64,000 nucleotides of DNA from a virus (lineage: Duplodnaviria > Heunggongvirae > Uroviricota > Caudoviricetes), in the IMG/VR virus record IMGVR_UViG_647533110_000001; one strand, written 5' to 3'. Position 1 is the first letter of the stretch. Each line of letters starts with the position of its first letter. Below, piece by piece: positions 1 through 64,000 of this stretch. The notes under the pieces are model-generated. The model was not told the origin of the DNA and ran no database searches. It saw nothing but the letters and a program-made list of their open reading frames with translations. The translations under genes were made by a program, and so were the position numbers.

Positions 1-106
1 AAATTCTATATTCGATTCTATCCGTCTCTAACTTCTTCGCTACATTTTACATTTTGATTTGCACGACATGTGCCCCTATCTTTATTCCATAATCGGATAA
101 ATAAAA

Positions 107-694
107 TTGACCATGTTTATACAACAAAAGAGGGGACTGTCTGTATCCCCACCCATCATCATTACTTGTGAATTATGTAATACGCTGGAGAACCTGGATG
201 AATGTAATCCTCCGGGAGATATTTTGCGTATTATGAGTAAACGAAATGTCTGTTCTAAATGTGCTTTCTGGATGGATAAAATAGCTCATCCGGATATAGG
301 TAATGAAGTTATTGGTTCTCATTATTATATTGTATATCCATTTGTAAAACGACCCAATAACGTTATTAAAGGTTCTGAAGGTAAAGAATTTTATATTCGG
401 CGATTTGATGGAACATTAATCAAATCCAATAATATATGGCATCAAGGTGAAATCCCAGAACATTTTAGAAAACAATTGCCAGATACTGCCAATTTCCTAT
501 CATTGATAACTTACACCAAATTATCTAATGACTCTCATAAGTGTCATGCTAAAGGATGCTGGGATCGCTATAATTGCCTTAGATATAATTTATCTTGCGA
601 ACGAGATGGACCTTTCAATAAGATTCCGGCCAATCATATTATTGGCGATGAAAATTGTCCTTTATTTATAAATATAAACGAATTAAAAATATGA
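107..694 (+). CDS. hypothetical Cys-rich protein
   Basis: 195-aa ORF with many Cys/His pairs; no motif recognised. Confidence 0.4.
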   Translation: MTMFIQQKRGLSVSPPIIITCELCNTLENLDECNPPGDILRIMSKRNVCSKCAFWMDKIAHPDIGNEVIGSHYYIVYPFVKRPNNVIKGSEGKEFYIRRFDGTLIKSNNIWHQGEIPEHFRKQLPDTANFLSLITYTKLSNDSHKCHAKGCWDRYNCLRYNLSCERDGPFNKIPANHIIGDENCPLFININELKI

Positions 695-1023
695 TATATG
701 TAATTTTTATATTATGCTTAATATTGTTTGCCATTGCCATTTATGCACTTCGTAAACTATCTAAGCAATACAAAACTCTTCAAGAGATATATTATCTTCA
801 GAAGCTAATGTTATCTCACTCTCAATTTACGAATGATGCCAATGAAATGATTTTATGGAAAATCAGATATGATATATGGTGCTGGAATGAAAACTTAGTA
901 AAAGCGGAAAATTATGAAATGGCACAACAAGCCAAAGTAGCAACTAATATTATAGCTGATATGATAACTTTTTATCGTAACAATTTAAAAGCAGATAATA
1001 ATGATACATACATTAAAAAATGA
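691..1023 (+). CDS. small membrane protein
   Basis: ATGA overlap with upstream stop; hydrophobic N-terminal helix MIYVIFILCLILFAIAIYAL. Confidence 0.35.
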   Translation: MIYVIFILCLILFAIAIYALRKLSKQYKTLQEIYYLQKLMLSHSQFTNDANEMILWKIRYDIWCWNENLVKAENYEMAQQAKVATNIIADMITFYRNNLKADNNDTYIKK

Positions 1024-1735
1024 GATGGAACGAATGTGGAATCAGTTTGACCATAAAGCGTTTATCTCAAATGATCCTATTCAAATAGTACACCAAATAC
1101 GGAATCTTTCTGGGAGAACTACAGCGGATATTGAGGTTTGTGCAATATTAACGGCTATGGTTTCATGGGGACAACGTAGTCATATAATATATTGTGCAGA
1201 GAAGTTGATGAACGTATGTGGATGGGAGCCAGGTAAATATATTAAATTGGGTGATTTTTATGATATTCCGGACGAATGTAGTATTTACCGTACTCTTACA
1301 GGAAAAATATTTAAAGAGGTGTGTCATCAATTAAGATGCTTCTACAGTAAACACGATTCTATTCAGGAATATTTAAAAAAACATCCCATTTCACTTGATG
1401 ATTTATTACTCACGCTATGCAATTGGTGTGAACCGGCCCGTCTTGGAAGTCCATATCGTAACTCTGCTTGTAAACGTATTAATATGCTATTGCGTTGGAT
1501 GGTTCGTAAAGATGAAATAGATTTAGGAGTATGGCAGACTGACTTAATCAAACCTAAAAAACTATACGCTGTTATGGATACCCATGTTGCGCAGCAAGCA
1601 CAACGTATGGGGCTTATATCTTATCCTAAAGAGAGCTGGAAGGCTGTTATGGAACTCACTCATGTTTATCGCCAATGGGATGCAGAGGATCCATTAAAAT
1701 ATGACTTTATATTAATGACAAAAAACTTGAAATAA
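1001..1735 (+). CDS. DUF2400/TIGR02757-like protein (HhH-GPD-like fold suspected)
   Basis: 244 aa; resemblance to the TIGR02757 family recalled from memory (LYAVMDTHV region); not verified. Confidence 0.4.
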   Translation: MIHTLKNEMERMWNQFDHKAFISNDPIQIVHQIRNLSGRTTADIEVCAILTAMVSWGQRSHIIYCAEKLMNVCGWEPGKYIKLGDFYDIPDECSIYRTLTGKIFKEVCHQLRCFYSKHDSIQEYLKKHPISLDDLLLTLCNWCEPARLGSPYRNSACKRINMLLRWMVRKDEIDLGVWQTDLIKPKKLYAVMDTHVAQQAQRMGLISYPKESWKAVMELTHVYRQWDAEDPLKYDFILMTKNLK

Positions 1736-1736
1736 A

Positions 1737-1919
1737 ATGATTGTTATTCTTTTAATTGTATTGTCGCTTGTCTCAATCGCGGCTATAACCATTGTGGTTG
1801 CACAGAATACAGCTTGTAAAGATTGTCCTTTTAAACGGACATGCGATGAATTGTTGAGCCAAAATCAACTTAACTTGTGCCAACAAAATAATATGCCAAG
1901 TCAAAACGAAGAGAAATAA
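1737..1919 (+). CDS. small TM protein
   Basis: 60 aa, N-terminal hydrophobic helix. Confidence 0.3.
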   Translation: MIVILLIVLSLVSIAAITIVVAQNTACKDCPFKRTCDELLSQNQLNLCQQNNMPSQNEEK

Positions 1920-1954
1920 TAAATAGATGTATAACGAACTAATTTAATAAAAGT

Positions 1955-2143
1955 ATGGATATAGAAAATAAAAACAGGGTTTCTGTAGAAGATATGAGAG
2001 CATGTTATGCTGAAAGATTTCCGTATGCACCCAATAATCAACGCATAGGACGATTTGCAAAACAAATAGGTTTCCGTCTTACCAAACAGATGGTTAAAGG
2101 GCAGATTATTAGTTTTTATATAAAAGATGATATAAGCAAATGA
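1955..2143 (+). CDS. hypothetical small protein
   Basis: 62-aa ORF, ATGA overlap with next gene. Confidence 0.25.
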   Translation: MDIENKNRVSVEDMRACYAERFPYAPNNQRIGRFAKQIGFRLTKQMVKGQIISFYIKDDISK

Positions 2144-3699
2144 GTACGTTTTCCGACAAATTCGATAACCACTGGAAGTGCATTCCATACGCAATGGCAA
2201 CGTTAACATCCAGTGATGGCTTTATGATTTTATTTCATCTGTTACGAAGAGGCTATACAGATGGGGATAAGACAACATGCGCCATATCCAACAAAGAACT
2301 AGCTGACGTCATGGGAACTTCTATTAGTTCAGTACGCCGGGCAATAGATACCTTGAAGCAACTTAATCTTATCAGCTGTTCTCAAAATAAAGGGGCACTT
2401 TGCACATTCTATGTAAATTGGAGCGAGATACGAGCAATACATAAAGTAAGTTCTCAAATATCAGATAAAGGATGGGTATATTTGCGAGGCTTGTGCTTAA
2501 ATAGCGAGGTACGTCCAATTTCAGCGATTCCATTGACCATATTGAACGATGTAGTTCGTCAATATCCACACACTTCGCTCAATATGAACACACCCTCGCT
2601 CAATATGAACACACCCTCGCTCAATATGAACACACCCTCGCTCAATATGAACACACCCTCGCTCAATATGAACACACCCTCGCAAATAGACGAAGAAAAA
2701 GGTGAAGACATAGAAAAACTATCAGAAAATATAGTCAAAGAGCAATCTAACCTCGTTCAATATGAACAGGGGTCCGCTCAATATGAACGAGGGTGCGCTC
2801 AATATGAGCAGGGGTGTGTTCATATTGAACGAGGGTCCGCTCATATTGAACAACAGAATAAGATATATATAGATAATATAGAGAATAAAGAGAATCATAA
2901 CGAACGAAGTGAGTTTAATAAAGAAACTGATATGAAGATTTTGGAATGGTTCAATTCTCGTGACTTATCTTTTCCAGATCTTTCTTCTTCTGATTTTGAA
3001 ACTATCATTAACCTTCCAGATTTTGCCGATAATGATTTTGATATGGCAATAAGAGAAGTTTGGGGATACTTGCAATATGATGAAGACTCTCCAGGTAATT
3101 ACATTCCAGCTGAATATTTCAAAGATATTCTTTACCGTGCTTGGAATGATTTAAAAACTATCAATCCGGATTTCTCTCTTTCGGAACAAGACATGAAGAA
3201 TATTTTTGGATTCGATGTTGAGATGCAGAATGGAGAACCTGTATGTTATGTGACTCCCAGTAAAATTAAAAACATCAATCAATCTCCTTCATCTTCCAGA
3301 AAAATTAAACGGAAGGGAGTAGGGGACCGAACCTCCAGATTAATATTTCTTGAATCTATCCGACAAGTCGCTGAAAGAGATACGAACATGTTGACAGATG
3401 CCGAATATGCAATATGGCTTATGATTGAGTTCGTGAAAGAACGGGAGAGTAATCAGCAACCTCGTCCATCGGAAGTGACAAAAGCAGTTTATGAAGATTT
3501 GCTTAAACGTTTCTCAAACGAATCGAAGGTACCTGTGGAAGATTTGAGAACCCTCTGGAAAGAACTTCCTCAAAAAAATACAGTTAAACTTCATCCTCAA
3601 CAGTTATCAGTCGATAAGATTATAAACTATAACGTGCAAGTAAATCAGGCAAGTGATGTGGAAGAGCTTTATAACAAAAAGATGGCAGAACAACCATGA
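2140..3699 (+). CDS. replication-initiator-like winged-HTH protein with internal iterons
   Basis: N-terminal wHTH (ELADVMGTSISSVRRAIDTLKQLNLI); tandem PSLNMNT x5 and AQYEQG-type peptide repeats encoded by DNA iterons; acidic C-terminus. Confidence 0.55.
   Translation: MSTFSDKFDNHWKCIPYAMATLTSSDGFMILFHLLRRGYTDGDKTTCAISNKELADVMGTSISSVRRAIDTLKQLNLISCSQNKGALCTFYVNWSEIRAIHKVSSQISDKGWVYLRGLCLNSEVRPISAIPLTILNDVVRQYPHTSLNMNTPSLNMNTPSLNMNTPSLNMNTPSLNMNTPSQIDEEKGEDIEKLSENIVKEQSNLVQYEQGSAQYERGCAQYEQGCVHIERGSAHIEQQNKIYIDNIENKENHNERSEFNKETDMKILEWFNSRDLSFPDLSSSDFETIINLPDFADNDFDMAIREVWGYLQYDEDSPGNYIPAEYFKDILYRAWNDLKTINPDFSLSEQDMKNIFGFDVEMQNGEPVCYVTPSKIKNINQSPSSSRKIKRKGVGDRTSRLIFLESIRQVAERDTNMLTDAEYAIWLMIEFVKERESNQQPRPSEVTKAVYEDLLKRFSNESKVPVEDLRTLWKELPQKNTVKLHPQQLSVDKIINYNVQVNQASDVEELYNKKMAEQP
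2575..2679. repeat. 5 perfect tandem 21-bp iterons TCGCTCAATATGAACACACCC
   Basis: direct reading; five exact head-to-tail copies inside the CDS 2140..3699. Confidence 0.9.
2745..2855. repeat. degenerate iteron cluster in both orientations (CTCAATATGAAC / GTTCATATTGAAC), followed by an AT-rich tract to ~2960
   Basis: five further copies of the iteron core, the last two inverted; AT-rich stretch follows. Confidence 0.7.
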
Positions 3700-3744
3700 A
3701 GTCTTTTGCCACCTTCCAGAATCCTTTTCCTTAGCCGGACTTGA

Positions 3745-4659
3745 TTATCTTATTTCGGGTTCGGCTAAAAAGTTTCTTCTAATTTCTATTTCTTCAGACA
3801 GTATTCTAATCGCATCTTTCTCTCTTCGAAAATAATTGCCTGCCAGATAACGTTTATTGCTTGTTACAGTTCCTTTTTCCACATCTGAAGTAACTTGCAT
3901 CTTATCTGTAATATACCAGTAGCGTTCTCCTGTAGCTACTTTCATGTTCAAAGGCTCAATTCGTTTTAGAAAATGATTCCATGTCTTACCAACCTTAGCT
4001 AATTCTACATCCAGAGCCTTTCTTTGATAATCCGCTGGCTTGAAAGTTGTGAACGAGAAATCATCTATTTTTCCCAAATACTCGTTCATGCTGTATTTAA
4101 CCGGTTCCCCTTTGATAACATAGCAATACATAACGATGTCTCCAGAGGATTTATCTGCAAGTCTTACGACTCCATATCCTTCTTGACCAGTTTTATGATT
4201 ATGGAAGCATACTAAATCACATGATTTGGGAATATATTTAGTGGAAATTACGAAAAATGGGTTGCCAAATTCCTGGCCATTTTCATCTAAAACTAAATAG
4301 AGGCGATTTAAAGCATTTTCTCCGGCTGGGGTTATAATGTCTACAGGAATTGTTATTTTGTCGAAATTAGGCGTGTTTCCGTCAATTCTAAGGCATATTA
4401 AAACAGTATTCACATTCCCTTCTTGTACCAAACCTATAGAATCGTTCCATTTTACTGCATCTCCAGCTCCAAATCCTTTGTCAAACCAGTTGGCAAATGT
4501 AGCGTAATCGAGAGCTTCAGGATCGTCTGAATAACTGGAAGGTACATGCAGCTTAATATTATATTCTGTTTTGCAATAAGAACTGATTCCTTTAAAGTCT
4601 ATCTCAGACTTATATTTTCTTTTTCTTAGAAAATGCTCTACTTGTTTTTTAGTTTTCAT
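3745..4659 (-). CDS. hypothetical protein
   Basis: 304-aa ORF, the only minus-strand gene in the first 30 kb; followed by a 900-bp AT-rich divergent intergenic region. Confidence 0.55.
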   Translation of the reverse strand: MKTKKQVEHFLRKRKYKSEIDFKGISSYCKTEYNIKLHVPSSYSDDPEALDYATFANWFDKGFGAGDAVKWNDSIGLVQEGNVNTVLICLRIDGNTPNFDKITIPVDIITPAGENALNRLYLVLDENGQEFGNPFFVISTKYIPKSCDLVCFHNHKTGQEGYGVVRLADKSSGDIVMYCYVIKGEPVKYSMNEYLGKIDDFSFTTFKPADYQRKALDVELAKVGKTWNHFLKRIEPLNMKVATGERYWYITDKMQVTSDVEKGTVTSNKRYLAGNYFRREKDAIRILSEEIEIRRNFLAEPEIR

Positions 4660-6459
4660 ATTTGGATAAAATAATCAATTGTTAGGCAAATGTAATATGA
4701 TTTTTTGATAAACATCAATTTGGATATAAAAATTTAGCTTAATTACCATAAAACGAGACTGAAAAAATAGGTGGCTGGAAAAAATCAGAAAACTTATATA
4801 TTGAATTTTTATATCATTGTCAATTTGAATATATTGGGAAATAATTATTTCTCTGTATTATAAAAATAAAGTTAATAAATTGATGCTGGGATAATTACAG
4901 AATCTCTACTTCCAGATTCGATATATTATAAAATTAATGTTAGAAATTGGAGATAATTTTATTGTATTGAATAACGTGGTCTGGAAGAGAATTGGCTTTT
5001 TGTACTATGATCGACTTTTGAAAAAACGAGATTGAAAAATCAGGTCGGATTATATATACGGTATTCGCTCCATAATTGACCGGCTCTGCCTTCTTTTTTT
5101 TATATTTTTTATTGCCATATTGCTGTAAATCAGTTAATTATATTGTTTCACTAATATACAAAAGTGAAACAAATGTGCTTTTGTTCTTTGTTTTGCCTAT
5201 TCTTTTGTTTTTGATACTCTTTTGAAATTATTACAAATTTACCCTTTTGTGTATGTGATTTGTTCCCGTTCCTTTTTGCATCCAGGTAACAACATCTCGC
5301 GCGCGTATATGTGTGCGTATGTGTGTATGTGTGTCGTGATTTGCCCTAATAAGTAACCACGCATACACGCACGTGTGTTGGGAATGCTTATTTAATTGAT
5401 TATCAATTGTTTATAGACGGTATTCTTTGTTGTATATTTATATATTGCTGAAAATCAGATGTTTATAAATTATTTTTAGTCTTAAAACGAAATTAATTGA
5501 TTATTTATTTGTGTATATCAAAACATTGCCATATCTTTGCAACGTCAAGTTAAGATAACGGCTACTTGATAAAGTGTTTACTTTCCGTTTTGGTTTTATC
5601 TGTAAACCTACAAAAAGCGAAAACCGCAAACAGATACGAGATAATAAACGTAATTAATAACCGTAAAAACAAGAAGTAAGAAACGGACAAAAGAAAGTAG
5701 TACATAAAAGCAAAAGGAGTGCGAAAGCGAAAGCAAAAGCGCACGCTCAGACATAAAACGGGATGTTTTGTGAACGGGGAAAAGAATACCCATAACTGTA
5801 ATGGTCAGTTATTAAAGATTGTCATGCAAACCGTCGCTGGCACTATGGGGGAGCTATATACATAAGTCTGCTACAAAAGCGTGCCATAGGTGCGTAGCTC
5901 CATGCAGCAAAAGGGAAAAGCGTGGGCTTAGTGCCATAAGTGTGCCTGTCACACTTGCATACCGAAAAACGGATGTCTGCGCAAAGGTGTGAAAATCTGC
6001 CCCTAATGCGAACTGAGAAAAGGTGAGCCAAAAGTGCGTGAAAACGTAAAACTGACTCTGTCGAAAGTGTGCCCAAGTTGCACCACCGTAATCACCAACG
6101 CAACGCAGCCCTAACAGTGAAGAAGTGTATGCCAAAAGTGTGCTTTAACGGTAACGATGGAAATTACCTACCACATAGGCGAAAGCGTATGTAAAAAACT
6201 GCAATTCAATCGGTTTGGTTGCAGTTGGTGAGCACTCATACACAAGGCGCACGGCTCCGTTGCGCTGTTAGTGACGGGCAAAAAGTTGTACATAGAGTGT
6301 GCTGGATAGGTGAATGTCCAGTATGCTCTGATTGGGCTTTAACGCAATCGAAAGCGTGTAAACGTTTTCGGTGGTGCGTTCCTATTTTGGTAGGTCGGGG
6401 TTCGATTCCCCGATTGCCTACAATGCGCTATTGCAGAAAATTCCTAAAAAACAGTAATC

Positions 6460-7152
6460 ATGGGAACAATTAGTAGGTATAACAGTGTACAATTTGAGAA
6501 CTTAAACGCAAACGAGTTGGTAGGCGTAACTTTGGTGTATAAGAGTGTAAACCGTGATGGAGAAACGCATTATTCAGGACTGAATTTTGCCGGTGATGAA
6601 TACACGCCAAAGGATAAGACACAGGACGAGATTTTCCGCGTGTGGAAAAATGTGGTAGCTACGTTCTGGACTGTGAAAGCGGTGGAAGCTGGGTTGCGTG
6701 AAGATAATGGTGGTATTGCATCCAAATTGCGTAGCGGTACACCGGCTGAAATCATAGTGCGTACAAGTGATTGCAAAGTGTCAAAGAAGTGGGATGTTGA
6801 GGGAAGTGTATGGAGCCGTATTGGTTTGGTGCCTACAAAGAAAGACCTGGATTGTGCAGCGCGTGATTTTAAGAAGAAAATCCATGCTGCTACAAAAGCG
6901 TCTTTCGATGCTCTGAAATTCCGTTTGAACTTTGAAGAAGTAGCCGCAAAAGCTGCTGACTATTATGAAATCTTGGGTGTGAAGCATGATGCTACGGAAG
7001 CGGAAATTAAAGCTGCATACAAACAAGCTGCTAAATCTGCTCATCCTGATGCCGGTGGTTCCAATGAAAAGATGCAAGAGGTAAATGCAGCATGGGAAGT
7101 TCTGGGAAATGCTCAAAAGCGTGCGGAATATGATGCGCGAATGGCTGCATAA
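6460..7152 (+). CDS. J-domain (DnaJ-like) protein
   Basis: C-terminal J domain DYYEILGV...AAYKQAAKSAHPD with HPD motif; N-terminal region unknown. Confidence 0.7.
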   Translation: MGTISRYNSVQFENLNANELVGVTLVYKSVNRDGETHYSGLNFAGDEYTPKDKTQDEIFRVWKNVVATFWTVKAVEAGLREDNGGIASKLRSGTPAEIIVRTSDCKVSKKWDVEGSVWSRIGLVPTKKDLDCAARDFKKKIHAATKASFDALKFRLNFEEVAAKAADYYEILGVKHDATEAEIKAAYKQAAKSAHPDAGGSNEKMQEVNAAWEVLGNAQKRAEYDARMAA

Positions 7153-7460
7153 ATAAAGAACTGGTAAGTCATAACATATATAGCACGTCTGGAGGTGAAT
7201 ACAGGCGTGCTATTTTTATGGGTAAAACGAACGTGGAAGCGCAGCGTGCAAGAAGTGCGAGTCTTTGTTACCCACTTTAATTGTGGCATGTACTTTTGAG
7301 TGCGTGCCATTTTTGTGTCTGATTGTAAATTTTAAAAAATAAAGCATGAAACGAGCAAGAATCCAAAGAACGAGCGTGAAAATCATTTCTACCTCTTGTG
7401 CAAGTATGACATTTTATTTGCCTAAATCTCAAAATGTTACTGTGAAGCGGAAAACTGTGT

Positions 7461-7811
7461 ATGATTTATTTAAAGCGTAAATCTATGAAGAAGTATGTTG
7501 TGGTATATAAGCGGAAAAAGTATATCAAAGTAGCTACTGCAATTGGTAGTAAATTCTATAGAATCTTGGTAGTTATATGCCTGTTGTTTTCCTGTATTGC
7601 GATAAATGCCAAAACTATAAGGGTATTTACAGGAAACATACAGCGCGTGGAGAAGACTGTGAGAATAGATGGAAACACTTACTTCCTAACATTGAAAGAT
7701 GGTACCATGTACCAACTAGAGGATGAGAAGCAATATAGTATTGTATTGGAGAGTTGGAAATATTTCAAGTTTATAATGATTGATGTGAAAGATAATGGCA
7801 AAAAAGAATGA
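7461..7811 (+). CDS. hypothetical protein
   Basis: 116-aa ORF with hydrophobic segment. Confidence 0.35.
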   Translation: MIYLKRKSMKKYVVVYKRKKYIKVATAIGSKFYRILVVICLLFSCIAINAKTIRVFTGNIQRVEKTVRIDGNTYFLTLKDGTMYQLEDEKQYSIVLESWKYFKFIMIDVKDNGKKE

Positions 7812-8052
7812 TATAGCCAGTTTCTTCTACTATATGTGGAATTGCTGGGATGAGCACGAATGTGCTGTTGCTTTTGAAAAAGCCGAATGTGGATGGAGAC
7901 ATTTATGGAACAAGTGGCGTGAATATAATAGTCAAAATGGTCATTATGGAGCGGTAGAAGAATTTTTTGCCAATTTGGATGACAGGAATCAGAACTTACT
8001 CGTAGAGCGTGCACTGGTGGAAATGTACAGCGGTAAAAAACGTATCAAATGA
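7795..8052 (+). CDS. hypothetical protein
   Basis: 85-aa ORF, overlaps neighbours in operon style. Confidence 0.4.
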   Translation: MAKKNDIASFFYYMWNCWDEHECAVAFEKAECGWRHLWNKWREYNSQNGHYGAVEEFFANLDDRNQNLLVERALVEMYSGKKRIK

Positions 8053-8324
8053 AAAAGATATTCAAAGTAATCGTGGGATGTGTTATTGTTATACTAACAT
8101 TAAAAGCCTGCCGCTTGAATTATGTGTGCGATGTAGTTGATAGTATTCCGAAAGAAATCCGAGAGCGCATAATTACAGAGCACCCAGAATGCGCCAATAT
8201 TGATTTGTTGGTGAAATTCTGGGAGACTAAAGGAGATTCCCTTGTTTCTGAAATTGCTAAGGAACAAATATATGACTGTGAACTTACCGAGTATTTGAAA
8301 CTCCATCCTGAAGAGAACAATTAA
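8049..8324 (+). CDS. secreted/small membrane-anchored protein
   Basis: N-terminal signal-like helix; ATGA overlap. Confidence 0.4.
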   Translation: MKKIFKVIVGCVIVILTLKACRLNYVCDVVDSIPKEIRERIITEHPECANIDLLVKFWETKGDSLVSEIAKEQIYDCELTEYLKLHPEENN

Positions 8325-8337
8325 TATCAAGACAATA

Positions 8338-8601
8338 ATGGAAACAAAAGTGTGTAAAGAATGTGGTCAGAGTTTGCCCAAATCAAATTTTTCTAAGAAC
8401 AAGGCAACCAAAGATGGGTTGGCAAACTATTGTAAGAAGTGTGACAAAGAAAGAAGACGCAAATCCAGTGGGGGCATAACTCAACAAGGAGTAAAAGCTA
8501 CTCTGAAAATGTCTGACTTTGATGACAACATGTTGTTTGCTGAATTGCGTAGACGTGGATACACTGGAGAATTACGTTATTCCAAAGTAGTAAATATATA
8601 G
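8338..8601 (+). CDS. zinc-ribbon-like small protein
   Basis: CKECG...CKKCD cysteine pairs. Confidence 0.4.
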   Translation: METKVCKECGQSLPKSNFSKNKATKDGLANYCKKCDKERRRKSSGGITQQGVKATLKMSDFDDNMLFAELRRRGYTGELRYSKVVNI

Positions 8602-8791
8602 GTATGTACACAAGTTATGGCTGGGAATTGACTAATCTTTTGCAGGGACAAGATGAGGAATATCTGCTTGAAGTGTTAACGGAAAATTACAGACGTTTGA
8701 GAGATGTGCCAGATCATCTTATTGTGACATTGCTTGAATACCGTGGTTATACTGGAAGATTGATAAAAAGTGAAAATTAAAATAAAGAAGT

Positions 8792-9469
8792 ATGATACCA
8801 GAAATTATTGAACAAATGCGCAAAGAGTTATACGATACTAAATTGTGCATCTCTGATTTCGAGAAGTATGATTTGAAAACTCTTGAAAAGACCAATGAGC
8901 CATTTTTTTGGTTAGTGCGCACACACGGAACACATTTGTGTTTTATTGGCCCCAGTGTAGAAAGTCTTTTTTCGTCAGAAAGTAACCGGTTTGCAATTAT
9001 GAAAGATTCTCATGCTATTATTGCAAGTATTGTTTATTGGGACGATTTGGACTATAATAAGTATTTTTATTGGGATGGAGCACAGCTTCAGAAAGTATCC
9101 AAGGATAAGGTTATTTCAATATTCAATAATATTTGGGGAAGCCGGATACATCAACTTTCCATTCAATACCCTGAAGAGTATGCAGCCATAAACAAACCAT
9201 TGGAATTAAAAATGTCCCCAGAAATATCAGAGCGTGTAAAAGAGGTCAAGAATATTGCTTCGGAATTGCAAGATTCAAGTTTTGAAGATTGCTTGAAAAG
9301 TCTACAAAAATGGGTGAGATTTGCCGTTAACCAACATATTGAAATATATGGTGATTTTGCGAAAAATAGCTTTGGATTCTCTGAGGTGGTAAATGGCAAA
9401 CGCAAAATTTGCGGCGGGATAATTATGTCCCCAAATGCGACTGAAAGACGTTGGAGTATTCATACATAA
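8792..9469 (+). CDS. hypothetical protein
   Basis: 225-aa ORF. Confidence 0.5.
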   Translation: MIPEIIEQMRKELYDTKLCISDFEKYDLKTLEKTNEPFFWLVRTHGTHLCFIGPSVESLFSSESNRFAIMKDSHAIIASIVYWDDLDYNKYFYWDGAQLQKVSKDKVISIFNNIWGSRIHQLSIQYPEEYAAINKPLELKMSPEISERVKEVKNIASELQDSSFEDCLKSLQKWVRFAVNQHIEIYGDFAKNSFGFSEVVNGKRKICGGIIMSPNATERRWSIHT

Positions 9470-9481
9470 AACTGTTGTAAT

Positions 9482-9799
9482 ATGAAGTATTCAGTAAATC
9501 CTAATCTCAATGCTGTTATGAATAGTATTGAGAAACTATTGTTATCCAAAGGAAAGGATAAGCAAGAGAGTATTCAAATTATTAAGAGGTATATAAAATC
9601 ATTTCCTAAAGAACCGGATTATAACTTGGCACAACATGGAGGTATGCTTGTTTCCCCTTATGATGTGAGAGAATTGAATATTAAATGCGGTTATAGTGCT
9701 GTTGTTCAGAACAGAATCTCTGATGGGAGAGTCTGGAATGAATACTTGCTGCGGGTAGGAAGAGTTGCTAAGGAACTTTTAAAAGCAAACGAACTATGA
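9482..9799 (+). CDS. hypothetical protein
   Basis: 105-aa ORF. Confidence 0.45.
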   Translation: MKYSVNPNLNAVMNSIEKLLLSKGKDKQESIQIIKRYIKSFPKEPDYNLAQHGGMLVSPYDVRELNIKCGYSAVVQNRISDGRVWNEYLLRVGRVAKELLKANEL

Positions 9800-10248
9800 A
9801 AGTTATATCAGAAATTTCACTTCGAGATTTCAAATTTTGGAGTGGGGGTGAGGATCGGGCAAAGAACTGTACCGATGAACAACTGGATAAAATTGAATCC
9901 ATAATGGAGAGTGCTGCTCCTGAAAGTGGTTGGACCGATGATGACATAAATAATTTCTTTTGGTTTGACTTTGATACAATTGCAGACTGGCTTGGATACA
10001 AGGATGGAGAACATTTTGATGCAGGAGTTAGTGAAGATGATGTGAAAGAAGCGCAAGATTGGTTTGACGGTATCACAGACACCGAAGATATGATTGATAT
10101 AGCCAGCCTTGACAGAGAAGACTATATTTCTACAGATGAAAATGGGGAAGAAGAATTTGATGAAGATCTTGTTTACTATGACTTTTCAAATTGGTGGAAC
10201 AATATGGATGATATTGAACAAGTGAAAGAGTATCGTAAGCACGAGTAA
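9796..10248 (+). CDS. acidic hypothetical protein
   Basis: 150 aa, very D/E/W-rich. Confidence 0.5.
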   Translation: MKVISEISLRDFKFWSGGEDRAKNCTDEQLDKIESIMESAAPESGWTDDDINNFFWFDFDTIADWLGYKDGEHFDAGVSEDDVKEAQDWFDGITDTEDMIDIASLDREDYISTDENGEEEFDEDLVYYDFSNWWNNMDDIEQVKEYRKHE

Positions 10249-10342
10249 AGTGTTATGGTAGAAATCCGGGTTCGATTCCCGGAACACTACATATATTTGT
10301 TGTTTCCATGTGTGTTGTTCGACATGTTTTTGTTTGAAGGGT

Positions 10343-10381
10343 GGCGCGATCAGAATGTTATTGTTCTGGTTGCGCCTTTTC
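10343..10381 (+). terminator. hairpin GGCGCGATCAG...CTGGTTGCGCC followed by a T-run
   Basis: GC-rich stem plus TTTTCC downstream of gene block. Confidence 0.3.
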
Positions 10382-10469
10382 CTTTAAAGTTAAAGCGAGT
10401 TAATATTCAAAAAGTGGACAACTATGGACACCATCAAAAAACTATTCGATAATAAAAACAAAAAGAAAT

Positions 10470-10847
10470 ATGCAAAAGGAATTGTTAGAAATAGAATTTC
10501 GTTATCATGACAGACCGATAGGTAGCTGCCCAGCTACTTCTTGTAGTAAGACAATTGCCATAGGTATATTTGATACTTTGGAAGAAGCAGTCAAAGCTGG
10601 TAATGAAACATTGAAGGTGTTGTCAGAACATTTCCAAGTAAGATCAGATGACCGATTTAAAGTTCGTGGTTTGTTTGGCACTCCAGATAGACTTGTAACA
10701 AATTGTTGTTATACAACTAAAGGGATTGCATATTTTGCAAAAATTACTCCTCTAAAATTTGATGATCTCTCTGAAACTATAGCAGAGACATTTAAAGCAT
10801 ACGATAGATACAGACAATATAGACGTGAACAAAAAAACGATGAATAA
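10470..10847 (+). CDS. hypothetical protein
   Basis: 125-aa ORF. Confidence 0.45.
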   Translation: MQKELLEIEFRYHDRPIGSCPATSCSKTIAIGIFDTLEEAVKAGNETLKVLSEHFQVRSDDRFKVRGLFGTPDRLVTNCCYTTKGIAYFAKITPLKFDDLSETIAETFKAYDRYRQYRREQKNDE

Positions 10848-11082
10848 TATGGATGTAATAGTCTTAAATCACAAAAACAAAGTATCCTTGCAGGTACAGC
10901 ATGTAGATATTGGTAGTTCTATTGATTTGCATTTTCCAAACGAAAATCAATCATTTGATGCTTTTCAGAAACTTCGTGAAATAGGTGTGAGATGTTTTCA
11001 TGCTGGTAAAAATGCTCCTTGTGGGGCTTCTGTAATGATGTATTCTTATGGTAATGATAATCTTCAACTTCAAATAAAGTAG
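10825..11082 (+). CDS. hypothetical protein
   Basis: 85-aa ORF. Confidence 0.4.
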   Translation: MNKKTMNNMDVIVLNHKNKVSLQVQHVDIGSSIDLHFPNENQSFDAFQKLREIGVRCFHAGKNAPCGASVMMYSYGNDNLQLQIK

Positions 11083-11086
11083 TAAA

Positions 11087-11551
11087 ATGGAAGAAAAGAA
11101 GTATATAAATATTGATAATATGGCGACACGCCTTTGTCAAATTCTCAAAGATGCACGTGAAAGCATGGTTGATGATAAAAATAAGGATTTTATCATGGAG
11201 AACTTTTCGGATGAATATCTGGAAGATTACAGTAATGTAATGGCTTGGCAATTTAATTCTGATATGAAGAAATACTTGCATAATCCGGACCATAGGATCT
11301 GTGGTAATTTTAATAACATTGATTATGACTACCCTTATCATATTTATGGAGAGGTTACATACGACACACCTCTTGTAAATGCTATGATTGCTAGGTTAGA
11401 TGCCGGTGAAGACAGCGAACAAGCTAACGAGGACCGGGACTTTCTTGTTGACTGGTTCTTTGAAACTTTTGGAACATGGGGAATATCCTATAATTTCCAG
11501 TCAAATATATCAGAGTTCCTTTATATGGAGTTTAAAAACCAACAATCTTAA
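11087..11551 (+). CDS. hypothetical protein
   Basis: 154-aa ORF. Confidence 0.5.
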   Translation: MEEKKYINIDNMATRLCQILKDARESMVDDKNKDFIMENFSDEYLEDYSNVMAWQFNSDMKKYLHNPDHRICGNFNNIDYDYPYHIYGEVTYDTPLVNAMIARLDAGEDSEQANEDRDFLVDWFFETFGTWGISYNFQSNISEFLYMEFKNQQS

Positions 11552-11555
11552 ATCA

Positions 11556-12260
11556 ATGAAAACAATAACATTGCAACTGTACACTTTTGATGAATTGTCG
11601 GAAGAGGTACAAAAAGAAATTATTGAGCGTGAACGCTGGAATATAATGGATCAGTGTATGGAGGCTTACGGTTCAGATTATGTAACGTCTCTAAGAACTT
11701 TCGAGAAATTGACAAATACCCAATCATGTAGTTGGAGTGTTAATTATAGCGGATACAATTTTAATTTTAAATATAATAATAATCCCATTTTTGAGTGTCC
11801 AATAGATTGCAGTAATGATATTTATGCAGAGGAATTATGTGGTAAACTATTATTTCGATATATCAATAATAATATTATGCCATACATTACACAAGGTAGA
11901 TATTATTCATCTTCAGGCAAATATATAAATGAAAAATACACTTACAAATACAGACGAAGCCGTATTATCAAATCTGTAGGTGATGATTGTCCACTAACAG
12001 GTATGTGTTATGATTTCTACTTGCTTGAACCTATCATCAAATATTATAAAACTTGGTGCAGTTATCCGGACAACTTTTCGCTCACAGACTTAATAGAACA
12101 ATGCTACGACAGTTTTTTCAAATGCTGGCATGAAGAATATGAGTATTGGGCCAATGATGAAAATGCAATCCGGGAGGAATTACATAACAACCAGTATGAG
12201 GACAGGTTGTATTATATGGATGGAAGAGTCTATAGTGGACCGTTAGATGATGTTGCATAA
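11556..12260 (+). CDS. hypothetical protein
   Basis: start chosen at MKTITLQ directly after the upstream stop (track ORF 11400.. overlaps the previous gene). Confidence 0.5.
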   Translation: MKTITLQLYTFDELSEEVQKEIIERERWNIMDQCMEAYGSDYVTSLRTFEKLTNTQSCSWSVNYSGYNFNFKYNNNPIFECPIDCSNDIYAEELCGKLLFRYINNNIMPYITQGRYYSSSGKYINEKYTYKYRRSRIIKSVGDDCPLTGMCYDFYLLEPIIKYYKTWCSYPDNFSLTDLIEQCYDSFFKCWHEEYEYWANDENAIREELHNNQYEDRLYYMDGRVYSGPLDDVA

Positions 12261-12277
12261 TTAAAATTCAAAAAACA

Positions 12278-12487
12278 ATGATACTCAATATAGTAAAAAA
12301 TGGTACAGATTCTTCAAGTATTTTAGAATGCGTGAGAAAAACTTTCAATAACTCAAAGGTCAGTATTAAAACAGACTATGAAATATCTGTTGATATTGAA
12401 GTAGTTGGCGAGGGTGGACTGCACAGTTTGGAAGGACTAAAAGAACTGGAAGATTATTTTAGAGACTATGACATCAGGGTTTGGTAA
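12278..12487 (+). CDS. hypothetical protein
   Basis: 69-aa ORF. Confidence 0.4.
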   Translation: MILNIVKNGTDSSSILECVRKTFNNSKVSIKTDYEISVDIEVVGEGGLHSLEGLKELEDYFRDYDIRVW

Positions 12488-12783
12488 TTTTAAGTGGTCA
12501 AGAAATGAACGGAGAACAGATAATACCGCCAATTACTGATCCATTAGGGAAACATTGGCAACAACCTCACAGAAGATTTATTGAACTGGACAATACCCAT
12601 GCACTTATGAGCGAACAAACGTTCAAGGGATTAAAAGAATATTCTACCTCAATACCCACAGGAAGATACGAAGGTAAAATGTGGAAAGGATTTACAAAAG
12701 GAGAATGGTATCTTGTATGGTTCGCTCCTGACATAAATCACAACTTACTTCGTATAGAAAGAAGGATAATATTAATAGTGTAA
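12481..12783 (+). CDS. hypothetical protein
   Basis: 100-aa ORF. Confidence 0.4.
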   Translation: MVILSGQEMNGEQIIPPITDPLGKHWQQPHRRFIELDNTHALMSEQTFKGLKEYSTSIPTGRYEGKMWKGFTKGEWYLVWFAPDINHNLLRIERRIILIV

Positions 12784-12808
12784 AATAAAATAAGAAAGGA
12801 GTAAAATA

Positions 12809-13507
12809 ATGAGTCATTTTGTAGTAATGGTCATTGGTGATGACGCAGAAAAACAATTAGAAAAATACGACGAGAGTTTGGAACTTCCTCCGTATATAAA
12901 ACACACAAAGGATGAGCTAGTAGCTTTGAAAAGAAAAGAGATTGAAGATTATCGAAACACTGTATATGCAAAGTATCTGGAAAACAAAGAACTTTATAAA
13001 CAGGGTTGTGAAAATGAAAGACATATAGAATATCTGGAAAACGAGTTTCCTCAAAAGTTACATTGGAGTGATGAACAAGTATATCAAGATGCTATAAAAT
13101 ACAGTGAAATAGACGAAAAAGGGAACGTTATTTCAACATATAATCCGGATGCTAAATGGGATTGGTATGTAAGAGGTGGCAGATGGGCTGGATACCTCTG
13201 GCTGAAAGAGGGAACTGAACCATTGGTACCTGTCAATTTCTCATGGGGATGGAGCGAAGAAGAAAAGCAGAAAGTTATTGATGAAAACAGAGCAGATGTA
13301 GCCGTAAAAAAAGACATTGCTAATTTGGATAATATTATACCATTTGCTATTGTTAAAGATGGTCATTGGTATGAAAAAGGACAAATGGGCTGGTGGGCTG
13401 TTGTGCTGAATGAGAAAGATGACCATATCTGGGAAGAAGAAGTGAAAAAACTATTAGAAGGACTTTCAGAGGATACTATCATTTCGATTTATGATTGTCA
13501 TATTTAA
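12809..13507 (+). CDS. hypothetical protein
   Basis: 232 aa, W-rich; RBS-like AGGAG upstream. Confidence 0.55.
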   Translation: MSHFVVMVIGDDAEKQLEKYDESLELPPYIKHTKDELVALKRKEIEDYRNTVYAKYLENKELYKQGCENERHIEYLENEFPQKLHWSDEQVYQDAIKYSEIDEKGNVISTYNPDAKWDWYVRGGRWAGYLWLKEGTEPLVPVNFSWGWSEEEKQKVIDENRADVAVKKDIANLDNIIPFAIVKDGHWYEKGQMGWWAVVLNEKDDHIWEEEVKKLLEGLSEDTIISIYDCHI

Positions 13508-13524
13508 TATATAACAGATTAGAA

Positions 13525-13740
13525 ATGAGTAAAGAGGAATTGATAAATCAAATAATTGCAATAATTGGATCTGATGATAATTTTGATAATCAAATTTCCG
13601 ATTATGAACATGTTTCAATGTCGCGTCCAGAAGATTTGATTCAAGATAGGACATCGTTTGAACAGATGGTTTTGTACGCTAATGAAATGATGTATAAAAT
13701 CGAAAATGTGAGAAATTTGGTATTAAATGAAATAGATTAA
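13525..13740 (+). CDS. hypothetical protein
   Basis: start at MSKEELINQ, in frame within track ORF 13495..13740. Confidence 0.4.
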   Translation: MSKEELINQIIAIIGSDDNFDNQISDYEHVSMSRPEDLIQDRTSFEQMVLYANEMMYKIENVRNLVLNEID

Positions 13741-13931
13741 TATTCAAAGTGGAAAGATATGATATTATTTGAAAACCCACCTACTGTCTATTTTGAGAAA
13801 GTAGAAGATTATGAAGAAAAATCGACTCCGTGGAGACGGGTTCCTCCTACATATAAAGGCTCCTCAACAAAAAATGGACGTAACAAGAAGCAAATAAGAA
13901 AAGACCGGAAACGAAATAAGAAAAGATAATT

Positions 13932-14279
13932 ATGTCACAAAAATCAATGAAACTCCCAAAACTGTATAGGATCATCGTTGATGTCCAATTTGGAGACATG
14001 CTGGACGAATGCAATAAACTGTATGATGGCGAAGGGTATGGAACTGTCTTTACCGATGCGAATGGAGATGCTGTTATTGACTATCTTAAACAATGGGATA
14101 GTGATGAATGGACTGACGATGATATTCGCAGCGAAGAACCAAGGTGGGTGAATAATGGCACTGATTCCGTACATCAAAAGGATGGATACACCCTTATTTA
14201 CAACTCAACTATTGGTGGTGTATATATGCTGTATCGTGAAGCAAATGATGCTGAAATAGAATGGTATAATAACAATTGA
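13932..14279 (+). CDS. hypothetical protein
   Basis: 115-aa ORF. Confidence 0.5.
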   Translation: MSQKSMKLPKLYRIIVDVQFGDMLDECNKLYDGEGYGTVFTDANGDAVIDYLKQWDSDEWTDDDIRSEEPRWVNNGTDSVHQKDGYTLIYNSTIGGVYMLYREANDAEIEWYNNN

Positions 14280-14542
14280 TATGTATGAAAAATGAAACAA
14301 AAATAACTTTCGTAAAATCTCCAGAAGAAGGAGAAATATGTGCTGTATTTGTGAATGAATTTTGGGATAGGTTCAAAACTAAATTGACAAGCTATATGCA
14401 CATCGGACAACACGCCGGTTGCTCTCCTGACATTCTGAAAAATTGGCCTTTAGCTACTGAACAAGAATATCGGTCATTGTTAGAAGAACTTAACACAATA
14501 GGATATGAAAACATCAAAATCATTCAATCAAGAATACATTGA
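14276..14542 (+). CDS. hypothetical protein
   Basis: 88-aa ORF. Confidence 0.4.
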   Translation: MICMKNETKITFVKSPEEGEICAVFVNEFWDRFKTKLTSYMHIGQHAGCSPDILKNWPLATEQEYRSLLEELNTIGYENIKIIQSRIH

Positions 14543-15116
14543 GAAAGCGAAAACGCTAATCCATGAGATCCTCGAAGATAAAAAAGAGTACGATGACTGG
14601 ACTCAAATCTGTTTTTCCATGCAAAATGCAGTACAAGCTGCGGCTAATATATGGGGAATATCATCAGATGAACAGATTAATAAAATGAGATCCTTTATTA
14701 CAGAAATGGTTTTTACAGAACTTTCAAATCTCAAACAGTTTGACATAGTGTTTAAAAAGAAGGGGGCACAAGTAGAAAGGTCATTAGACACATTGTATTG
14801 CTCAAAATGTGGAAGCAGTGATGTTGAAAAGAGGGTATGGGTAAATCCGAATACACGTGAAATCAGATGCAATGATTCAATTGAGGTGACAGATTGCTGG
14901 TGTGGCATTTGTGAAGAGCATGTAGAATTATGCACCCTTTCAGAATTATGGGAAATGTTTGGAGACATTCCGGTCAATAACGATGATGAGATTGAAGAAG
15001 ACTTTCTCAACTTCCCGGCCGGAACCTTAAAGATTGATGTCTGGCATTGGTTTGATGAACGATGTCCTAACAATTTACACGATGATTTAATGTATTTTAA
15101 AAACGATGCCGTATAA
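14505..15116 (+). CDS. Cys-rich (zinc-binding?) protein
   Basis: CSKCG...C..CWCGICEEHVELC cysteine cluster. Confidence 0.45.
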   Translation: MKTSKSFNQEYIEKAKTLIHEILEDKKEYDDWTQICFSMQNAVQAAANIWGISSDEQINKMRSFITEMVFTELSNLKQFDIVFKKKGAQVERSLDTLYCSKCGSSDVEKRVWVNPNTREIRCNDSIEVTDCWCGICEEHVELCTLSELWEMFGDIPVNNDDEIEEDFLNFPAGTLKIDVWHWFDERCPNNLHDDLMYFKNDAV

Positions 15117-15429
15117 ATCAGAAAAGACTCGTATCGCTGGAACCCAATATGATAGACGAATAAAGCTCACTCCAGACCAAAAAGAATATATAAAATGGTT
15201 GAGAGAAAAGCAATTAATCAGTTACTCTAAACTTGCTAAAATATTTGGAGTGAGCAAGCGTCTTATTCAATTTATTTGTTGCCCAGACAAATATTTGAAA
15301 AATAAAGAGAGTTTAAAACAACGTAAAGCAGAAGGGCGATACAAACCTACAAAAGCAGAATGGGCAGCAACAATTCGTGAGCACAGGAGATATAAGGAAC
15401 AACTCAAAAAGAAAGGAGATATAAAATGA
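15106..15429 (+). CDS. small HTH DNA-binding protein (transposase/resolvase-type HTH), paralog of 21119..21427
   Basis: KLTPDQKEYIKWL...LAKIFGVSKRLIQFI resembles IS-transposase N-terminal HTH; ATGA-coupled to the RT gene. Confidence 0.55.
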   Translation: MPYKSEKTRIAGTQYDRRIKLTPDQKEYIKWLREKQLISYSKLAKIFGVSKRLIQFICCPDKYLKNKESLKQRKAEGRYKPTKAEWAATIREHRRYKEQLKKKGDIK

Positions 15430-16694
15430 AAGATAAGATTCTTACAATGTTCTTCGACATTAATAGATGGACAAAAGCAATTGAGAAAGGCGTTCTGAAG
15501 GATATTCGGAAGAGCGAACTTATCAAACTGACAGAAGAACCAACCAGAATTCGCATGGCAGAAGCTATGTTGAATGGTAAATATCAAATAACACCACCAC
15601 ATATTGCACAAATCCCGAAGGATAACGGAGAGTTTCGTACTGTATATGTCAATGAACCTATTGACCGTATAATCCTAAACATCGCGAACGATTTGTTATT
15701 TGATTTAATGCCAGAGATGATTCATCCTGCTTGTAAATCTTATCAGGTCGGTATTGGTTGCGGTAAAGTGGTTCTGGAAGTAAGTCACACAATTGTTGAC
15801 ATGAAAAGTGATGGTTATGTGGGCTGGAAATCTGATTTAAGTAAATATTTCGACACTGTTCCTATCCGGTTTATTGACGCAGCTTTTGATAAGGTAGAAG
15901 CTAAGTATGGTCACTCTGTGTTAATTGATGTATTAAGAAAATACTATCATTGCGGATTGTATTTCGATGAGAACAACGAACTGCATGAAAAATATCAATC
16001 ACTTAAACAAGGATGCGCAGTAGCAAGCTGGTTAGCCAACGTGTTGCTATATAGCCTGGATGATGAACTGTCCCAATTGAATGGGTTTTACGTAAGGTAT
16101 TCGGATGATATGTTGTTCGTTGGTCCGGACTATGAAAAGGCTATGACCATTTTACAAAAGAGATTGGCCGAAAAATCAATGAATTTGAATCCCAAGAAAG
16201 TAGAGTACCTGACTATGGACAAGTGGTTTAAATTTCTAGGTTTCAGCATTAAGGGAAGTATGATTTCTTTCTCTCCCAATCGTCTTAAAACCTTCCAGAA
16301 AGAAATAGAATCAAGAACCATCAGAAAACGTGGTATTACGTTGAAGAAGGCTGTGGATTCGGTTAACCGATATTTATATAAAGGCAATGGAGAATATAGT
16401 TGGGCGACTCAGACCCTTCCAGTATGTAATGTTCGGGTTGATATTAATGAATTGAATAAATTCGTAATGGATTGCCTTAGAGCCGTTGAAACTGGGAAAC
16501 ATAAAGTTGGTGGCCTTGGCTATGTTAAGGATAAGCCGGATGGTTGTGTTGTTAGAAGTATTGGTCGGAACGTAAAGGCTAATCGAAATAAATCTAAGAG
16601 TAAAGAAATTGAAGGTTATTTGACAATAGGTTGTATGCAGAATGCTATTTTGACCAGAAGAGCAGCGTACAATACTTTAGTGGCAATATTGTAA
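15426..16694 (+). CDS. reverse transcriptase, unassigned class
   Basis: RT motifs 1-7: IPKDNGEFRTVY, GWKSDLSKYFDTVP, LKQGCAVASWLANVLL, YVRYSDDMLFVG (YxDD), LNPKKVEYL, FKFLGFSI; no En/maturase/DGR IGxxxSQ signature. Confidence 0.85.
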   Translation: MKDKILTMFFDINRWTKAIEKGVLKDIRKSELIKLTEEPTRIRMAEAMLNGKYQITPPHIAQIPKDNGEFRTVYVNEPIDRIILNIANDLLFDLMPEMIHPACKSYQVGIGCGKVVLEVSHTIVDMKSDGYVGWKSDLSKYFDTVPIRFIDAAFDKVEAKYGHSVLIDVLRKYYHCGLYFDENNELHEKYQSLKQGCAVASWLANVLLYSLDDELSQLNGFYVRYSDDMLFVGPDYEKAMTILQKRLAEKSMNLNPKKVEYLTMDKWFKFLGFSIKGSMISFSPNRLKTFQKEIESRTIRKRGITLKKAVDSVNRYLYKGNGEYSWATQTLPVCNVRVDINELNKFVMDCLRAVETGKHKVGGLGYVKDKPDGCVVRSIGRNVKANRNKSKSKEIEGYLTIGCMQNAILTRRAAYNTLVAIL

Positions 16695-16740
16695 CTACAA
16701 TCTGAACACACAGTAAATGAATCCGAGGAACAAGTGTTTA

Positions 16741-16837
16741 ATATCCAGATTATATATTAGGTGCCCCGATTCTATCCTTGAAGGATTACATCCTTCAGTA
16801 TCTACTCCGGGCACCATATAATCATCTGGATTATATC
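16741..16837. repeat. long imperfect palindrome (ATATCCAGATTATATAT ... ATATAATCATCTGGATTATAT) with a nested inner hairpin
   Basis: direct reading, 47 bp downstream of the RT stop. Confidence 0.8.
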
Positions 16838-16847
16838 AATGAAGATA

Positions 16848-17500
16848 AAGAGATGTGCCAATTGTTATGAGGATTTTTATCAAGTAGCACAGCAGGCAAG
16901 TTCAAGAAGATATTTTCATATTCTAAATTTGAATGATTGATCATTTCACCGGAGGTTACAAGGCTATATAGCCTTTCACCTCAGGTTCTACGATCAAGTC
17001 ATATTTAGAATTATCATAAAAATAAAGTAATGTGCCGATTATTTGAGAACTTGTAAAATAAATGAAATACATCAAAAGTTATCCAAGGAATACATTTGTT
17101 TACTGTTCCGGTGAGCAGCTTCCTGGACCTATGAGTCGATAACTCATCTGCTCCAGGAATATCCAACCGGAATACATCTATTGGGTAAAGTAATGTATCA
17201 GTATTATGAGGATAACTATTTAGCACAGAAATGTAATTCAAGAAATATCATTTATATAGCTGGTTATATATCAGGAAGGACCGAGTACTAATTGTCCTGG
17301 TCCGTTCCTGATCACACCAGCTCTAAATCGAATAAGTATAGAAATGTGCCAATATTTTGAGAATTACAACTTATTACTTAACACAAAGTTTACAGTCTGG
17401 GATTTAGTAATTTAACATACTGGACAAGATATGATGCCCGCGTGATGACGGTCATCCTATGTATGACCTAGGATTACGCGGGCATTACTTGATACAGTAT
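16848..17500. repeat. four tandem ~160-bp modules, each with a conserved box (ATGTGCCAATnnTTnTGAGrAT) plus a unique 40-65-nt hairpin; candidate RT-associated ncRNA
   Basis: boxes at 16853, 17029, 17194, 17343; hairpins at 16947-16987, 17106-17172, 17267-17314, 17433-17485; only short spurious ORFs. Confidence 0.6.
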
Positions 17501-17718
17501 ATATCATAAACATATAGACATGTGTCACGCTAAATGGGGGCTGTTTTATAAGTAACACAACTTTCATTTATACAAGAACCTTGCGTTTAACAACTATCCG
17601 ACAATTACGCCGGCATCTACGGTTTTATAAACCTTTATTCCGGCGTATTCTGGATGTTAATATCAGGCTTTTAAAGAAATGTGTCAAAGGTTTGAGTATA
17701 AAATCAAAAGTAAACATT

Positions 17719-18177
17719 ATGAAAAATATTTATCAAGAATCAATACAGGCTGTAGAGAACGGAACCAAGTTTAAAGTAGATTTTAAAACACGAAGTTTCA
17801 AACTTAATGGCCAATATATTATACAGAATTCGCAGTATGAGGGAGACTTAGGTGTGGAATTATGCGCTTCTCTTGATGAGTTTCTGTCTAATGTAGAGCA
17901 TTTATATACTCGATATAAACATTCTATTCCATCAACAATGAGTGAATGTAAAAGCCGAAAATACTTTAAGGCTTTGTCTGATAAAGATTTGGAGGATGAA
18001 GACATGTTGTTTGGAGTTGGTCGAGATATAGCACAAGTCGAATTGGAATTATACATTCTCTGTCAAATAATATTGGGTATAGGTTGGGATGCTAATAAAA
18101 TGGGTAAATGGTTTTGGCAAAGCAACAAAGATAGAGATTTAGTAATTCTCAAAAACTGGGTTACAGTAGAGAAATAA
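17719..18177 (+). CDS. hypothetical protein
   Basis: start at MKNIYQES, in frame within track ORF 17581..18177; the upstream part overlaps the repeat region. Confidence 0.4.
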   Translation: MKNIYQESIQAVENGTKFKVDFKTRSFKLNGQYIIQNSQYEGDLGVELCASLDEFLSNVEHLYTRYKHSIPSTMSECKSRKYFKALSDKDLEDEDMLFGVGRDIAQVELELYILCQIILGIGWDANKMGKWFWQSNKDRDLVILKNWVTVEK

Positions 18178-18211
18178 ATAATCAGACTAAAAATTAAATT
18201 ATTAATAAGTT

Positions 18212-19201
18212 ATGAAACAGTTAAAATTTGAATGTCCTGAGTGTGGTACCGAGTTTACGCTTACAGCTAATCAAACCAAAGCTAAGGAGCGTATTGAAGC
18301 TCTAAAGAAAGCTGGTGTTGATGTTAGTGAGCTTTTTGCAATGCAAAGTGCAGATGGTTTGGAGTTTATAGCCTCAAAAAGAGATGGTGTCATTAGTATC
18401 TTGGAAGAAGATGATCCAATCTTCCAGGCCATTATAATTCAAGGCACAATTCCTAATCGGCAATTATTCAGACGTTGGGTAATGGCACAGATGTTCCGCA
18501 TAATTTATATAACTACCAATACCCACGGTGCTTATAAGCCGATTGGAGTTTCAGAGGTGATTCGTAATATGGGATATGAATATCAGTGGAAGATGCTAAA
18601 TAACGAGTTGTACGCCCAGCACAAAATGATGCAGAATGGTGATGTCGATAATTTCAGAGATCGAAATCGCTGGTTCAACAAAAGAGTGGTATTAGATATG
18701 GCAAAAGACTATATCGAGAAACTCAAAAAGAGATTTGAGAAGTTGAAATTGAGAAAATGTAAAGGGGTACCGTATAAACGTATCAACGGCCAAAACATTT
18801 TCGTTGATGATTTTGATAAAAAAGTAATCAAGCCATTGTTGTTTGCAGTACATAAAATACAACATGCCGAAAACACTTATGAACTTTGGCATTCGGTGCA
18901 GGAGTTCAATAAAAGGCGTATCAAAATGCATTGGGGTACTCCTCAAAATGCAGCATGGCTAGATGCTTACAAAGGAGCTGGAGCGTTCTTTACAATGCAG
19001 AACATGATTCGTTTTCATAATTGCGTTATCATTGATGACAATGGAAAAACATTAAGTAAAAACGCGTCCCTTGCTTTTTTGAATAAGAAGGCAAAGTTGT
19101 ACGAGAATAGAGAAGGTTGGCGTTTGATTGGTATGTTGAAGAAAACGCTGGATGACAACAACATTGATGTGGTTGCTAAAATGAAGGAATGGCGTAAATA
19201 A
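18212..19201 (+). CDS. hypothetical protein
   Basis: 329-aa ORF; N-terminal CPECG zinc-ribbon-like pair. Confidence 0.55.
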   Translation: MKQLKFECPECGTEFTLTANQTKAKERIEALKKAGVDVSELFAMQSADGLEFIASKRDGVISILEEDDPIFQAIIIQGTIPNRQLFRRWVMAQMFRIIYITTNTHGAYKPIGVSEVIRNMGYEYQWKMLNNELYAQHKMMQNGDVDNFRDRNRWFNKRVVLDMAKDYIEKLKKRFEKLKLRKCKGVPYKRINGQNIFVDDFDKKVIKPLLFAVHKIQHAENTYELWHSVQEFNKRRIKMHWGTPQNAAWLDAYKGAGAFFTMQNMIRFHNCVIIDDNGKTLSKNASLAFLNKKAKLYENREGWRLIGMLKKTLDDNNIDVVAKMKEWRK

Positions 19202-19252
19202 CTTAATCAAGGCAGTTTTCATAAACCAGTTTAGGTACATTTCCTCTGGTTT

Positions 19253-20425
19253 ATGAAAATAAAATTAGAAAGATTGATTATGAGAAACGATATAATATTC
19301 AAACGTTCCGTCCAATTTCGGGACCAAAATAAAAACAGTTGGACTGTAGATTTTGAGGTTTATAAAGAAGAATCTACTCGTATAAACCGTGAAACATTGC
19401 AAAAATTTAAACAAAGTTTCAGCGTTTCGGTATGTGGGGCTGGTGGTATGAGTGCTGGGCAATGCTACGATCATATAAATCCTCGTACAGAAGGACAAAA
19501 GAAACTTTTGGAATTTTGGAACAAATATCATCTAGGTGGTATGTCTGGCGGTACAGTTCGTCAAGATGAATATTTAAACGGTGAGCAATATGTTAACGAT
19601 TACAATTACTTTGTGGAGTTGTTTAAAACATATAATGAGCATTACCGTGAACAGTTTGATGATATTTCTTTTCAGATTCTTGTTAAGAATTTTAATATTA
19701 GTGACGCGGCTATAATACAGGTGAGAAATGTGCTTTATGAGAAAATGAGGAATAATCCCATTCAATATATCCTTGGATTGTCAAACAAATACTTCCATAC
19801 ATCTTCAGACTACAACGTAAAATGTTTCTTTCTTGCTATAAAAGGCTTATATGTAGATAATGGATATAAATATGGTAATGGCTGGTTATACAGTCCGCTT
19901 CCAGATAATATTGAAGAGATCATAAATAATATTTGTGACCTTGTTGAAGAAGAAGAAACTGCGTTAACAGAAGAACTGGAAGCGGTTTTTGACATGGGTA
20001 AAGAAGGGTTTATTGCCACAAAAGAAATCATCCAGCAAGTAATGGATTTACGTGAATGTGACGAAGATGAAGCCAAACGCTTTGTTGCATTGGGAGTACA
20101 TTTGGGATGTACATTCGGTGATTTGAATGATACATTTGAAGAATGTTCCTATGGTGAACAACTATACTGTGCAAATGGTATTGATTATTATATTGGCACG
20201 GAAGATGAACTGACCAATATAGCTAATGATATAGTATATAAAGATGATGAATATGCGTATTTATGGCGTGAATCTGTGGCGGCTCAAAGAACTACTGATT
20301 CATTGAGTGATTGGTTGGATTCAATCATAAATGAGGATGGTTGGTGCTCTGTGCTAAATCATTGGGATGGACGCTATGAGGAATATAAAATTGCCGGAGA
20401 ATATATTTGTGTTTGTAGGTCATAA
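19253..20425 (+). CDS. hypothetical protein
   Basis: 390-aa ORF, acidic. Confidence 0.55.
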   Translation: MKIKLERLIMRNDIIFKRSVQFRDQNKNSWTVDFEVYKEESTRINRETLQKFKQSFSVSVCGAGGMSAGQCYDHINPRTEGQKKLLEFWNKYHLGGMSGGTVRQDEYLNGEQYVNDYNYFVELFKTYNEHYREQFDDISFQILVKNFNISDAAIIQVRNVLYEKMRNNPIQYILGLSNKYFHTSSDYNVKCFFLAIKGLYVDNGYKYGNGWLYSPLPDNIEEIINNICDLVEEEETALTEELEAVFDMGKEGFIATKEIIQQVMDLRECDEDEAKRFVALGVHLGCTFGDLNDTFEECSYGEQLYCANGIDYYIGTEDELTNIANDIVYKDDEYAYLWRESVAAQRTTDSLSDWLDSIINEDGWCSVLNHWDGRYEEYKIAGEYICVCRS

Positions 20426-20439
20426 AATATTGAATTATC

Positions 20440-20808
20440 ATGGAATATATGGAGCATTCTAATTTTTACGCCATGTGTGATAAAATTAGAAAAATGGAAG
20501 CTAGAGAATTACATTTAGCATTGGAAGCTCATGGTGGCGAATTTGTCTGGATTAATGATGAAAACGATGAGGAAGAATTATATGACCCGCCTATAATCCT
20601 AGTCAACCTGAATGACGGACCTATGGATGTCGTGATCCATAAGGTATGGTTGAATGACGGATGCATTGAATTATCGGCTTTTGATAACGAATGGGGCAAC
20701 CAGGTAGATATTGAACTGGAGGATATTGTTCCTGGACACCTTGCATATCTTATAGAGTACATGCCTATCACCGACAAGGTAAAATCTGTGGCAATAAATA
20801 ATGATTAA
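20440..20808 (+). CDS. hypothetical protein
   Basis: 122-aa ORF. Confidence 0.45.
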   Translation: MEYMEHSNFYAMCDKIRKMEARELHLALEAHGGEFVWINDENDEEELYDPPIILVNLNDGPMDVVIHKVWLNDGCIELSAFDNEWGNQVDIELEDIVPGHLAYLIEYMPITDKVKSVAINND

Positions 20809-20983
20809 TATGGGGCACAAAAAGACGATTGATTATTGGAGACACCCGACCAAAAGGGAAATCAAGTTCGGTGAGGGAGCTATTCATTGGTTAACAGTGG
20901 ATATTGAGAAAGTTCAGAAGTCAGACGGAAGTTTGAAGAAATGGTTTATTCATACAGACGGACTAAGGTACAATCGACCATAG
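20801..20983 (+). CDS. hypothetical small protein
   Basis: 60-aa ORF overlapping the upstream stop. Confidence 0.3.
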   Translation: MINMGHKKTIDYWRHPTKREIKFGEGAIHWLTVDIEKVQKSDGSLKKWFIHTDGLRYNRP

Positions 20984-21118
20984 TTAAAGTGATGTCTGTA
21001 AAGCAAAGGCTGTTCTAACAAAATAGAGCAGCCTTTTGTGTTAAACAATGGTTAAAGTGGACAACTATTCACACCATATAAAACAATAAAATCTATTCAC
21101 ATTAAAACAGTAATAAAT

Positions 21119-21427
21119 ATGCCATTGAAAATTGAGAATATCAAGTTGGCAGGAACCAAGTTTGATGGTCGCGCTAAGTTGTCCCCAGAACAACGTCAGG
21201 CTATTCAAATTTTGGCCCGTGAAGGATATAGCCAAAGAAGGTTGGCTGCTATGTTCAATGTTAGCAAGCGGCTTATACAATCTATACTATCTCCTCCTGT
21301 TCGCAAGCACTCTAAACAATATCCAACAGAATATTGGACAGAGTTAAAACGGAAGTATCGAAAAAAGAAAATTGATTTATACAAAAATGGAAAGATCAAA
21401 TTTAATAACAAGCTGAAAAATAAATGA
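21119..21427 (+). CDS. small HTH DNA-binding protein, paralog of 15106..15429
   Basis: KLSPEQRQAIQILAREGYSQRRLAAMFNVSKRLIQSI aligns with 15106 product (~40% id). Confidence 0.5.
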   Translation: MPLKIENIKLAGTKFDGRAKLSPEQRQAIQILAREGYSQRRLAAMFNVSKRLIQSILSPPVRKHSKQYPTEYWTELKRKYRKKKIDLYKNGKIKFNNKLKNK

Positions 21428-21690
21428 AACGCAAGCGTATCAAGTATGTAGCTAACATTGATTTCGACTATCGTTCAATTACTGATGCAAAGCAACATAT
21501 AAAAATATTCTTGAAATCGCTTCTTTCGCAAATAGGGTTACAATCAGGAATAGACTATATCGTAACAGCTAACCATTTGCGAATTAGACATGTGAAAAAT
21601 ATTACAGGAAAAATAACTACCACACTTAAAGAGATATTCCCAGTATTCAATTTTTATTGGAAGACTCCAAGACTATTGGTGTGGTTCTAA
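21424..21690 (+). CDS. hypothetical protein
   Basis: 88-aa ORF, ATGA-coupled. Confidence 0.4.
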   Translation: MKRKRIKYVANIDFDYRSITDAKQHIKIFLKSLLSQIGLQSGIDYIVTANHLRIRHVKNITGKITTTLKEIFPVFNFYWKTPRLLVWF

Positions 21691-21717
21691 AATCAATATT
21701 AATAATAATTTACAAGT

Positions 21718-22416
21718 ATGGAAACGTATTCTATTTCGGTTTTAGGAGCCGACAAGAAACAGTATGAAATCGCAGATTTCAGAGCAAGAGGTATGAATTA
21801 TGCTAATGCTATTGGTATTATCGTAGAAACAGAATTTATGAGTCGTGTTTTGGCGTTTGACACTTGGCAAGAACAATGGGGAAATACTGATAGGATCTTA
21901 ACGGAAGAGCAGAATGAATCCGTTGCTATGCAAACTTTCTCCGGACTTGATCTAACCAAACGTATTGTAGAAGCACAAACTGATATTGATGGAATGACTG
22001 CCGCCAAACGCTGCTGGAACTATCAAAAAGGTGGCCTCCAGTGGTATTTGCCTTGTTTGATGGAGCTAGGAGTGCTTTGCGCATATCATGATGAGATAAA
22101 CAAAGCAATGAAAGAAATTGGATGTCCCGATGAATGTTTACTTCCTACAGAAGATTCTGATGCAACCTGGGTTTGGAGTAGCAGTGAGCGCAGTCAGGGC
22201 AACAGCTGGGGCGTGTACTTTAGTAATGGCAACTTCTACGGCAACTTCAAGTGCAGCAGTAGCATGGTGAGAGCGGTTGCAGCATTTCAGCCTTCGCCGA
22301 GCCTGTTGACAGGCGAGGCAAAAAGTAACGATTGTCTGCATAGTGACGAAGCTCTTATAAACATGTTACGTGAACGTGGTTATAAAGGCGAATTGACTAA
22401 GACCTTGACTATTTAA
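21718..22416 (+). CDS. hypothetical protein
   Basis: 232-aa ORF. Confidence 0.5.
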   Translation: METYSISVLGADKKQYEIADFRARGMNYANAIGIIVETEFMSRVLAFDTWQEQWGNTDRILTEEQNESVAMQTFSGLDLTKRIVEAQTDIDGMTAAKRCWNYQKGGLQWYLPCLMELGVLCAYHDEINKAMKEIGCPDECLLPTEDSDATWVWSSSERSQGNSWGVYFSNGNFYGNFKCSSSMVRAVAAFQPSPSLLTGEAKSNDCLHSDEALINMLRERGYKGELTKTLTI

Positions 22417-22469
22417 TATTATCGCCACCCATATTTGATATGGTATGGGTGACAGAATATTTTTGACAC

Positions 22470-22721
22470 ATGGAAACATTTAAAAAGATTATAAGACAAT
22501 ATGCACAAAGCGAAGTGTGTATGGGAGAATTGTTAGCTAATATTTCGGCAGATGGCATGTCTATTGAAGATGCTTTTGAATTGTATATAAAAGCTATGAA
22601 CTATGCTGAAAAAGATGAATTTTATCAATTAGCTGACGGAGAAGTGAAACTATTAACAGCTAAGAGTGAAGATGACAAACAACCTTTAAAACAATTGTTA
22701 GATTCGCTAAATATGTCCTAA
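22470..22721 (+). CDS. hypothetical protein
   Basis: 83-aa ORF. Confidence 0.4.
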   Translation: METFKKIIRQYAQSEVCMGELLANISADGMSIEDAFELYIKAMNYAEKDEFYQLADGEVKLLTAKSEDDKQPLKQLLDSLNMS

Positions 22722-22730
22722 TATATAAAA

Positions 22731-23363
22731 TTGAACATGAATAAATACTATTTTATAAATATTGGTGCTGAAGTAATATGGCACCCTGAAAATAGTGACG
22801 AGCAGAAAGTTGTGCAAATATGCACCTCGGTTTCTTATCCTGTTGAAAATGACACATTAGTTTCTCTAATTTTTTCTGATAAAAAAGGGAGTGTAAAAGT
22901 AAAGGCCGACGAATTAACTCCAAAATTGACTGACTTCAATCAAGGGTACTGGTGCGCACTTCAAGATGCAATAAGTAATGGTGCCTCTGATATGGTTATT
23001 CAGGAAATGCTACGCAGTGCCGGATTTACATACTGGGAATGTTACTGGCATATACAAAATTCTGATTTTCAGTCAGAAAAAATATGGTCGATTATTCGTG
23101 GGATGTTTTGCCAAAATCCAGATTATATTGATTGGAATGGTGCTGATTATCCAATAAAAACGGTAGTAATCTTTGAAAATACTCCTGATGAAGAAAAGGT
23201 GACTGTATCTGTAGAACGGTTAGCGCGACAATTATTAGATGATATGGGTAATTGGAGTACACGAGAAGCAGAATTTGTAGATGAACAGATTTATTTCTAT
23301 CTGGATGAAGATACCTTTAATATGCCTGATGAAGATATTGTAGAATACTTGGAAAAACAATGA
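22731..23363 (+). CDS. hypothetical protein
   Basis: 210-aa ORF, ATGA-coupled to the methyltransferase gene. Confidence 0.5.
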   Translation: MNMNKYYFINIGAEVIWHPENSDEQKVVQICTSVSYPVENDTLVSLIFSDKKGSVKVKADELTPKLTDFNQGYWCALQDAISNGASDMVIQEMLRSAGFTYWECYWHIQNSDFQSEKIWSIIRGMFCQNPDYIDWNGADYPIKTVVIFENTPDEEKVTVSVERLARQLLDDMGNWSTREAEFVDEQIYFYLDEDTFNMPDEDIVEYLEKQ

Positions 23364-24997
23364 AATTACTTTATATAGATTTATTTTGTGGTGCCGGTGG
23401 AACCAGCACAGGGGTAGAAAAAGCCCGTTTAGAGAATGAACAATGTGCTAAGGTAATAGCATGTGTAAATCATGATAAAAATGCGATTGCAAGTCATGCT
23501 GCTAATCATCCGGACGCTCTTCATTTTACAGAAGATATTCGTACACTAAATTTATCTCCTTTAGTTTCCCATCTACAAAAATGCAGAGCTGAATACCCTG
23601 AAGCATTGATAGTTTTATGGGCTTCGTTGGAATGTACTAATTTCTCGAAAGCTAAAGGTGGTCAACCACGAGATGCAGATAGTAGAACACTTGCAGAGCA
23701 CTTGTTTCGGTATATTGAGGCTATTAACCCAGACTATATTCAAATTGAGAATGTAGAAGAGTTTATGTCATGGGGAGATTTGGATGAGTACGGTAAACCC
23801 ATTAGTCGTGATAAAGGTAAATCTTATTTGAGATGGCTGGATAACGTAAGGTCTTATGGCTACAAATTTGAACATAAAATATTAAATTCAGCAGACTATG
23901 GGGCTTACACTTCTAGGAAGAGATTTTTCGGAATATTTGCGAAAGGGAGTTTACCTATTGTTTTTCCAGAGCAAACCCATTCTAAAAAGCCAGACCAAAA
24001 ATTAAAGAACTGGAAGGCAGTACGAGAAGTGTTAGACTTTGATGATGAAGGAAAAAGTATTTTTGGTCGGAAAACACCTTTAGTAGATTCTTCTTTATTA
24101 AGAATTTATGCAGGACTTATTAAGTTTGTAGCAGGTGGGAAAGATGCCTTCATGGTTAAGTATAACTCAATGAGTAAAGCTGGAAAGTACAATGCTCCGG
24201 GAGTTGAGGATCCATGTCCAGTAATATCTACTCAAAATCGACTTGGTGTTGCTTGCATAAACCGTTTAAATATTCTAACCGGAAAAGCATTTATTTCTGT
24301 TCATTATGGAAATGGATTTTGTAAATCTGTAGATGAACCAGCACCAACCGTAACAACAAAAGACCGATTTTCATTAATTTCTTCTGTGTTTATTGACCAA
24401 CAATACGGAAACAGTAAGCCTTCTTCACTGGATAAACCACTAGGCTGTATTACTGTTAATCCCAAATATAGCCTTGTAAGCTGTAAACCTTGGATTTTAG
24501 ATACAAATTTTAAGAATGTTGGCACAAGTATAAATCAACCGGCACCAGTAATTACCGCAAACCGTAAATGGCATTACTTGATGAATCCTCAATTTAATTC
24601 TGCTGGCGGATCTGTAGATAAACCTTGTTTTACGTTAATCGCTAGAATGGATAAGATGCCGCCATATTTGATTGAAGCATCTGGAGGGGGAGAGCTACCT
24701 GGCTTTATTAAGATGTTTCCAGAAGGATTGGTATATGAGATATATGACACAGATAGTGATGTAATGAAGAAAATAAAGGAATTCATGGCCATGTATGGAA
24801 TTTCCGACATAAAAATGAGAATGCTAACGATTCCAGAGTTGAAACGTATTATGGGATTCCCAGAAGATTATATGCTAATAGGAACAAAAGCAGAACAGAA
24901 AAAGTATATAGGAAACGCCGTAGAAGTTAATATGGCACGAGTTCTTTGTGAGGCATTATGTAAAATATTAGTAACAATGCAACGTAAGGTTGCGTAA
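23360..24997 (+). CDS. DNA (cytosine-5) methyltransferase, orphan
   Basis: motif I LFCGAGG, motif VI ENV, motif VIII SRKRFFGIF, motif X GNAV; motif IV reads SLECTNFS instead of PCQxFS. Confidence 0.75.
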   Translation: MKLLYIDLFCGAGGTSTGVEKARLENEQCAKVIACVNHDKNAIASHAANHPDALHFTEDIRTLNLSPLVSHLQKCRAEYPEALIVLWASLECTNFSKAKGGQPRDADSRTLAEHLFRYIEAINPDYIQIENVEEFMSWGDLDEYGKPISRDKGKSYLRWLDNVRSYGYKFEHKILNSADYGAYTSRKRFFGIFAKGSLPIVFPEQTHSKKPDQKLKNWKAVREVLDFDDEGKSIFGRKTPLVDSSLLRIYAGLIKFVAGGKDAFMVKYNSMSKAGKYNAPGVEDPCPVISTQNRLGVACINRLNILTGKAFISVHYGNGFCKSVDEPAPTVTTKDRFSLISSVFIDQQYGNSKPSSLDKPLGCITVNPKYSLVSCKPWILDTNFKNVGTSINQPAPVITANRKWHYLMNPQFNSAGGSVDKPCFTLIARMDKMPPYLIEASGGGELPGFIKMFPEGLVYEIYDTDSDVMKKIKEFMAMYGISDIKMRMLTIPELKRIMGFPEDYMLIGTKAEQKKYIGNAVEVNMARVLCEALCKILVTMQRKVA

Positions 24998-25012
24998 TTT
25001 AACAACAATAAT

Positions 25013-25231
25013 ATGGAAAATTTAAAATTTAATGTTGGGGATAATGTGAAAATTGTCTCTAATGATTTGCAACCGGCAATGGTTGGTAAAATTGGTCGAA
25101 TAAAGAAAGTGTATCCATCATTTTCTGAAGATTCAGATAACAATGTTCAGCCTTCTTACTTTTATCGCGTTGAAGTTGGAGGAGCTGTTTTAAAAGGTGT
25201 GGCTACCAATAACGATTTAGAAAAAGCATAA
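25013..25231 (+). CDS. hypothetical protein
   Basis: 72-aa ORF. Confidence 0.4.
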   Translation: MENLKFNVGDNVKIVSNDLQPAMVGKIGRIKKVYPSFSEDSDNNVQPSYFYRVEVGGAVLKGVATNNDLEKA

Positions 25232-25233
25232 CT

Positions 25234-25467
25234 ATGATGAAAATATTCAAAGAAATGAAAGGTAAGAAGTATATTGTAATAGCTTGGATTATAATTGCTT
25301 TTCAGTTATTGTTACCAATTAAGTGGTGGTATTATATATCCAAATTCATAGGCTGTAGCAATATTCTTTATTTACATATAGCTTTATCGGTTATAGGTAT
25401 TGCTATGCCCATAATATTTATAATTAAAAACAGAATATGTAATGAGAAAATATCGAGTGACGATTGA
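25234..25467 (+). CDS. small membrane protein
   Basis: two hydrophobic helices. Confidence 0.35.
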   Translation: MMKIFKEMKGKKYIVIAWIIIAFQLLLPIKWWYYISKFIGCSNILYLHIALSVIGIAMPIIFIIKNRICNEKISSDD

Positions 25468-25638
25468 TCTGGATGCTTTTGAAATAGTGGTTTCGGCTAA
25501 TAATAAAGCCGAAGCCAAAAGAAAAGCTATCGAGAGACTTCAAAGAAAGAAGATCACTTCCCTGATTCGTAAATCTTGGCCTAACAACAAGAAAGAGGTG
25601 TATGTTGATGAGAAGTAATTTGAAAATCAAAAGGAGAT

Positions 25639-26334
25639 ATGAGCAAAGATAATATTACAGAATCTGTGAATACCTGGGAAGATTTCTATCAAAGTCGTGT
25701 CTGTAACAACAGTTATGTGAATGTGTTTTGTAAAAAATACAACCGTTTTATAGAAGAAATAATTATCAATATACAACAAATATCCTACGACCTGAAAGCA
25801 CCTCTTATCTTAAAAGAGGAAGGATGTGGAATAGGTACTGTAAGCCTTGCTATTTCGCAAATAGGAGAGAGGTTGTTTAATTCTTTTAGATTAACCAGTG
25901 TTTCTAATACAAAGAAAATTTCAAAAGTTATCTTCTCAGACATCAATATTCCTATGTTGGATTTATGTTGCAAGAACACACTCTCAATATCCACGGATAA
26001 TTACTTAGGAAAAGTCCCATTGTTTTATGTTAAAGAGAATATTTGTGAACCTAAGTTTTTTGAATCATCTACAGTAGTGGTAACACATGGGGTCTTGGAA
26101 CACTTTTCAGATGTAGATATAACAAGAATCATGTCAACATATAATAATGATAAGGTTTTGTTTCAAGCTCATTATGTTCCAACTAGCCAATACACATCTC
26201 CTTCTTTTGGAGACGAACGTTTGCTGCCTATAGATTACTGGATCACATTAGTAAAACCGGATTATTATCTTCTTGATAATAATGGTAAAGATTTGTATAT
26301 GTTTAAAACTAAACCGGCACCGACAAGAAGATAA
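25639..26334 (+). CDS. class I SAM-dependent methyltransferase-like protein
   Basis: ILKEEGCGIGTVSLA (motif I-like), VIFSDIN (acidic beta-2 end), VVTHGVLEHF (Methyltransf_11-like). Confidence 0.45.
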   Translation: MSKDNITESVNTWEDFYQSRVCNNSYVNVFCKKYNRFIEEIIINIQQISYDLKAPLILKEEGCGIGTVSLAISQIGERLFNSFRLTSVSNTKKISKVIFSDINIPMLDLCCKNTLSISTDNYLGKVPLFYVKENICEPKFFESSTVVVTHGVLEHFSDVDITRIMSTYNNDKVLFQAHYVPTSQYTSPSFGDERLLPIDYWITLVKPDYYLLDNNGKDLYMFKTKPAPTRR

Positions 26335-26346
26335 GAGAGTCTATAA

Positions 26347-26583
26347 ATGATAAATTTTGAGAACATGGCAACTAATGTTAATAATGCGGAAAGATTAAGA
26401 AGTTATTTTCTTTCTCACAAACAAAGGGAAAATATTATCAATGTATGTAGAGCACGCCCAAATTGGGACGGTTGTGACTATTGTGACTTATATTCAGGTT
26501 CAGGGCTTCCATGTTGGAAGCAAGATGATAAACATAATTGTTGCAAATTAGAGGAAGTCAAAACAAAAAACAAGAATGTATGA
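26347..26583 (+). CDS. Cys-rich small protein
   Basis: CDYCD...CWKQDDKHNCC. Confidence 0.35.
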   Translation: MINFENMATNVNNAERLRSYFLSHKQRENIINVCRARPNWDGCDYCDLYSGSGLPCWKQDDKHNCCKLEEVKTKNKNV

Positions 26584-26735
26584 AAGAAAAATCAGAAACA
26601 AAAGATTTAGCAATGACACCTAAAGAACAGGAAATGGATTTGCGTAGATGGTGTGTGGAAGTATCGGTGAAAATCTGTGATAAAGAATCCATCATTGAAG
26701 TTGCCGAAAAACTGTACAAATGGATTACACAATAG
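26580..26735 (+). CDS. hypothetical small protein
   Basis: ATGA overlap with upstream stop; start MKEKSE. Confidence 0.3.
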   Translation: MKEKSETKDLAMTPKEQEMDLRRWCVEVSVKICDKESIIEVAEKLYKWITQ

Positions 26736-26787
26736 AAAATGACGTAAAGTCAGGTAGCAATAGTTGTGCACGCCCTGACTTTAAACA

Positions 26788-27006
26788 TTAGTCTAATTCA
26801 AAAACAACATGTCCTTTACCAGCAGCAGCTATGTTAATTAGCTCTGATGTTAATTTGCATCCTGCATTGGTACAAATGAGAGTTACGTTATTCTTTGACG
26901 CAGCCATAGCAATGTTGATTAGTTCTGAAGTTAGTTTTGATTTACAGTTAATCTTTACACTTCCACCTGCGTTGAGGATGTTGATAATTTCACTAGTTAA
27001 TTTCAT
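26788..27006 (-). CDS. small protein with three KLTSELINIA repeats
   Basis: internal triplicated 20-aa repeat; start chosen at internal Met. Confidence 0.4.
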   Translation of the reverse strand: MKLTSEIINILNAGGSVKINCKSKLTSELINIAMAASKNNVTLICTNAGCKLTSELINIAAAGKGHVVFELD

Positions 27007-27142
27007 AAACAATAATTTTTTAAATTCGACAGTTGTAAAAGTAGTAATAAAAAACAAAGGGCGCATCCATTTCAGCAATAATTTTAAAATTCGACACTTT
27101 ATTTTTATTAGGGTGTGCTCTTTAACTAATAAATGTATAGAA

Positions 27143-27454
27143 ATGAAGATAAGAATAGGAAAATCTTTTGATAAAGAAACAAATGAAGTCTTTTATCAGC
27201 TACAATTTAAATTGGATGGAGAACGGACCTATAACGCATATTCTTATGATGTTTTTAAAGAGGAATCTGACGCAAAAGAAGCTCTTAACAAACATCTAAA
27301 TGGTGAACGTGAATACACTTATTTTGTGAGTGCTGAAAAAGTTAAAAGAACAATCAAAGGGAACCGCGTAGATGTGAAAAAAGTATTAGCATTTCATGTT
27401 ATGTCAGCTAAATCAGATTTACCAGGTTCTCGTATCTGGGTGAAAATTAACTAA
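27143..27454 (+). CDS. hypothetical protein
   Basis: start at MKIRIGKSF, in frame within track ORF 26831..27454; the upstream part overlaps the minus gene. Confidence 0.45.
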   Translation: MKIRIGKSFDKETNEVFYQLQFKLDGERTYNAYSYDVFKEESDAKEALNKHLNGEREYTYFVSAEKVKRTIKGNRVDVKKVLAFHVMSAKSDLPGSRIWVKIN

Positions 27455-27473
27455 TAAAAAGATAGTAATAAAT

Positions 27474-27659
27474 ATGGGAACATTTATTTTTAGACTATGC
27501 ATTGATAATACACTTTGCTTAGTTACCGCTTTTGATAAAATAGAAGCAGAACACATGTTGGAGAAAAACAAAGGCATCATCTCAAAGGCCGAGTATTATT
27601 TTGTTGGGGTAACGAGCGGGGTGATTACTATTAGTAAAGATGGAAATTTAACTTATTAA
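27474..27659 (+). CDS. hypothetical protein
   Basis: 61-aa ORF. Confidence 0.35.
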   Translation: MGTFIFRLCIDNTLCLVTAFDKIEAEHMLEKNKGIISKAEYYFVGVTSGVITISKDGNLTY

Positions 27660-27668
27660 ATATCGGAA

Positions 27669-27902
27669 ATGAGTAAAAAGAGATTTACAGATGACCGTAA
27701 ACAGCTTTTAATACGGTATAAGATAGATGAAAAAGGATGTGTTTCTTTTATAGACCCCTGCTGCGATGAAATTCCAGTTTGCCTTTTCGGTAAGATAATG
27801 GAAGCTATATCAAATGTAGAACAAGAATGGAATTGTAGAATTGCTAATAAGGTCGACTCTCTTCTGCCTAATATTACATCCGAGAAACCAACACTCAGAT
27901 AA
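27669..27902 (+). CDS. hypothetical protein
   Basis: 77-aa ORF. Confidence 0.4.
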   Translation: MSKKRFTDDRKQLLIRYKIDEKGCVSFIDPCCDEIPVCLFGKIMEAISNVEQEWNCRIANKVDSLLPNITSEKPTLR

Positions 27903-27910
27903 GAATAAAT

Positions 27911-28300
27911 ATGAAATTCTGTGATTTACCGATTGATACTCAACAACGATTAAATTGCGAACGATTGAATTTACATAATCGTTCAATTAATAGTGCATAC
28001 GAAGTGCTATTGTATAATCAACCTGGTACTCGTTATTTTCATGCAAGACGTCATCAAAATTCGTGGTCTGATGATAAAGGTAACTATATGCCGTTTGGAG
28101 GTGGTTCTGAATGGACGCTGCAATATGGATGTATAGGTTTCTCTCGTAAGAAACAAGTAATGGGTTACGATTATGAATTATGTCGTGGCAAGACCTATTC
28201 TAAGTCTGCAAATGGGACAATTATTCCAGCTTCCGTAAAAACAAAGAAGGAAGTTTTGAGTATAGCAAAAGCGATTGGAATATTGAAAACATTGGTTTAA
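27911..28300 (+). CDS. hypothetical protein
   Basis: 129-aa ORF. Confidence 0.45.
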   Translation: MKFCDLPIDTQQRLNCERLNLHNRSINSAYEVLLYNQPGTRYFHARRHQNSWSDDKGNYMPFGGGSEWTLQYGCIGFSRKKQVMGYDYELCRGKTYSKSANGTIIPASVKTKKEVLSIAKAIGILKTLV

Positions 28301-28318
28301 TTAAAGTTGATATACAAT

Positions 28319-28444
28319 ATGGGTAAAACAATAGTTAATGAAATCGAGAAATGTACACAATGTCCGCATTGTACAATTCTTCCAGACCCAGAACCGTATG
28401 ATTGGTTTTGTGACGATGACGTAAAACTCTTCTGTGAAAAATAA
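28319..28444 (+). CDS. zinc-ribbon-like mini-protein (41 aa)
   Basis: MGKTIVNEIEKCTQCPHCT...; below ORF-track cutoff; fits the +-strand gene string better than minus ORF 28301..28747. Confidence 0.3.
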   Translation: MGKTIVNEIEKCTQCPHCTILPDPEPYDWFCDDDVKLFCEK

Positions 28445-28540
28445 AAAAGGACAGTAGCCGCTGCACTTCGACCCTACGAAAGTGACGAAGTTGATATTCC
28501 CAGTGATTGTCCTCTGGAATAAAATATAATAATAAGAAAT

Positions 28541-28678
28541 ATGAACGAAACATTGGAACAACAAATTAAACGTCTGGAATTCTGTCGTGATTGCATTGAC
28601 CAGTCTTATAAAGCTGGGAGAGATGAATACAATCGCCTTGAACGGATGATTGAAGAATTGAAAGAAAAACAAAAATAA
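28541..28678 (+). CDS. mini-protein (45 aa)
   Basis: MNETLEQQIKRLEFCRDCID...; below ORF-track cutoff. Confidence 0.3.
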   Translation: MNETLEQQIKRLEFCRDCIDQSYKAGRDEYNRLERMIEELKEKQK

Positions 28679-28699
28679 GAAAACACATAGAAGAAAGAA

Positions 28700-28912
28700 A
28701 TGATTATGGAAGTAAATAATGGAATAATAATTAATGGAGTTTTGCATGAGTTTGTCATACCGAGCGAATCCCCTTGTTTAGAGTGTTCTTTAAAGAATGA
28801 GTGTGGTACTTATTTAGGTGATAGGTTGTATTCAGATCCATGCGATGTTTTTAATTCATGTAGTGGAATATTTGTAATACGTGCCAAAGTAAAGATAGAA
28901 ACGGAGGATTAA
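28700..28912 (+). CDS. Cys-rich small protein
   Basis: 70-aa ORF. Confidence 0.4.
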   Translation: MIMEVNNGIIINGVLHEFVIPSESPCLECSLKNECGTYLGDRLYSDPCDVFNSCSGIFVIRAKVKIETED

Positions 28913-28914
28913 CT

Positions 28915-29325
28915 ATGGGATTTACAACACCTGTGTTTATACTCAAAAACACACCGGAGCTTCGAGATAAGTTAGTTCGTTTAGGGTATAAAATAGGATA
29001 TGAAAGGTATATAAACGATGATTTTTTAGCGACAGACAATGATGAGATGTTTGGAATTGATGTTCCATATCCTCCTGAACAATGTAATGGGTATATTCAT
29101 TGCGGAACTAATGAGGCTTTGTTCCTTGCCATAGCCGCATTGAGAGACGATACTGACGATTCACAATGGTTTGTATATCCTCCTGAAAATATTTGGTTTA
29201 TATGCGATGACGATGACATCAATTATGCACGAGAAAATATTAAAGATAGTGTACAGGCGGCATGGTTCCATTGTAGTCATAAGGCAACGGTGAAAGAGCT
29301 TATAGAACATTTTAAATCTGTTTAG
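28915..29325 (+). CDS. hypothetical protein
   Basis: 136-aa ORF. Confidence 0.45.
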   Translation: MGFTTPVFILKNTPELRDKLVRLGYKIGYERYINDDFLATDNDEMFGIDVPYPPEQCNGYIHCGTNEALFLAIAALRDDTDDSQWFVYPPENIWFICDDDDINYARENIKDSVQAAWFHCSHKATVKELIEHFKSV

Positions 29326-29329
29326 AGAA

Positions 29330-29509
29330 ATGAGTTATGATTTTTTAGGAGACATAGATCGAATAGGCATGGATGCCTACAAGCAAGGTGAAGAAGATGC
29401 CAAGAAAAGAGCTATAGAAATTCTGGCTTCTGTTTTAGAGAATTGGGTACATGGTGGTGATGCAGATTGTATCATTGCCGAATTTGAAGAAGAACTAATG
29501 AAAAAATGA
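29330..29509 (+). CDS. hypothetical mini-protein (59 aa)
   Basis: MSYDFLGDIDRIG...; fills the gap between neighbouring genes. Confidence 0.3.
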   Translation: MSYDFLGDIDRIGMDAYKQGEEDAKKRAIEILASVLENWVHGGDADCIIAEFEEELMKK

Positions 29510-29516
29510 TAACGAT

Positions 29517-29942
29517 ATGGCACAGTTTACAACACAAGTTGCAACAAGCATAGAGCAGTCGCAACAATTAATAGAGCTAGGTGTAAAACCTGAAACAGCA
29601 GATTTGGTATATCGCTGTACAAAATCAAGCACTGATTCATTGGAATGGGAACTACAATTGTGTCCACCATCACTGGAAAACATAGACAACAATGACATTC
29701 CAGCATGGAGCTTGGTCCGGTTACTTGAACTGCTTCCTTATGAGATTCCTTGCGACCGACCAAATGTTCTTCACCATCCAGAATTGATTAAGTATGAGGA
29801 TGGGTATAACTTCTCCGTATGTAGATATACCGTAGATTGTTTTGCTGGTACTCCTATCGAGAACAGCCCTTTTGACAGTTGTGTGTCTATGATTAAGTGG
29901 CTTATTGCAAAAGGGTATTTTAGCAAAGAATTTTTGCTATGA
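29517..29942 (+). CDS. hypothetical protein
   Basis: 141-aa ORF. Confidence 0.45.
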   Translation: MAQFTTQVATSIEQSQQLIELGVKPETADLVYRCTKSSTDSLEWELQLCPPSLENIDNNDIPAWSLVRLLELLPYEIPCDRPNVLHHPELIKYEDGYNFSVCRYTVDCFAGTPIENSPFDSCVSMIKWLIAKGYFSKEFLL

Positions 29943-30433
29943 GAAGAATGCCTTTTACTCTTATGGATGATCCATGCTATCATCCATTCTGCAAGTTCCC
30001 GGAAGAATATTACTGGAGGATGCCTTTATGGAAAGACAGGGACAAGGTTAATTCACGTACATTTTTAGGATGGTGTATGCGAGTAATAGAAAAGGTGTAC
30101 TTAGCAATGCAAACAGAGCCAACCATTCTACAAACTCCTCCTTCTTTGATAAACCGGTATGTACCTCCGACACCAGAGCATCTTTATTCAATGCAGATAA
30201 TAATTCCTTCTCGACCTCTTGCCTATGACGTTCAAGAAGAATTGCGTAGTTGTATAGAGTTACGCCAGCTGTACTCACACCAATGGTCAACACGACTGTC
30301 AGACAAAGAAATACCACGCGGGTACATAGCGGTTCTTGAAAATTATCATGGAGGGAAACTAATATCCCGTATAGGCTTGCGCTGGCTACGAGTACACCCT
30401 GCCAAAATTCTGATCTTTTCTGAAAAGCTTTAA
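29939..30433 (+). CDS. hypothetical protein
   Basis: 164 aa, ATGA-coupled; a competing minus ORF 30048..30494 with TM helices cannot be excluded. Confidence 0.4.
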   Translation: MRRMPFTLMDDPCYHPFCKFPEEYYWRMPLWKDRDKVNSRTFLGWCMRVIEKVYLAMQTEPTILQTPPSLINRYVPPTPEHLYSMQIIIPSRPLAYDVQEELRSCIELRQLYSHQWSTRLSDKEIPRGYIAVLENYHGGKLISRIGLRWLRVHPAKILIFSEKL

Positions 30434-30604
30434 AAGACAGTTTACTGTTTTCTTTGTGGTTGTCTTCGTAATATTTATTAGGTGTTTTGTACATGATTAA
30501 AAATATTTATTTCAAATAATAGTAGCCAACATGATATTCATTATCATAGTTGGCTACAAATTTAATAATAATGTGTATAATCGAATATAATCGTATTTAA
30601 ATAA

Positions 30605-30844
30605 ATGAACAAAGAAAGGAAAGGTAGATTCAACGATGTTATTAGTTCCCTGGAAGAAGCGAAGGGAGAAGTGGAGGACATCTTAAATGAAGAACAAGAC
30701 TCTTACGATTCTCTCCCAGATGGCTTACAAATGTCTTCTAGAGGAGAAAAGATGCAGGACTATATCGGCTTGATGGAGGACTGTATAAGCAAGATAGATA
30801 AGGTCGTTGGGTTTGTGGAGGAGAAAATTATAAAGAAAAAATAG
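30605..30844 (+). CDS. hypothetical protein
   Basis: 79-aa acidic ORF. Confidence 0.4.
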   Translation: MNKERKGRFNDVISSLEEAKGEVEDILNEEQDSYDSLPDGLQMSSRGEKMQDYIGLMEDCISKIDKVVGFVEEKIIKKK

Positions 30845-30904
30845 GTATTATTTGTGTATATCAAATACATTGCTTATTTTTGTTGTATTATTAACTATAA
30901 GAAC

Positions 30905-31321
30905 ATGAATAGACAAGAATTTTGCCAAATAATTGCAGATATACGAAAGCAGTCTACCATTAAAATGAAAGATATTTGTTTTCAAATGGGGGTTATGCCT
31001 ACTGCTATATATCGTTTAGAAAAAGGAAGTAACAATTTTGAAATGGGGAATATGATGTCGTATATTAAAGCACTACAGCATATTCTTGTAATTGAGAACG
31101 GCCAACATTCATATCGTACAAATGATGCACAAGAATTAGGAAGTATATTAGCATTAATTCGTAAAGAAAAAGCAATTTCACAGAGAGCTTTGGCTGAAAA
31201 AGCAGGGTATTCTCACCTTACAATTGCGAATATTGAGAGAAAAACAACTACTATTAGTATAGATACATTACTTAAAACAGTAGATGTTCTGGGATATACA
31301 ATTAATATCGAAAAACAATAA
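30905..31321 (+). CDS. XRE-family transcriptional regulator with two HTH_3 domains
   Basis: two Cro/CI-type HTH segments (MKDICFQMGVMPTAIYRLEKG; ISQRALAEKAGYSHLTIANIERK). Confidence 0.7.
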   Translation: MNRQEFCQIIADIRKQSTIKMKDICFQMGVMPTAIYRLEKGSNNFEMGNMMSYIKALQHILVIENGQHSYRTNDAQELGSILALIRKEKAISQRALAEKAGYSHLTIANIERKTTTISIDTLLKTVDVLGYTINIEKQ

Positions 31322-31326
31322 TTGCT

Positions 31327-31596
31327 ATGGTTGCGTTTATTTGTGTTATTATTTGGATTATAGTAACACCTTGCATTGCTGTTATATGTGGGTTGTCTTT
31401 AAAAAAAGAAAAAAGTCAACGTATTTCGTGGAAAAGATATAGTACATGTATGTTATTAGTGTCTGTATTTACTTTTTTCCTTTTGTATATGTATGACGAA
31501 CATTATGAATTACTGTATAAGTTTTTCTTAGCTATTGGGGTAATTGGTGTCGTTATTTATGCTTTGGGTATATCGTTTTTTAGAACTAAAAGATGA
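31327..31596 (+). CDS. small membrane protein
   Basis: two or three TM helices. Confidence 0.4.
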   Translation: MVAFICVIIWIIVTPCIAVICGLSLKKEKSQRISWKRYSTCMLLVSVFTFFLLYMYDEHYELLYKFFLAIGVIGVVIYALGISFFRTKR

Positions 31597-31704
31597 TTGT
31601 CTGGTAATAAGAGCTGGCATATTATTTATGATTTCAATACCTTTTTCATAACCGTATTTCTTCTTTTTTTTCTATTCTATAGAAAACAATTTTAAGAAGA
31701 TAGT

Positions 31705-32076
31705 ATGGAAAAAGAGTTGCATACAAACGAAAGTAACAATATAGATATACATTCAACTTCTTTAGAAAGAAAACTTTCATTGGCGTTGCATAAAAGATAC
31801 CCCGTTATATGGGCAGCAGATAATATTCAGGAATTGGTATTAGATGATAAAGCAACAGTTGAGAATGTATATGACGTACTGGCAGAAATCGAGGATAAGT
31901 GCGTGCATTTATCAAAACTCATAAATATAGAATTTAATCCTTCCAATGTTCAGAAATTGGAAGAGGAATATGGGGTACAAATTTCTGAACATTGGAAAAA
32001 TTACGCTCTAAATGTAATAAATAATTTTGCAGGAGAGGTGCTTGCTTTTGCGATGCAGGCTTCTTCTGTGCGTTAG
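31705..32076 (+). CDS. hypothetical protein (cassette 1, forward gene)
   Basis: preceded by the conserved TTCTATTCTATAGAAAA promoter/operator motif. Confidence 0.45.
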   Translation: MEKELHTNESNNIDIHSTSLERKLSLALHKRYPVIWAADNIQELVLDDKATVENVYDVLAEIEDKCVHLSKLINIEFNPSNVQKLEEEYGVQISEHWKNYALNVINNFAGEVLAFAMQASSVR

Positions 32077-32321
32077 TCTTCTGGATAGAAAGCAGGTTTA
32101 TGTCGGTCGTTGATATACATTATTACAACTTTTATAGCTTCTTCTACATGATATTCGGGAATACCGTTCTTGAAAGTTGAAAAAAGTTGTCTATTGGCAG
32201 AAAGATAGGTGCAACACCCATCCCAAATACGTGTTGCGATATAAGAGTCGTTTTCATGGTTGATTCGTCTTCCAATAACTTTACTTAACAATTCAATTTG
32301 CTCTTTTTCTTTTATGTTCAT
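32073..32321 (-). CDS. hypothetical protein (cassette 1, convergent gene), paralog of 32813..33067
   Basis: MN.KEK..ELL.K...RIW.GC.TY.S...GIP.YH shared with 32813..33067; 4-bp 3'-end overlap with forward gene. Confidence 0.5.
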   Translation of the reverse strand: MNIKEKEQIELLSKVIGRRINHENDSYIATRIWDGCCTYLSANRQLFSTFKNGIPEYHVEEAIKVVIMYINDRHKPAFYPED

Positions 32322-32471
32322 AGTATCAATTGTTTTTAATCACAAATATATAAAATCATTGATAATTGAGCACAATTGTGGTTAATAAATTTTTCAAAAT
32401 AAATCCAATAACATAACCATTCCCCTTTTTTCATTCTATTCTATAGAAAATAATAAAGAATATGGAAGAAT

Positions 32472-32816
32472 ATGGAAGAACCTAAAAATGCAAAATTATT
32501 TTTGGCATTAAAAAGTAGATATGCCTTACACAATACCGACCGTTTGGTAGAGTTCATATTGGATGATCAGAAGACATCTTTTGACTTTATTACTGAAATT
32601 ATTCCCCAAATAGAAGAAGAGAATAAAAAAGCTCCTAAACTTTTCAAGGTAACTGTTGATACAGACATTCTGGAAAGGTTACGTGCAAAACAAACATGTA
32701 AGGGGAAATACCCCCTTAATGATGCGAATATAGCAAATGAAGTAAGGCTGATAGAAGTATATCTAGCAGATAAGGTTTGGGACCTTGTTGGACTAGCCTA
32801 TATGGACCAACGCTAA
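32472..32816 (+). CDS. hypothetical protein (cassette 2, forward gene)
   Basis: preceded by a second copy of the promoter motif. Confidence 0.45.
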   Translation: MEEPKNAKLFLALKSRYALHNTDRLVEFILDDQKTSFDFITEIIPQIEEENKKAPKLFKVTVDTDILERLRAKQTCKGKYPLNDANIANEVRLIEVYLADKVWDLVGLAYMDQR

Positions 32817-33067
32817 AATTCTATTATATTTCCAGCTATTTTAGGGTTATCAATCATTTTCTGAGATAATTCTAACGCTTTATCAATATGATATTGAGGA
32901 ATTCCATGTCGGCAAGATTCAAAAAAAACTTGCGGACATGTGGAAACGTATGTTTGGCACCCAACCCAAATTCTCTCTTTTTCATAAGGGGTTACTTCAG
33001 GGCCAAAAGCTCTTGTTACAAATTTTACTAATAACTCAATGAGGTCTTGCTTTTCTTTTGTATTCAT
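32813..33067 (-). CDS. hypothetical protein (cassette 2, convergent gene)
   Basis: paralog of 32073..32321; 4-bp convergent overlap. Confidence 0.5.
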   Translation of the reverse strand: MNTKEKQDLIELLVKFVTRAFGPEVTPYEKERIWVGCQTYVSTCPQVFFESCRHGIPQYHIDKALELSQKMIDNPKIAGNIIEF

Positions 33068-33291
33068 TGTATCATCAATTGGTTTGATTGCAAAAATACA
33101 CCAATATCATAACTATTTTTCTGTTTTTCTTATCTAAGCTAATCCTATTAGAATAAATGCTGCAACAAATTTGTAATTAAAAAATAAATTATTACCTTTA
33201 CCAGACAAATTGGAAATGATTTTGTACATTGAACAATCCTGTTAATTATGTCAGTCTGTGTAATTAATTCATAATAAAAATAAAATAAGCT

Positions 33292-33945
33292 ATGTACCCA
33301 CACGATAATATTTTTAGTATTTATTACAATATAGGGAAACGAACTCCATTCTTGGTTAAACGATGTGAGTTAGGATTAGCACGTTCATCCAGCGAGGAAA
33401 GACGTATTGATCCAAATCAAGATAGAACCTTCTTAGTCGAAACTGTAAAGCCGCGTGGCAAATATGGTAAGGCTTATGGCAAGTGTTTTGTAAATGGTAA
33501 GCCTGATGATACATATAGGCAGGAATGTTATCCAAATATCAAAGACGAAGAAATCCCTTGCGCTGGATGTGGAGAATGGGTTTTGATTGATGTTCCCGGT
33601 GTATCGCTTAATGAAATATTTCCCATTCATAAAGCGGATGAAATACTTATGTTTGGTAAATATAAGGGGAAAACTTTTGGTGACATTTATAAGATAGATT
33701 ATCAATATCTTCATTGGCTAGAAAAAACAGACAGGCTTTTCAAAGTTGATTTTGAGGAGCTTAAACAATTATACCCAGATGTCGAAAAACAGGAAGATAT
33801 ATCTATTGCAGACCAAGTAATTGATTTTGGGAAATATAAGGGACAAAAGTTTCGTGACATTAAAGATGATATTTCTTATCTTGAATGGCTTGTCTCAATA
33901 GACAAAATATCTATTGAAGATTTTGAGTTGTTGTCCACGATATAA
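33292..33945 (+). CDS. protein with two DUF3820-like (ExoX C-terminal-like) repeats
   Basis: FGKYKGKTFGDI..YQYLHWL and FGKYKGQKFRDI..SYLEWL. Confidence 0.45.
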   Translation: MYPHDNIFSIYYNIGKRTPFLVKRCELGLARSSSEERRIDPNQDRTFLVETVKPRGKYGKAYGKCFVNGKPDDTYRQECYPNIKDEEIPCAGCGEWVLIDVPGVSLNEIFPIHKADEILMFGKYKGKTFGDIYKIDYQYLHWLEKTDRLFKVDFEELKQLYPDVEKQEDISIADQVIDFGKYKGQKFRDIKDDISYLEWLVSIDKISIEDFELLSTI

Positions 33946-33990
33946 TACCATACAGTTTTGGCTATAAACACTTTTAACACCCATATTTAT

Positions 33991-34482
33991 ATGAATAAAT
34001 TTTTATGCTCTCTTGTATTTGTGCTTTCTTTTTCTTCAGTCCATGCACAATCTAATGATTCACAAAAGGAAATACAAACACTTGTCCAGAGAGTCGATTC
34101 TCTTGAACATGAATTGTCATACCTTAAATTGACTTATGAATTAAATACACTTAATTCCGACATAACAATGTTTTCAAACGAGGTGTACACCAAATCTATC
34201 GCAATTCAATTAGACCTCTATAATCGAAATTTTAATTCCAAATTAGGTGATGCGTATCAACAATATTATGAAACATGCCAACGTAAGAAACAATCAATTT
34301 CTGAACTCATTGAAGCTAAGAAAACATTATACTTAATTAAAGTTATAACATATCCTTATTCCGAGAGTGAACTAAAGACGTTAAAGGCAAGTTATAACGT
34401 AATTAATGATGCGTATGACTCGTTAGGGAAATCAATGGAGTTACTGGAAATTGTTATTGATACATATAATAAGTTTTTGTAA
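33991..34482 (+). CDS. secreted coiled-coil protein
   Basis: signal peptide MNKFLCSLVFVLSFSSVHA; start chosen at internal Met. Confidence 0.45.
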   Translation: MNKFLCSLVFVLSFSSVHAQSNDSQKEIQTLVQRVDSLEHELSYLKLTYELNTLNSDITMFSNEVYTKSIAIQLDLYNRNFNSKLGDAYQQYYETCQRKKQSISELIEAKKTLYLIKVITYPYSESELKTLKASYNVINDAYDSLGKSMELLEIVIDTYNKFL

Positions 34483-34807
34483 CTATTTAATTTCGGCTTA
34501 TTCGATAAGTTGTGGAATTCCGAAATTGGTGTTAAAAAAGAATTTTGTCATTCTGGTGTAATAACTAAAAATAACAACCATTCTTTTTCCATCTTTCCTA
34601 TTCTATAGAAAACTGTAGTTGTCAATATCAGTACTTTGGTATCTGGTATTGTATCTATTTAATATGATATTGTTATAGACTAAAATTTTGTTATATGAAA
34701 GCTATTATTGAAGCAAAAAAATATAGGGACACTGATTCTTCGTATATTGTTGTCGAGATACGTTTTTTGTGTGTTCCTATATTTTATTATAAAAAGCAAT
34801 GGGCTTG

Positions 34808-34981
34808 TTAGTCGATTTTTACGAAAGCATTTATATTTCCTGTTATTGTAAGATATGCTCCTTGGGTATGACTCCAGTACACTGCGGTTAAATGTTCATT
34901 GTCTATTTTATCTATAACAACCATCTTTATAGGATCAATGGCATTGACAATTTTTACGCTGTCTCCAATTTCTATATTCAT
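34808..34981 (-). CDS. hypothetical mini-protein (57 aa) (cassette 3, convergent gene)
   Basis: MNIEIGDSVKIVNAID...; overlaps by 4 bp the stop of + mini-ORF 34695..34811 that follows the third copy of the promoter motif. Confidence 0.3.
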   Translation of the reverse strand: MNIEIGDSVKIVNAIDPIKMVVIDKIDNEHLTAVYWSHTQGAYLTITGNINAFVKID

Positions 34982-35380
34982 AATGATAAATATTTATTAA
35001 TCGTTTCAGCAAAGATACTGCTATTTATTGATAATTGAATACAATTGTAGCCAATTAATTTTCCCAAAATGTACTTGGTTTTCTAAACTAATCCCATCCA
35101 GTTCCAACTATTACTTAAAAAAGGTCGGAGATATGTTCTCCGGGCATACAGATAAAATTCATCAATTTGCAGAGTCTTTCTGACTCCTTTTGGTTAGTCC
35201 TGCAAACCTTGCGATGGCGGCTGAAATAATATCATAAACCAGAATAGCATAATTGATCCATGATATTCCAGGCGCATCGGCGAGGTTTGCTACTAAAAGG
35301 GCAACCAACATGACTAATCTTACCATGTTGGTTACAAAATTACATAAATCGTTGATAATCGTATATAATCATTTATAAAT

Positions 35381-35704
35381 ATGACAAAAAACAAATTATC
35401 TATTGCGCCTCCAGATAAGAAGAAGACTTTGGAGGCCTTTTTTCGTTATTATGAGTTAAGCCGTTTATTGTTCGGTCAAAAGCAAAACGAAATATATGAT
35501 GTCACGGATATTCCAAAGACAAATAAGTTTTATGAGTTAGCGAAAGAAATAGCTAAACAATTAGAAATTGACTGGGAAAATATGACACATGAAGAAAGTA
35601 ATCGTGTTATGTTGGCCTTATTGGAAGATTCATTTAATCTTATACGTGATATTGAAGACTCCAAATCTATAATCCTTCAAACTAAAATAGTGATAAAGAA
35701 ATGA
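35381..35704 (+). CDS. hypothetical protein
   Basis: 107-aa ORF. Confidence 0.45.
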   Translation: MTKNKLSIAPPDKKKTLEAFFRYYELSRLLFGQKQNEIYDVTDIPKTNKFYELAKEIAKQLEIDWENMTHEESNRVMLALLEDSFNLIRDIEDSKSIILQTKIVIKK

Positions 35705-36063
35705 GTGATGCACAGATTTATGACTTGTATGCTCAAAAGATTTCGGATATAACCAATATTCCATATCCTTATATTATTGCATTGAGAGATAATGGTTTGT
35801 TGAATCAGAAAGAAGCAAGAGATAAGTTAATCCGACATGATTATTGGAAATTGATGAAAACAAACAAATTCACACATAACCAGATACTTGAAAAACTTTC
35901 TGGTATATATGATGTCAATAAACGTAAAATTTTATATGCGATAAAAGTTAAACCCAAGCGCGTATATTATTGTAGGCAATGTGGACTCCAGTTATCGAAA
36001 GTCAAATACATGCGGAACGATGGTATATGCGATAAGTGTATTTCTAAACAAATAAAATTATAA
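35701..36063 (+). CDS. hypothetical protein with C-terminal zinc ribbon
   Basis: CRQCG...CDKC. Confidence 0.45.
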   Translation: MSDAQIYDLYAQKISDITNIPYPYIIALRDNGLLNQKEARDKLIRHDYWKLMKTNKFTHNQILEKLSGIYDVNKRKILYAIKVKPKRVYYCRQCGLQLSKVKYMRNDGICDKCISKQIKL

Positions 36064-36066
36064 ATT

Positions 36067-36384
36067 ATGGACAATCTGTACATTGAAGCGTATAAGTTCT
36101 ATAAGAATGACTACGCACATGGTTTAGTATTATTTCATATCCAATCTCATTTTGAGGCTTATGAAGATGATGCTATTCAACTGGGGGCAGTACTGAATCT
36201 CCCAGTATATCTGCAAGAAGGCGTGAAATTCTGTAGTTTCCCGGATTATGAACTTGAAAACACCTTGTTGTTCCTTGTACAGATTGGTATCTCGGTTAAG
36301 ACTATAGAATATCGAGATGAAAATGGGGTATTCGCAATACCAAAAGTGAAACAAATTTTGGATGATATTGAAGCTGATTATTGA
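36067..36384 (+). CDS. hypothetical protein
   Basis: 105-aa ORF. Confidence 0.45.
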   Translation: MDNLYIEAYKFYKNDYAHGLVLFHIQSHFEAYEDDAIQLGAVLNLPVYLQEGVKFCSFPDYELENTLLFLVQIGISVKTIEYRDENGVFAIPKVKQILDDIEADY

Positions 36385-36611
36385 CATTTTCGATATACTA
36401 ATAGTGATTTTTGTAAATATCTGTAATATAGTCAATTATATTAAGTATTATATTTAGTTTTATATATAGCTAATCTATTGTATAACAGTTGATTAAATAT
36501 AAAATAATTAATAAATTGATGTCGTAATTTAAAACAAAGTCGTACCTTTGCCTCACCATCTTAACAAAATAGTTGGTGAGGCTTTTATATGTAAACAAAA
36601 ATCATAGGAAT

Positions 36612-37139
36612 ATGGATAAGATAAAAACAAAATTGAAATTTATTAAGTCAGACCGTACAGAGTCATGGGTAGGATTTGTTTCTATCAATACTAAAACCGG
36701 TTACATTAAGGGCGTTAGAGAAGACGCAAAGGGTCCTAAAAAAGTATGTATTGTAACACATGAGCTAGAGCCAATTATTGAGCCGAATGTGCTTTATGAT
36801 GTACAAATGGTTCCTATGAAAAATGAAAAGGCTGGATACATCGTTGTAGCAGCGGAACCACATGCTTTTGATGCAAAGATTACTTCTACAGTTGTAAAGA
36901 ACGCTGTGTATTTAGTGGAAGTAAAGTTCGGAAACAAGACAATCAAATACGATCCGCTGGATGGGGTCAAAGATTCTGTTCGTACTATTGATGGGGTTGT
37001 AGAGGAACTGTCAAAACGTAAAGACATCAAAAATCTATTGCTGGTAATTGATGATTTCTGTAAGTCAGCAAACATTGTATTAACCGCATTCCAGAACGAT
37101 GGTCATTATGTCGCAGCAAAAAAAGTTCTCAAAAAGTAG
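36612..37139 (+). CDS. hypothetical protein
   Basis: start at MDKIKTK, in frame within track ORF 36573..37139. Confidence 0.45.
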   Translation: MDKIKTKLKFIKSDRTESWVGFVSINTKTGYIKGVREDAKGPKKVCIVTHELEPIIEPNVLYDVQMVPMKNEKAGYIVVAAEPHAFDAKITSTVVKNAVYLVEVKFGNKTIKYDPLDGVKDSVRTIDGVVEELSKRKDIKNLLLVIDDFCKSANIVLTAFQNDGHYVAAKKVLKK

Positions 37140-37341
37140 AAAACCTAAGCTTCCGAGAAAAAGAAAAAAGGCTTGTATAAAAGCACAAGGACGTGCTTCG
37201 TATTATAGCACTGTTAATCTTGCTAAAGTAGAAGGAGAGTGGCCTTGTAAATTTTGGGTTAATTCGACAGTAGAAATAAAACCGGTAATGATAAATGGTG
37301 CTGTGGCTCTTATTCCCACACCCGCTCAATATTGGTAGAAT

Positions 37342-37740
37342 ATGATAGAAATTCCAGTAGAGGGAATAGCTACAGACGCAGCTCATTCCACGAAAAATAA
37401 AATAACAGAGTTTCAGGGGATAGATTTACGGACCGGTAAGCGGATCTTTTATCAGAACCTGGGTAATAAAACGGTGAATATTGGTGAGTTCTTAGGTGTT
37501 GTTGAAGCAGCAAAATATATCATAGAAAATGATTATTCTCCCAGAATTATCTATACAGATAGTATAACAGCTATAGCTTGGTTTCAAAACAAAAAAACAG
37601 CATCCAAGAAGAAATGCAAAGAACTTCAGAAAGCCGAGATATTTCTTAAAGCTCTTGCATGGGATGTTGATACAATTGAAGTCAGACACTGGAACAACAA
37701 AGAATGGGGTGAGACCCCTGCTGATTTTGGAAACAAATGA
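37342..37740 (+). CDS. ribonuclease H-like protein
   Basis: RNase HI catalytic pattern: TDAA (D), GEF (E), YTDS (D), C-terminal H..N...AD. Confidence 0.55.
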   Translation: MIEIPVEGIATDAAHSTKNKITEFQGIDLRTGKRIFYQNLGNKTVNIGEFLGVVEAAKYIIENDYSPRIIYTDSITAIAWFQNKKTASKKKCKELQKAEIFLKALAWDVDTIEVRHWNNKEWGETPADFGNK

Positions 37741-37753
37741 AAATAAATACAAT

Positions 37754-38080
37754 ATGAAGATTAAATTTCGCGTTGGTAATAAGAAAGTTAAAACTTTATG
37801 GCTCTTATTCCAATTTCTCTTTTGTATATATTTCTTCGTAATGGCCATTACGGAAGTATATCAAAGCTGTAGTATTGATTATACTTGGACAACTTTGAGT
37901 ATATATGTTAGTGGAAGTGAGATAACTTGTGTACTAATATTAATGGGGCTGTTATTGAGTTTTTGCACTATCTTATCAAGCATGGCTGATTTCTTATCAA
38001 TCTTAGCTTGTTGGGTGCGTTATTTTACGACAAAGAAAAACTGTGCCGCCAACCACGACACAGAGTTAGATGCAAAATAA
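37754..38080 (+). CDS. small membrane protein
   Basis: start at MKIKFRVG; three hydrophobic helices. Confidence 0.35.
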   Translation: MKIKFRVGNKKVKTLWLLFQFLFCIYFFVMAITEVYQSCSIDYTWTTLSIYVSGSEITCVLILMGLLLSFCTILSSMADFLSILACWVRYFTTKKNCAANHDTELDAK

Positions 38081-38357
38081 TCAATTGAAAGTATAGGACA
38101 CTGCTGTTGATTACAAGTTAAACAAAGACATTAAACGCTCTATTCCTTTTAGGATGCAGGATAAATTGAGCAATCTGACATTAAAGTAAGTTTCGGTGTG
38201 TTTTACCTCAACTTGATTGGATTTAATGTTTGTCTTAGTTCTCTTTGCTTCAATATTCACAAGGCAGTGCTCCTTGCTTTTAGTTACCATTGCAAATACA
38301 AAGTTATGTATTTTGAACTTACAAACAGTAGAATCTCCTAATTAAATTAATTATAAT

Positions 38358-38573
38358 ATGAAAGAGCAAATCATATCTGAAAGGGCAAATATTATTGCCA
38401 ATTTGAGACAATTGGTTCAGTCCTTAGTGGAGTTGAATATGAGAGCTAAAACACACGTGTCTTCCAATAAGGCAGACATTAAGAAATTGAGAAAAGACAA
38501 TAAAGAGTTGGAGAAGATGAAAATCCGAAACTCATTCTTTATCCGGATTTTTTCTTTGTTCTTTAAGTCTTGA
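38358..38573 (+). CDS. hypothetical coiled-coil protein
   Basis: 71-aa ORF. Confidence 0.35.
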   Translation: MKEQIISERANIIANLRQLVQSLVELNMRAKTHVSSNKADIKKLRKDNKELEKMKIRNSFFIRIFSLFFKS

Positions 38574-38582
38574 TAAGATGAT

Positions 38583-38668
38583 GCCGCAATGGTGGAATTG
38601 GTAGACACGATGGACTTAAAATCCATTCGTCCGAAAGGACGGTGCAGGTTCGACTCCTGTTTGCGGCA
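38583..38668 (+). tRNA. tRNA-Leu(TAA)
   Basis: acceptor GCCGCAA/TTGCGGC, D arm, anticodon loop CTTAAAA, long variable arm, T arm GCAGG-TTCGACT-CCTGT; no encoded CCA. Confidence 0.85.
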
Positions 38669-38874
38669 CAATGACATAAGTCAACAAGAGTTCTTTGAAA
38701 TATACCAAACTTAATATGCGATGAAAAAGTATATAGAACAATTCTTTTTTATGATAGCGGTCTTATTCATAGGCAATAGAGTATTCAATCATGTTGACGC
38801 TTGGTTGGGAATTGCTATATGTTTTGGGGTTTGCTATCCAGTTATTAACATCATTAAATTAATTATCAAAAAAC

Positions 38875-39666
38875 ATGAAAACGAAGATTAAGTTTATGTT
38901 GGTTGCTCTTATGGCAACAGTGATTTTTTCATCTTGTGAGCGTGTTGCTCCTAACTATGCCGGTGTCCTTATGGAGAATTATGGTAAGGAAGGTAAAGAA
39001 GATTTTAAGATTGTATCCGGAAAAGTTTCCACATGGGAATGGGGAACAGAGTTGTTTCAGGTGCCATTGTTTGAACAGCGTGGAGGATTTCAGAAATCAG
39101 TTACCCTAAAAGCTGCTGACAATACAGAGTTCAATGCTACTCCGTTATACTCATATAGAGTTATCAAAGACAAGGCAATTGACGTTGTTTTTGATAATAA
39201 ACATATCGGAAACGGAGATGGATTTATGAGATCTTTGGAAGACAATATTCTGGAACCACGTATTTACGACCTTATTAAAGAAGAAAGCCGGAAATATAAA
39301 ACAGATACACTTATGGCTGATGGGGGTTCTTTAGCTTTTGAGAAGAAGCTGGAGGATATTGTTAGGGCGGAATTTAAAGATAGAGGATTGGACCTGAAGT
39401 CATTTTCAGCCCAATTAGAATTTAGTGATCGAGTCCGGGAAAAGATTGATAATAGAAACGAGGTTAACACTAATATTTCCGTTATTGATCAGAAAATCGA
39501 AGAGCAGAAAAAGCAAAACGAACTGGAAAGATTAAAAACCGAACAGGCTCTTATCACATCGAAAGGGTTAACTAAAGAAATTCTATATAAACAGTTTATT
39601 GATAAATGGGACGGAAAAACACCGCTGTATGGGGTAATTCCAGAATTTCTGAAGATGACGAATTAA
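38875..39666 (+). CDS. lipoprotein, possibly SPFH/band-7-like
   Basis: signal peptide plus lipobox (FSSC); C-terminal coiled coil; SPFH assignment tentative. Confidence 0.55.
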   Translation: MKTKIKFMLVALMATVIFSSCERVAPNYAGVLMENYGKEGKEDFKIVSGKVSTWEWGTELFQVPLFEQRGGFQKSVTLKAADNTEFNATPLYSYRVIKDKAIDVVFDNKHIGNGDGFMRSLEDNILEPRIYDLIKEESRKYKTDTLMADGGSLAFEKKLEDIVRAEFKDRGLDLKSFSAQLEFSDRVREKIDNRNEVNTNISVIDQKIEEQKKQNELERLKTEQALITSKGLTKEILYKQFIDKWDGKTPLYGVIPEFLKMTN

Positions 39667-40006
39667 AACTCATAAATAAATTGGAAAGAGGAGGGGTGCG
39701 ATCCATGTAGTTTCCAACTTTGGTTTCGCTGGGATGGCTGCATGGGTTGTTAAGAAGCATCTTGGAAAAATGTTTTGCACCCCTTTATTCCTCTGGATGG
39801 AAATTATGTAAAATGCTTGAATGCCTGTGAACCGATCGTATTTCACATTCCAAATGGCAAGAAAGCTCAATTGTTGTTTTTACGTCCTACGGACGGCTTA
39901 TCGTCTTTTGATTTCCTGTATAAGAGTTTGTATCTCTCGTACAAGGAGGACAAGCAACAGCAAATAAATTTCCATTGCGGCTGCAAAGTTAAGGATTTTG
40001 CAGTGA

Positions 40007-40076
40007 TGGGCAATAGTTTAATTGGTAGAACGTCCGTTTTTAACGGAAAGTCCGGGTTCAAGTCTCGGTTGTCCAA
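40007..40076 (+). tRNA. tRNA-like element, possibly Lys(TTT), weak anticodon stem
   Basis: acceptor TGGGCAA/TTGTCCA (one G-U), D arm GTTT..GAAC, loop TTTTTAA, T arm CCGGG-TTCAAGT-CTCGG; lies at the 3' end of a ~400-nt structured segment. Confidence 0.3.
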
Positions 40077-40444
40077 CGAATTATAAATAGCCTGTAATAT
40101 ATTAAAAAGAGAAACTTTAATTATTTTTTAACTTATAATATACATTATGAAAATTGTTTTTAACAAATCATCTTTTGAGTTTGACGGTTTAAATGTTGTA
40201 TTGAGCGTTATACTATTATATGCGGCGTTCAATAACGAGTTGTCTTTTAATCCCTTCTATTTGGATTCTGTATGGCTAAAAGGTATATGGATAGCTTTTT
40301 TGATTATTCTATTTATTTTATTGATACTAAGAGGTATTCTCTTAGTCATTCAACTGAAAAGGATATTCAAAGAAAAGAAAGTAAATAAAGACAATTAATG
40401 TGTTAACGCTTTCTATTAAATGCCGGTGAAAAATCCGGCTGTTT

Positions 40445-40516
40445 GCTCGGTTCGTTTATCGGAAAGGACATCTGCCTTTCGAGCAGAAAAGAATGGTTCG
40501 ACTCCATTACCGAGTA
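40445..40516 (+). tRNA. tRNA-like, Glu(TTC)-type, non-canonical D arm
   Basis: acceptor GCTCGGT/ACCGAGT, anticodon arm TCTGC-CTTTCGA-GCAGA, T arm AATGG-TTCGACT-CCATT; 72 nt. Confidence 0.4.
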
Positions 40517-40729
40517 CAACAAGCCCGAAGTACAAGGGAACGAACATGCAGGTTATGTTGAGACAAGTCAATATACAAGTAAACTAAGCCCTGTCCGGAA
40601 TCGTTGGTCCGGGAGTGTGATACCGAGCTATTGGTAGAATCGGTATGTTAGATGTCTTTATGGGAGTGTTCGATTCCTCCACCATCGCCGAAAGGGGATG
40701 GGTCGGTTAGGGAGATAAAGACATCATTT

Positions 40730-40801
40730 GCTCTTATAGCTTAGTGGTAGAGCAGATGACTGTTAATCATCAGGTCGGTGGTTCAAATCCATCTAAGAGC
40801 G
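40730..40801 (+). tRNA. tRNA-Asn(GTT)
   Basis: acceptor GCTCTTA/TAAGAGC, D arm GCTTAGTGGTAGAGC, anticodon loop CTGTTAA, T arm GGTGG-TTCAAAT-CCATC. Confidence 0.8.
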
Positions 40802-40884
40802 CATTTAAGGTTAAAAAGATTGTTATTGGATTAGCTTATTTTTCTTTCCGCGAAGCTGTGAAGTTGTGAAACTTCCAGCTATCT

Positions 40885-40955
40885 GGTTCATTAGCCAAGT
40901 GGTAAGGCAATGGTCTACAAAACCATGATCGCAGGTTCGATTCCTGCATGGGCCT
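40885..40955 (+). tRNA. tRNA-like, anticodon loop CTACAAA (ACA), isotype uncertain
   Basis: acceptor GGTTCAT/ATGGGCC with two G-U pairs, D arm GCCAAGTGGTAAGGC, T arm GCAGG-TTCGATT-CCTGC. Confidence 0.45.
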
Positions 40956-41314
40956 CATAAAAATGGGGAGTTGAAATTACTCCCCAAAGATGACAACCAT
41001 AGGGCTAATATGGTTGTGAAATCAAAATGACAGCGGCTATTCGCAAAGTTGAATCAAAAGAGATATGACAGCTATAATTGTCTGAAGGACAACACAGATT
41101 GCAACTATATTGTCTCTTCGCTCTTGGCTAAAATGATTCGATTTACCCGTAGGTTTAGTTATATTGCTTGCAAAGGTAAGTGAAATTTGCGATAAACTGT
41201 CTTTTGACCGAAAAACTGTTAAGGGTTAAGTGGAAACCGGCCCCTGTGCAATTACTGGAAACTTCAGTACAAACACTCATCCGGTCATGGTGGTTACAGT
41301 TGCTCCACCATTAT

Positions 41315-41387
41315 AGTACATTAGTTCAGTGGTTAGAACGCTACATTGTCACTGTAGAGATCACGAGTTCGATTCTCGTATGCACTG
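41315..41387 (+). tRNA. tRNA-Asp(GTC)-like with one acceptor-stem mismatch
   Basis: D arm GTTCAGTGGTTAGAAC, anticodon arm CTACA-TTGTCAC-TGTAG, T arm ACGAG-TTCGATT-CTCGT. Confidence 0.5.
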
Positions 41388-42112
41388 CAAAAATACAACC
41401 ATGCAGCCAACTACTGCATGGAGAAAGATAAAAATAAATCAATTGTTAAATCTACGGACAATCCATTTGCCTATAAGGTAGATTGCAGTACAAACCGCGA
41501 AACTGGCAGTAATTGACACTGCTAATGTCAAGTCCAGATTGATGTCGTAGTTAACATTAACATTTACATTGGTCGTAAAGTTTGCGTTAATGTTTGTATT
41601 ACAGCTATTTATAGCAAACATTTGAAGGAAAGCCGTTATCAACGGATTCATTTCAATCTGTTTTAACCGCAAAGATACGGCTTTTCTTCTTATTGTCCGT
41701 CTAAAAGCATTATTATGAGTAGTCAAACAAAAACATCCGGTAATGGAATCGGATTCTTAGGATTGCTGGCAATTGTGTTTATCACATTAAAGTTGTGCAA
41801 TGTAATCAATTGGTCATGGTAGTGGGTGACTATGCCTCTCTGGGCATTTCCAGTCGCATGTTTGTGGGGATCGATTATTGCAGTGATTGTATGTTTTTTA
41901 CTTTCATGTTTAATCGTATTATGAAGCGGAAATAATCACATATTCATAATGTACGCTGCACTTATTACAGATATTTTACTAATTGTTTCAAGGTAGTATT
42001 GGATAAGTTTGGGAAATGGATAAAACGGAACGACAATAAAAAATATAATGTAGATAATATAACCAAATAAATAAGTATATTTGCGTAGTGTTATGTAATT
42101 TATATAAATGAT

Positions 42113-42979
42113 ATGAGCCTAAGTTATACATTAGATAATAGTAGAAGAGAATATTGGATAGAACAGATAAATTCTATTCGTACTCAAATATTAAGATTCT
42201 CACTTGACCGTATTGTAGAATTAAATTTCTGTAATATAAAAAAGGAGGAATTTACTCCAGTACATATTGTTTTACTAGCATGTCTATGCGAACATTTGTA
42301 TCGGTTAAAATTTAATATAAGAGTTAACGCTAGTGCTGAAATAGTAGATTTTTTGAAAGAAGAGCTTAAATTTCATTTGTATTTTGATAACTCTAGCAAT
42401 GAACATATTGAGTCTGAAAATAGTTCTATATTAAATTTGTGGAAAGTCGTAAAAAATAGAGCTCAGGGATATAGCATAAGTGTTACAACCTTTTTCCGCA
42501 GAACATGTTTTGATGGGTATGATTTAACAGGACTTCAGACTTCATTGGATGAAATATATAACAATATTGCAGATCATTCAGAATCTAACGGGAATGCATT
42601 CTCTTATATTAGTTATGAGGAGGAAAAGCACATGATTCATGTTGCTGCTTGTGACTTTGGGGTAGGTATTCCGTTTACATTAAAAAGAGCTGGATATAAT
42701 TATGAGAATGATGCGGAAGCTATAAGACAATCTTTGGAAGTAGGTGTCTCTGCAAAATCTCAGACGCACAACAAAGGTTTTGGATTGGATAATGTCACAT
42801 CTAATCTTTCTGAGGGTGGTATGTTAAGAATGGTGAGTAATAGTGGCGTTGTATTTTGTACAAATGCTAAGAATAATGTGAAACAGTATCTAATAGATTA
42901 TAATTTTCAGGGGACTTTGGTCTTTTTTGATATATGTATAGATACATTTGAAGAGATGTTGGACGATATAATGATTTAA
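42113..42979 (+). CDS. GHKL/histidine-kinase-like ATPase domain protein
   Basis: C-terminal HATPase_c boxes: N..ADHS, DFGVGIP (G1), GFGLDN (G2); N-terminal 150 aa unknown. Confidence 0.6.
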   Translation: MSLSYTLDNSRREYWIEQINSIRTQILRFSLDRIVELNFCNIKKEEFTPVHIVLLACLCEHLYRLKFNIRVNASAEIVDFLKEELKFHLYFDNSSNEHIESENSSILNLWKVVKNRAQGYSISVTTFFRRTCFDGYDLTGLQTSLDEIYNNIADHSESNGNAFSYISYEEEKHMIHVAACDFGVGIPFTLKRAGYNYENDAEAIRQSLEVGVSAKSQTHNKGFGLDNVTSNLSEGGMLRMVSNSGVVFCTNAKNNVKQYLIDYNFQGTLVFFDICIDTFEEMLDDIMI

Positions 42980-42980
42980 T

Positions 42981-43283
42981 ATGGAAAATGTAGTATTATT
43001 AAAAGACATTCTGAAGGATAATCAATATCCAGAAGCAGGAGTGTTATTATTTAAAATAGCAAAAGAGGCTATAGATAATGGAGAAACCCTTATTTTAAAT
43101 ATGAGCGAGATCGAATCTGTTCCAACTGTATTTATGAATACATCCTTTGGAGAACTTATTGCATTGTATGGAATTGAAAAGACAAAGAAAGTTTTTCTTT
43201 TTAAAAGCATAACTAAAGCACAACTTCAAAGAATACGGAAGTATTTTGCAGATTATGAAAATATTGTTATGAAAAAAGATTGA
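42981..43283 (+). CDS. STAS-like DUF4325 protein, partner of the GHKL ATPase
   Basis: 100 aa, starts 2 bp after upstream stop; DUF4325 assignment from recalled family resemblance. Confidence 0.5.
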   Translation: MENVVLLKDILKDNQYPEAGVLLFKIAKEAIDNGETLILNMSEIESVPTVFMNTSFGELIALYGIEKTKKVFLFKSITKAQLQRIRKYFADYENIVMKKD

Positions 43284-43394
43284 ATATTTTTTGATAAATA
43301 GTATACGGAAGAGAGGTTGTTTTATTACCTCTCTTTTTTATTTGCCAGATACATTTTAGTTCTATCAAAAGCTAATTTATTTCAATAAAAAGAT

Positions 43395-43886
43395 ATGAAG
43401 AAGGATGATGATAGGCATTGTAGCGAGTGTAAACATTATGAAATATGTACGAATTTCTATATGTATTGTAAAGTCTTAAAAAGACGAATTACAGCCAGAA
43501 AGAAACCTTGTAAACATTACGAATCATTTATAAGAAAACAGAAAATGAAAAAATCACTGGATGAGATAGAAGCGGGAGATGAAGTGTATTATACTTCTCG
43601 TTATTATTCAAAAATACTCAAAGTAGACCGTGTTACTTCAACTACTATCGTTTGTGGAAGCGAAAAGTTTAGAAAGCAAAATGGTCGCCAGATACCGGCA
43701 GATACATGGGGTAGTAGTTACATTTCAGTACTTACTGAAAGTCTGAAAAATCAATATTATGAAATGATAAGAAAGAAACAACTTATAACCAAGATAAAGT
43801 CAGTAGACCTTTTTCAGTTATCTGTTGACTCCCTCCAACAAATATCAGATGTTATTCAAAATAGTATGACCGATGAAAATACTTAA
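43395..43886 (+). CDS. hypothetical protein with N-terminal Cys cluster
   Basis: CSECKHYEIC...CKHY. Confidence 0.45.
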   Translation: MKKDDDRHCSECKHYEICTNFYMYCKVLKRRITARKKPCKHYESFIRKQKMKKSLDEIEAGDEVYYTSRYYSKILKVDRVTSTTIVCGSEKFRKQNGRQIPADTWGSSYISVLTESLKNQYYEMIRKKQLITKIKSVDLFQLSVDSLQQISDVIQNSMTDENT

Positions 43887-44210
43887 AAGAGTGAAAAAAA
43901 TGGTATAATAACATGTTGCAATTTAATAGAGATACATATTCTGAAGCCAACTCTCCCATTAAAAATCGCATAGAGCGAAGAAGATTGGCAAAAGGACGAA
44001 AATAAAATCTCTAATAGTTATACATAGTCTAAAAACTTTTGTATCTTTGAAACATAAAACAAGTGAGTCTATCCTACATTTATTAACCTATGGTTGGTAA
44101 TGTAGATGAATTGAAATATTGGGATGTGATACTAAAATGATACCAAATGTGTAATTATCTGACTATCAACATCAATTTTACCCCCTGAGGGTGTATATGC
44201 TGTATTTGAG

Positions 44211-44723
44211 GTGAAGCCTGATATTGGAGGAACATCCGCCGGTAAGCACAATATTGTATATGCTGGAGAAAAAGTCGCAAGTGTTAGACGACTTATGAGA
44301 ACTAGTACTCATATGATTAATTCAGGTCAAAAGTATGCCCCTCGACCGTTAACTAAAATTATCGGAGGTATTCTCGGCACCAATTGTTCACAAAAAGAAG
44401 ATACCGTCGAAAAGCATATTAAAGAACTTTCTGGATTTTATACATTAGAAATGGGGTGTACCATTGAAAACGGTAGTTTCTTTGTTGACTATAACAACAA
44501 AGAGGGAGAAACTGAAATTAAGACTGCGAATTTCGAGGATTTTCAAAAATACTACAATAACAGAGAATTTAATTCTATCAAATTCAGCAATCCAAATCAT
44601 TCCCTGATTATGTTTCTGATGCAGCTTACAAGTTATTTGCAACAATCAATAGGTACAGTGCCAGCAATCGATATGCAGAAATATTTGGACAACATTAACG
44701 AAACTATCGATGATGAAATTTAA
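44211..44723 (+). CDS. hypothetical protein
   Basis: 170-aa ORF; true start may be downstream. Confidence 0.4.
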   Translation: MKPDIGGTSAGKHNIVYAGEKVASVRRLMRTSTHMINSGQKYAPRPLTKIIGGILGTNCSQKEDTVEKHIKELSGFYTLEMGCTIENGSFFVDYNNKEGETEIKTANFEDFQKYYNNREFNSIKFSNPNHSLIMFLMQLTSYLQQSIGTVPAIDMQKYLDNINETIDDEI

Positions 44724-45017
44724 TCAGAGAAGTTCTCAGTTTATCAGCATTAGAATTTCAAGGTAGTGTAAACTGAACTGTGTCAAGTCTTGTTTACACT
44801 ACCAAAATCCCAACAGCTATGGAAATGACCTATGTCCACCCAAGGACACCAGGCATTAAGCATTGCTCTTTATGGAGATAGCAGGCCTCTGAAACGGCCT
44901 GTTATTTTTATTCTGGGTATCAATGCGCTCGTTCGTTTTCTTTACTAGGGCACTGAAGTAATTTTTGCCACAAAATTGAATATTTTTTGTGGCATTATAC
45001 ATCATTGTGGTATTCAT

Positions 45018-45623
45018 TCAATCTTCATCATCCTCGTATGAACAAGTCCAATCTTTCGTCTGAAACTCTTTCCCAAAGGCCTCCAAATCCGCACTAAGTC
45101 TCTCTTGCAGACCCTCTTCTCCGTCATCACCACTCATCATCCGATCTACGCGAGTTGCATATATTTCTGCTATACGCATTTGCCGATAGGCTTCCTTCAT
45201 AACATTTATCGTCTCGTCAGACAGATTCAAGACATCAGCGTCATACGGATAGCGGTCATAATAACAATGATGGATTGAGTATAATACCGGAATCTGTTCG
45301 CCGTCAGAAGTGTCAGACATATATCGCGTTGTTGATTGGAATATCACCCCATCACCAAAGAATTGTCGGTCTACATATTTTTGTTCTGCCTTAACGATAG
45401 TTGTATCTCTTAGAAGAAAAGATTCCGCATCTTTATAACTGGCAAAACTCATGTAGTCCTTATAGCTATGGTATGAGCCAAAGCTATCTTTCTCGTAAAT
45501 AGTCCAATAGTTTTCATAAACCTTTTCTGGCTTTGGCTGTAAGGCTCTTGCTATATCACGCTCAATAGTATCCGCTATCTCGCGCATTGCATATGTGCTC
45601 CTATCAAAATATCCGCCACTCAT
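45018..45623 (-). CDS. hypothetical protein, co-operonic with AAA+ ATPase
   Basis: 201 aa, 20 bp downstream of the ATPase stop. Confidence 0.5.
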   Translation of the reverse strand: MSGGYFDRSTYAMREIADTIERDIARALQPKPEKVYENYWTIYEKDSFGSYHSYKDYMSFASYKDAESFLLRDTTIVKAEQKYVDRQFFGDGVIFQSTTRYMSDTSDGEQIPVLYSIHHCYYDRYPYDADVLNLSDETINVMKEAYRQMRIAEIYATRVDRMMSGDDGEEGLQERLSADLEAFGKEFQTKDWTCSYEDDED

Positions 45624-45643
45624 AGTTCTTTAATTTAATCAAT

Positions 45644-47026
45644 TCATTTCATCAACTCAACAACATCTTCCGGCAACATCGCATTCCCTGCATCATCTTT
45701 CGGAGCATTCTTAAGGAGCAACATCGGAACAATGGTATAGTTCTTGGCAAACGGCAATAAATTAGCCTTGCGAAGAAGTTCAGTTGTTAACTGTTTACCA
45801 TTCTCTTGATTTGTCCATTTACATTCTCCAACCAGCAGATATTTTTTATCAAGAGATTCAGCCATTACATCAAATTCCACTTGTTCAGGCTTCTTATCCT
45901 CATTGAGAACAGAACCCCACCAGCGTTTTGCCTTACCGTAAACAATTCCATTGACCATATTTCCCGTTACAGCATCCCTGCATAGTTTTTCCCAATGCAT
46001 ACTCACATACTCCGAGAAATGGGCTGCCAATGCCTGTTCTAATGGTAAACGACGACCAAGCTCGATGAACGAACGGTTAGGCACGACAAACTGATAGTAG
46101 AATGCCATAAAAGGGTCTGCAATCTTATATAGGCTCTTTTTTGCATTCTTTTCGTCAATTCCGAACGGAACATCTTTCTCTAAAAATCCGAGGTCAATAA
46201 GTTTCTTCAATGGACGTGACAGATTAGTTGCAGGCTCATTACATCTGGCAGCAATCTCAGAAAGACGATTTGCACCGGATCCGATATAGGACATGATTGT
46301 AGAAGTCTTGACAATGTCCTTCACATCATCTTGAAACAGTTTTATCGGCTCCTCGTAAAGAGTGCCATTTACAGAAAGGATATTGTGCCACAACGCATCG
46401 GAAAGTGAACTTCTGTTTTCTCGCAGTTCCCAGTAACGAGGCACACCGCCCCATACAGCATACTCTTCAACGGCACCCACAGCGTCAAGGTTCAAAGCCT
46501 CCTGAATATACGGCAAGCGTATAGGCATAAGTCTCATAATCTCATCAGCACGGCCATAGAGAGGTGCCGTAGAATCAAGAAACAGTCCATACATCATATT
46601 TTGCGATGAACCACAAAGTACAAGATTATACTTCAACTGCTTTTCATCAACAAATTTCTGCAACACTGACGGCAGTTCCGGGGATTGTTCCACCAGATAC
46701 GGAAATTCATCCAGGCATAGCGTGAAACGCTTGTCTGTGCGATAATTGACCGCACGAAACAGAGACTCCCAATCCGGATAAGTCAACTTGTCAAAATCAG
46801 GAAATACTTGTGCTACTACCTTTGCAAGTAAAGTCCTTTGGTGCTGTCCTTCCGAACGGTCAGCAAGGAAATATACATCACTGTCCGACAACACCCTTTT
46901 GATAAGTGTTGACTTACCCAATCGCCTGCGACCGTACACTACGACCAACGAGGACTTCTCTCTTGAAAGAGCATCCCTCAGTCGTGCTGTTTCTTCTATT
47001 CTATCAACGAAGTTCATATTCAACAT
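45644..47026 (-). CDS. AAA+ ATPase (Arch_ATPase/DUF234-type ATP-binding protein)
   Basis: Walker A GRRRLGKSTL; Walker B LCLDEFPYL. Confidence 0.7.
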   Translation of the reverse strand: MLNMNFVDRIEETARLRDALSREKSSLVVVYGRRRLGKSTLIKRVLSDSDVYFLADRSEGQHQRTLLAKVVAQVFPDFDKLTYPDWESLFRAVNYRTDKRFTLCLDEFPYLVEQSPELPSVLQKFVDEKQLKYNLVLCGSSQNMMYGLFLDSTAPLYGRADEIMRLMPIRLPYIQEALNLDAVGAVEEYAVWGGVPRYWELRENRSSLSDALWHNILSVNGTLYEEPIKLFQDDVKDIVKTSTIMSYIGSGANRLSEIAARCNEPATNLSRPLKKLIDLGFLEKDVPFGIDEKNAKKSLYKIADPFMAFYYQFVVPNRSFIELGRRLPLEQALAAHFSEYVSMHWEKLCRDAVTGNMVNGIVYGKAKRWWGSVLNEDKKPEQVEFDVMAESLDKKYLLVGECKWTNQENGKQLTTELLRKANLLPFAKNYTIVPMLLLKNAPKDDAGNAMLPEDVVELMK

Positions 47027-47109
47027 TAATTATGTATTGCAAACATAATGATTATGCAGCATAATACAAAATTTCAAGCCAAGTGTTTTTCTATATGGCA
47101 AAAGAATTT

Positions 47110-48900
47110 AATGTAAGGTAAGCGTCTCCAGGATGCCGTATCAGCATAAGAAAAGCAGGGTCACTGGCCCTGCTTGTTCTTTTTCCAGCGGTCTGGAAGT
47201 ATATCTCTGTACGCTTCCAGTGTGGCGGACCTCTGCAAGACATCCGCTCTGTTAAGTATGTCTGTGAGGTACTCGAAGAAGTTTATCTTGTGCAGCCTGC
47301 ATGAACATGCGAGAGAGTAGAAGATGCAGCCACGCTCTGCTCCGGCATGGCTGCCGAAGAAAAGGGAATTCTTTCTGGACAAGGATATGTACCTGTTGAT
47401 TCTCTCAATGAGATTATTGTCCCACGAGTAGTCTCCACCAGTAGTTATAGCTTCGATACCATCCCATTCGTTGAGCATGTATTTGGCGGCCTTGAACATC
47501 TGCGACTTTGGAGGATATTTCCGAGGTTGAGACTTGATCTTGAGAAGCATCTCCTTCATCTGCCTGAGTATATGAGACGCATACTCCTGTCGCCACCTCA
47601 GATTATCTTTGACCGTCCAGCCGTCTTCTCCGATCTTATGCTTATGTTCATTCTGATAGAGCTGATTGGCTAGAGTCAGTATCTTGTCTGCATCAGCATT
47701 GCCTTTCATGTCCAGGAACTCTCTCTTGCAATGCTGAAGACAGGCTAGTCTTAATATCTTTCCTCCGGACTGTGCTGCGACTTTCTTGTAAGCTCCCAGG
47801 CCATCTGACTGTATCGCTCCGCTATATCCCTTGAGCTCTTTCAGTATTACCTCTTCGCTTCTTGAACCATCATCATAGAAGAAGTATGCCAGGCCGAGAT
47901 GTGCTGCTACAATCACCCAGACATAACCCTTGCGGCTTCCCTTGCCGTCATTCAGTTCCTTCTTTACGAGAACTCTGTGGTAGGTCTCATCGCAGCAGAG
48001 ATAGTTATCTTCTTTGACTGCCTTCTGCATCGCCTTGTATAAGTTTTCGAACAGAAGTGCTGTCTTCTTCAGCAGCCCGTGAGCGGTCTGTTTGTCGATA
48101 TTGAAGCCGTTCTCGTTAAAGTACGCCACGATACGTTCCACCGGCATTGAGTACAGATAACGGAGCTGGGCTATGCCTGAGATGAACGACCCGTCGAAGC
48201 TGGAGTTCTGAAGAGGTGCAAGAGGAGCCTTTGCGCTTACAAGCTTATCTCCATCCTTTACTGTGTGGATATAATACAAGTGTTTGATGAACCTTGGAGG
48301 TATCATCTCATAGCGGACAGTCTCTCTTGTACTGAGCGGCTTCCGTCCTTCCATGCCGTCAGGATACACGTCATGCTTGACTGTCTCCATCTCGAAATGC
48401 ATATTACGCTTTGCACCATTGTTACCGCGGGACTTGCGCTCAACTTCCTTCTGAGCAATCTCTTCTTCTGTCTTAGGAGTTACTGGAGTAGATGCTTGTT
48501 TCTCTGACTTCTTCTCAAGAAGCTTTGACATGCCACGAACTTGATTGTTGGCCTTGTCGAGACTCTTGTCGCGTTCTTTCAGGAGAGACTCCAGATTCGC
48601 TATAGTCTCGCGAAGCTCTGAGATGGTCACGACCATGGCATTCATGCTGGCAGACATGTTGTCAATAGTGAGTCTCAGCTGATCGTTTGTCGCATTCGAC
48701 GCCTTCAGCCGAGACTCCAAAAGTTTGATTATCATGTCCTTTCCCATACATCTAAGGTACGAAGAAAAACGAGATATGTAATAGTTTTTAAGATTTATTT
48801 TATTGGTAATATTCTTAACCATCTTAAAAATATACACTTAAATATTTTATAATCAATATATTATAAGAAAGGTAATTTTAATGGAGAAACAAATAAGGAA
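47110..48900 (-). mobile_element. IS66-family insertion sequence, single ORF; boundaries approximate
   Basis: terminal GTAAGCG motif at ~47116 as in IS66 inverted repeats; opposite inverted repeat not found; no tnpA/tnpB ORFs. Confidence 0.45.
47161..48747 (-). CDS. IS66-family transposase
   Basis: N-terminal coiled coil; DETYHRV, GYVWV, DGLGAY and CLQHCKREF (zinc/H..RRxF) motifs; C-terminal DNNLIERINRYISLSRKNSLFFGSHAGA..YSL; start chosen at MGKDMII. Confidence 0.8.
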   Translation of the reverse strand: MGKDMIIKLLESRLKASNATNDQLRLTIDNMSASMNAMVVTISELRETIANLESLLKERDKSLDKANNQVRGMSKLLEKKSEKQASTPVTPKTEEEIAQKEVERKSRGNNGAKRNMHFEMETVKHDVYPDGMEGRKPLSTRETVRYEMIPPRFIKHLYYIHTVKDGDKLVSAKAPLAPLQNSSFDGSFISGIAQLRYLYSMPVERIVAYFNENGFNIDKQTAHGLLKKTALLFENLYKAMQKAVKEDNYLCCDETYHRVLVKKELNDGKGSRKGYVWVIVAAHLGLAYFFYDDGSRSEEVILKELKGYSGAIQSDGLGAYKKVAAQSGGKILRLACLQHCKREFLDMKGNADADKILTLANQLYQNEHKHKIGEDGWTVKDNLRWRQEYASHILRQMKEMLLKIKSQPRKYPPKSQMFKAAKYMLNEWDGIEAITTGGDYSWDNNLIERINRYISLSRKNSLFFGSHAGAERGCIFYSLACSCRLHKINFFEYLTDILNRADVLQRSATLEAYRDILPDRWKKNKQGQ

Positions 48901-49597
48901 CAAAAATAGGAATTAAAGTGATTTCTCATTTTTCTATTTGCACTCTGTTTCTTTCTTTTCGTTTGTTTGCTTTCAGAGTGCATTCCGAGCAATTTTATCT
49001 GCTCTCATCATTCGAAGAATTTGCTCCTAACTTTAACTAACAAATTATTTGCAGCTCATAAAGAGAATACAAATTATTATCTCTTGAAGTTGTATTGCTT
49101 GTAGCAAAGATAATCTTTTTTGTACAGGCAGCCAAAAATGCCTGCCTATATTTAGTTTAATTTAGTTTAGCATATATAAGGCTAACAAACTAAACCAAAC
49201 TGGATTTTCATGTTACTTTTTGTGATTTTCCCATTCTACCCATACAGCCAAAAGAGAAGATAAGCTCTTGCCTCTTTTCTCTTTTCGCTGCGATACTCTT
49301 TTACTTCATAGCCACCTTTTACACACATCCGTACCGAGCAAACTCCCACATGCTCGCATATCAACTTTCGGTCTGCCCGATGGGAATTGTGTCGCAAAGG
49401 TATTTGCCATGTCTTTATTGTATGCAAGGTTGTAACCTGAAGGTTCACTACAAAATCTCCACGCTCCGCTTCGCAGAGGTAGTATTTTGTAGTGAAACCC
49501 TGCATACATAGCCATGCCACCTGTTGAAGCGACATAATTTCAATCAAGCCCGAAAGTAAGTGAAATGCTACAGGAGGGAAAGTAACAAACTTAAAAC

Positions 49598-49909
49598 TTG
49601 GTATTTATGGCAAATTATGCAACCAACATTTTCCACGCAAGAACGGAAAATAAAACAGACCTCGACAAAATAGAGGCTTTCTTGGATGACACTTTCAGCG
49701 AATTTACCAATCGATATGGTGATAGTGTAGATGCAGAATTTTCCTCTCGTTGGGTGTATCCAGAAGAAGAAATCAAAAAATTGGTAGAATCGTTGGAGGA
49801 CAAAGATAAAGTCTATATCAAGATTCTAACCTATGAATTTGAAGACGAGTACGTGAGCTTTAGAATATTCTCTCAGGGAGAATGGAAGGTCAAATTAATA
49901 ACTGAATGA
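49598..49909 (+). CDS. hypothetical protein
   Basis: 103-aa ORF. Confidence 0.4.
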   Translation: MVFMANYATNIFHARTENKTDLDKIEAFLDDTFSEFTNRYGDSVDAEFSSRWVYPEEEIKKLVESLEDKDKVYIKILTYEFEDEYVSFRIFSQGEWKVKLITE

Positions 49910-50091
49910 GTAGAAGAAGATAAAGTAAAATTATGGTCTATCCTACACTTTGCTTATTCTATAAGAGACACACGGATGGAACGATTGTCGGTGATTTCGA
50001 CAACAAAATCACTGTTCGTTTCATCTGTGGCAAAGAGAGAGTATTAAATACTGTGATGAAGTAATTTTTACAATTTTACAACATAGAAACC

Positions 50092-50421
50092 ATGACACAG
50101 ATAGCAATGAAATTCGTCCAATGGGATGTGCCCGAATTGGAAAAACTGAAAGATAGCAAGGTTTACAAATTACGGGAACGTCTTGATAATGGCGACAAGT
50201 TGAGTCGGGAAGAAAAGAACTGGCTCACCCGCAATGTGAAAGAGTGCTGCCATTTCAAAAGAGGTATCGCTTTAATGGGCTACCGTTTTGACTTCTCCGA
50301 TGTTCTCAAACGGTATTTCGTGAAACAACACGGACATATTGCCGAATATTATACCATTGACAAAACCGCACTACGTTCTGTCCTATATGGTCGAATTGAA
50401 GATATAATCGAAGTACAATAA
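50092..50421 (+). CDS. hypothetical protein
   Basis: 109-aa ORF. Confidence 0.45.
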   Translation: MTQIAMKFVQWDVPELEKLKDSKVYKLRERLDNGDKLSREEKNWLTRNVKECCHFKRGIALMGYRFDFSDVLKRYFVKQHGHIAEYYTIDKTALRSVLYGRIEDIIEVQ

Positions 50422-50435
50422 AAATCAAAAGAAGC

Positions 50436-50789
50436 ATGAAAGTAACAATTGAACACAGCTTTTGCCCCTATTGTGACGAGGTAACTGAACTTTATTTCCG
50501 AATCATTAACACGATTCTTTTTTCTGGCAATGAGGCGGAATTGCGTGAAAGCATGAGACAGTTGGAGAAAAAAACTCCACTTGATGAATATTTCACATAC
50601 GGTTACGGTGCACGACACCTTTGGGTTTGCCAGCGACGTCCCAGCGACAAAACCAAAATATTCGAGCATGATTCCACCTCCCTTTATAGTTCACCTTCCT
50701 CCGATATAGTACGGGCAATCCGTTCCGGTTGTCCGTTACCCTGTTTTAACACCCCTGTTTTACAGTTTTATTCATCCCTTTCTATTTGA
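50436..50789 (+). CDS. hypothetical protein; C-terminus runs into direct repeat copy 1
   Basis: N-terminal CPYCDE zinc-ribbon-like. Confidence 0.4.
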   Translation: MKVTIEHSFCPYCDEVTELYFRIINTILFSGNEAELRESMRQLEKKTPLDEYFTYGYGARHLWVCQRRPSDKTKIFEHDSTSLYSSPSSDIVRAIRSGCPLPCFNTPVLQFYSSLSI

Positions 50790-51030
50790 TTGTCATTTAT
50801 TATCGTTTCGCTGCTGCCGTGCGACCTCTCGTGGACTTATTTTCCCGCAAAGGTAATAGGCTGCTCCAATCTTGCCAATGCCGGCGTTCCGCCGCGAGTG
50901 AGCCGCAAAAATCTTCCTCTCCGTCTGTCGAGCGTATTTTCCCGCATCAGCCTTGTCAGATTGTTTCCGCCACCTTTTGGAGGCAGAAAAATAAATCCCA
51001 AAGGTCGCAAACAGGTTGAACAAAGGGAAA
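50670..51030. repeat. direct repeat copy 1 (~360 bp), about 97% identical to 53588..53955
   Basis: aligned by eye; identical except for a handful of substitutions and one 1-nt indel. Confidence 0.9.
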
Positions 51031-51058
51031 TAGTAACAATAAAAACAAAAATAACATT

Positions 51059-51280
51059 ATGAAAACAGAGATTAGGCAGAATGGCAAAGTGATACTATCG
51101 AGTACAGACGATATATCCATTCCGATGATTTTCAAAAACTTATGTGGTAAGAACTTTTCTGGAAACGACTATCAAAACTATCTCAGAACAGTTTGTCAGG
51201 ATATTGGTGTTACGACGGGGGCGATTGAGTATTATGCCGACAACGTTTTGATTGAGAAAGCAACTATTCCTGAATTTTAA
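51059..51280 (+). CDS. hypothetical protein
   Basis: 73-aa ORF, first gene after repeat copy 1. Confidence 0.4.
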   Translation: MKTEIRQNGKVILSSTDDISIPMIFKNLCGKNFSGNDYQNYLRTVCQDIGVTTGAIEYYADNVLIEKATIPEF

Positions 51281-51292
51281 AAACTATATACA

Positions 51293-51865
51293 ATGAAAAG
51301 GAAAGAGAAAGCAGCAGTAGATGAATTTGTTGCCCTTGTAGGAGGCAAGACATGGGAGCCTGTACGCCATAAATGTATGGGTAAATGGAGTGGTATGACC
51401 GATTACGGTTTTGTCATAGACGGACGGATAACGCTCTTTGTTTCCAATAGTATGGCATACTTTAAGAAACGGATTCGTGAGTGGATTAAGTCGATACATA
51501 CTTTTGAAGCGAAGAAAGATTGCTACCTTCGCTTGCTACGTGAACAAATTGAAAAGGACAACGACAAGGCAAAGGACGAAAAGTTAAATCCTGTCAGACT
51601 GATAGACATTGGCATCTTATCCCCCGAAAGCAATAGCCCGTTTGATTTTTTTACCCCTTATGTGTTAGTCGAAATAAACGGCAGGCGGTTCAAGCATCAA
51701 ACAGCGGAGTTAAGTTGCGCTATTATGGTGGATAGTTTGGCAGGATACCTTGAAGAATGCAACTGCAAGGATATATACACGGCAAGGGCAGTGCGTACAC
51801 CTGACTACATTTTTTGCGGTGTGCGGTTTGACTCCCGTGATAATATGTATAAGATTGGAAAGTAG
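51293..51865 (+). CDS. hypothetical protein
   Basis: 190-aa ORF. Confidence 0.5.
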   Translation: MKRKEKAAVDEFVALVGGKTWEPVRHKCMGKWSGMTDYGFVIDGRITLFVSNSMAYFKKRIREWIKSIHTFEAKKDCYLRLLREQIEKDNDKAKDEKLNPVRLIDIGILSPESNSPFDFFTPYVLVEINGRRFKHQTAELSCAIMVDSLAGYLEECNCKDIYTARAVRTPDYIFCGVRFDSRDNMYKIGK

Positions 51866-52004
51866 AGATTAATGATGTCTGAAGAAGTTATCACTTACAA
51901 CGATAACTCCAGTCGTTTTAAAGGACGGCATCAGCATTTGACCTACTAAATACATAAGTTCCCAATTTACGATTGGAGACTTATGTATTTTTCTGTATGG
52001 AAAA

Positions 52005-52358
52005 CTAATCAAATAATCGCTGACTTATCATCCAGTCATTAAGCACGTCCGGATCTACACGATTTGTAAGATTCACATTTTTACTCAAACAACCGATTTT
52101 CTCACCTCTTAAATAAATAACTGGTGGGGTTAATGTATTCGGATTGTATGGACTTAACGATGAACTGGGACTTCCATATATGGAATACCGATTCTTGAAA
52201 GATATACTTGAAAAGTGACTACCGTATATATTCTCGTTGTTGGATATGGAATCAGGAGTAGATGTGTTCAACGACAATCTGCCTAAATACAAACCGTCAT
52301 TTGCCAATAGAAACGATTCTTTCCTTGAAATTCTGGTATCTAAACCTATTCTATCCAT
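52005..52358 (-). CDS. hypothetical protein
   Basis: 117-aa ORF. Confidence 0.4.
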   Translation of the reverse strand: MDRIGLDTRISRKESFLLANDGLYLGRLSLNTSTPDSISNNENIYGSHFSSISFKNRYSIYGSPSSSLSPYNPNTLTPPVIYLRGEKIGCLSKNVNLTNRVDPDVLNDWMISQRLFD

Positions 52359-52377
52359 GCCCTATGATTTAACGCCA

Positions 52378-52863
52378 TTATTTAATAATGCCATAACGTC
52401 TTTTAGTTGCATTATCGAACACCTCTGTCTCTCTTAGAAACTGCATTACCCGTTCCCTGTCTTCGGAAATCAGGCAACCTTTCAGTTTACCGTTCTTTTC
52501 CGTGATTTTTAATTTTGAAAGTTCGAATATATCGGAACAATCCAGCCAACTGTCATAGTCCAGAATATCACGATAGTTCCGAACCATCAAAGGATATTGG
52601 CAGTCCAGTAGCTCTTCCGACCTCTTGGAAGAATCTATTTCCGAATTTATCAGTAAGGCACCGATAGCGACACCTTCCGGAGTAAAGCCGATAATAACAA
52701 TATATTTATTGCGGTCTTTATATCCGTCTTTTAGTATCAGTCCGTCCTCTTCGTCCAAGGGGACATAAATAATGTCACCAATTTTGACTGATGACATATC
52801 TACTTGCTCAGCTTTGGCCATTATAGCTTTCAGCCTTTCCAATGCACCGGTTTTGTCGTCCAT
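52378..52863 (-). CDS. candidate toxin partner of Panacea-domain protein
   Basis: 161 aa, starts 6 bp after the Panacea gene stop on the same strand. Confidence 0.45.
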   Translation of the reverse strand: MDDKTGALERLKAIMAKAEQVDMSSVKIGDIIYVPLDEEDGLILKDGYKDRNKYIVIIGFTPEGVAIGALLINSEIDSSKRSEELLDCQYPLMVRNYRDILDYDSWLDCSDIFELSKLKITEKNGKLKGCLISEDRERVMQFLRETEVFDNATKRRYGIIK

Positions 52864-52868
52864 TTGAT

Positions 52869-53459
52869 TTAAGATAAAGCGTTCTTGACAATCTGCTTTT
52901 CTCGGATATAATCTACCATGTCCTCGGTAGCTTTTCCTGCCCGGGCTATATCTATAATGGTAATGAAGTTCTTTTGAGGATCATCCTGAATGCGTGTCAT
53001 CGCCTCTTCCCATGCCGAGTCATGCGACAAATCGGACAAGTCATAAGGGTCTGTATCCTTATATTTAGCGATAGCAGCGTCAAGACAACGTTTGTTGGCA
53101 CCTGATATATAGTCCATATCGGGTACGGCAGAAGTATATACCTTCTTGTCACGAACCTCTATGTCTGAAAGGAACTCGTCAAAATTCCCGTCCAAGGGTT
53201 TGCCTTCTGCAATTTGCAGTGCCTTGTAGGTATAGGCTGGCACCGGGCCATGCTTCAATGCTCTGAAAGAGTCTTCGACAATCACTTTGCCATATTTGAC
53301 AAGATGGTCCTGTTGGGCAAAATAAAGTATTTTAAATAACTTTATATAGTCCACTCCTTGAGTGAAACTCTGCATGATGTAGAGTACCACTGCTCTTATT
53401 TTAGCAATCTGTATAGCTGTTTTCATTTCAAAAAAATCTATGCGATTACAAAGATACAA
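52869..53459 (-). CDS. Panacea-domain (DUF4065) protein, putative antitoxin
   Basis: KLFKILYFAQQDHLVKYGKVIVEDSFRALKHGPVPAYTY matches the Panacea core KLxKLLYFA...AW.YGPV. Confidence 0.55.
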   Translation of the reverse strand: MYLCNRIDFFEMKTAIQIAKIRAVVLYIMQSFTQGVDYIKLFKILYFAQQDHLVKYGKVIVEDSFRALKHGPVPAYTYKALQIAEGKPLDGNFDEFLSDIEVRDKKVYTSAVPDMDYISGANKRCLDAAIAKYKDTDPYDLSDLSHDSAWEEAMTRIQDDPQKNFITIIDIARAGKATEDMVDYIREKQIVKNALS

Positions 53460-53587
53460 CTAATTTGCTGAATAATACGCTCATGATACAAAAAAAATAG
53501 TCCGTTGCATTTTTTTACGACATTTAATATAGTCGTCATTCTGAGAGTAATAGTCTGCAATTATCAAGAGATGGGCCAATCCACCCG

Positions 53588-53955
53588 ATTCCACCTCCCT
53601 TTATAGTTCACCTTCCTCCGATTATAGTACGGGCAATCCGTTCCGATTGTCCATTACCCTGTTTTAACACCCCTGTTTTACAGTTTTATTCATCCCTTTC
53701 TATTTGATTGTCATTTATTATCGTTTTGCTGCTGCCGTGCGACCTCTCGTGGACTTATTTTCCCGCAAAGGTAATAGGCTGCTCCAATCTTGCCAATGCC
53801 GGCGTTCCGCTGCGAGTGAGCCGTAAAAATCTTCCTCTCCGTCTGTCGAGCGTATTTTTCCGCATCAGCCTTGTCAGATTGTTTCCGCCACCTTTTGGAG
53901 GCAGAAAAATAAATCCCAAAGGTCGCAAACAGGCCGAAAAAAGGGAAAAAAAGAA
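53588..53955. repeat. direct repeat copy 2 (~360 bp), leader of the methylase-helicase gene
   Basis: same sequence as 50670..51030; ends just before ATG 53966. Confidence 0.9.
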
Positions 53956-53965
53956 AGGTTAAATT

Positions 53966-56900
53966 ATGAGTTACAACAAATTGAAATCATTGGTAGCGAA
54001 CGTGGAAGCCATAGAAACGGCAATGAAAATCCAAGTTCAAGGCAGGCAGGCCACTGCGGAAGAAAAAGAAATTTTATCCCGATATTCTGGTTTCGGGGGT
54101 ATCAAAGAAGTGTTGAATATAGGTACGGACAAGCCCATAGGTGGTGATATGCAAGAACCGATACAAAGATTGCAGGAGTTAATCAATGCTTACCCTCATT
54201 TCACAGAACCCATGCGACACAATGTCATAGAGGGTATCAAAGCATCTGTACTGACAGCATTTTACACTCCTAAATTCCTTGTTGATGCAGTGGTGCGGCA
54301 GATACACGCCACGTTCAGCGAAAACGGCCTCAAAATGCGTTCATTTCTCGAACCGAGTGCAGGTATAGGCGGTTTTCTGCCCATAGCCATGTCCGGCACG
54401 TATGGCTATGCCATTGAGAAAGATCTCATTTCGGGGATGATACTTTCCCTGCTCCATGAGAACACGCTAACACGGACGGCTGCATTTGAAACCATTGGAG
54501 AACAAGGTTTTGAGCATACAACTTTCGATGTCATAGCCTCCAACATCCCGTTTGGCAATTTCCGGGTATTCGATGCGGAGCTGTGGAAGAAAGGCGGTAT
54601 GTACGAACAGGCCACCAAGACCATACACAACTACTTTTTTGTCAAAGCGATGGAGTTGTTGAATGAGGGTGGATTATTGGCTTTCATCACATCGAGGGGC
54701 ATAGCCGACACGCCCGGTAACAAGTTCGTGCGTGAATATCTTGTAAATCATGCAGACCTGATAAGTGCAATCCGTCTGCCCGATATGCTTTTCATGCAGA
54801 CAAGCGGTATAGAGGTAGGCAGTGACCTGCTGATATTCCAAAAGCACACGCACAAGACGGTACTCTCACAACGGGAACAACTGTTTTTACAAGTAGGCAG
54901 GGAAAAGGCGGACGCCATAGGCACAATGACCGAATACGCCAACAAATTGTTTACCATGCCGAAAACTACCCTTGCAACAGGTAGCCGCATTGTACAGAAC
55001 CAATACGGAAAATATGTGCGCAAATACCAATGGCAGGGAAATGAAAATGCCATGTCGCAATATCTCGCCGCACTGCTGAAACTCGACTTTGGCCGATATT
55101 TCCGCAAAAGTCTTTTCACTGGGAACGGACAGGGCAGCGAACATATGCAAATGTCCCTTTTCGGGAATGTAGCGATGAAACAAGTAGAAAAAGGTAAACG
55201 AGCCTACACGGATGGGGTGGAAGCATGGATGAAAGACGGCGCAATGGTACTGTTTGAGGGCCAGGTGGGTACTATCCAATATCGAAAATCAAGTCTTTAT
55301 CAAGAGGTAGCCATTGATTTTGTGCCGGTGGACGAGGGTAAGGTCAATACAGATAGGGCGAAAGACTATTTTCCTATACGCAAAGCATACTTTGAACTGT
55401 CAATCAAAGAAAGGGAAGAACAAAAAGAGGATAACGGGTTGCGTAGAGAGTTGAACGCCCGATACGATGCCTTTGTTGCCAAATGGGGCTGTTTCCACGA
55501 GAACGACAACAAGGAGTTTATCATGCTTGACAGCCTCGGTGTGGAAGTCTTTACAATAGAAATGCAGCTTGGAAAGGATTTAGTCAAGTCCGATATCATG
55601 CGTGAACCTGTGGCGTTCAAGAAGATAGACTCGAACAAAAGGCTGACACCGATTGAAGCGTTGGCAAGCAGCTTGAATTTCTACGGCAGGGTTGATATGG
55701 ACTACCTGATGCAGTCCACGGACAGCACCGAGGAAGAAATCATCGGCGACCTCAAAGGTGAGATATTTTACAATCCTGCTATTGGGGAGTGGGAGCACAA
55801 AGGCAAGTTCCTTTCAGGCAATGTCATAACCAAATGCAAGGAGATAGGTTCTTACTTGTCCGAACTCACGGACAGGGAAAAAGATTGGACGGAAACTGCT
55901 GTAAGGGCTTTGGTGGATGCGACACCCGAAGCGATACCCTACGAGGAACTCGACATTAACATGGGTGAGCGTTGGATTGACACAAAGTTATACGCCGATT
56001 TTGCAACTGAACTTTTCAAGGTAGAGACAAGTGTAATGTATTTCGATGTGAACGACACCTACATGGTACGTCTGCAAAGTTACTCTCCGGTGGCTTACAA
56101 CACCTATTTCGTCCGCAACTATAATGGTGAGGATTTGTTTGTTCATGCCCTGCATGATACTGTACCCGAAATTACGAAAAAGATATACCGCAATGGTGAT
56201 AAGGTGCGTGTGCCGGACGAGGAAGCCATACAAGAGGCAGCCACCAAGATACAGGAGATTAGAGACCGTTTCAACTGCTGGCTTGACAGGCAGCCGATAG
56301 AGGTTCGGGACGAGCTGGTAAGGGTATATAACGAGCGTTTCAACTGCTATGTTAGGCCGCACTATGACGGTTCGGCACAAACCTTTCCGCAGCTCTCTTT
56401 TGAGCAATTTCCATACGATAGCCTCTATCCCTCACAGAAAGATGCTATCTGGATGATTAAGCAGAACGGAGGCGGTATCTGTTGGCATGAGGTAGGCACA
56501 GGCAAGACGATGATAATGTGTGTTGCCGCTTACGAAATGAAACGTCTCGGACTGGCACACAAGCCGCTTATTATCGGGCTGAAAGCCAATGTACACGAAA
56601 TCGCCGATACGTTCCGTAAGGCATACCCTACGGCCAAAGTTCTCTATCCGGGCAAGGACGATTTTACCGCTGCCAACAGGCAAGAGGTCTTTTTAAAAAT
56701 CAAGAACAACAACTGGGACTGCATCATACTCACGCACGACCAGTTCGCCAAGATACCGCAGTCAGAAGAGACCATGATAGATATATTCACGGAAGAGCTT
56801 GCCGATGTGGAACGTAACCTTGAATTTTTGGAGCAGTCCACTATGCGTTACCGTAGCGGAAAGATGCAGGAGGGGTTAGAAAAGCGCAAACAGAACCTTG

Positions 56901-57082
56901 GGGCTAAATTACAAGAACTGCGTATGAAAATCAATAATCGGAAAGACGATGCTGTGGACTTCCACACAATGGGAATAGACCATATTTTTGTAGATGAATC
57001 GCATTATCAGAACTTTTTTGAAAATTCGGCTTTTGTTGGTAAGATGTTAGTGTATAATATGTTACAATATTATATTTTCTGA
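53966..57082 (+). pseudogene. N6-DNA methylase/SNF2-helicase fusion gene, 5' part, interrupted by an insertion at ~57010
   Basis: MTase motif VIASNIPFGNF, helicase Walker A HEVGTGKTM and DESH; frame leaves homology right after DESH and stops; continuation resumes at 62994. Confidence 0.7.
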
Positions 57083-57418
57083 TTAATATCTATAGTAGGT
57101 TTGCAGAAGAAATTTAATTTGTTATTTTGGAAAGTACAGAGATTTACAATTCTATTATAAAATGGGGCTTTAATGCTTATCTATTGAATCATAAAAGCAT
57201 TTCCTCTAAAAGACAAAGGTAAGATAAATGCAATATCAAATTCAATAATCCCAACTTATGCTTGCATATTCCAAAGCATAAAACATACACTATGCTGATA
57301 GAAGGAATAAATAGTTCTTTCCACCAACTATTAATAGCAATCATCAATAAGACCTTAGGTTAAGAAAACAACTTAACAAAAAAACGAAATCAGCAATATT
57401 ATCTCAATCTATTTGTTT

Positions 57419-57979
57419 TTAGTGAACGATTAGATCTTTTGGAACAATTGCATCAATTTCATCTTCTTCTGTTGTTGATTCCTTGTTTGTTCTCAACGCT
57501 TTCTCAGCTCGTTTTACAGCAGCAGGAAAAGTATGAGGTGCTTTAATATACAGCAAATCTTCTTCCTCTCGTAATTCATTTCTTTTATCTACAATTTCAT
57601 TATCATTCAACAATCCGGCTAAAATATCTGTCATTAGAGATTCGTACTTATTCCTTAGGTCATGTAATTTTGCTGCAAAATTTTTGTTTAATTTAGCCTT
57701 TTCTTCAAGTTGTCCATCTTTATAGCGCACTGTAAAATAAGACAAAAGTATTGCTAAGAAAGCTGTAATTGATCCTGATATTTGAGGCTCGATAAAAGAT
57801 AATATGGAACTCAAAGCACCACCTGTCGTAAGGACAGACAACCAGCATGTAATATTTTTCACGCATCGATCTTTTTCAAGATATATATCCCCTTGAATCT
57901 CTTGAATTTTGTGTGACCACGTTACTTTAACATAACGTCCTTCTATACATTTATATAACAAACGAGTTGATTCATTCAT
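57419..57979 (-). CDS. 2-TM protein, candidate SLATT-like effector
   Basis: two adjacent TM helices (ITCWLSVLTTGGALSSIL / ITAFLAILLSYFTV) then charged helical tail; overlaps upstream gene stop. Confidence 0.45.
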   Translation of the reverse strand: MNESTRLLYKCIEGRYVKVTWSHKIQEIQGDIYLEKDRCVKNITCWLSVLTTGGALSSILSFIEPQISGSITAFLAILLSYFTVRYKDGQLEEKAKLNKNFAAKLHDLRNKYESLMTDILAGLLNDNEIVDKRNELREEEDLLYIKAPHTFPAAVKRAEKALRTNKESTTEEDEIDAIVPKDLIVH

Positions 57980-58571
57980 GATTTAATAATCTTTTTATTA
58001 GCATTCGTCTTAGTGGCTCAGACTTCAGATAGTTTCGGAGCTTAGACTTTGCAATTCCTATACCCAACTTTGACTTATACATTTTTCTGATACTTTCTAT
58101 GTCACCAATCTCAATGTAATATTCTATTCTTGCATCATCACCATGCCGTTCGGCAGGCCATGGTGCTTCATTATACCTCTCATAGTAGGCTACCCAATAG
58201 AAGAAAGAACTGAGATTTGAGACAAAACTTTGTAACTGAAATCCATGTGGATAATACTCTGAAAATTTTTCAGGTAGCCCCAGACACAAAGTTCCATCTA
58301 CATTGATATGCAAATCCCCATGAAAAATTTGTTTCCTTTGGGCAATCTTCTTTATCTTGTTATCAGGATTATAAACTATAGGATACTCATTCCTGTTTTT
58401 CATTCGCCACAGTCGTACCTCTATTTCAAAAGTTGCCTTAATAATAGGTTTACTTTCATAACGATGATTAATAAAGAAAGGTCCATGTATTATGGACTTT
58501 TCTTTATCATATGTGAGCATTGGATAATTATCCCTTAGCCAATTCTGTTCTTCTTCGTTGAGCCGAACCAT
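57972..58571 (-). CDS. hypothetical protein in NTase operon
   Basis: 199 aa, overlaps both neighbours. Confidence 0.45.
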   Translation of the reverse strand: MVRLNEEEQNWLRDNYPMLTYDKEKSIIHGPFFINHRYESKPIIKATFEIEVRLWRMKNRNEYPIVYNPDNKIKKIAQRKQIFHGDLHINVDGTLCLGLPEKFSEYYPHGFQLQSFVSNLSSFFYWVAYYERYNEAPWPAERHGDDARIEYYIEIGDIESIRKMYKSKLGIGIAKSKLRNYLKSEPLRRMLIKRLLNHE

Positions 58572-59476
58572 GGACGACTTGGATTTTGTTGAATATATAC
58601 TCCTTGATTTTCTCGTTTTGAATTCTCTTTCGTTTTAGGGAACTCTTCTCCAAAAATTTTAATCCATTCTTCTGATGCCTCCATAGGCTTATCGTTATCA
58701 TTGTATTCTAAAGCCTTTTGGGCACGATTAAATGCTTTGTCAATATAAGATTTAATACAATCATTACATCTTGAACGCATATAATCAAAAAAGTCGAATA
58801 CAATTTTATCGTATCCTATATTATTTGCTCCAGACGCATAGTTGGCATCCAAAAATGCTATTATATCATCCATCCTCTCACAAGATTTATAACTCATTGA
58901 AGGAGTATTGTGCGCCCACGCTTTAAGCATCTTGGCTAAATCACGCGTAAGACCAGAAGTTGCTTTATTGGATTCGTTAAACTTGTCTATTTCCATTCTA
59001 GGATCAAAATAATCCCACGAGCCACCATTCTCTGAGTTAGGAATAAGAAATGTCCCATCTTCTTTTTCCAAAGCAGGAAGAAGCTCTACATTATGATGGT
59101 TTTCTGCGAATTGCACGAGAACTACTTTACCCCAAGCTTTGATTTTGTCCGTAGTGGTATATTTCTCTTTTAACACGTCTTTTATTTCTTGAAGCAAAGC
59201 GCATTGTCCGTTACTCTTATAGCCATCATATTTTTTAAAAGTATCTTCAGGTATCTTGAATAGGACATCAATATCCTGTTCTTCTGTAAATGGCCGTACA
59301 TTTGTTTTGGTTTTATATGAACCAAATAGATACTTTTTACTACTATCATAAGCTCCTTCTCCATAGTAGAATTTGTAAAGCTTTTCACATACACCAGTAT
59401 ACTTTGTCTGTGCATCTTCTTGTTGACCAGATGTCAACGTGATGTTCGATAAAAAATCTTTGAATGAATTTTCCAT
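58535..59476 (-). CDS. SMODS/CD-NTase-like nucleotidyltransferase
   Basis: pol-beta NTase signature FGSYKTKTNVRPFTEEQDIDVLF (GS..x..DxD); 313 aa, the size of CBASS cyclases / SMODS. Confidence 0.55.
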   Translation of the reverse strand: MENSFKDFLSNITLTSGQQEDAQTKYTGVCEKLYKFYYGEGAYDSSKKYLFGSYKTKTNVRPFTEEQDIDVLFKIPEDTFKKYDGYKSNGQCALLQEIKDVLKEKYTTTDKIKAWGKVVLVQFAENHHNVELLPALEKEDGTFLIPNSENGGSWDYFDPRMEIDKFNESNKATSGLTRDLAKMLKAWAHNTPSMSYKSCERMDDIIAFLDANYASGANNIGYDKIVFDFFDYMRSRCNDCIKSYIDKAFNRAQKALEYNDNDKPMEASEEWIKIFGEEFPKTKENSKRENQGVYIQQNPSRPWFGSTKKNRIG

Positions 59477-59659
59477 TAAGAATCGTTTTTAATTTTATTA
59501 AAAAATAGCAAATTTCGTGCCAACACATTAACATATTTAGAATTTCAGACATAAGAAAGGACTCTTTGTCTGATTGGCACAATTTAGTTGGAATATCAGA
59601 CAAAGTGTCCTCATAGGTTAGGGAAATATGCCAACTAAGAATATTTAAAAGTATAAGAA

Positions 59660-60718
59660 TCAGTCGGCTGCCCCAATTAGAGGTAATCCAAGAAATTCTT
59701 CAAGTCCCCCTTTGTTAGCCATTTTCCATCTTTTTTGTAACTTCCTTTGATCTTCATTTTCGAGTGTCTCTAACGCTTTTGATTCCTGTTCGGTTGTTAT
59801 GTCCAAATATACCATTGTCGTTTGGATACATTCATGTCCGAGTAGATACGATATTTGTGCTATATTCATGCCATTTTCGAGCCAATGTGAGGCTTTGGCA
59901 TGTCGGAACTGATGGGCATGCAGATTCAAGGGTACTTCTTTACATATTTTTTTCGCTATTGCGGCATACCGCTTCAATAGTTTATTCACATTCTCGGCAG
60001 ACATTGGTACGTAAATCCCCCTGCTTTTGGAATAGAACAAAAGGGCATCCGGATTATTGGGATTCGGATGGCATTCCGCAAGGTATTGTTTTATGTACTG
60101 TACTGGTTTGGCCAAAAGTGGTATAGGACGCTTTTTTCTGCCTTTTCCGATAACGATAATTCGCGGTTTCGGACCATCTGTAAAAATATTGCCAATTTTC
60201 AAAGAAAGGAGTTCGTTAATACGGACTGCCGTAGAATACAAGGTCAGCATTAGGGTATAGTCTCTGAGACCGCGAATCGTCCTCTGGTTGGGAACTGTGA
60301 AAAGGGCATTCACGGCCATCTTGCTAAGCCCCACGACTTTTCTCTTGGGTGTTTTCTGATTAGGCACTGTCTCTGCCTGAAGATAGGAAGTCATAAACGC
60401 TATGTCTTTATCAGCCATATATTTTAGGAAGGCTCTTAGTGCCGACAGCCTTACATTACATGTTGCAGGGCTGCAAGACCTGTGTTCTTTTAACCATAGA
60501 ATCCATTCATTCATGTTTTCTAAAGAAAAGCACTGGGCACTCAATGTCTTCGGAGAGATCTGCTTGACACTCCTCAAAAACATCACATAAAGTGCCACTG
60601 AAGTTTCGTAGTTTCTTTTGGTATAAGGACTGCATGCCTTTATTGATGGCACGTGGTATTCAAGCCATTCATTCAGGTATTTTGCAATTAGCAATGCTTG
60701 TGGATTAATCTTTTTCAT
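59660..60718 (-). CDS. tyrosine recombinase (RIT trio, third)
   Basis: R (AVRINELLSL), HAHQFRH, LGHECIQTTMVY with catalytic Tyr. Confidence 0.8.
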   Translation of the reverse strand: MKKINPQALLIAKYLNEWLEYHVPSIKACSPYTKRNYETSVALYVMFLRSVKQISPKTLSAQCFSLENMNEWILWLKEHRSCSPATCNVRLSALRAFLKYMADKDIAFMTSYLQAETVPNQKTPKRKVVGLSKMAVNALFTVPNQRTIRGLRDYTLMLTLYSTAVRINELLSLKIGNIFTDGPKPRIIVIGKGRKKRPIPLLAKPVQYIKQYLAECHPNPNNPDALLFYSKSRGIYVPMSAENVNKLLKRYAAIAKKICKEVPLNLHAHQFRHAKASHWLENGMNIAQISYLLGHECIQTTMVYLDITTEQESKALETLENEDQRKLQKRWKMANKGGLEEFLGLPLIGAAD

Positions 60719-61712
60719 ATTGCGTATTGGGTATTAGAAATTCATACATTTCTGCATCAGCAGATTCTATAATATCGGAGATTCCCGGTGTCAAGGAGTA
60801 ATAGGCCATTGTACTTTCCACCTGCTTATGTCCCATGCTTTTGCTCAAGGCCAGTAACTTGTCATGAACTGTAAATCCCTGATGATTCCAACTATTGATA
60901 TTCTCGATAGCATAATTGTGTCTTAATTCATAGGGTATGGCTTTGGAACTATTGCAACTTTTCCATAAAACTCTAAAGTGGTATGTTACCCAGGCAGGAG
61001 AATGTGCCTTGTCATCCAGAGTAGGGAAAAAGTACTCACGATTTGGAAGTATATCTGATATTCTGTCATTGTAAATATGCATTAGCAAAAGCATCGTGTC
61101 ATGAAGTACGACAAAATGCTGGTCATATCCTTTTCCTGACTTTATTGACACGACTCCACTTTCAAGGTTTACATCATCGCGTTTAAGCCTTATGGCCTCA
61201 GTTGTCCTCATCCCTGAACTATACAGTAAGCGGAAAAAAACCGGAAGCGTTATCCTCTGTATTGTCGACAGGATACCTTTTCTTGGTTTTATATTGTCAC
61301 AGGCAGTGAAAAATCTAATCAGTTCTTCATGCGTGAAGGCGTGAGGTATATAAGTTTTTGGTGATGACTTCGGTACTGGCGGAAGAGTTATATGGGTCTT
61401 TCCTCGTTTTTTTAGGTATTTGAACAAGTCAAGCACGGGATAAATCCTGGATACACATGAGTTTGTGCTCTCGGTTTCCCGCTGTTTGCACCATCTATCT
61501 GCTATTTCTTGAGTCAGTTCCGTATGTCCGGGATATTCTCTGGCACAAAAATGATCGAATAATACCACGTTTTTCACATAACTGTAGCTTGTACGTCCTG
61601 ATATCTTACGGTATCTGATATATCCTTCGATGGAATTGGCAAGAAATGATTGTAACTTCATTGATAAAACACCTCCTTTCTCACTGGGTAATTTTCTATG
61701 CTTAGGGCACAT
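60705..61712 (-). CDS. tyrosine recombinase (RIT trio, second)
   Basis: MRTTEAIRLKRDDV, YELRHNYAI, MGHKQVESTMAYY; overlaps both flanking recombinase genes. Confidence 0.75.
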   Translation of the reverse strand: MCPKHRKLPSEKGGVLSMKLQSFLANSIEGYIRYRKISGRTSYSYVKNVVLFDHFCAREYPGHTELTQEIADRWCKQRETESTNSCVSRIYPVLDLFKYLKKRGKTHITLPPVPKSSPKTYIPHAFTHEELIRFFTACDNIKPRKGILSTIQRITLPVFFRLLYSSGMRTTEAIRLKRDDVNLESGVVSIKSGKGYDQHFVVLHDTMLLLMHIYNDRISDILPNREYFFPTLDDKAHSPAWVTYHFRVLWKSCNSSKAIPYELRHNYAIENINSWNHQGFTVHDKLLALSKSMGHKQVESTMAYYSLTPGISDIIESADAEMYEFLIPNTQYEKD

Positions 61713-62872
61713 TCTTTGAGGCTTTTAAACTCGGCATTAAGATAAGGATTAAGAGACTTTGGGGAGGCATGTCCCAGCGTGGAGCTTATTACAGGCTGTT
61801 GGACTCCGGCTCGAAGCAATGATGTTGCCACATGATGGCGGAAAAGGTGTAATCCCTTCCTTTCAGAGGCTTTGAGCCTTATACCAGCCTTATGCATGAT
61901 TTTTACACATATTGCATTAAGATTGGATGTATGGAGCTTTCTATATGGAGAATTCACAGTAAGGAATACGTATGGTTCATAGCACTTAGGGCGTTCCTCT
62001 ACCAGATAATCATAGATAGCATTGCCAACAACAGCTCTAAGCGGTAGTGTTAATGCCGTTCCTGTTTTCGATTGGGTAATAATAATCAGGTCTCCTTCCC
62101 AATCAAAATCTTTCATAGTCAATGCCGATATATCGCAGCTACGCAGTCCTGTGTACAATGCAATGGTCGCAATAGCTTTGTCCTGTAGAGATATGGTCTT
62201 ATCATGTTCCAACACATGCTTTATTGCCTCGATCTCAGCTTCAGTAAGGTACTGTATGTTCTTTCTACTATTCGGTATGGTGGGCAGGTATGACATTATA
62301 TGTTCTATAATGCCATCATTGTAGTAAGGGACACATTTTTTCAATCCATATTCCACACTATATTTAAATGAATGACTTCTTATCGGTATATCATTTGGGG
62401 AAAACACCATTTGAACGGCTTCCTCATCTATAGCATCCAAGGAGTTTATTCCATATTTCTGTAAAGTTAAAAAGAACGAACTCATGGCTACTTTAATGGT
62501 TGGAACCATTTTTGTGTCTTTTCCAATGAATTTACATGCTATGTCCACGACTTTCATAAACTCTTCACATAGCTGATGGTAGTTGGATGGCTTGTGATAG
62601 TGTTTGTGTCCATCAGGTAAAGAAGCTTCCTCATCATAACGCTGAATGATACGGAGCAAACGGCTTTTATTGGCAAAAGTATGTTTGTTGTGCCATAACT
62701 TCGCTAACGTATGCTCTATATCAGCATAATTTTGCCATTCGTAACACATGGAGTTGCTTACAATCCACTTGGTTAAGTGGTTGATGTACCATATATATTG
62801 GGAAGTGTAACCAACTTCCTTCATATAGGCAACAAGACCAATAACTTTTTCTTTTAAATGCAGTATATCCAT
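61658..62872 (-). CDS. tyrosine recombinase (RIT trio, first)
   Basis: LRSCDISALTMKDF, LHLFRHHVATSLL, LGHASPKSLNPY. Confidence 0.8.
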   Translation of the reverse strand: MDILHLKEKVIGLVAYMKEVGYTSQYIWYINHLTKWIVSNSMCYEWQNYADIEHTLAKLWHNKHTFANKSRLLRIIQRYDEEASLPDGHKHYHKPSNYHQLCEEFMKVVDIACKFIGKDTKMVPTIKVAMSSFFLTLQKYGINSLDAIDEEAVQMVFSPNDIPIRSHSFKYSVEYGLKKCVPYYNDGIIEHIMSYLPTIPNSRKNIQYLTEAEIEAIKHVLEHDKTISLQDKAIATIALYTGLRSCDISALTMKDFDWEGDLIIITQSKTGTALTLPLRAVVGNAIYDYLVEERPKCYEPYVFLTVNSPYRKLHTSNLNAICVKIMHKAGIRLKASERKGLHLFRHHVATSLLRAGVQQPVISSTLGHASPKSLNPYLNAEFKSLKECALSIENYPVRKEVFYQ

Positions 62873-62993
62873 AACACATTAATATTAGTGACACGGGTAA
62901 TATACAAAAATAATCAGAACTTATCATGATATTAATTTGCCGATTTTTAGTAACATCAAATACAAAAATGGTATAATAAAAAAGTTCTGATAA

Positions 62994-64000
62994 TGCGACA
63001 AATCCAAAATTCCGGATTTATCGCATATTTTCAAGAACTTAATGTTCCAGACACGCCATAATCGTGTGGCAGGTATCGGCAACACCAAAGGCTCTCAAAG
63101 GGCAATGAACCTCTTGTTCGCCATTCGTGACATCCAACTTCGTACAGGTCGTGACCTTGGGGCTACGTTTCTGTCGGGTACAGTGGTGGTAAATGCACTG
63201 ACCGAACTATATGTGATGTTCAAGTATTTGCGTCCGCAGGAGCTTCAACGGCAACGGATTAGCTGTTTCGATGCGTGGGCAGCCATATTCACAAAGAAAA
63301 CGGCAGATTATGAGTTGAACGTGACAGGCTCGGTGAAGCGCAAAGAGCGTTTTCGTACTTACATCAAAGTACCGGAACTGGCAATGTTCCTGCGTGAGAT
63401 TACGGATTACCGTACAGCCGACATGATAAATCTTGATGTGCCTGAGAAGAACGTGCGTTTCCTTTCTTATCCCCCGACAATTGAGCAGGAGGAAATGATA
63501 GGACGCTTGGTATCTTTTGCCGGTAGCGGCCAGTGGGAGGACTTGGGGCTTGACGTTCCGCAACCCGACAACCTCGACAAGGCTAAAATGTTGGTTGCGA
63601 CCAATGTAGCCCGAAAAATGGCTCTTGATATGCGCTTGTTGGGTTGCAAGTTCAAGGATGATGCCGATAACAAGGCTTCTATCTGTGCGAGGACAATCTA
63701 TGACTACTATATACGCTCGAATGACAATCGGGGTACACAGTTCGTGTTCAGCGACCTTGGTACATACAAACCGAACGAATGGAACATATATACCGACATC
63801 AAAGAAAAGTTGGTACGGCTCGGTATTCCTGCTGATGAAATACAGTTTATCCAATGCGCCACTACCGAGAGGACAAGAAAAAAGCTGTTTGAAGAAATGA
63901 ATAACGGCAAGGTGCGAGTTCTTTTTGGAAGTACGACCATGTTAGGCACAGGTGTGAACGCCCAACAAAGGGCTGTGGCGGTGCATCACCTTGAAATACC
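62994..64000 (+). pseudogene. methylase/SNF2-helicase gene, 3' continuation, runs off window
   Basis: open frame: ...SHIFKNLMFQTRHNRVAGIGNTKGS...FSDLGTY...VRVLFGSTTMLGTGVNAQQRAVAVHHLEIP (helicase C-terminal motifs). Confidence 0.65.

Follow-up and report, generated by a model that had tools for sequence, protein, structure and literature searches.

Small transposons ferry anti-phage systems, and Tn7-like elements carry defence systems as cargo, the latter with DDE/TnsABC machinery in place of the tyrosine recombinases found at the locus described here. RITs consist of three overlapping Xer-like recombinase genes bounded by terminal inverted repeats, with a length of ~3.5 kb (PMC3414803; PMC10214605, Table 1; PMC8138268), and their transposition has so far not been reproduced in the laboratory (PMC10214605). 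GInts are also tyrosine-recombinase trios, and their cargo includes restriction-modification systems and, often, addiction modules (PMC5385486). E2-CBASS is a described class of which 616 systems have been counted; in the Serratia CdnG-E2 system, the E2 covalently primes or regulates the cyclase, whose C-terminal Gly is used for conjugation (bioRxiv 10.1101/2022.05.25.493364), with further mechanistic precedent available (PMC11153139). Here, we describe a ~6.0 kb region of a 64,000-nucleotide stretch of DNA (the window) that is very probably a RIT-type mobile element with a complete E2-only CBASS anti-phage operon as its passenger. The initial annotation had proposed that such a pairing of signalling module and recombinase-trio transposon was new, which stands only in part: E2-CBASS is known and GInts carry cargo, but no description of RIT cargo or target specificity was found in the literature searched. 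The defence system is ordinary, and what is unusual is a recombinase-trio element with such cargo at one precise site.

Three adjacent, co-oriented and overlapping tyrosine-recombinase genes lie directly upstream of the operon (59660-62872; all features in the table). Their A-B-C order is kept in 20 related loci from Bacteroidales, Clostridia and a Patescibacteria MAG, with the ritB-like gene keeping its middle position in relatives. RitA residues R244, H342, R345, H368 and Y377 do not vary across 13 homologues, and the motifs of the other two, read by eye without a reference alignment, are HQFRH...GH...VY for RitC and YELRH...GH...AYY for RitB, in which Tyr replaces the first His. NCBIfam matches for the three recombinases are Xer-like and all below cutoffs, and GmtY membership is not reached (31.4 bits vs a cutoff of 340). 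Related elements share the repeat core CATTATCAGAACTTT at either end. In the window, the element spans 6000 bp when the 21-bp repeats are counted in full and 5988 bp when measured across the conserved nine-base cores (57005-62992). The palindrome and 7-mer that follow the ritA-side repeat are inserted DNA, as they are missing from uninterrupted relatives, and each related insertion has the palindrome, invariably towards the host gene's 3' end. Cargo of ~2.7 kb, whose ORFs include no further recombinase or transposase, fills the space between ritC and the cargo-side repeat. G+C content is 0.28-0.36 for the cargo (57000-59500), 0.34-0.44 for the recombinase genes and 0.46-0.47 for the host gene.

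Table. Features of the element and its insertion site, with positions numbered from the first letter of the window.
Feature	Position	Strand	Evidence or remark
Host gene, 5' part (N6-adenine methylase + SNF2-type helicase)	53966..56998	+	N6_Mtase, Eco57I and ResIII matches
Cargo-side terminal inverted repeat TCGCATTATCAGAACTTTTTT	56999..57019	.	Variable 6-mer at 56999-57004
AT-rich non-coding cargo tail, GC ~0.28	57020..57418	.	From SLATT stop codon to inverted repeat
SLATT_4 two-transmembrane effector (predicted), 186 aa	57419..57979	-	Pfam, NCBIfam, PADLOC, hydropathy
E2-fold (UBC-like) accessory protein (predicted), 199 aa	57972..58571	-	Motif H88-I-N-x4-L-C96-L-G-L-P
CD-NTase (SMODS) cyclase (predicted), 313 aa	58535..59476	-	Pfam, PADLOC and PDB sequence matches
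Spacer between ritC and cyclase gene	59477..59659	-	17-bp-stem hairpin at 59558-59611
ritC-like tyrosine recombinase, 352 aa	59660..60718	-	Phage_integrase 2.1e-29 and SAM-like N-domain
ritB-like tyrosine recombinase, 335 aa (alternative start: 318 aa)	60705..61712	-	Phage_integrase 3.8e-15
ritA-like tyrosine recombinase, 404 aa	61658..62872	-	Phage_integrase 1.2e-25, C-terminal half
ritA-side terminal inverted repeat AAAAAAGTTCTGATAATGCGA	62978..62998	.	Inverted-repeat search, relatives
21-bp palindrome CAAATCC-N8-GGATTT, then 7-mer ATCGCAT	62999..63026	.	Between repeat and resumed host gene
Host gene, 3' continuation (IFKNLMFQTRH...)	63027..64000	+	Translation; runs off the window
Empty insertion target, methylase-helicase gene GTNGAYGARTGYCAYATTTTCAAGAAC			

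By its gene layout, inverted repeats and palindrome the element is assigned to the RIT type, its recombinases being placed only as Xer-like. Like described RITs, it has overlapping recombinases of about 400, 335 and 350 aa, inverted repeats and a palindrome near one end, and is inserted within another mobile element, as RITs are, including in ICE genes. It differs in that the window copy reaches 6.0 kb with a defence operon, against ~3.5 kb for described RITs and for its own close relatives, and in that the lineage has a precise target, the DExH codons of a methylase-helicase gene. GInt/gamma-mobile-trio, SE and Tn554 elements similarly have recombinases at one end, variable downstream cargo and site-specific insertion, and the short variable 6-mers at the window junctions recall the 6-bp footprint of SE/Tn554 (PMC10214605). 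However, the fourth small gene of that group (ginD/srap/tnpC) has no counterpart in the window element, all three window recombinases appear to keep a catalytic Tyr-type motif, and inverted repeats form the ends, in place of the direct imperfect repeats of the comparison group.

The three cargo ORFs are on the minus strand and overlap by 37 nt (cyclase and E2) and 8 nt (E2 and SLATT), as expected of an operon, and their strong profile matches place them beyond chance. The largest had been read as a nucleotidyltransferase with a pol-beta signature of the CD-NTase/SMODS kind, and both points are borne out. The signature FGSYKTKTNVRPFTEEQDIDVLF forms cyclase residues 51-73 and contains G52-S53 and D68-x-D70; the protein matches Pfam SMODS (PF18144) at 3.9e-28, above the gathering score, and PADLOC cyclase model PDLC00786 at 2.8e-58 with nearly the whole profile covered. 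A PDB sequence search returned CD-NTases exclusively, the nearest being the 6p8u/6p82 and 9sa4 cyclases, all distant at E ~1e-8 (6p8u, E 1.3e-08). The likely catalytic residues are G52-S53, D68, D70 and E131, invariant in relatives 66-70% identical; the third carboxylate is Glu (E131), aligned to what in P. aeruginosa CdnD is the third Asp. Scores for CBASS_cyclase_a, CBASS_cyclase_b and cGAS (90.7, 44.5 and 18.4 bits) are under the NCBIfam equivalog cutoffs of 200, 200 and 150, which places the protein as a CD-NTase yet as no equivalog of these subfamilies. The window cyclase ends in ...KKNRIG, with Gly last; relatives 66-70% identical end in ...SMIKK or ...SSTK, and their last 25 residues or more are without Gly. 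In the index of a public collection, 199 blocks contain this exact protein, and among the organisms in its clusters at 90% identity are Bacteroides fragilis, B. cellulosilyticus, B. xylanisolvens, B. thetaiotaomicron, Phocaeicola vulgatus and Fermentimonas.

The 199-aa ORF, initially listed as unknown, exists and overlaps its neighbours as described, but is unknown no longer: it is predicted to be an E2-fold protein, in which H88 and the predicted catalytic Cys, C96, are invariant among relatives. No sequence-level match was found among the solved structures searched, and the best Foldseek match is the catalytically dead Vps23 UEV domain. No E1 domain and no JAB/Cap3 partner accompany the gene. 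A look-up of Porphyromonas E2 homologue P0250 gave no record. The 186-aa protein had been taken for a SLATT-type protein with two transmembrane helices and a charged tail, and this agrees with its matches to SLATT_4 in Pfam (PF18186; 1.4e-37, 129.4 bits vs a cutoff of 27) and NCBIfam (2.5e-38, 131.4 bits vs a cutoff of 55) and to the PADLOC CBASS 2TM effector model (1.4e-42), with two adjacent hydrophobic peaks near residues 54 and 75 (Kyte-Doolittle, 19-residue window) and a charged tail of 97 residues (16 K/R and 21 D/E). These matches rule out a holin.

Because the middle protein has a predicted E2 fold, the module, which the initial annotation had aptly called CBASS-like or SMODS-SLATT-like, is classed as an E2-only (type II short) CBASS of cyclase, E2-like protein and SLATT_4. 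A stand-alone E2-fold protein with a predicted catalytic Cys and an adjacent same-strand effector gene are both present, and PADLOC CBASS models are matched. The cyclase-E2-SLATT order recurs without recombinases in relatives (E2 55-58% identical) in other defence contexts, next to BREX (L039) or type I restriction-modification genes (L041-L043). SMODS-SLATT conflict modules have exactly this pairing of SMODS and SLATT_4; unlike them, the window operon has an E2 gene between the two and lies inside a transposon. The Serratia marcescens CdnG-E2 system (PDB 8hsb) is further away: its E2 is ~11% identical to the window E2 with no sequence-level match, its CdnG is not detectably close to the window cyclase, its effector is 2TM-SAVED with an exonuclease gene as opposed to SLATT_4 and no exonuclease gene, and the C-terminal cyclase Gly that it uses for conjugation is unconserved in the window's subfamily.

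Going by what is known of these families, the three Xer-like recombinases would insert the element site-specifically, and the element would then spread between cells via a conjugative element. Upon phage infection, the CD-NTase would make a cyclic oligonucleotide, with the E2-like protein covalently priming or regulating the cyclase via the invariant Cys96, by analogy with Serratia CdnG-E2. The signal would activate SLATT_4, leading to inner membrane damage and abortive infection.

The interruption of the host gene falls exactly at the DExH codons (VDE|C/S-H), its 5' part stopping at the V-D-E codons of motif II of the helicase. In homologues that lack an insert the sequence runs FVDECH|IFKNLMF, and the joined host protein aligns with these homologues end to end at 88-91% identity. 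The gene is assigned to a Bacteroides fragilis conjugative element, and its type, the mhgA methylase-helicase, has been linked to exclusion between conjugative elements and reported as frequently disrupted (PMC8102008). A GA1 T6SS ICE was considered as host element; T6SS genes are absent from the large ORFs of the window, and TssD was seen only in the flanks of related loci. A SocA/Panacea-type antitoxin gene lies nearby.

That the operon is cargo of a RIT, as initially annotated, is supported by where the element begins and ends, by relatives whose sites are empty, by the apparent independent entry of the entire unit into another copy of the host gene and by the existence of cargo-less relatives. 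In loci L034 and L035, the RIT and CBASS unit is 94.8% identical to the window element and RitA protein is 88% identical, while the host gene, hit in the same motif, is only 68-70% identical and the element has the opposite orientation; comparison thus shows what reads as an independent entry of ritABC and CBASS together into a diverged host-gene copy. This sign of movement comes only from the lineage with the 88%-identical RitA, exact-protein look-ups having given the window's site in all ten places listed. Three cargo-less relatives (L018, L019 and L037) measure 3471-3488 bp repeat to repeat with the same repeats and the same target, and their resemblance to the window breaks off at position 59683, at the ritC end, so the ritC/cyclase spacer marks the inner edge of a cargo slot. 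In a sister lineage (L014-L016), this slot holds a TIR-SLOG and two ThsB-like TIR genes, and in L017, a DUF6236 gene; these relatives with other cargo likewise have the window element's ends and target. A simple target-site-duplication model was rejected because the flanking 6-7-mers match on the two sides in some copies (the window, ATCGCAT; L015, GTGCCAT) and differ in others (L035, L036 and L019).

A broader reading, which we put forward tentatively and rate somewhat short of even, is that this RIT lineage is a site-specific carrier of interchangeable nucleotide-signalling cassettes that homes to DExH codons and uses an undescribed recombination pathway. The cassettes observed are E2-CBASS, the Thoeris-like TIR-SLOG/ThsB set and the DUF6236 gene, and the targets may be methylase-helicase (mhgA-type) genes of Bacteroidales conjugative elements. 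With homing to mhgA-type genes, a single insertion would both knock out an exclusion or anti-restriction gene and bring in an abortive-infection system. The junctions, with a palindrome always on the host 3' side, either orientation of the body and three exchangeable 6-mers, may point to an undescribed RIT pathway, which could rely on symmetry of the attachment site or on an inversion of the DNA between the ends.

Two alternatives accept the operon as cargo and question its role or chemistry. A CBASS-type toxin module could have been selected for stabilising the transposon or conjugative element (addiction), or for conflict between elements, rather than for phage defence. The operon is carried by one mobile element that lies within a second, its insertion destroys an mhgA-type gene tied to conjugative-element exclusion and often disrupted (PMC8102008), GInt cargo often has addiction modules (PMC5385486), and there is the SocA/Panacea-type antitoxin gene nearby; however, close relatives of the three-gene module adjoin BREX and type I restriction-modification genes, the family falls within PADLOC CBASS models, and CBASS systems assayed to date act on phage (including bioRxiv 10.1101/2022.05.25.493364), which leaves this role unlikely. 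Slightly less likely still is an E2-like protein without catalysis or ubiquitin-like chemistry that binds the cyclase only, as a UEV-like adaptor would, as could be read from the Vps23 UEV domain at the top of the Foldseek list, the unconserved C-terminal Gly of the cyclase in relatives and the lack of an E1 or JAB partner.

The remaining two alternatives deny the cargo relationship or the protein identities. The recombinase trio and CBASS could be mere neighbours, by separate insertions or by a RIT landing beside a pre-existing island; in favour of this, copies with an identical cyclase share the window's insertion site in 10 of the 10 places listed. Yet trio and operon lie within one inverted-repeat pair and together exactly fill the host-gene gap, the whole unit recurs inverted in the diverged host gene of L034 and L035, the cargo has no recombinase or transposase of its own, and the slot is filled by three unrelated cargos among sister elements; this reading is largely refuted and very improbable. 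A minimal nucleotidyltransferase of HEPN-MNT systems or an antibiotic NTase, paired with a holin-like 2TM protein, was the outcome named beforehand as fatal to the initial annotation. It is already refuted by sequence comparison, with a probability close to nil: the generic pol-beta matches are weak (NTP_transf_2 and Polbeta, both E 0.14) and face the SMODS match and a CBASS cyclase match over the full length, CD-NTases make up all PDB matches, there is no HEPN partner, and the SLATT_4 match speaks against a holin.

RITs are widespread, and this lineage, under the favoured reading of a RIT with CBASS cargo, provides natural copies that carry cargo or lack it, in either orientation, as well as empty sites and a defined target of 20-30 bp, which is the material needed for testing how a set of three recombinases moves DNA. 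In addition, the lineage suggests how CBASS and Thoeris-like systems spread in abundant human-gut Bacteroidales, aboard a small transposon that is itself carried by a conjugative element, with the same insertion disrupting a gene implicated in exclusion between conjugative elements. As for the CBASS, it contributes a Bacteroidales E2 and SLATT_4 subfamily without a conserved cyclase C-terminal Gly, a useful test case for cyclase priming in E2-only systems.

Scans of 56900-63100 yielded 26 sigma-70 promoters vs 22.6 in shuffled sequence, under a model ill-suited to Bacteroides promoters, and 3 terminators vs 3.3 in shuffles, and an Rfam scan of 48000-64000 gave no match. The sole ORF of the cargo tail has 51 codons (57189-57344), and a gap in the alignment to L034 and L035 (57201-57269) lies within it.

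Features of the window, with one alternative cargo from a related locus, are collected in the table. The three operon ORFs lie where the initial annotation had placed them and overlap by 37 nt and 8 nt, and the nucleotidyltransferase motif quoted there occurs at residues 51-73 of the 313-aa protein. GC content falls from 0.46-0.47 in flanking DNA to 0.28-0.36 across 57000-59500. Window positions 56001-64000 are identical to two NCBI assemblies. NCBI records assign the cyclase, E2-like and SLATT_4 ORF products to Bacteroides fragilis under the names 'SMODS domain-containing nucleotidyltransferase', 'hypothetical protein' and 'SLATT domain-containing protein'.

Coordinates of features in the window and of one alternative cargo
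Feature	Position	Strand	Remark
Stand-alone reverse transcriptase	15426-16694		RVT_1, 4e-20
C5 cytosine methylase	23360-24997		
IS66 transposase	47161-48837		
21-bp inverted repeat TCGCATTATCAGAACTTTTTT	56999-57019 and 62978-62998		element ends
SLATT_4 ORF	57419-57979	minus	186 aa
E2-like ORF	57972-58571	minus	199 aa
Cyclase ORF	58535-59476	minus	313 aa
Three tyrosine-recombinase genes	61658-62872, 60705-61712, 59660-60718	minus	directly upstream of operon
TIR-SLOG and ThsB-like TIR cargo	L016 13307-16416		

The 313-aa protein, initially proposed to be a CD-NTase/SMODS enzyme, matches Pfam SMODS (3.9e-28) and, over its full length, PADLOC CBASS cyclase models (up to 2.8e-58), and the solved structures matched by its sequence are all CD-NTases. 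Its matches to generic pol-beta/MNT families, the outcome named against that proposal, reach an E-value of only 0.14. Relatives at 66-70% identity all keep G52-S53, D68, D70 and E131, the last of which aligns to the third catalytic Asp of P. aeruginosa CdnD; relatives lacking a C-terminal glycine exist. The score falls below the NCBIfam curated equivalog cutoffs, which places the cyclase in a CD-NTase subfamily that those models do not cover. The 199-aa protein has no match in Pfam and NCBIfam searches and matches nine PADLOC CBASS E2 models (best 2.2e-21). Only 19 homologues were found by word-indexed search, and His88 and Cys96, in DLH-x6-LCLGLP, are invariant across the 17 that were aligned. 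An AlphaFold2 model built from the homologue alignment (mean pLDDT 93.2) runs in the order helix, four strands, Cys loop and then helices, as would be expected of a UBC fold; Foldseek returned a marginal UEV match only. The 186-aa protein, with two hydrophobic segments and a charged tail, is of the SLATT type, as had been suggested from its topology, and matches SLATT_4 (Pfam 1.4e-37; NCBIfam 2.5e-38, above cutoff) and the PADLOC CBASS '2TM' effector (1.4e-42).

Judged by its predicted proteins, the operon is an E2-only CBASS, a class named 'type II short' (PMC11153139), of which 616 systems have been counted and one biochemically dissected (bioRxiv 10.1101/2022.05.25.493364). The three-gene signalling module of the initial annotation stands as CBASS, and its 199-aa 'unknown' is now E2-like. 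The same gene order is also found in more distant relatives without the recombinase trio, adjoining BREX genes on a mobilisable element (L039) or a type I R-M system (L041-L043), and so the operon is a self-contained module independent of the transposon. In the proposed mechanism, RitABC would catalyse insertion of the element, infection would trigger the cyclase, Cys96 of the E2 would make a covalent intermediate with the cyclase, and the signal would open or oligomerise SLATT_4 in the membrane.

Comparison with related loci shows the domain identities and operon structure, together with the boundaries, target and independent insertion of the element as a unit. The plus-strand ORF 53966-57082 (N6-methylase and helicase N-terminus) goes out of frame directly after ...FVDESH, and the host-gene frame picks up again at 63021 (SHIFKNLMFQTRH...). 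Joined as one protein, the two halves align over their whole length with uninterrupted homologues (88-91% identity), in whose DNA GTCGATGAATGCCAC directly abuts ATTTTCAAGAAC with no insert. Given the repeat-bounded gap and these empty sites, the trio and CBASS operon form a single insertion of ~6.0 kb at the codons for DExH (helicase motif II). Among the matches listed, the exact cyclase protein lies at the window's insertion site in 10 of 10 places, and a lineage with 88% RitA identity likewise holds the operon. Loci L034 and L035 carry an element 94.8% identical to that of the window, in opposite orientation, within a methylase-helicase gene only 68-70% identical; there the whole unit has inserted independently. 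The shared 21-bp repeats, the empty sites and these two loci bear out the claim that the operon is cargo of a recombinase-trio element.

Cargo-less relatives (L037 and L038, 85% RitA identity; L018 and L019, 61%) have 3471-3488 bp between repeats, with the repeat core and target of the window element. Their similarity to the window ends at 59683, the ritC 3' end, and returns only in the terminal repeat, which places the cargo slot at 57020-59683. In B. xylanisolvens (L014-L016) the slot holds a 655-aa TIR-SLOG protein (LD_cluster2, 1.1e-73) and two ThsB-like TIR proteins, which look like a Thoeris-like signalling set; in another MAG (L017, 3866-4944) it holds a 65-aa ORF and a DUF6236 protein of 296 aa whose C-terminus is hydrophobic. 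A hairpin at 59558-59611 (17-bp stem, 20-nt loop), between the ritC stop and cyclase start codons, could be a terminator or regulatory element at the cargo edge. Four metagenomic copies (L004, L005, L006 and L008) lose similarity to the window inside ritA or ritB (window equivalents 61525, 61772 and 62631) and run into different DNA, which either carries ParA/SSB genes or is the host gene's far end; these breaks are deletions, rearrangements or assembly chimeras beside the element.

In every related RIT copy with readable flanks, the insertion falls at the same point, the DExH-motif codons of a methylase-helicase gene. Junctions were compared between the window (56990-57019 and 62978-63040), L014-L019 and L033-L037. 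In host-gene orientation, the 5' junction reads host GA(Y)GA(R), a 6-mer and TATCAGAAC ..., and the 3' junction reads ... GTTCTGATA, a 6-mer, a 21-bp palindrome (Y)AAATCC-N8-GGATTT, a 7-mer and ATTTTCAAGAAC of the host. This layout is common to all copies compared, with the palindrome always at the host gene's 3' side, and the rit genes and cargo occur in both orientations between the repeats, even within one species carrying one cargo (L015 and L016). The three short motifs all resemble the Cys-His codons (TGCCAT, TCGCAT, AGCCAT); they are identical to one another in some copies and unlike in others, so plain duplication was ruled out. The pattern is reminiscent of the 6-bp footprints that SE and Tn554 elements can transfer (PMC10214605), and the anatomy is compatible with either a symmetric attachment site or an inversion that exchanges the two repeats' sides. 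One RIT and CBASS copy (L033, 4077-11110) has the palindrome at both sides and is flanked by 3' parts of two different genes, a helicase gene (3' half) and an AAA_14/DUF4143 ATPase gene, which suggests RIT-mediated rearrangement or a second target.

Published RITs are ~3.5 kb units of three overlapping recombinase genes with terminal inverted repeats and a palindrome, and are found within other mobile elements, e.g. radC of an ICE; their transposition has yet to be reproduced in the laboratory (PMC3414803; PMC10214605 Table 1; PMC8138268). The RIT literature searched makes no mention of cargo or defence genes, which is limited evidence because the key 2013 survey lies outside that coverage. 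GInt, SE and Tn554 are multi-recombinase elements that do carry cargo, including R-M systems (PMC5385486); the window recombinases do not fit the NCBIfam gamma-mobile-trio model (31 bits, cutoff 340). The initial annotation held the module on its carrier to be undescribed. The defence system is a known class, already detected by PADLOC CBASS models; what is new is its carrier, a RIT-type element whose cargo slot is defined, whose defence cargo is interchangeable and whose target, in a conjugative-element gene, is precise.

The interrupted gene shares its architecture with mhgA, which encodes the methylase-helicase of GA1 T6SS conjugative elements; mhgA is reported to carry disrupting 'transposase insertions' in 31-73% of strains and is linked to GA2 element exclusion (PMC8102008). 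Group II intron-type reverse transcriptases (RVT_N, RVT_1, GIIM) are called in or beside the methylase-helicase 3' part in L001 (3128-4795), L003 and L007, at sites beyond the window's right end; the gene would therefore be one that mobile elements enter repeatedly, in line with how often mhgA is reported to be disrupted. A 300-bp direct repeat lies upstream (50705-51004 and 53623-53922, 98% identical). Its second copy finishes just before 53966, where the methylase-helicase gene starts, and the repeat may be a duplicated promoter or leader. On the minus strand at 52378-53459, an antitoxin-like gene with a SocA/Panacea domain (9.4e-24) precedes a gene for 161 aa without a family match; the two form a candidate toxin-antitoxin pair.
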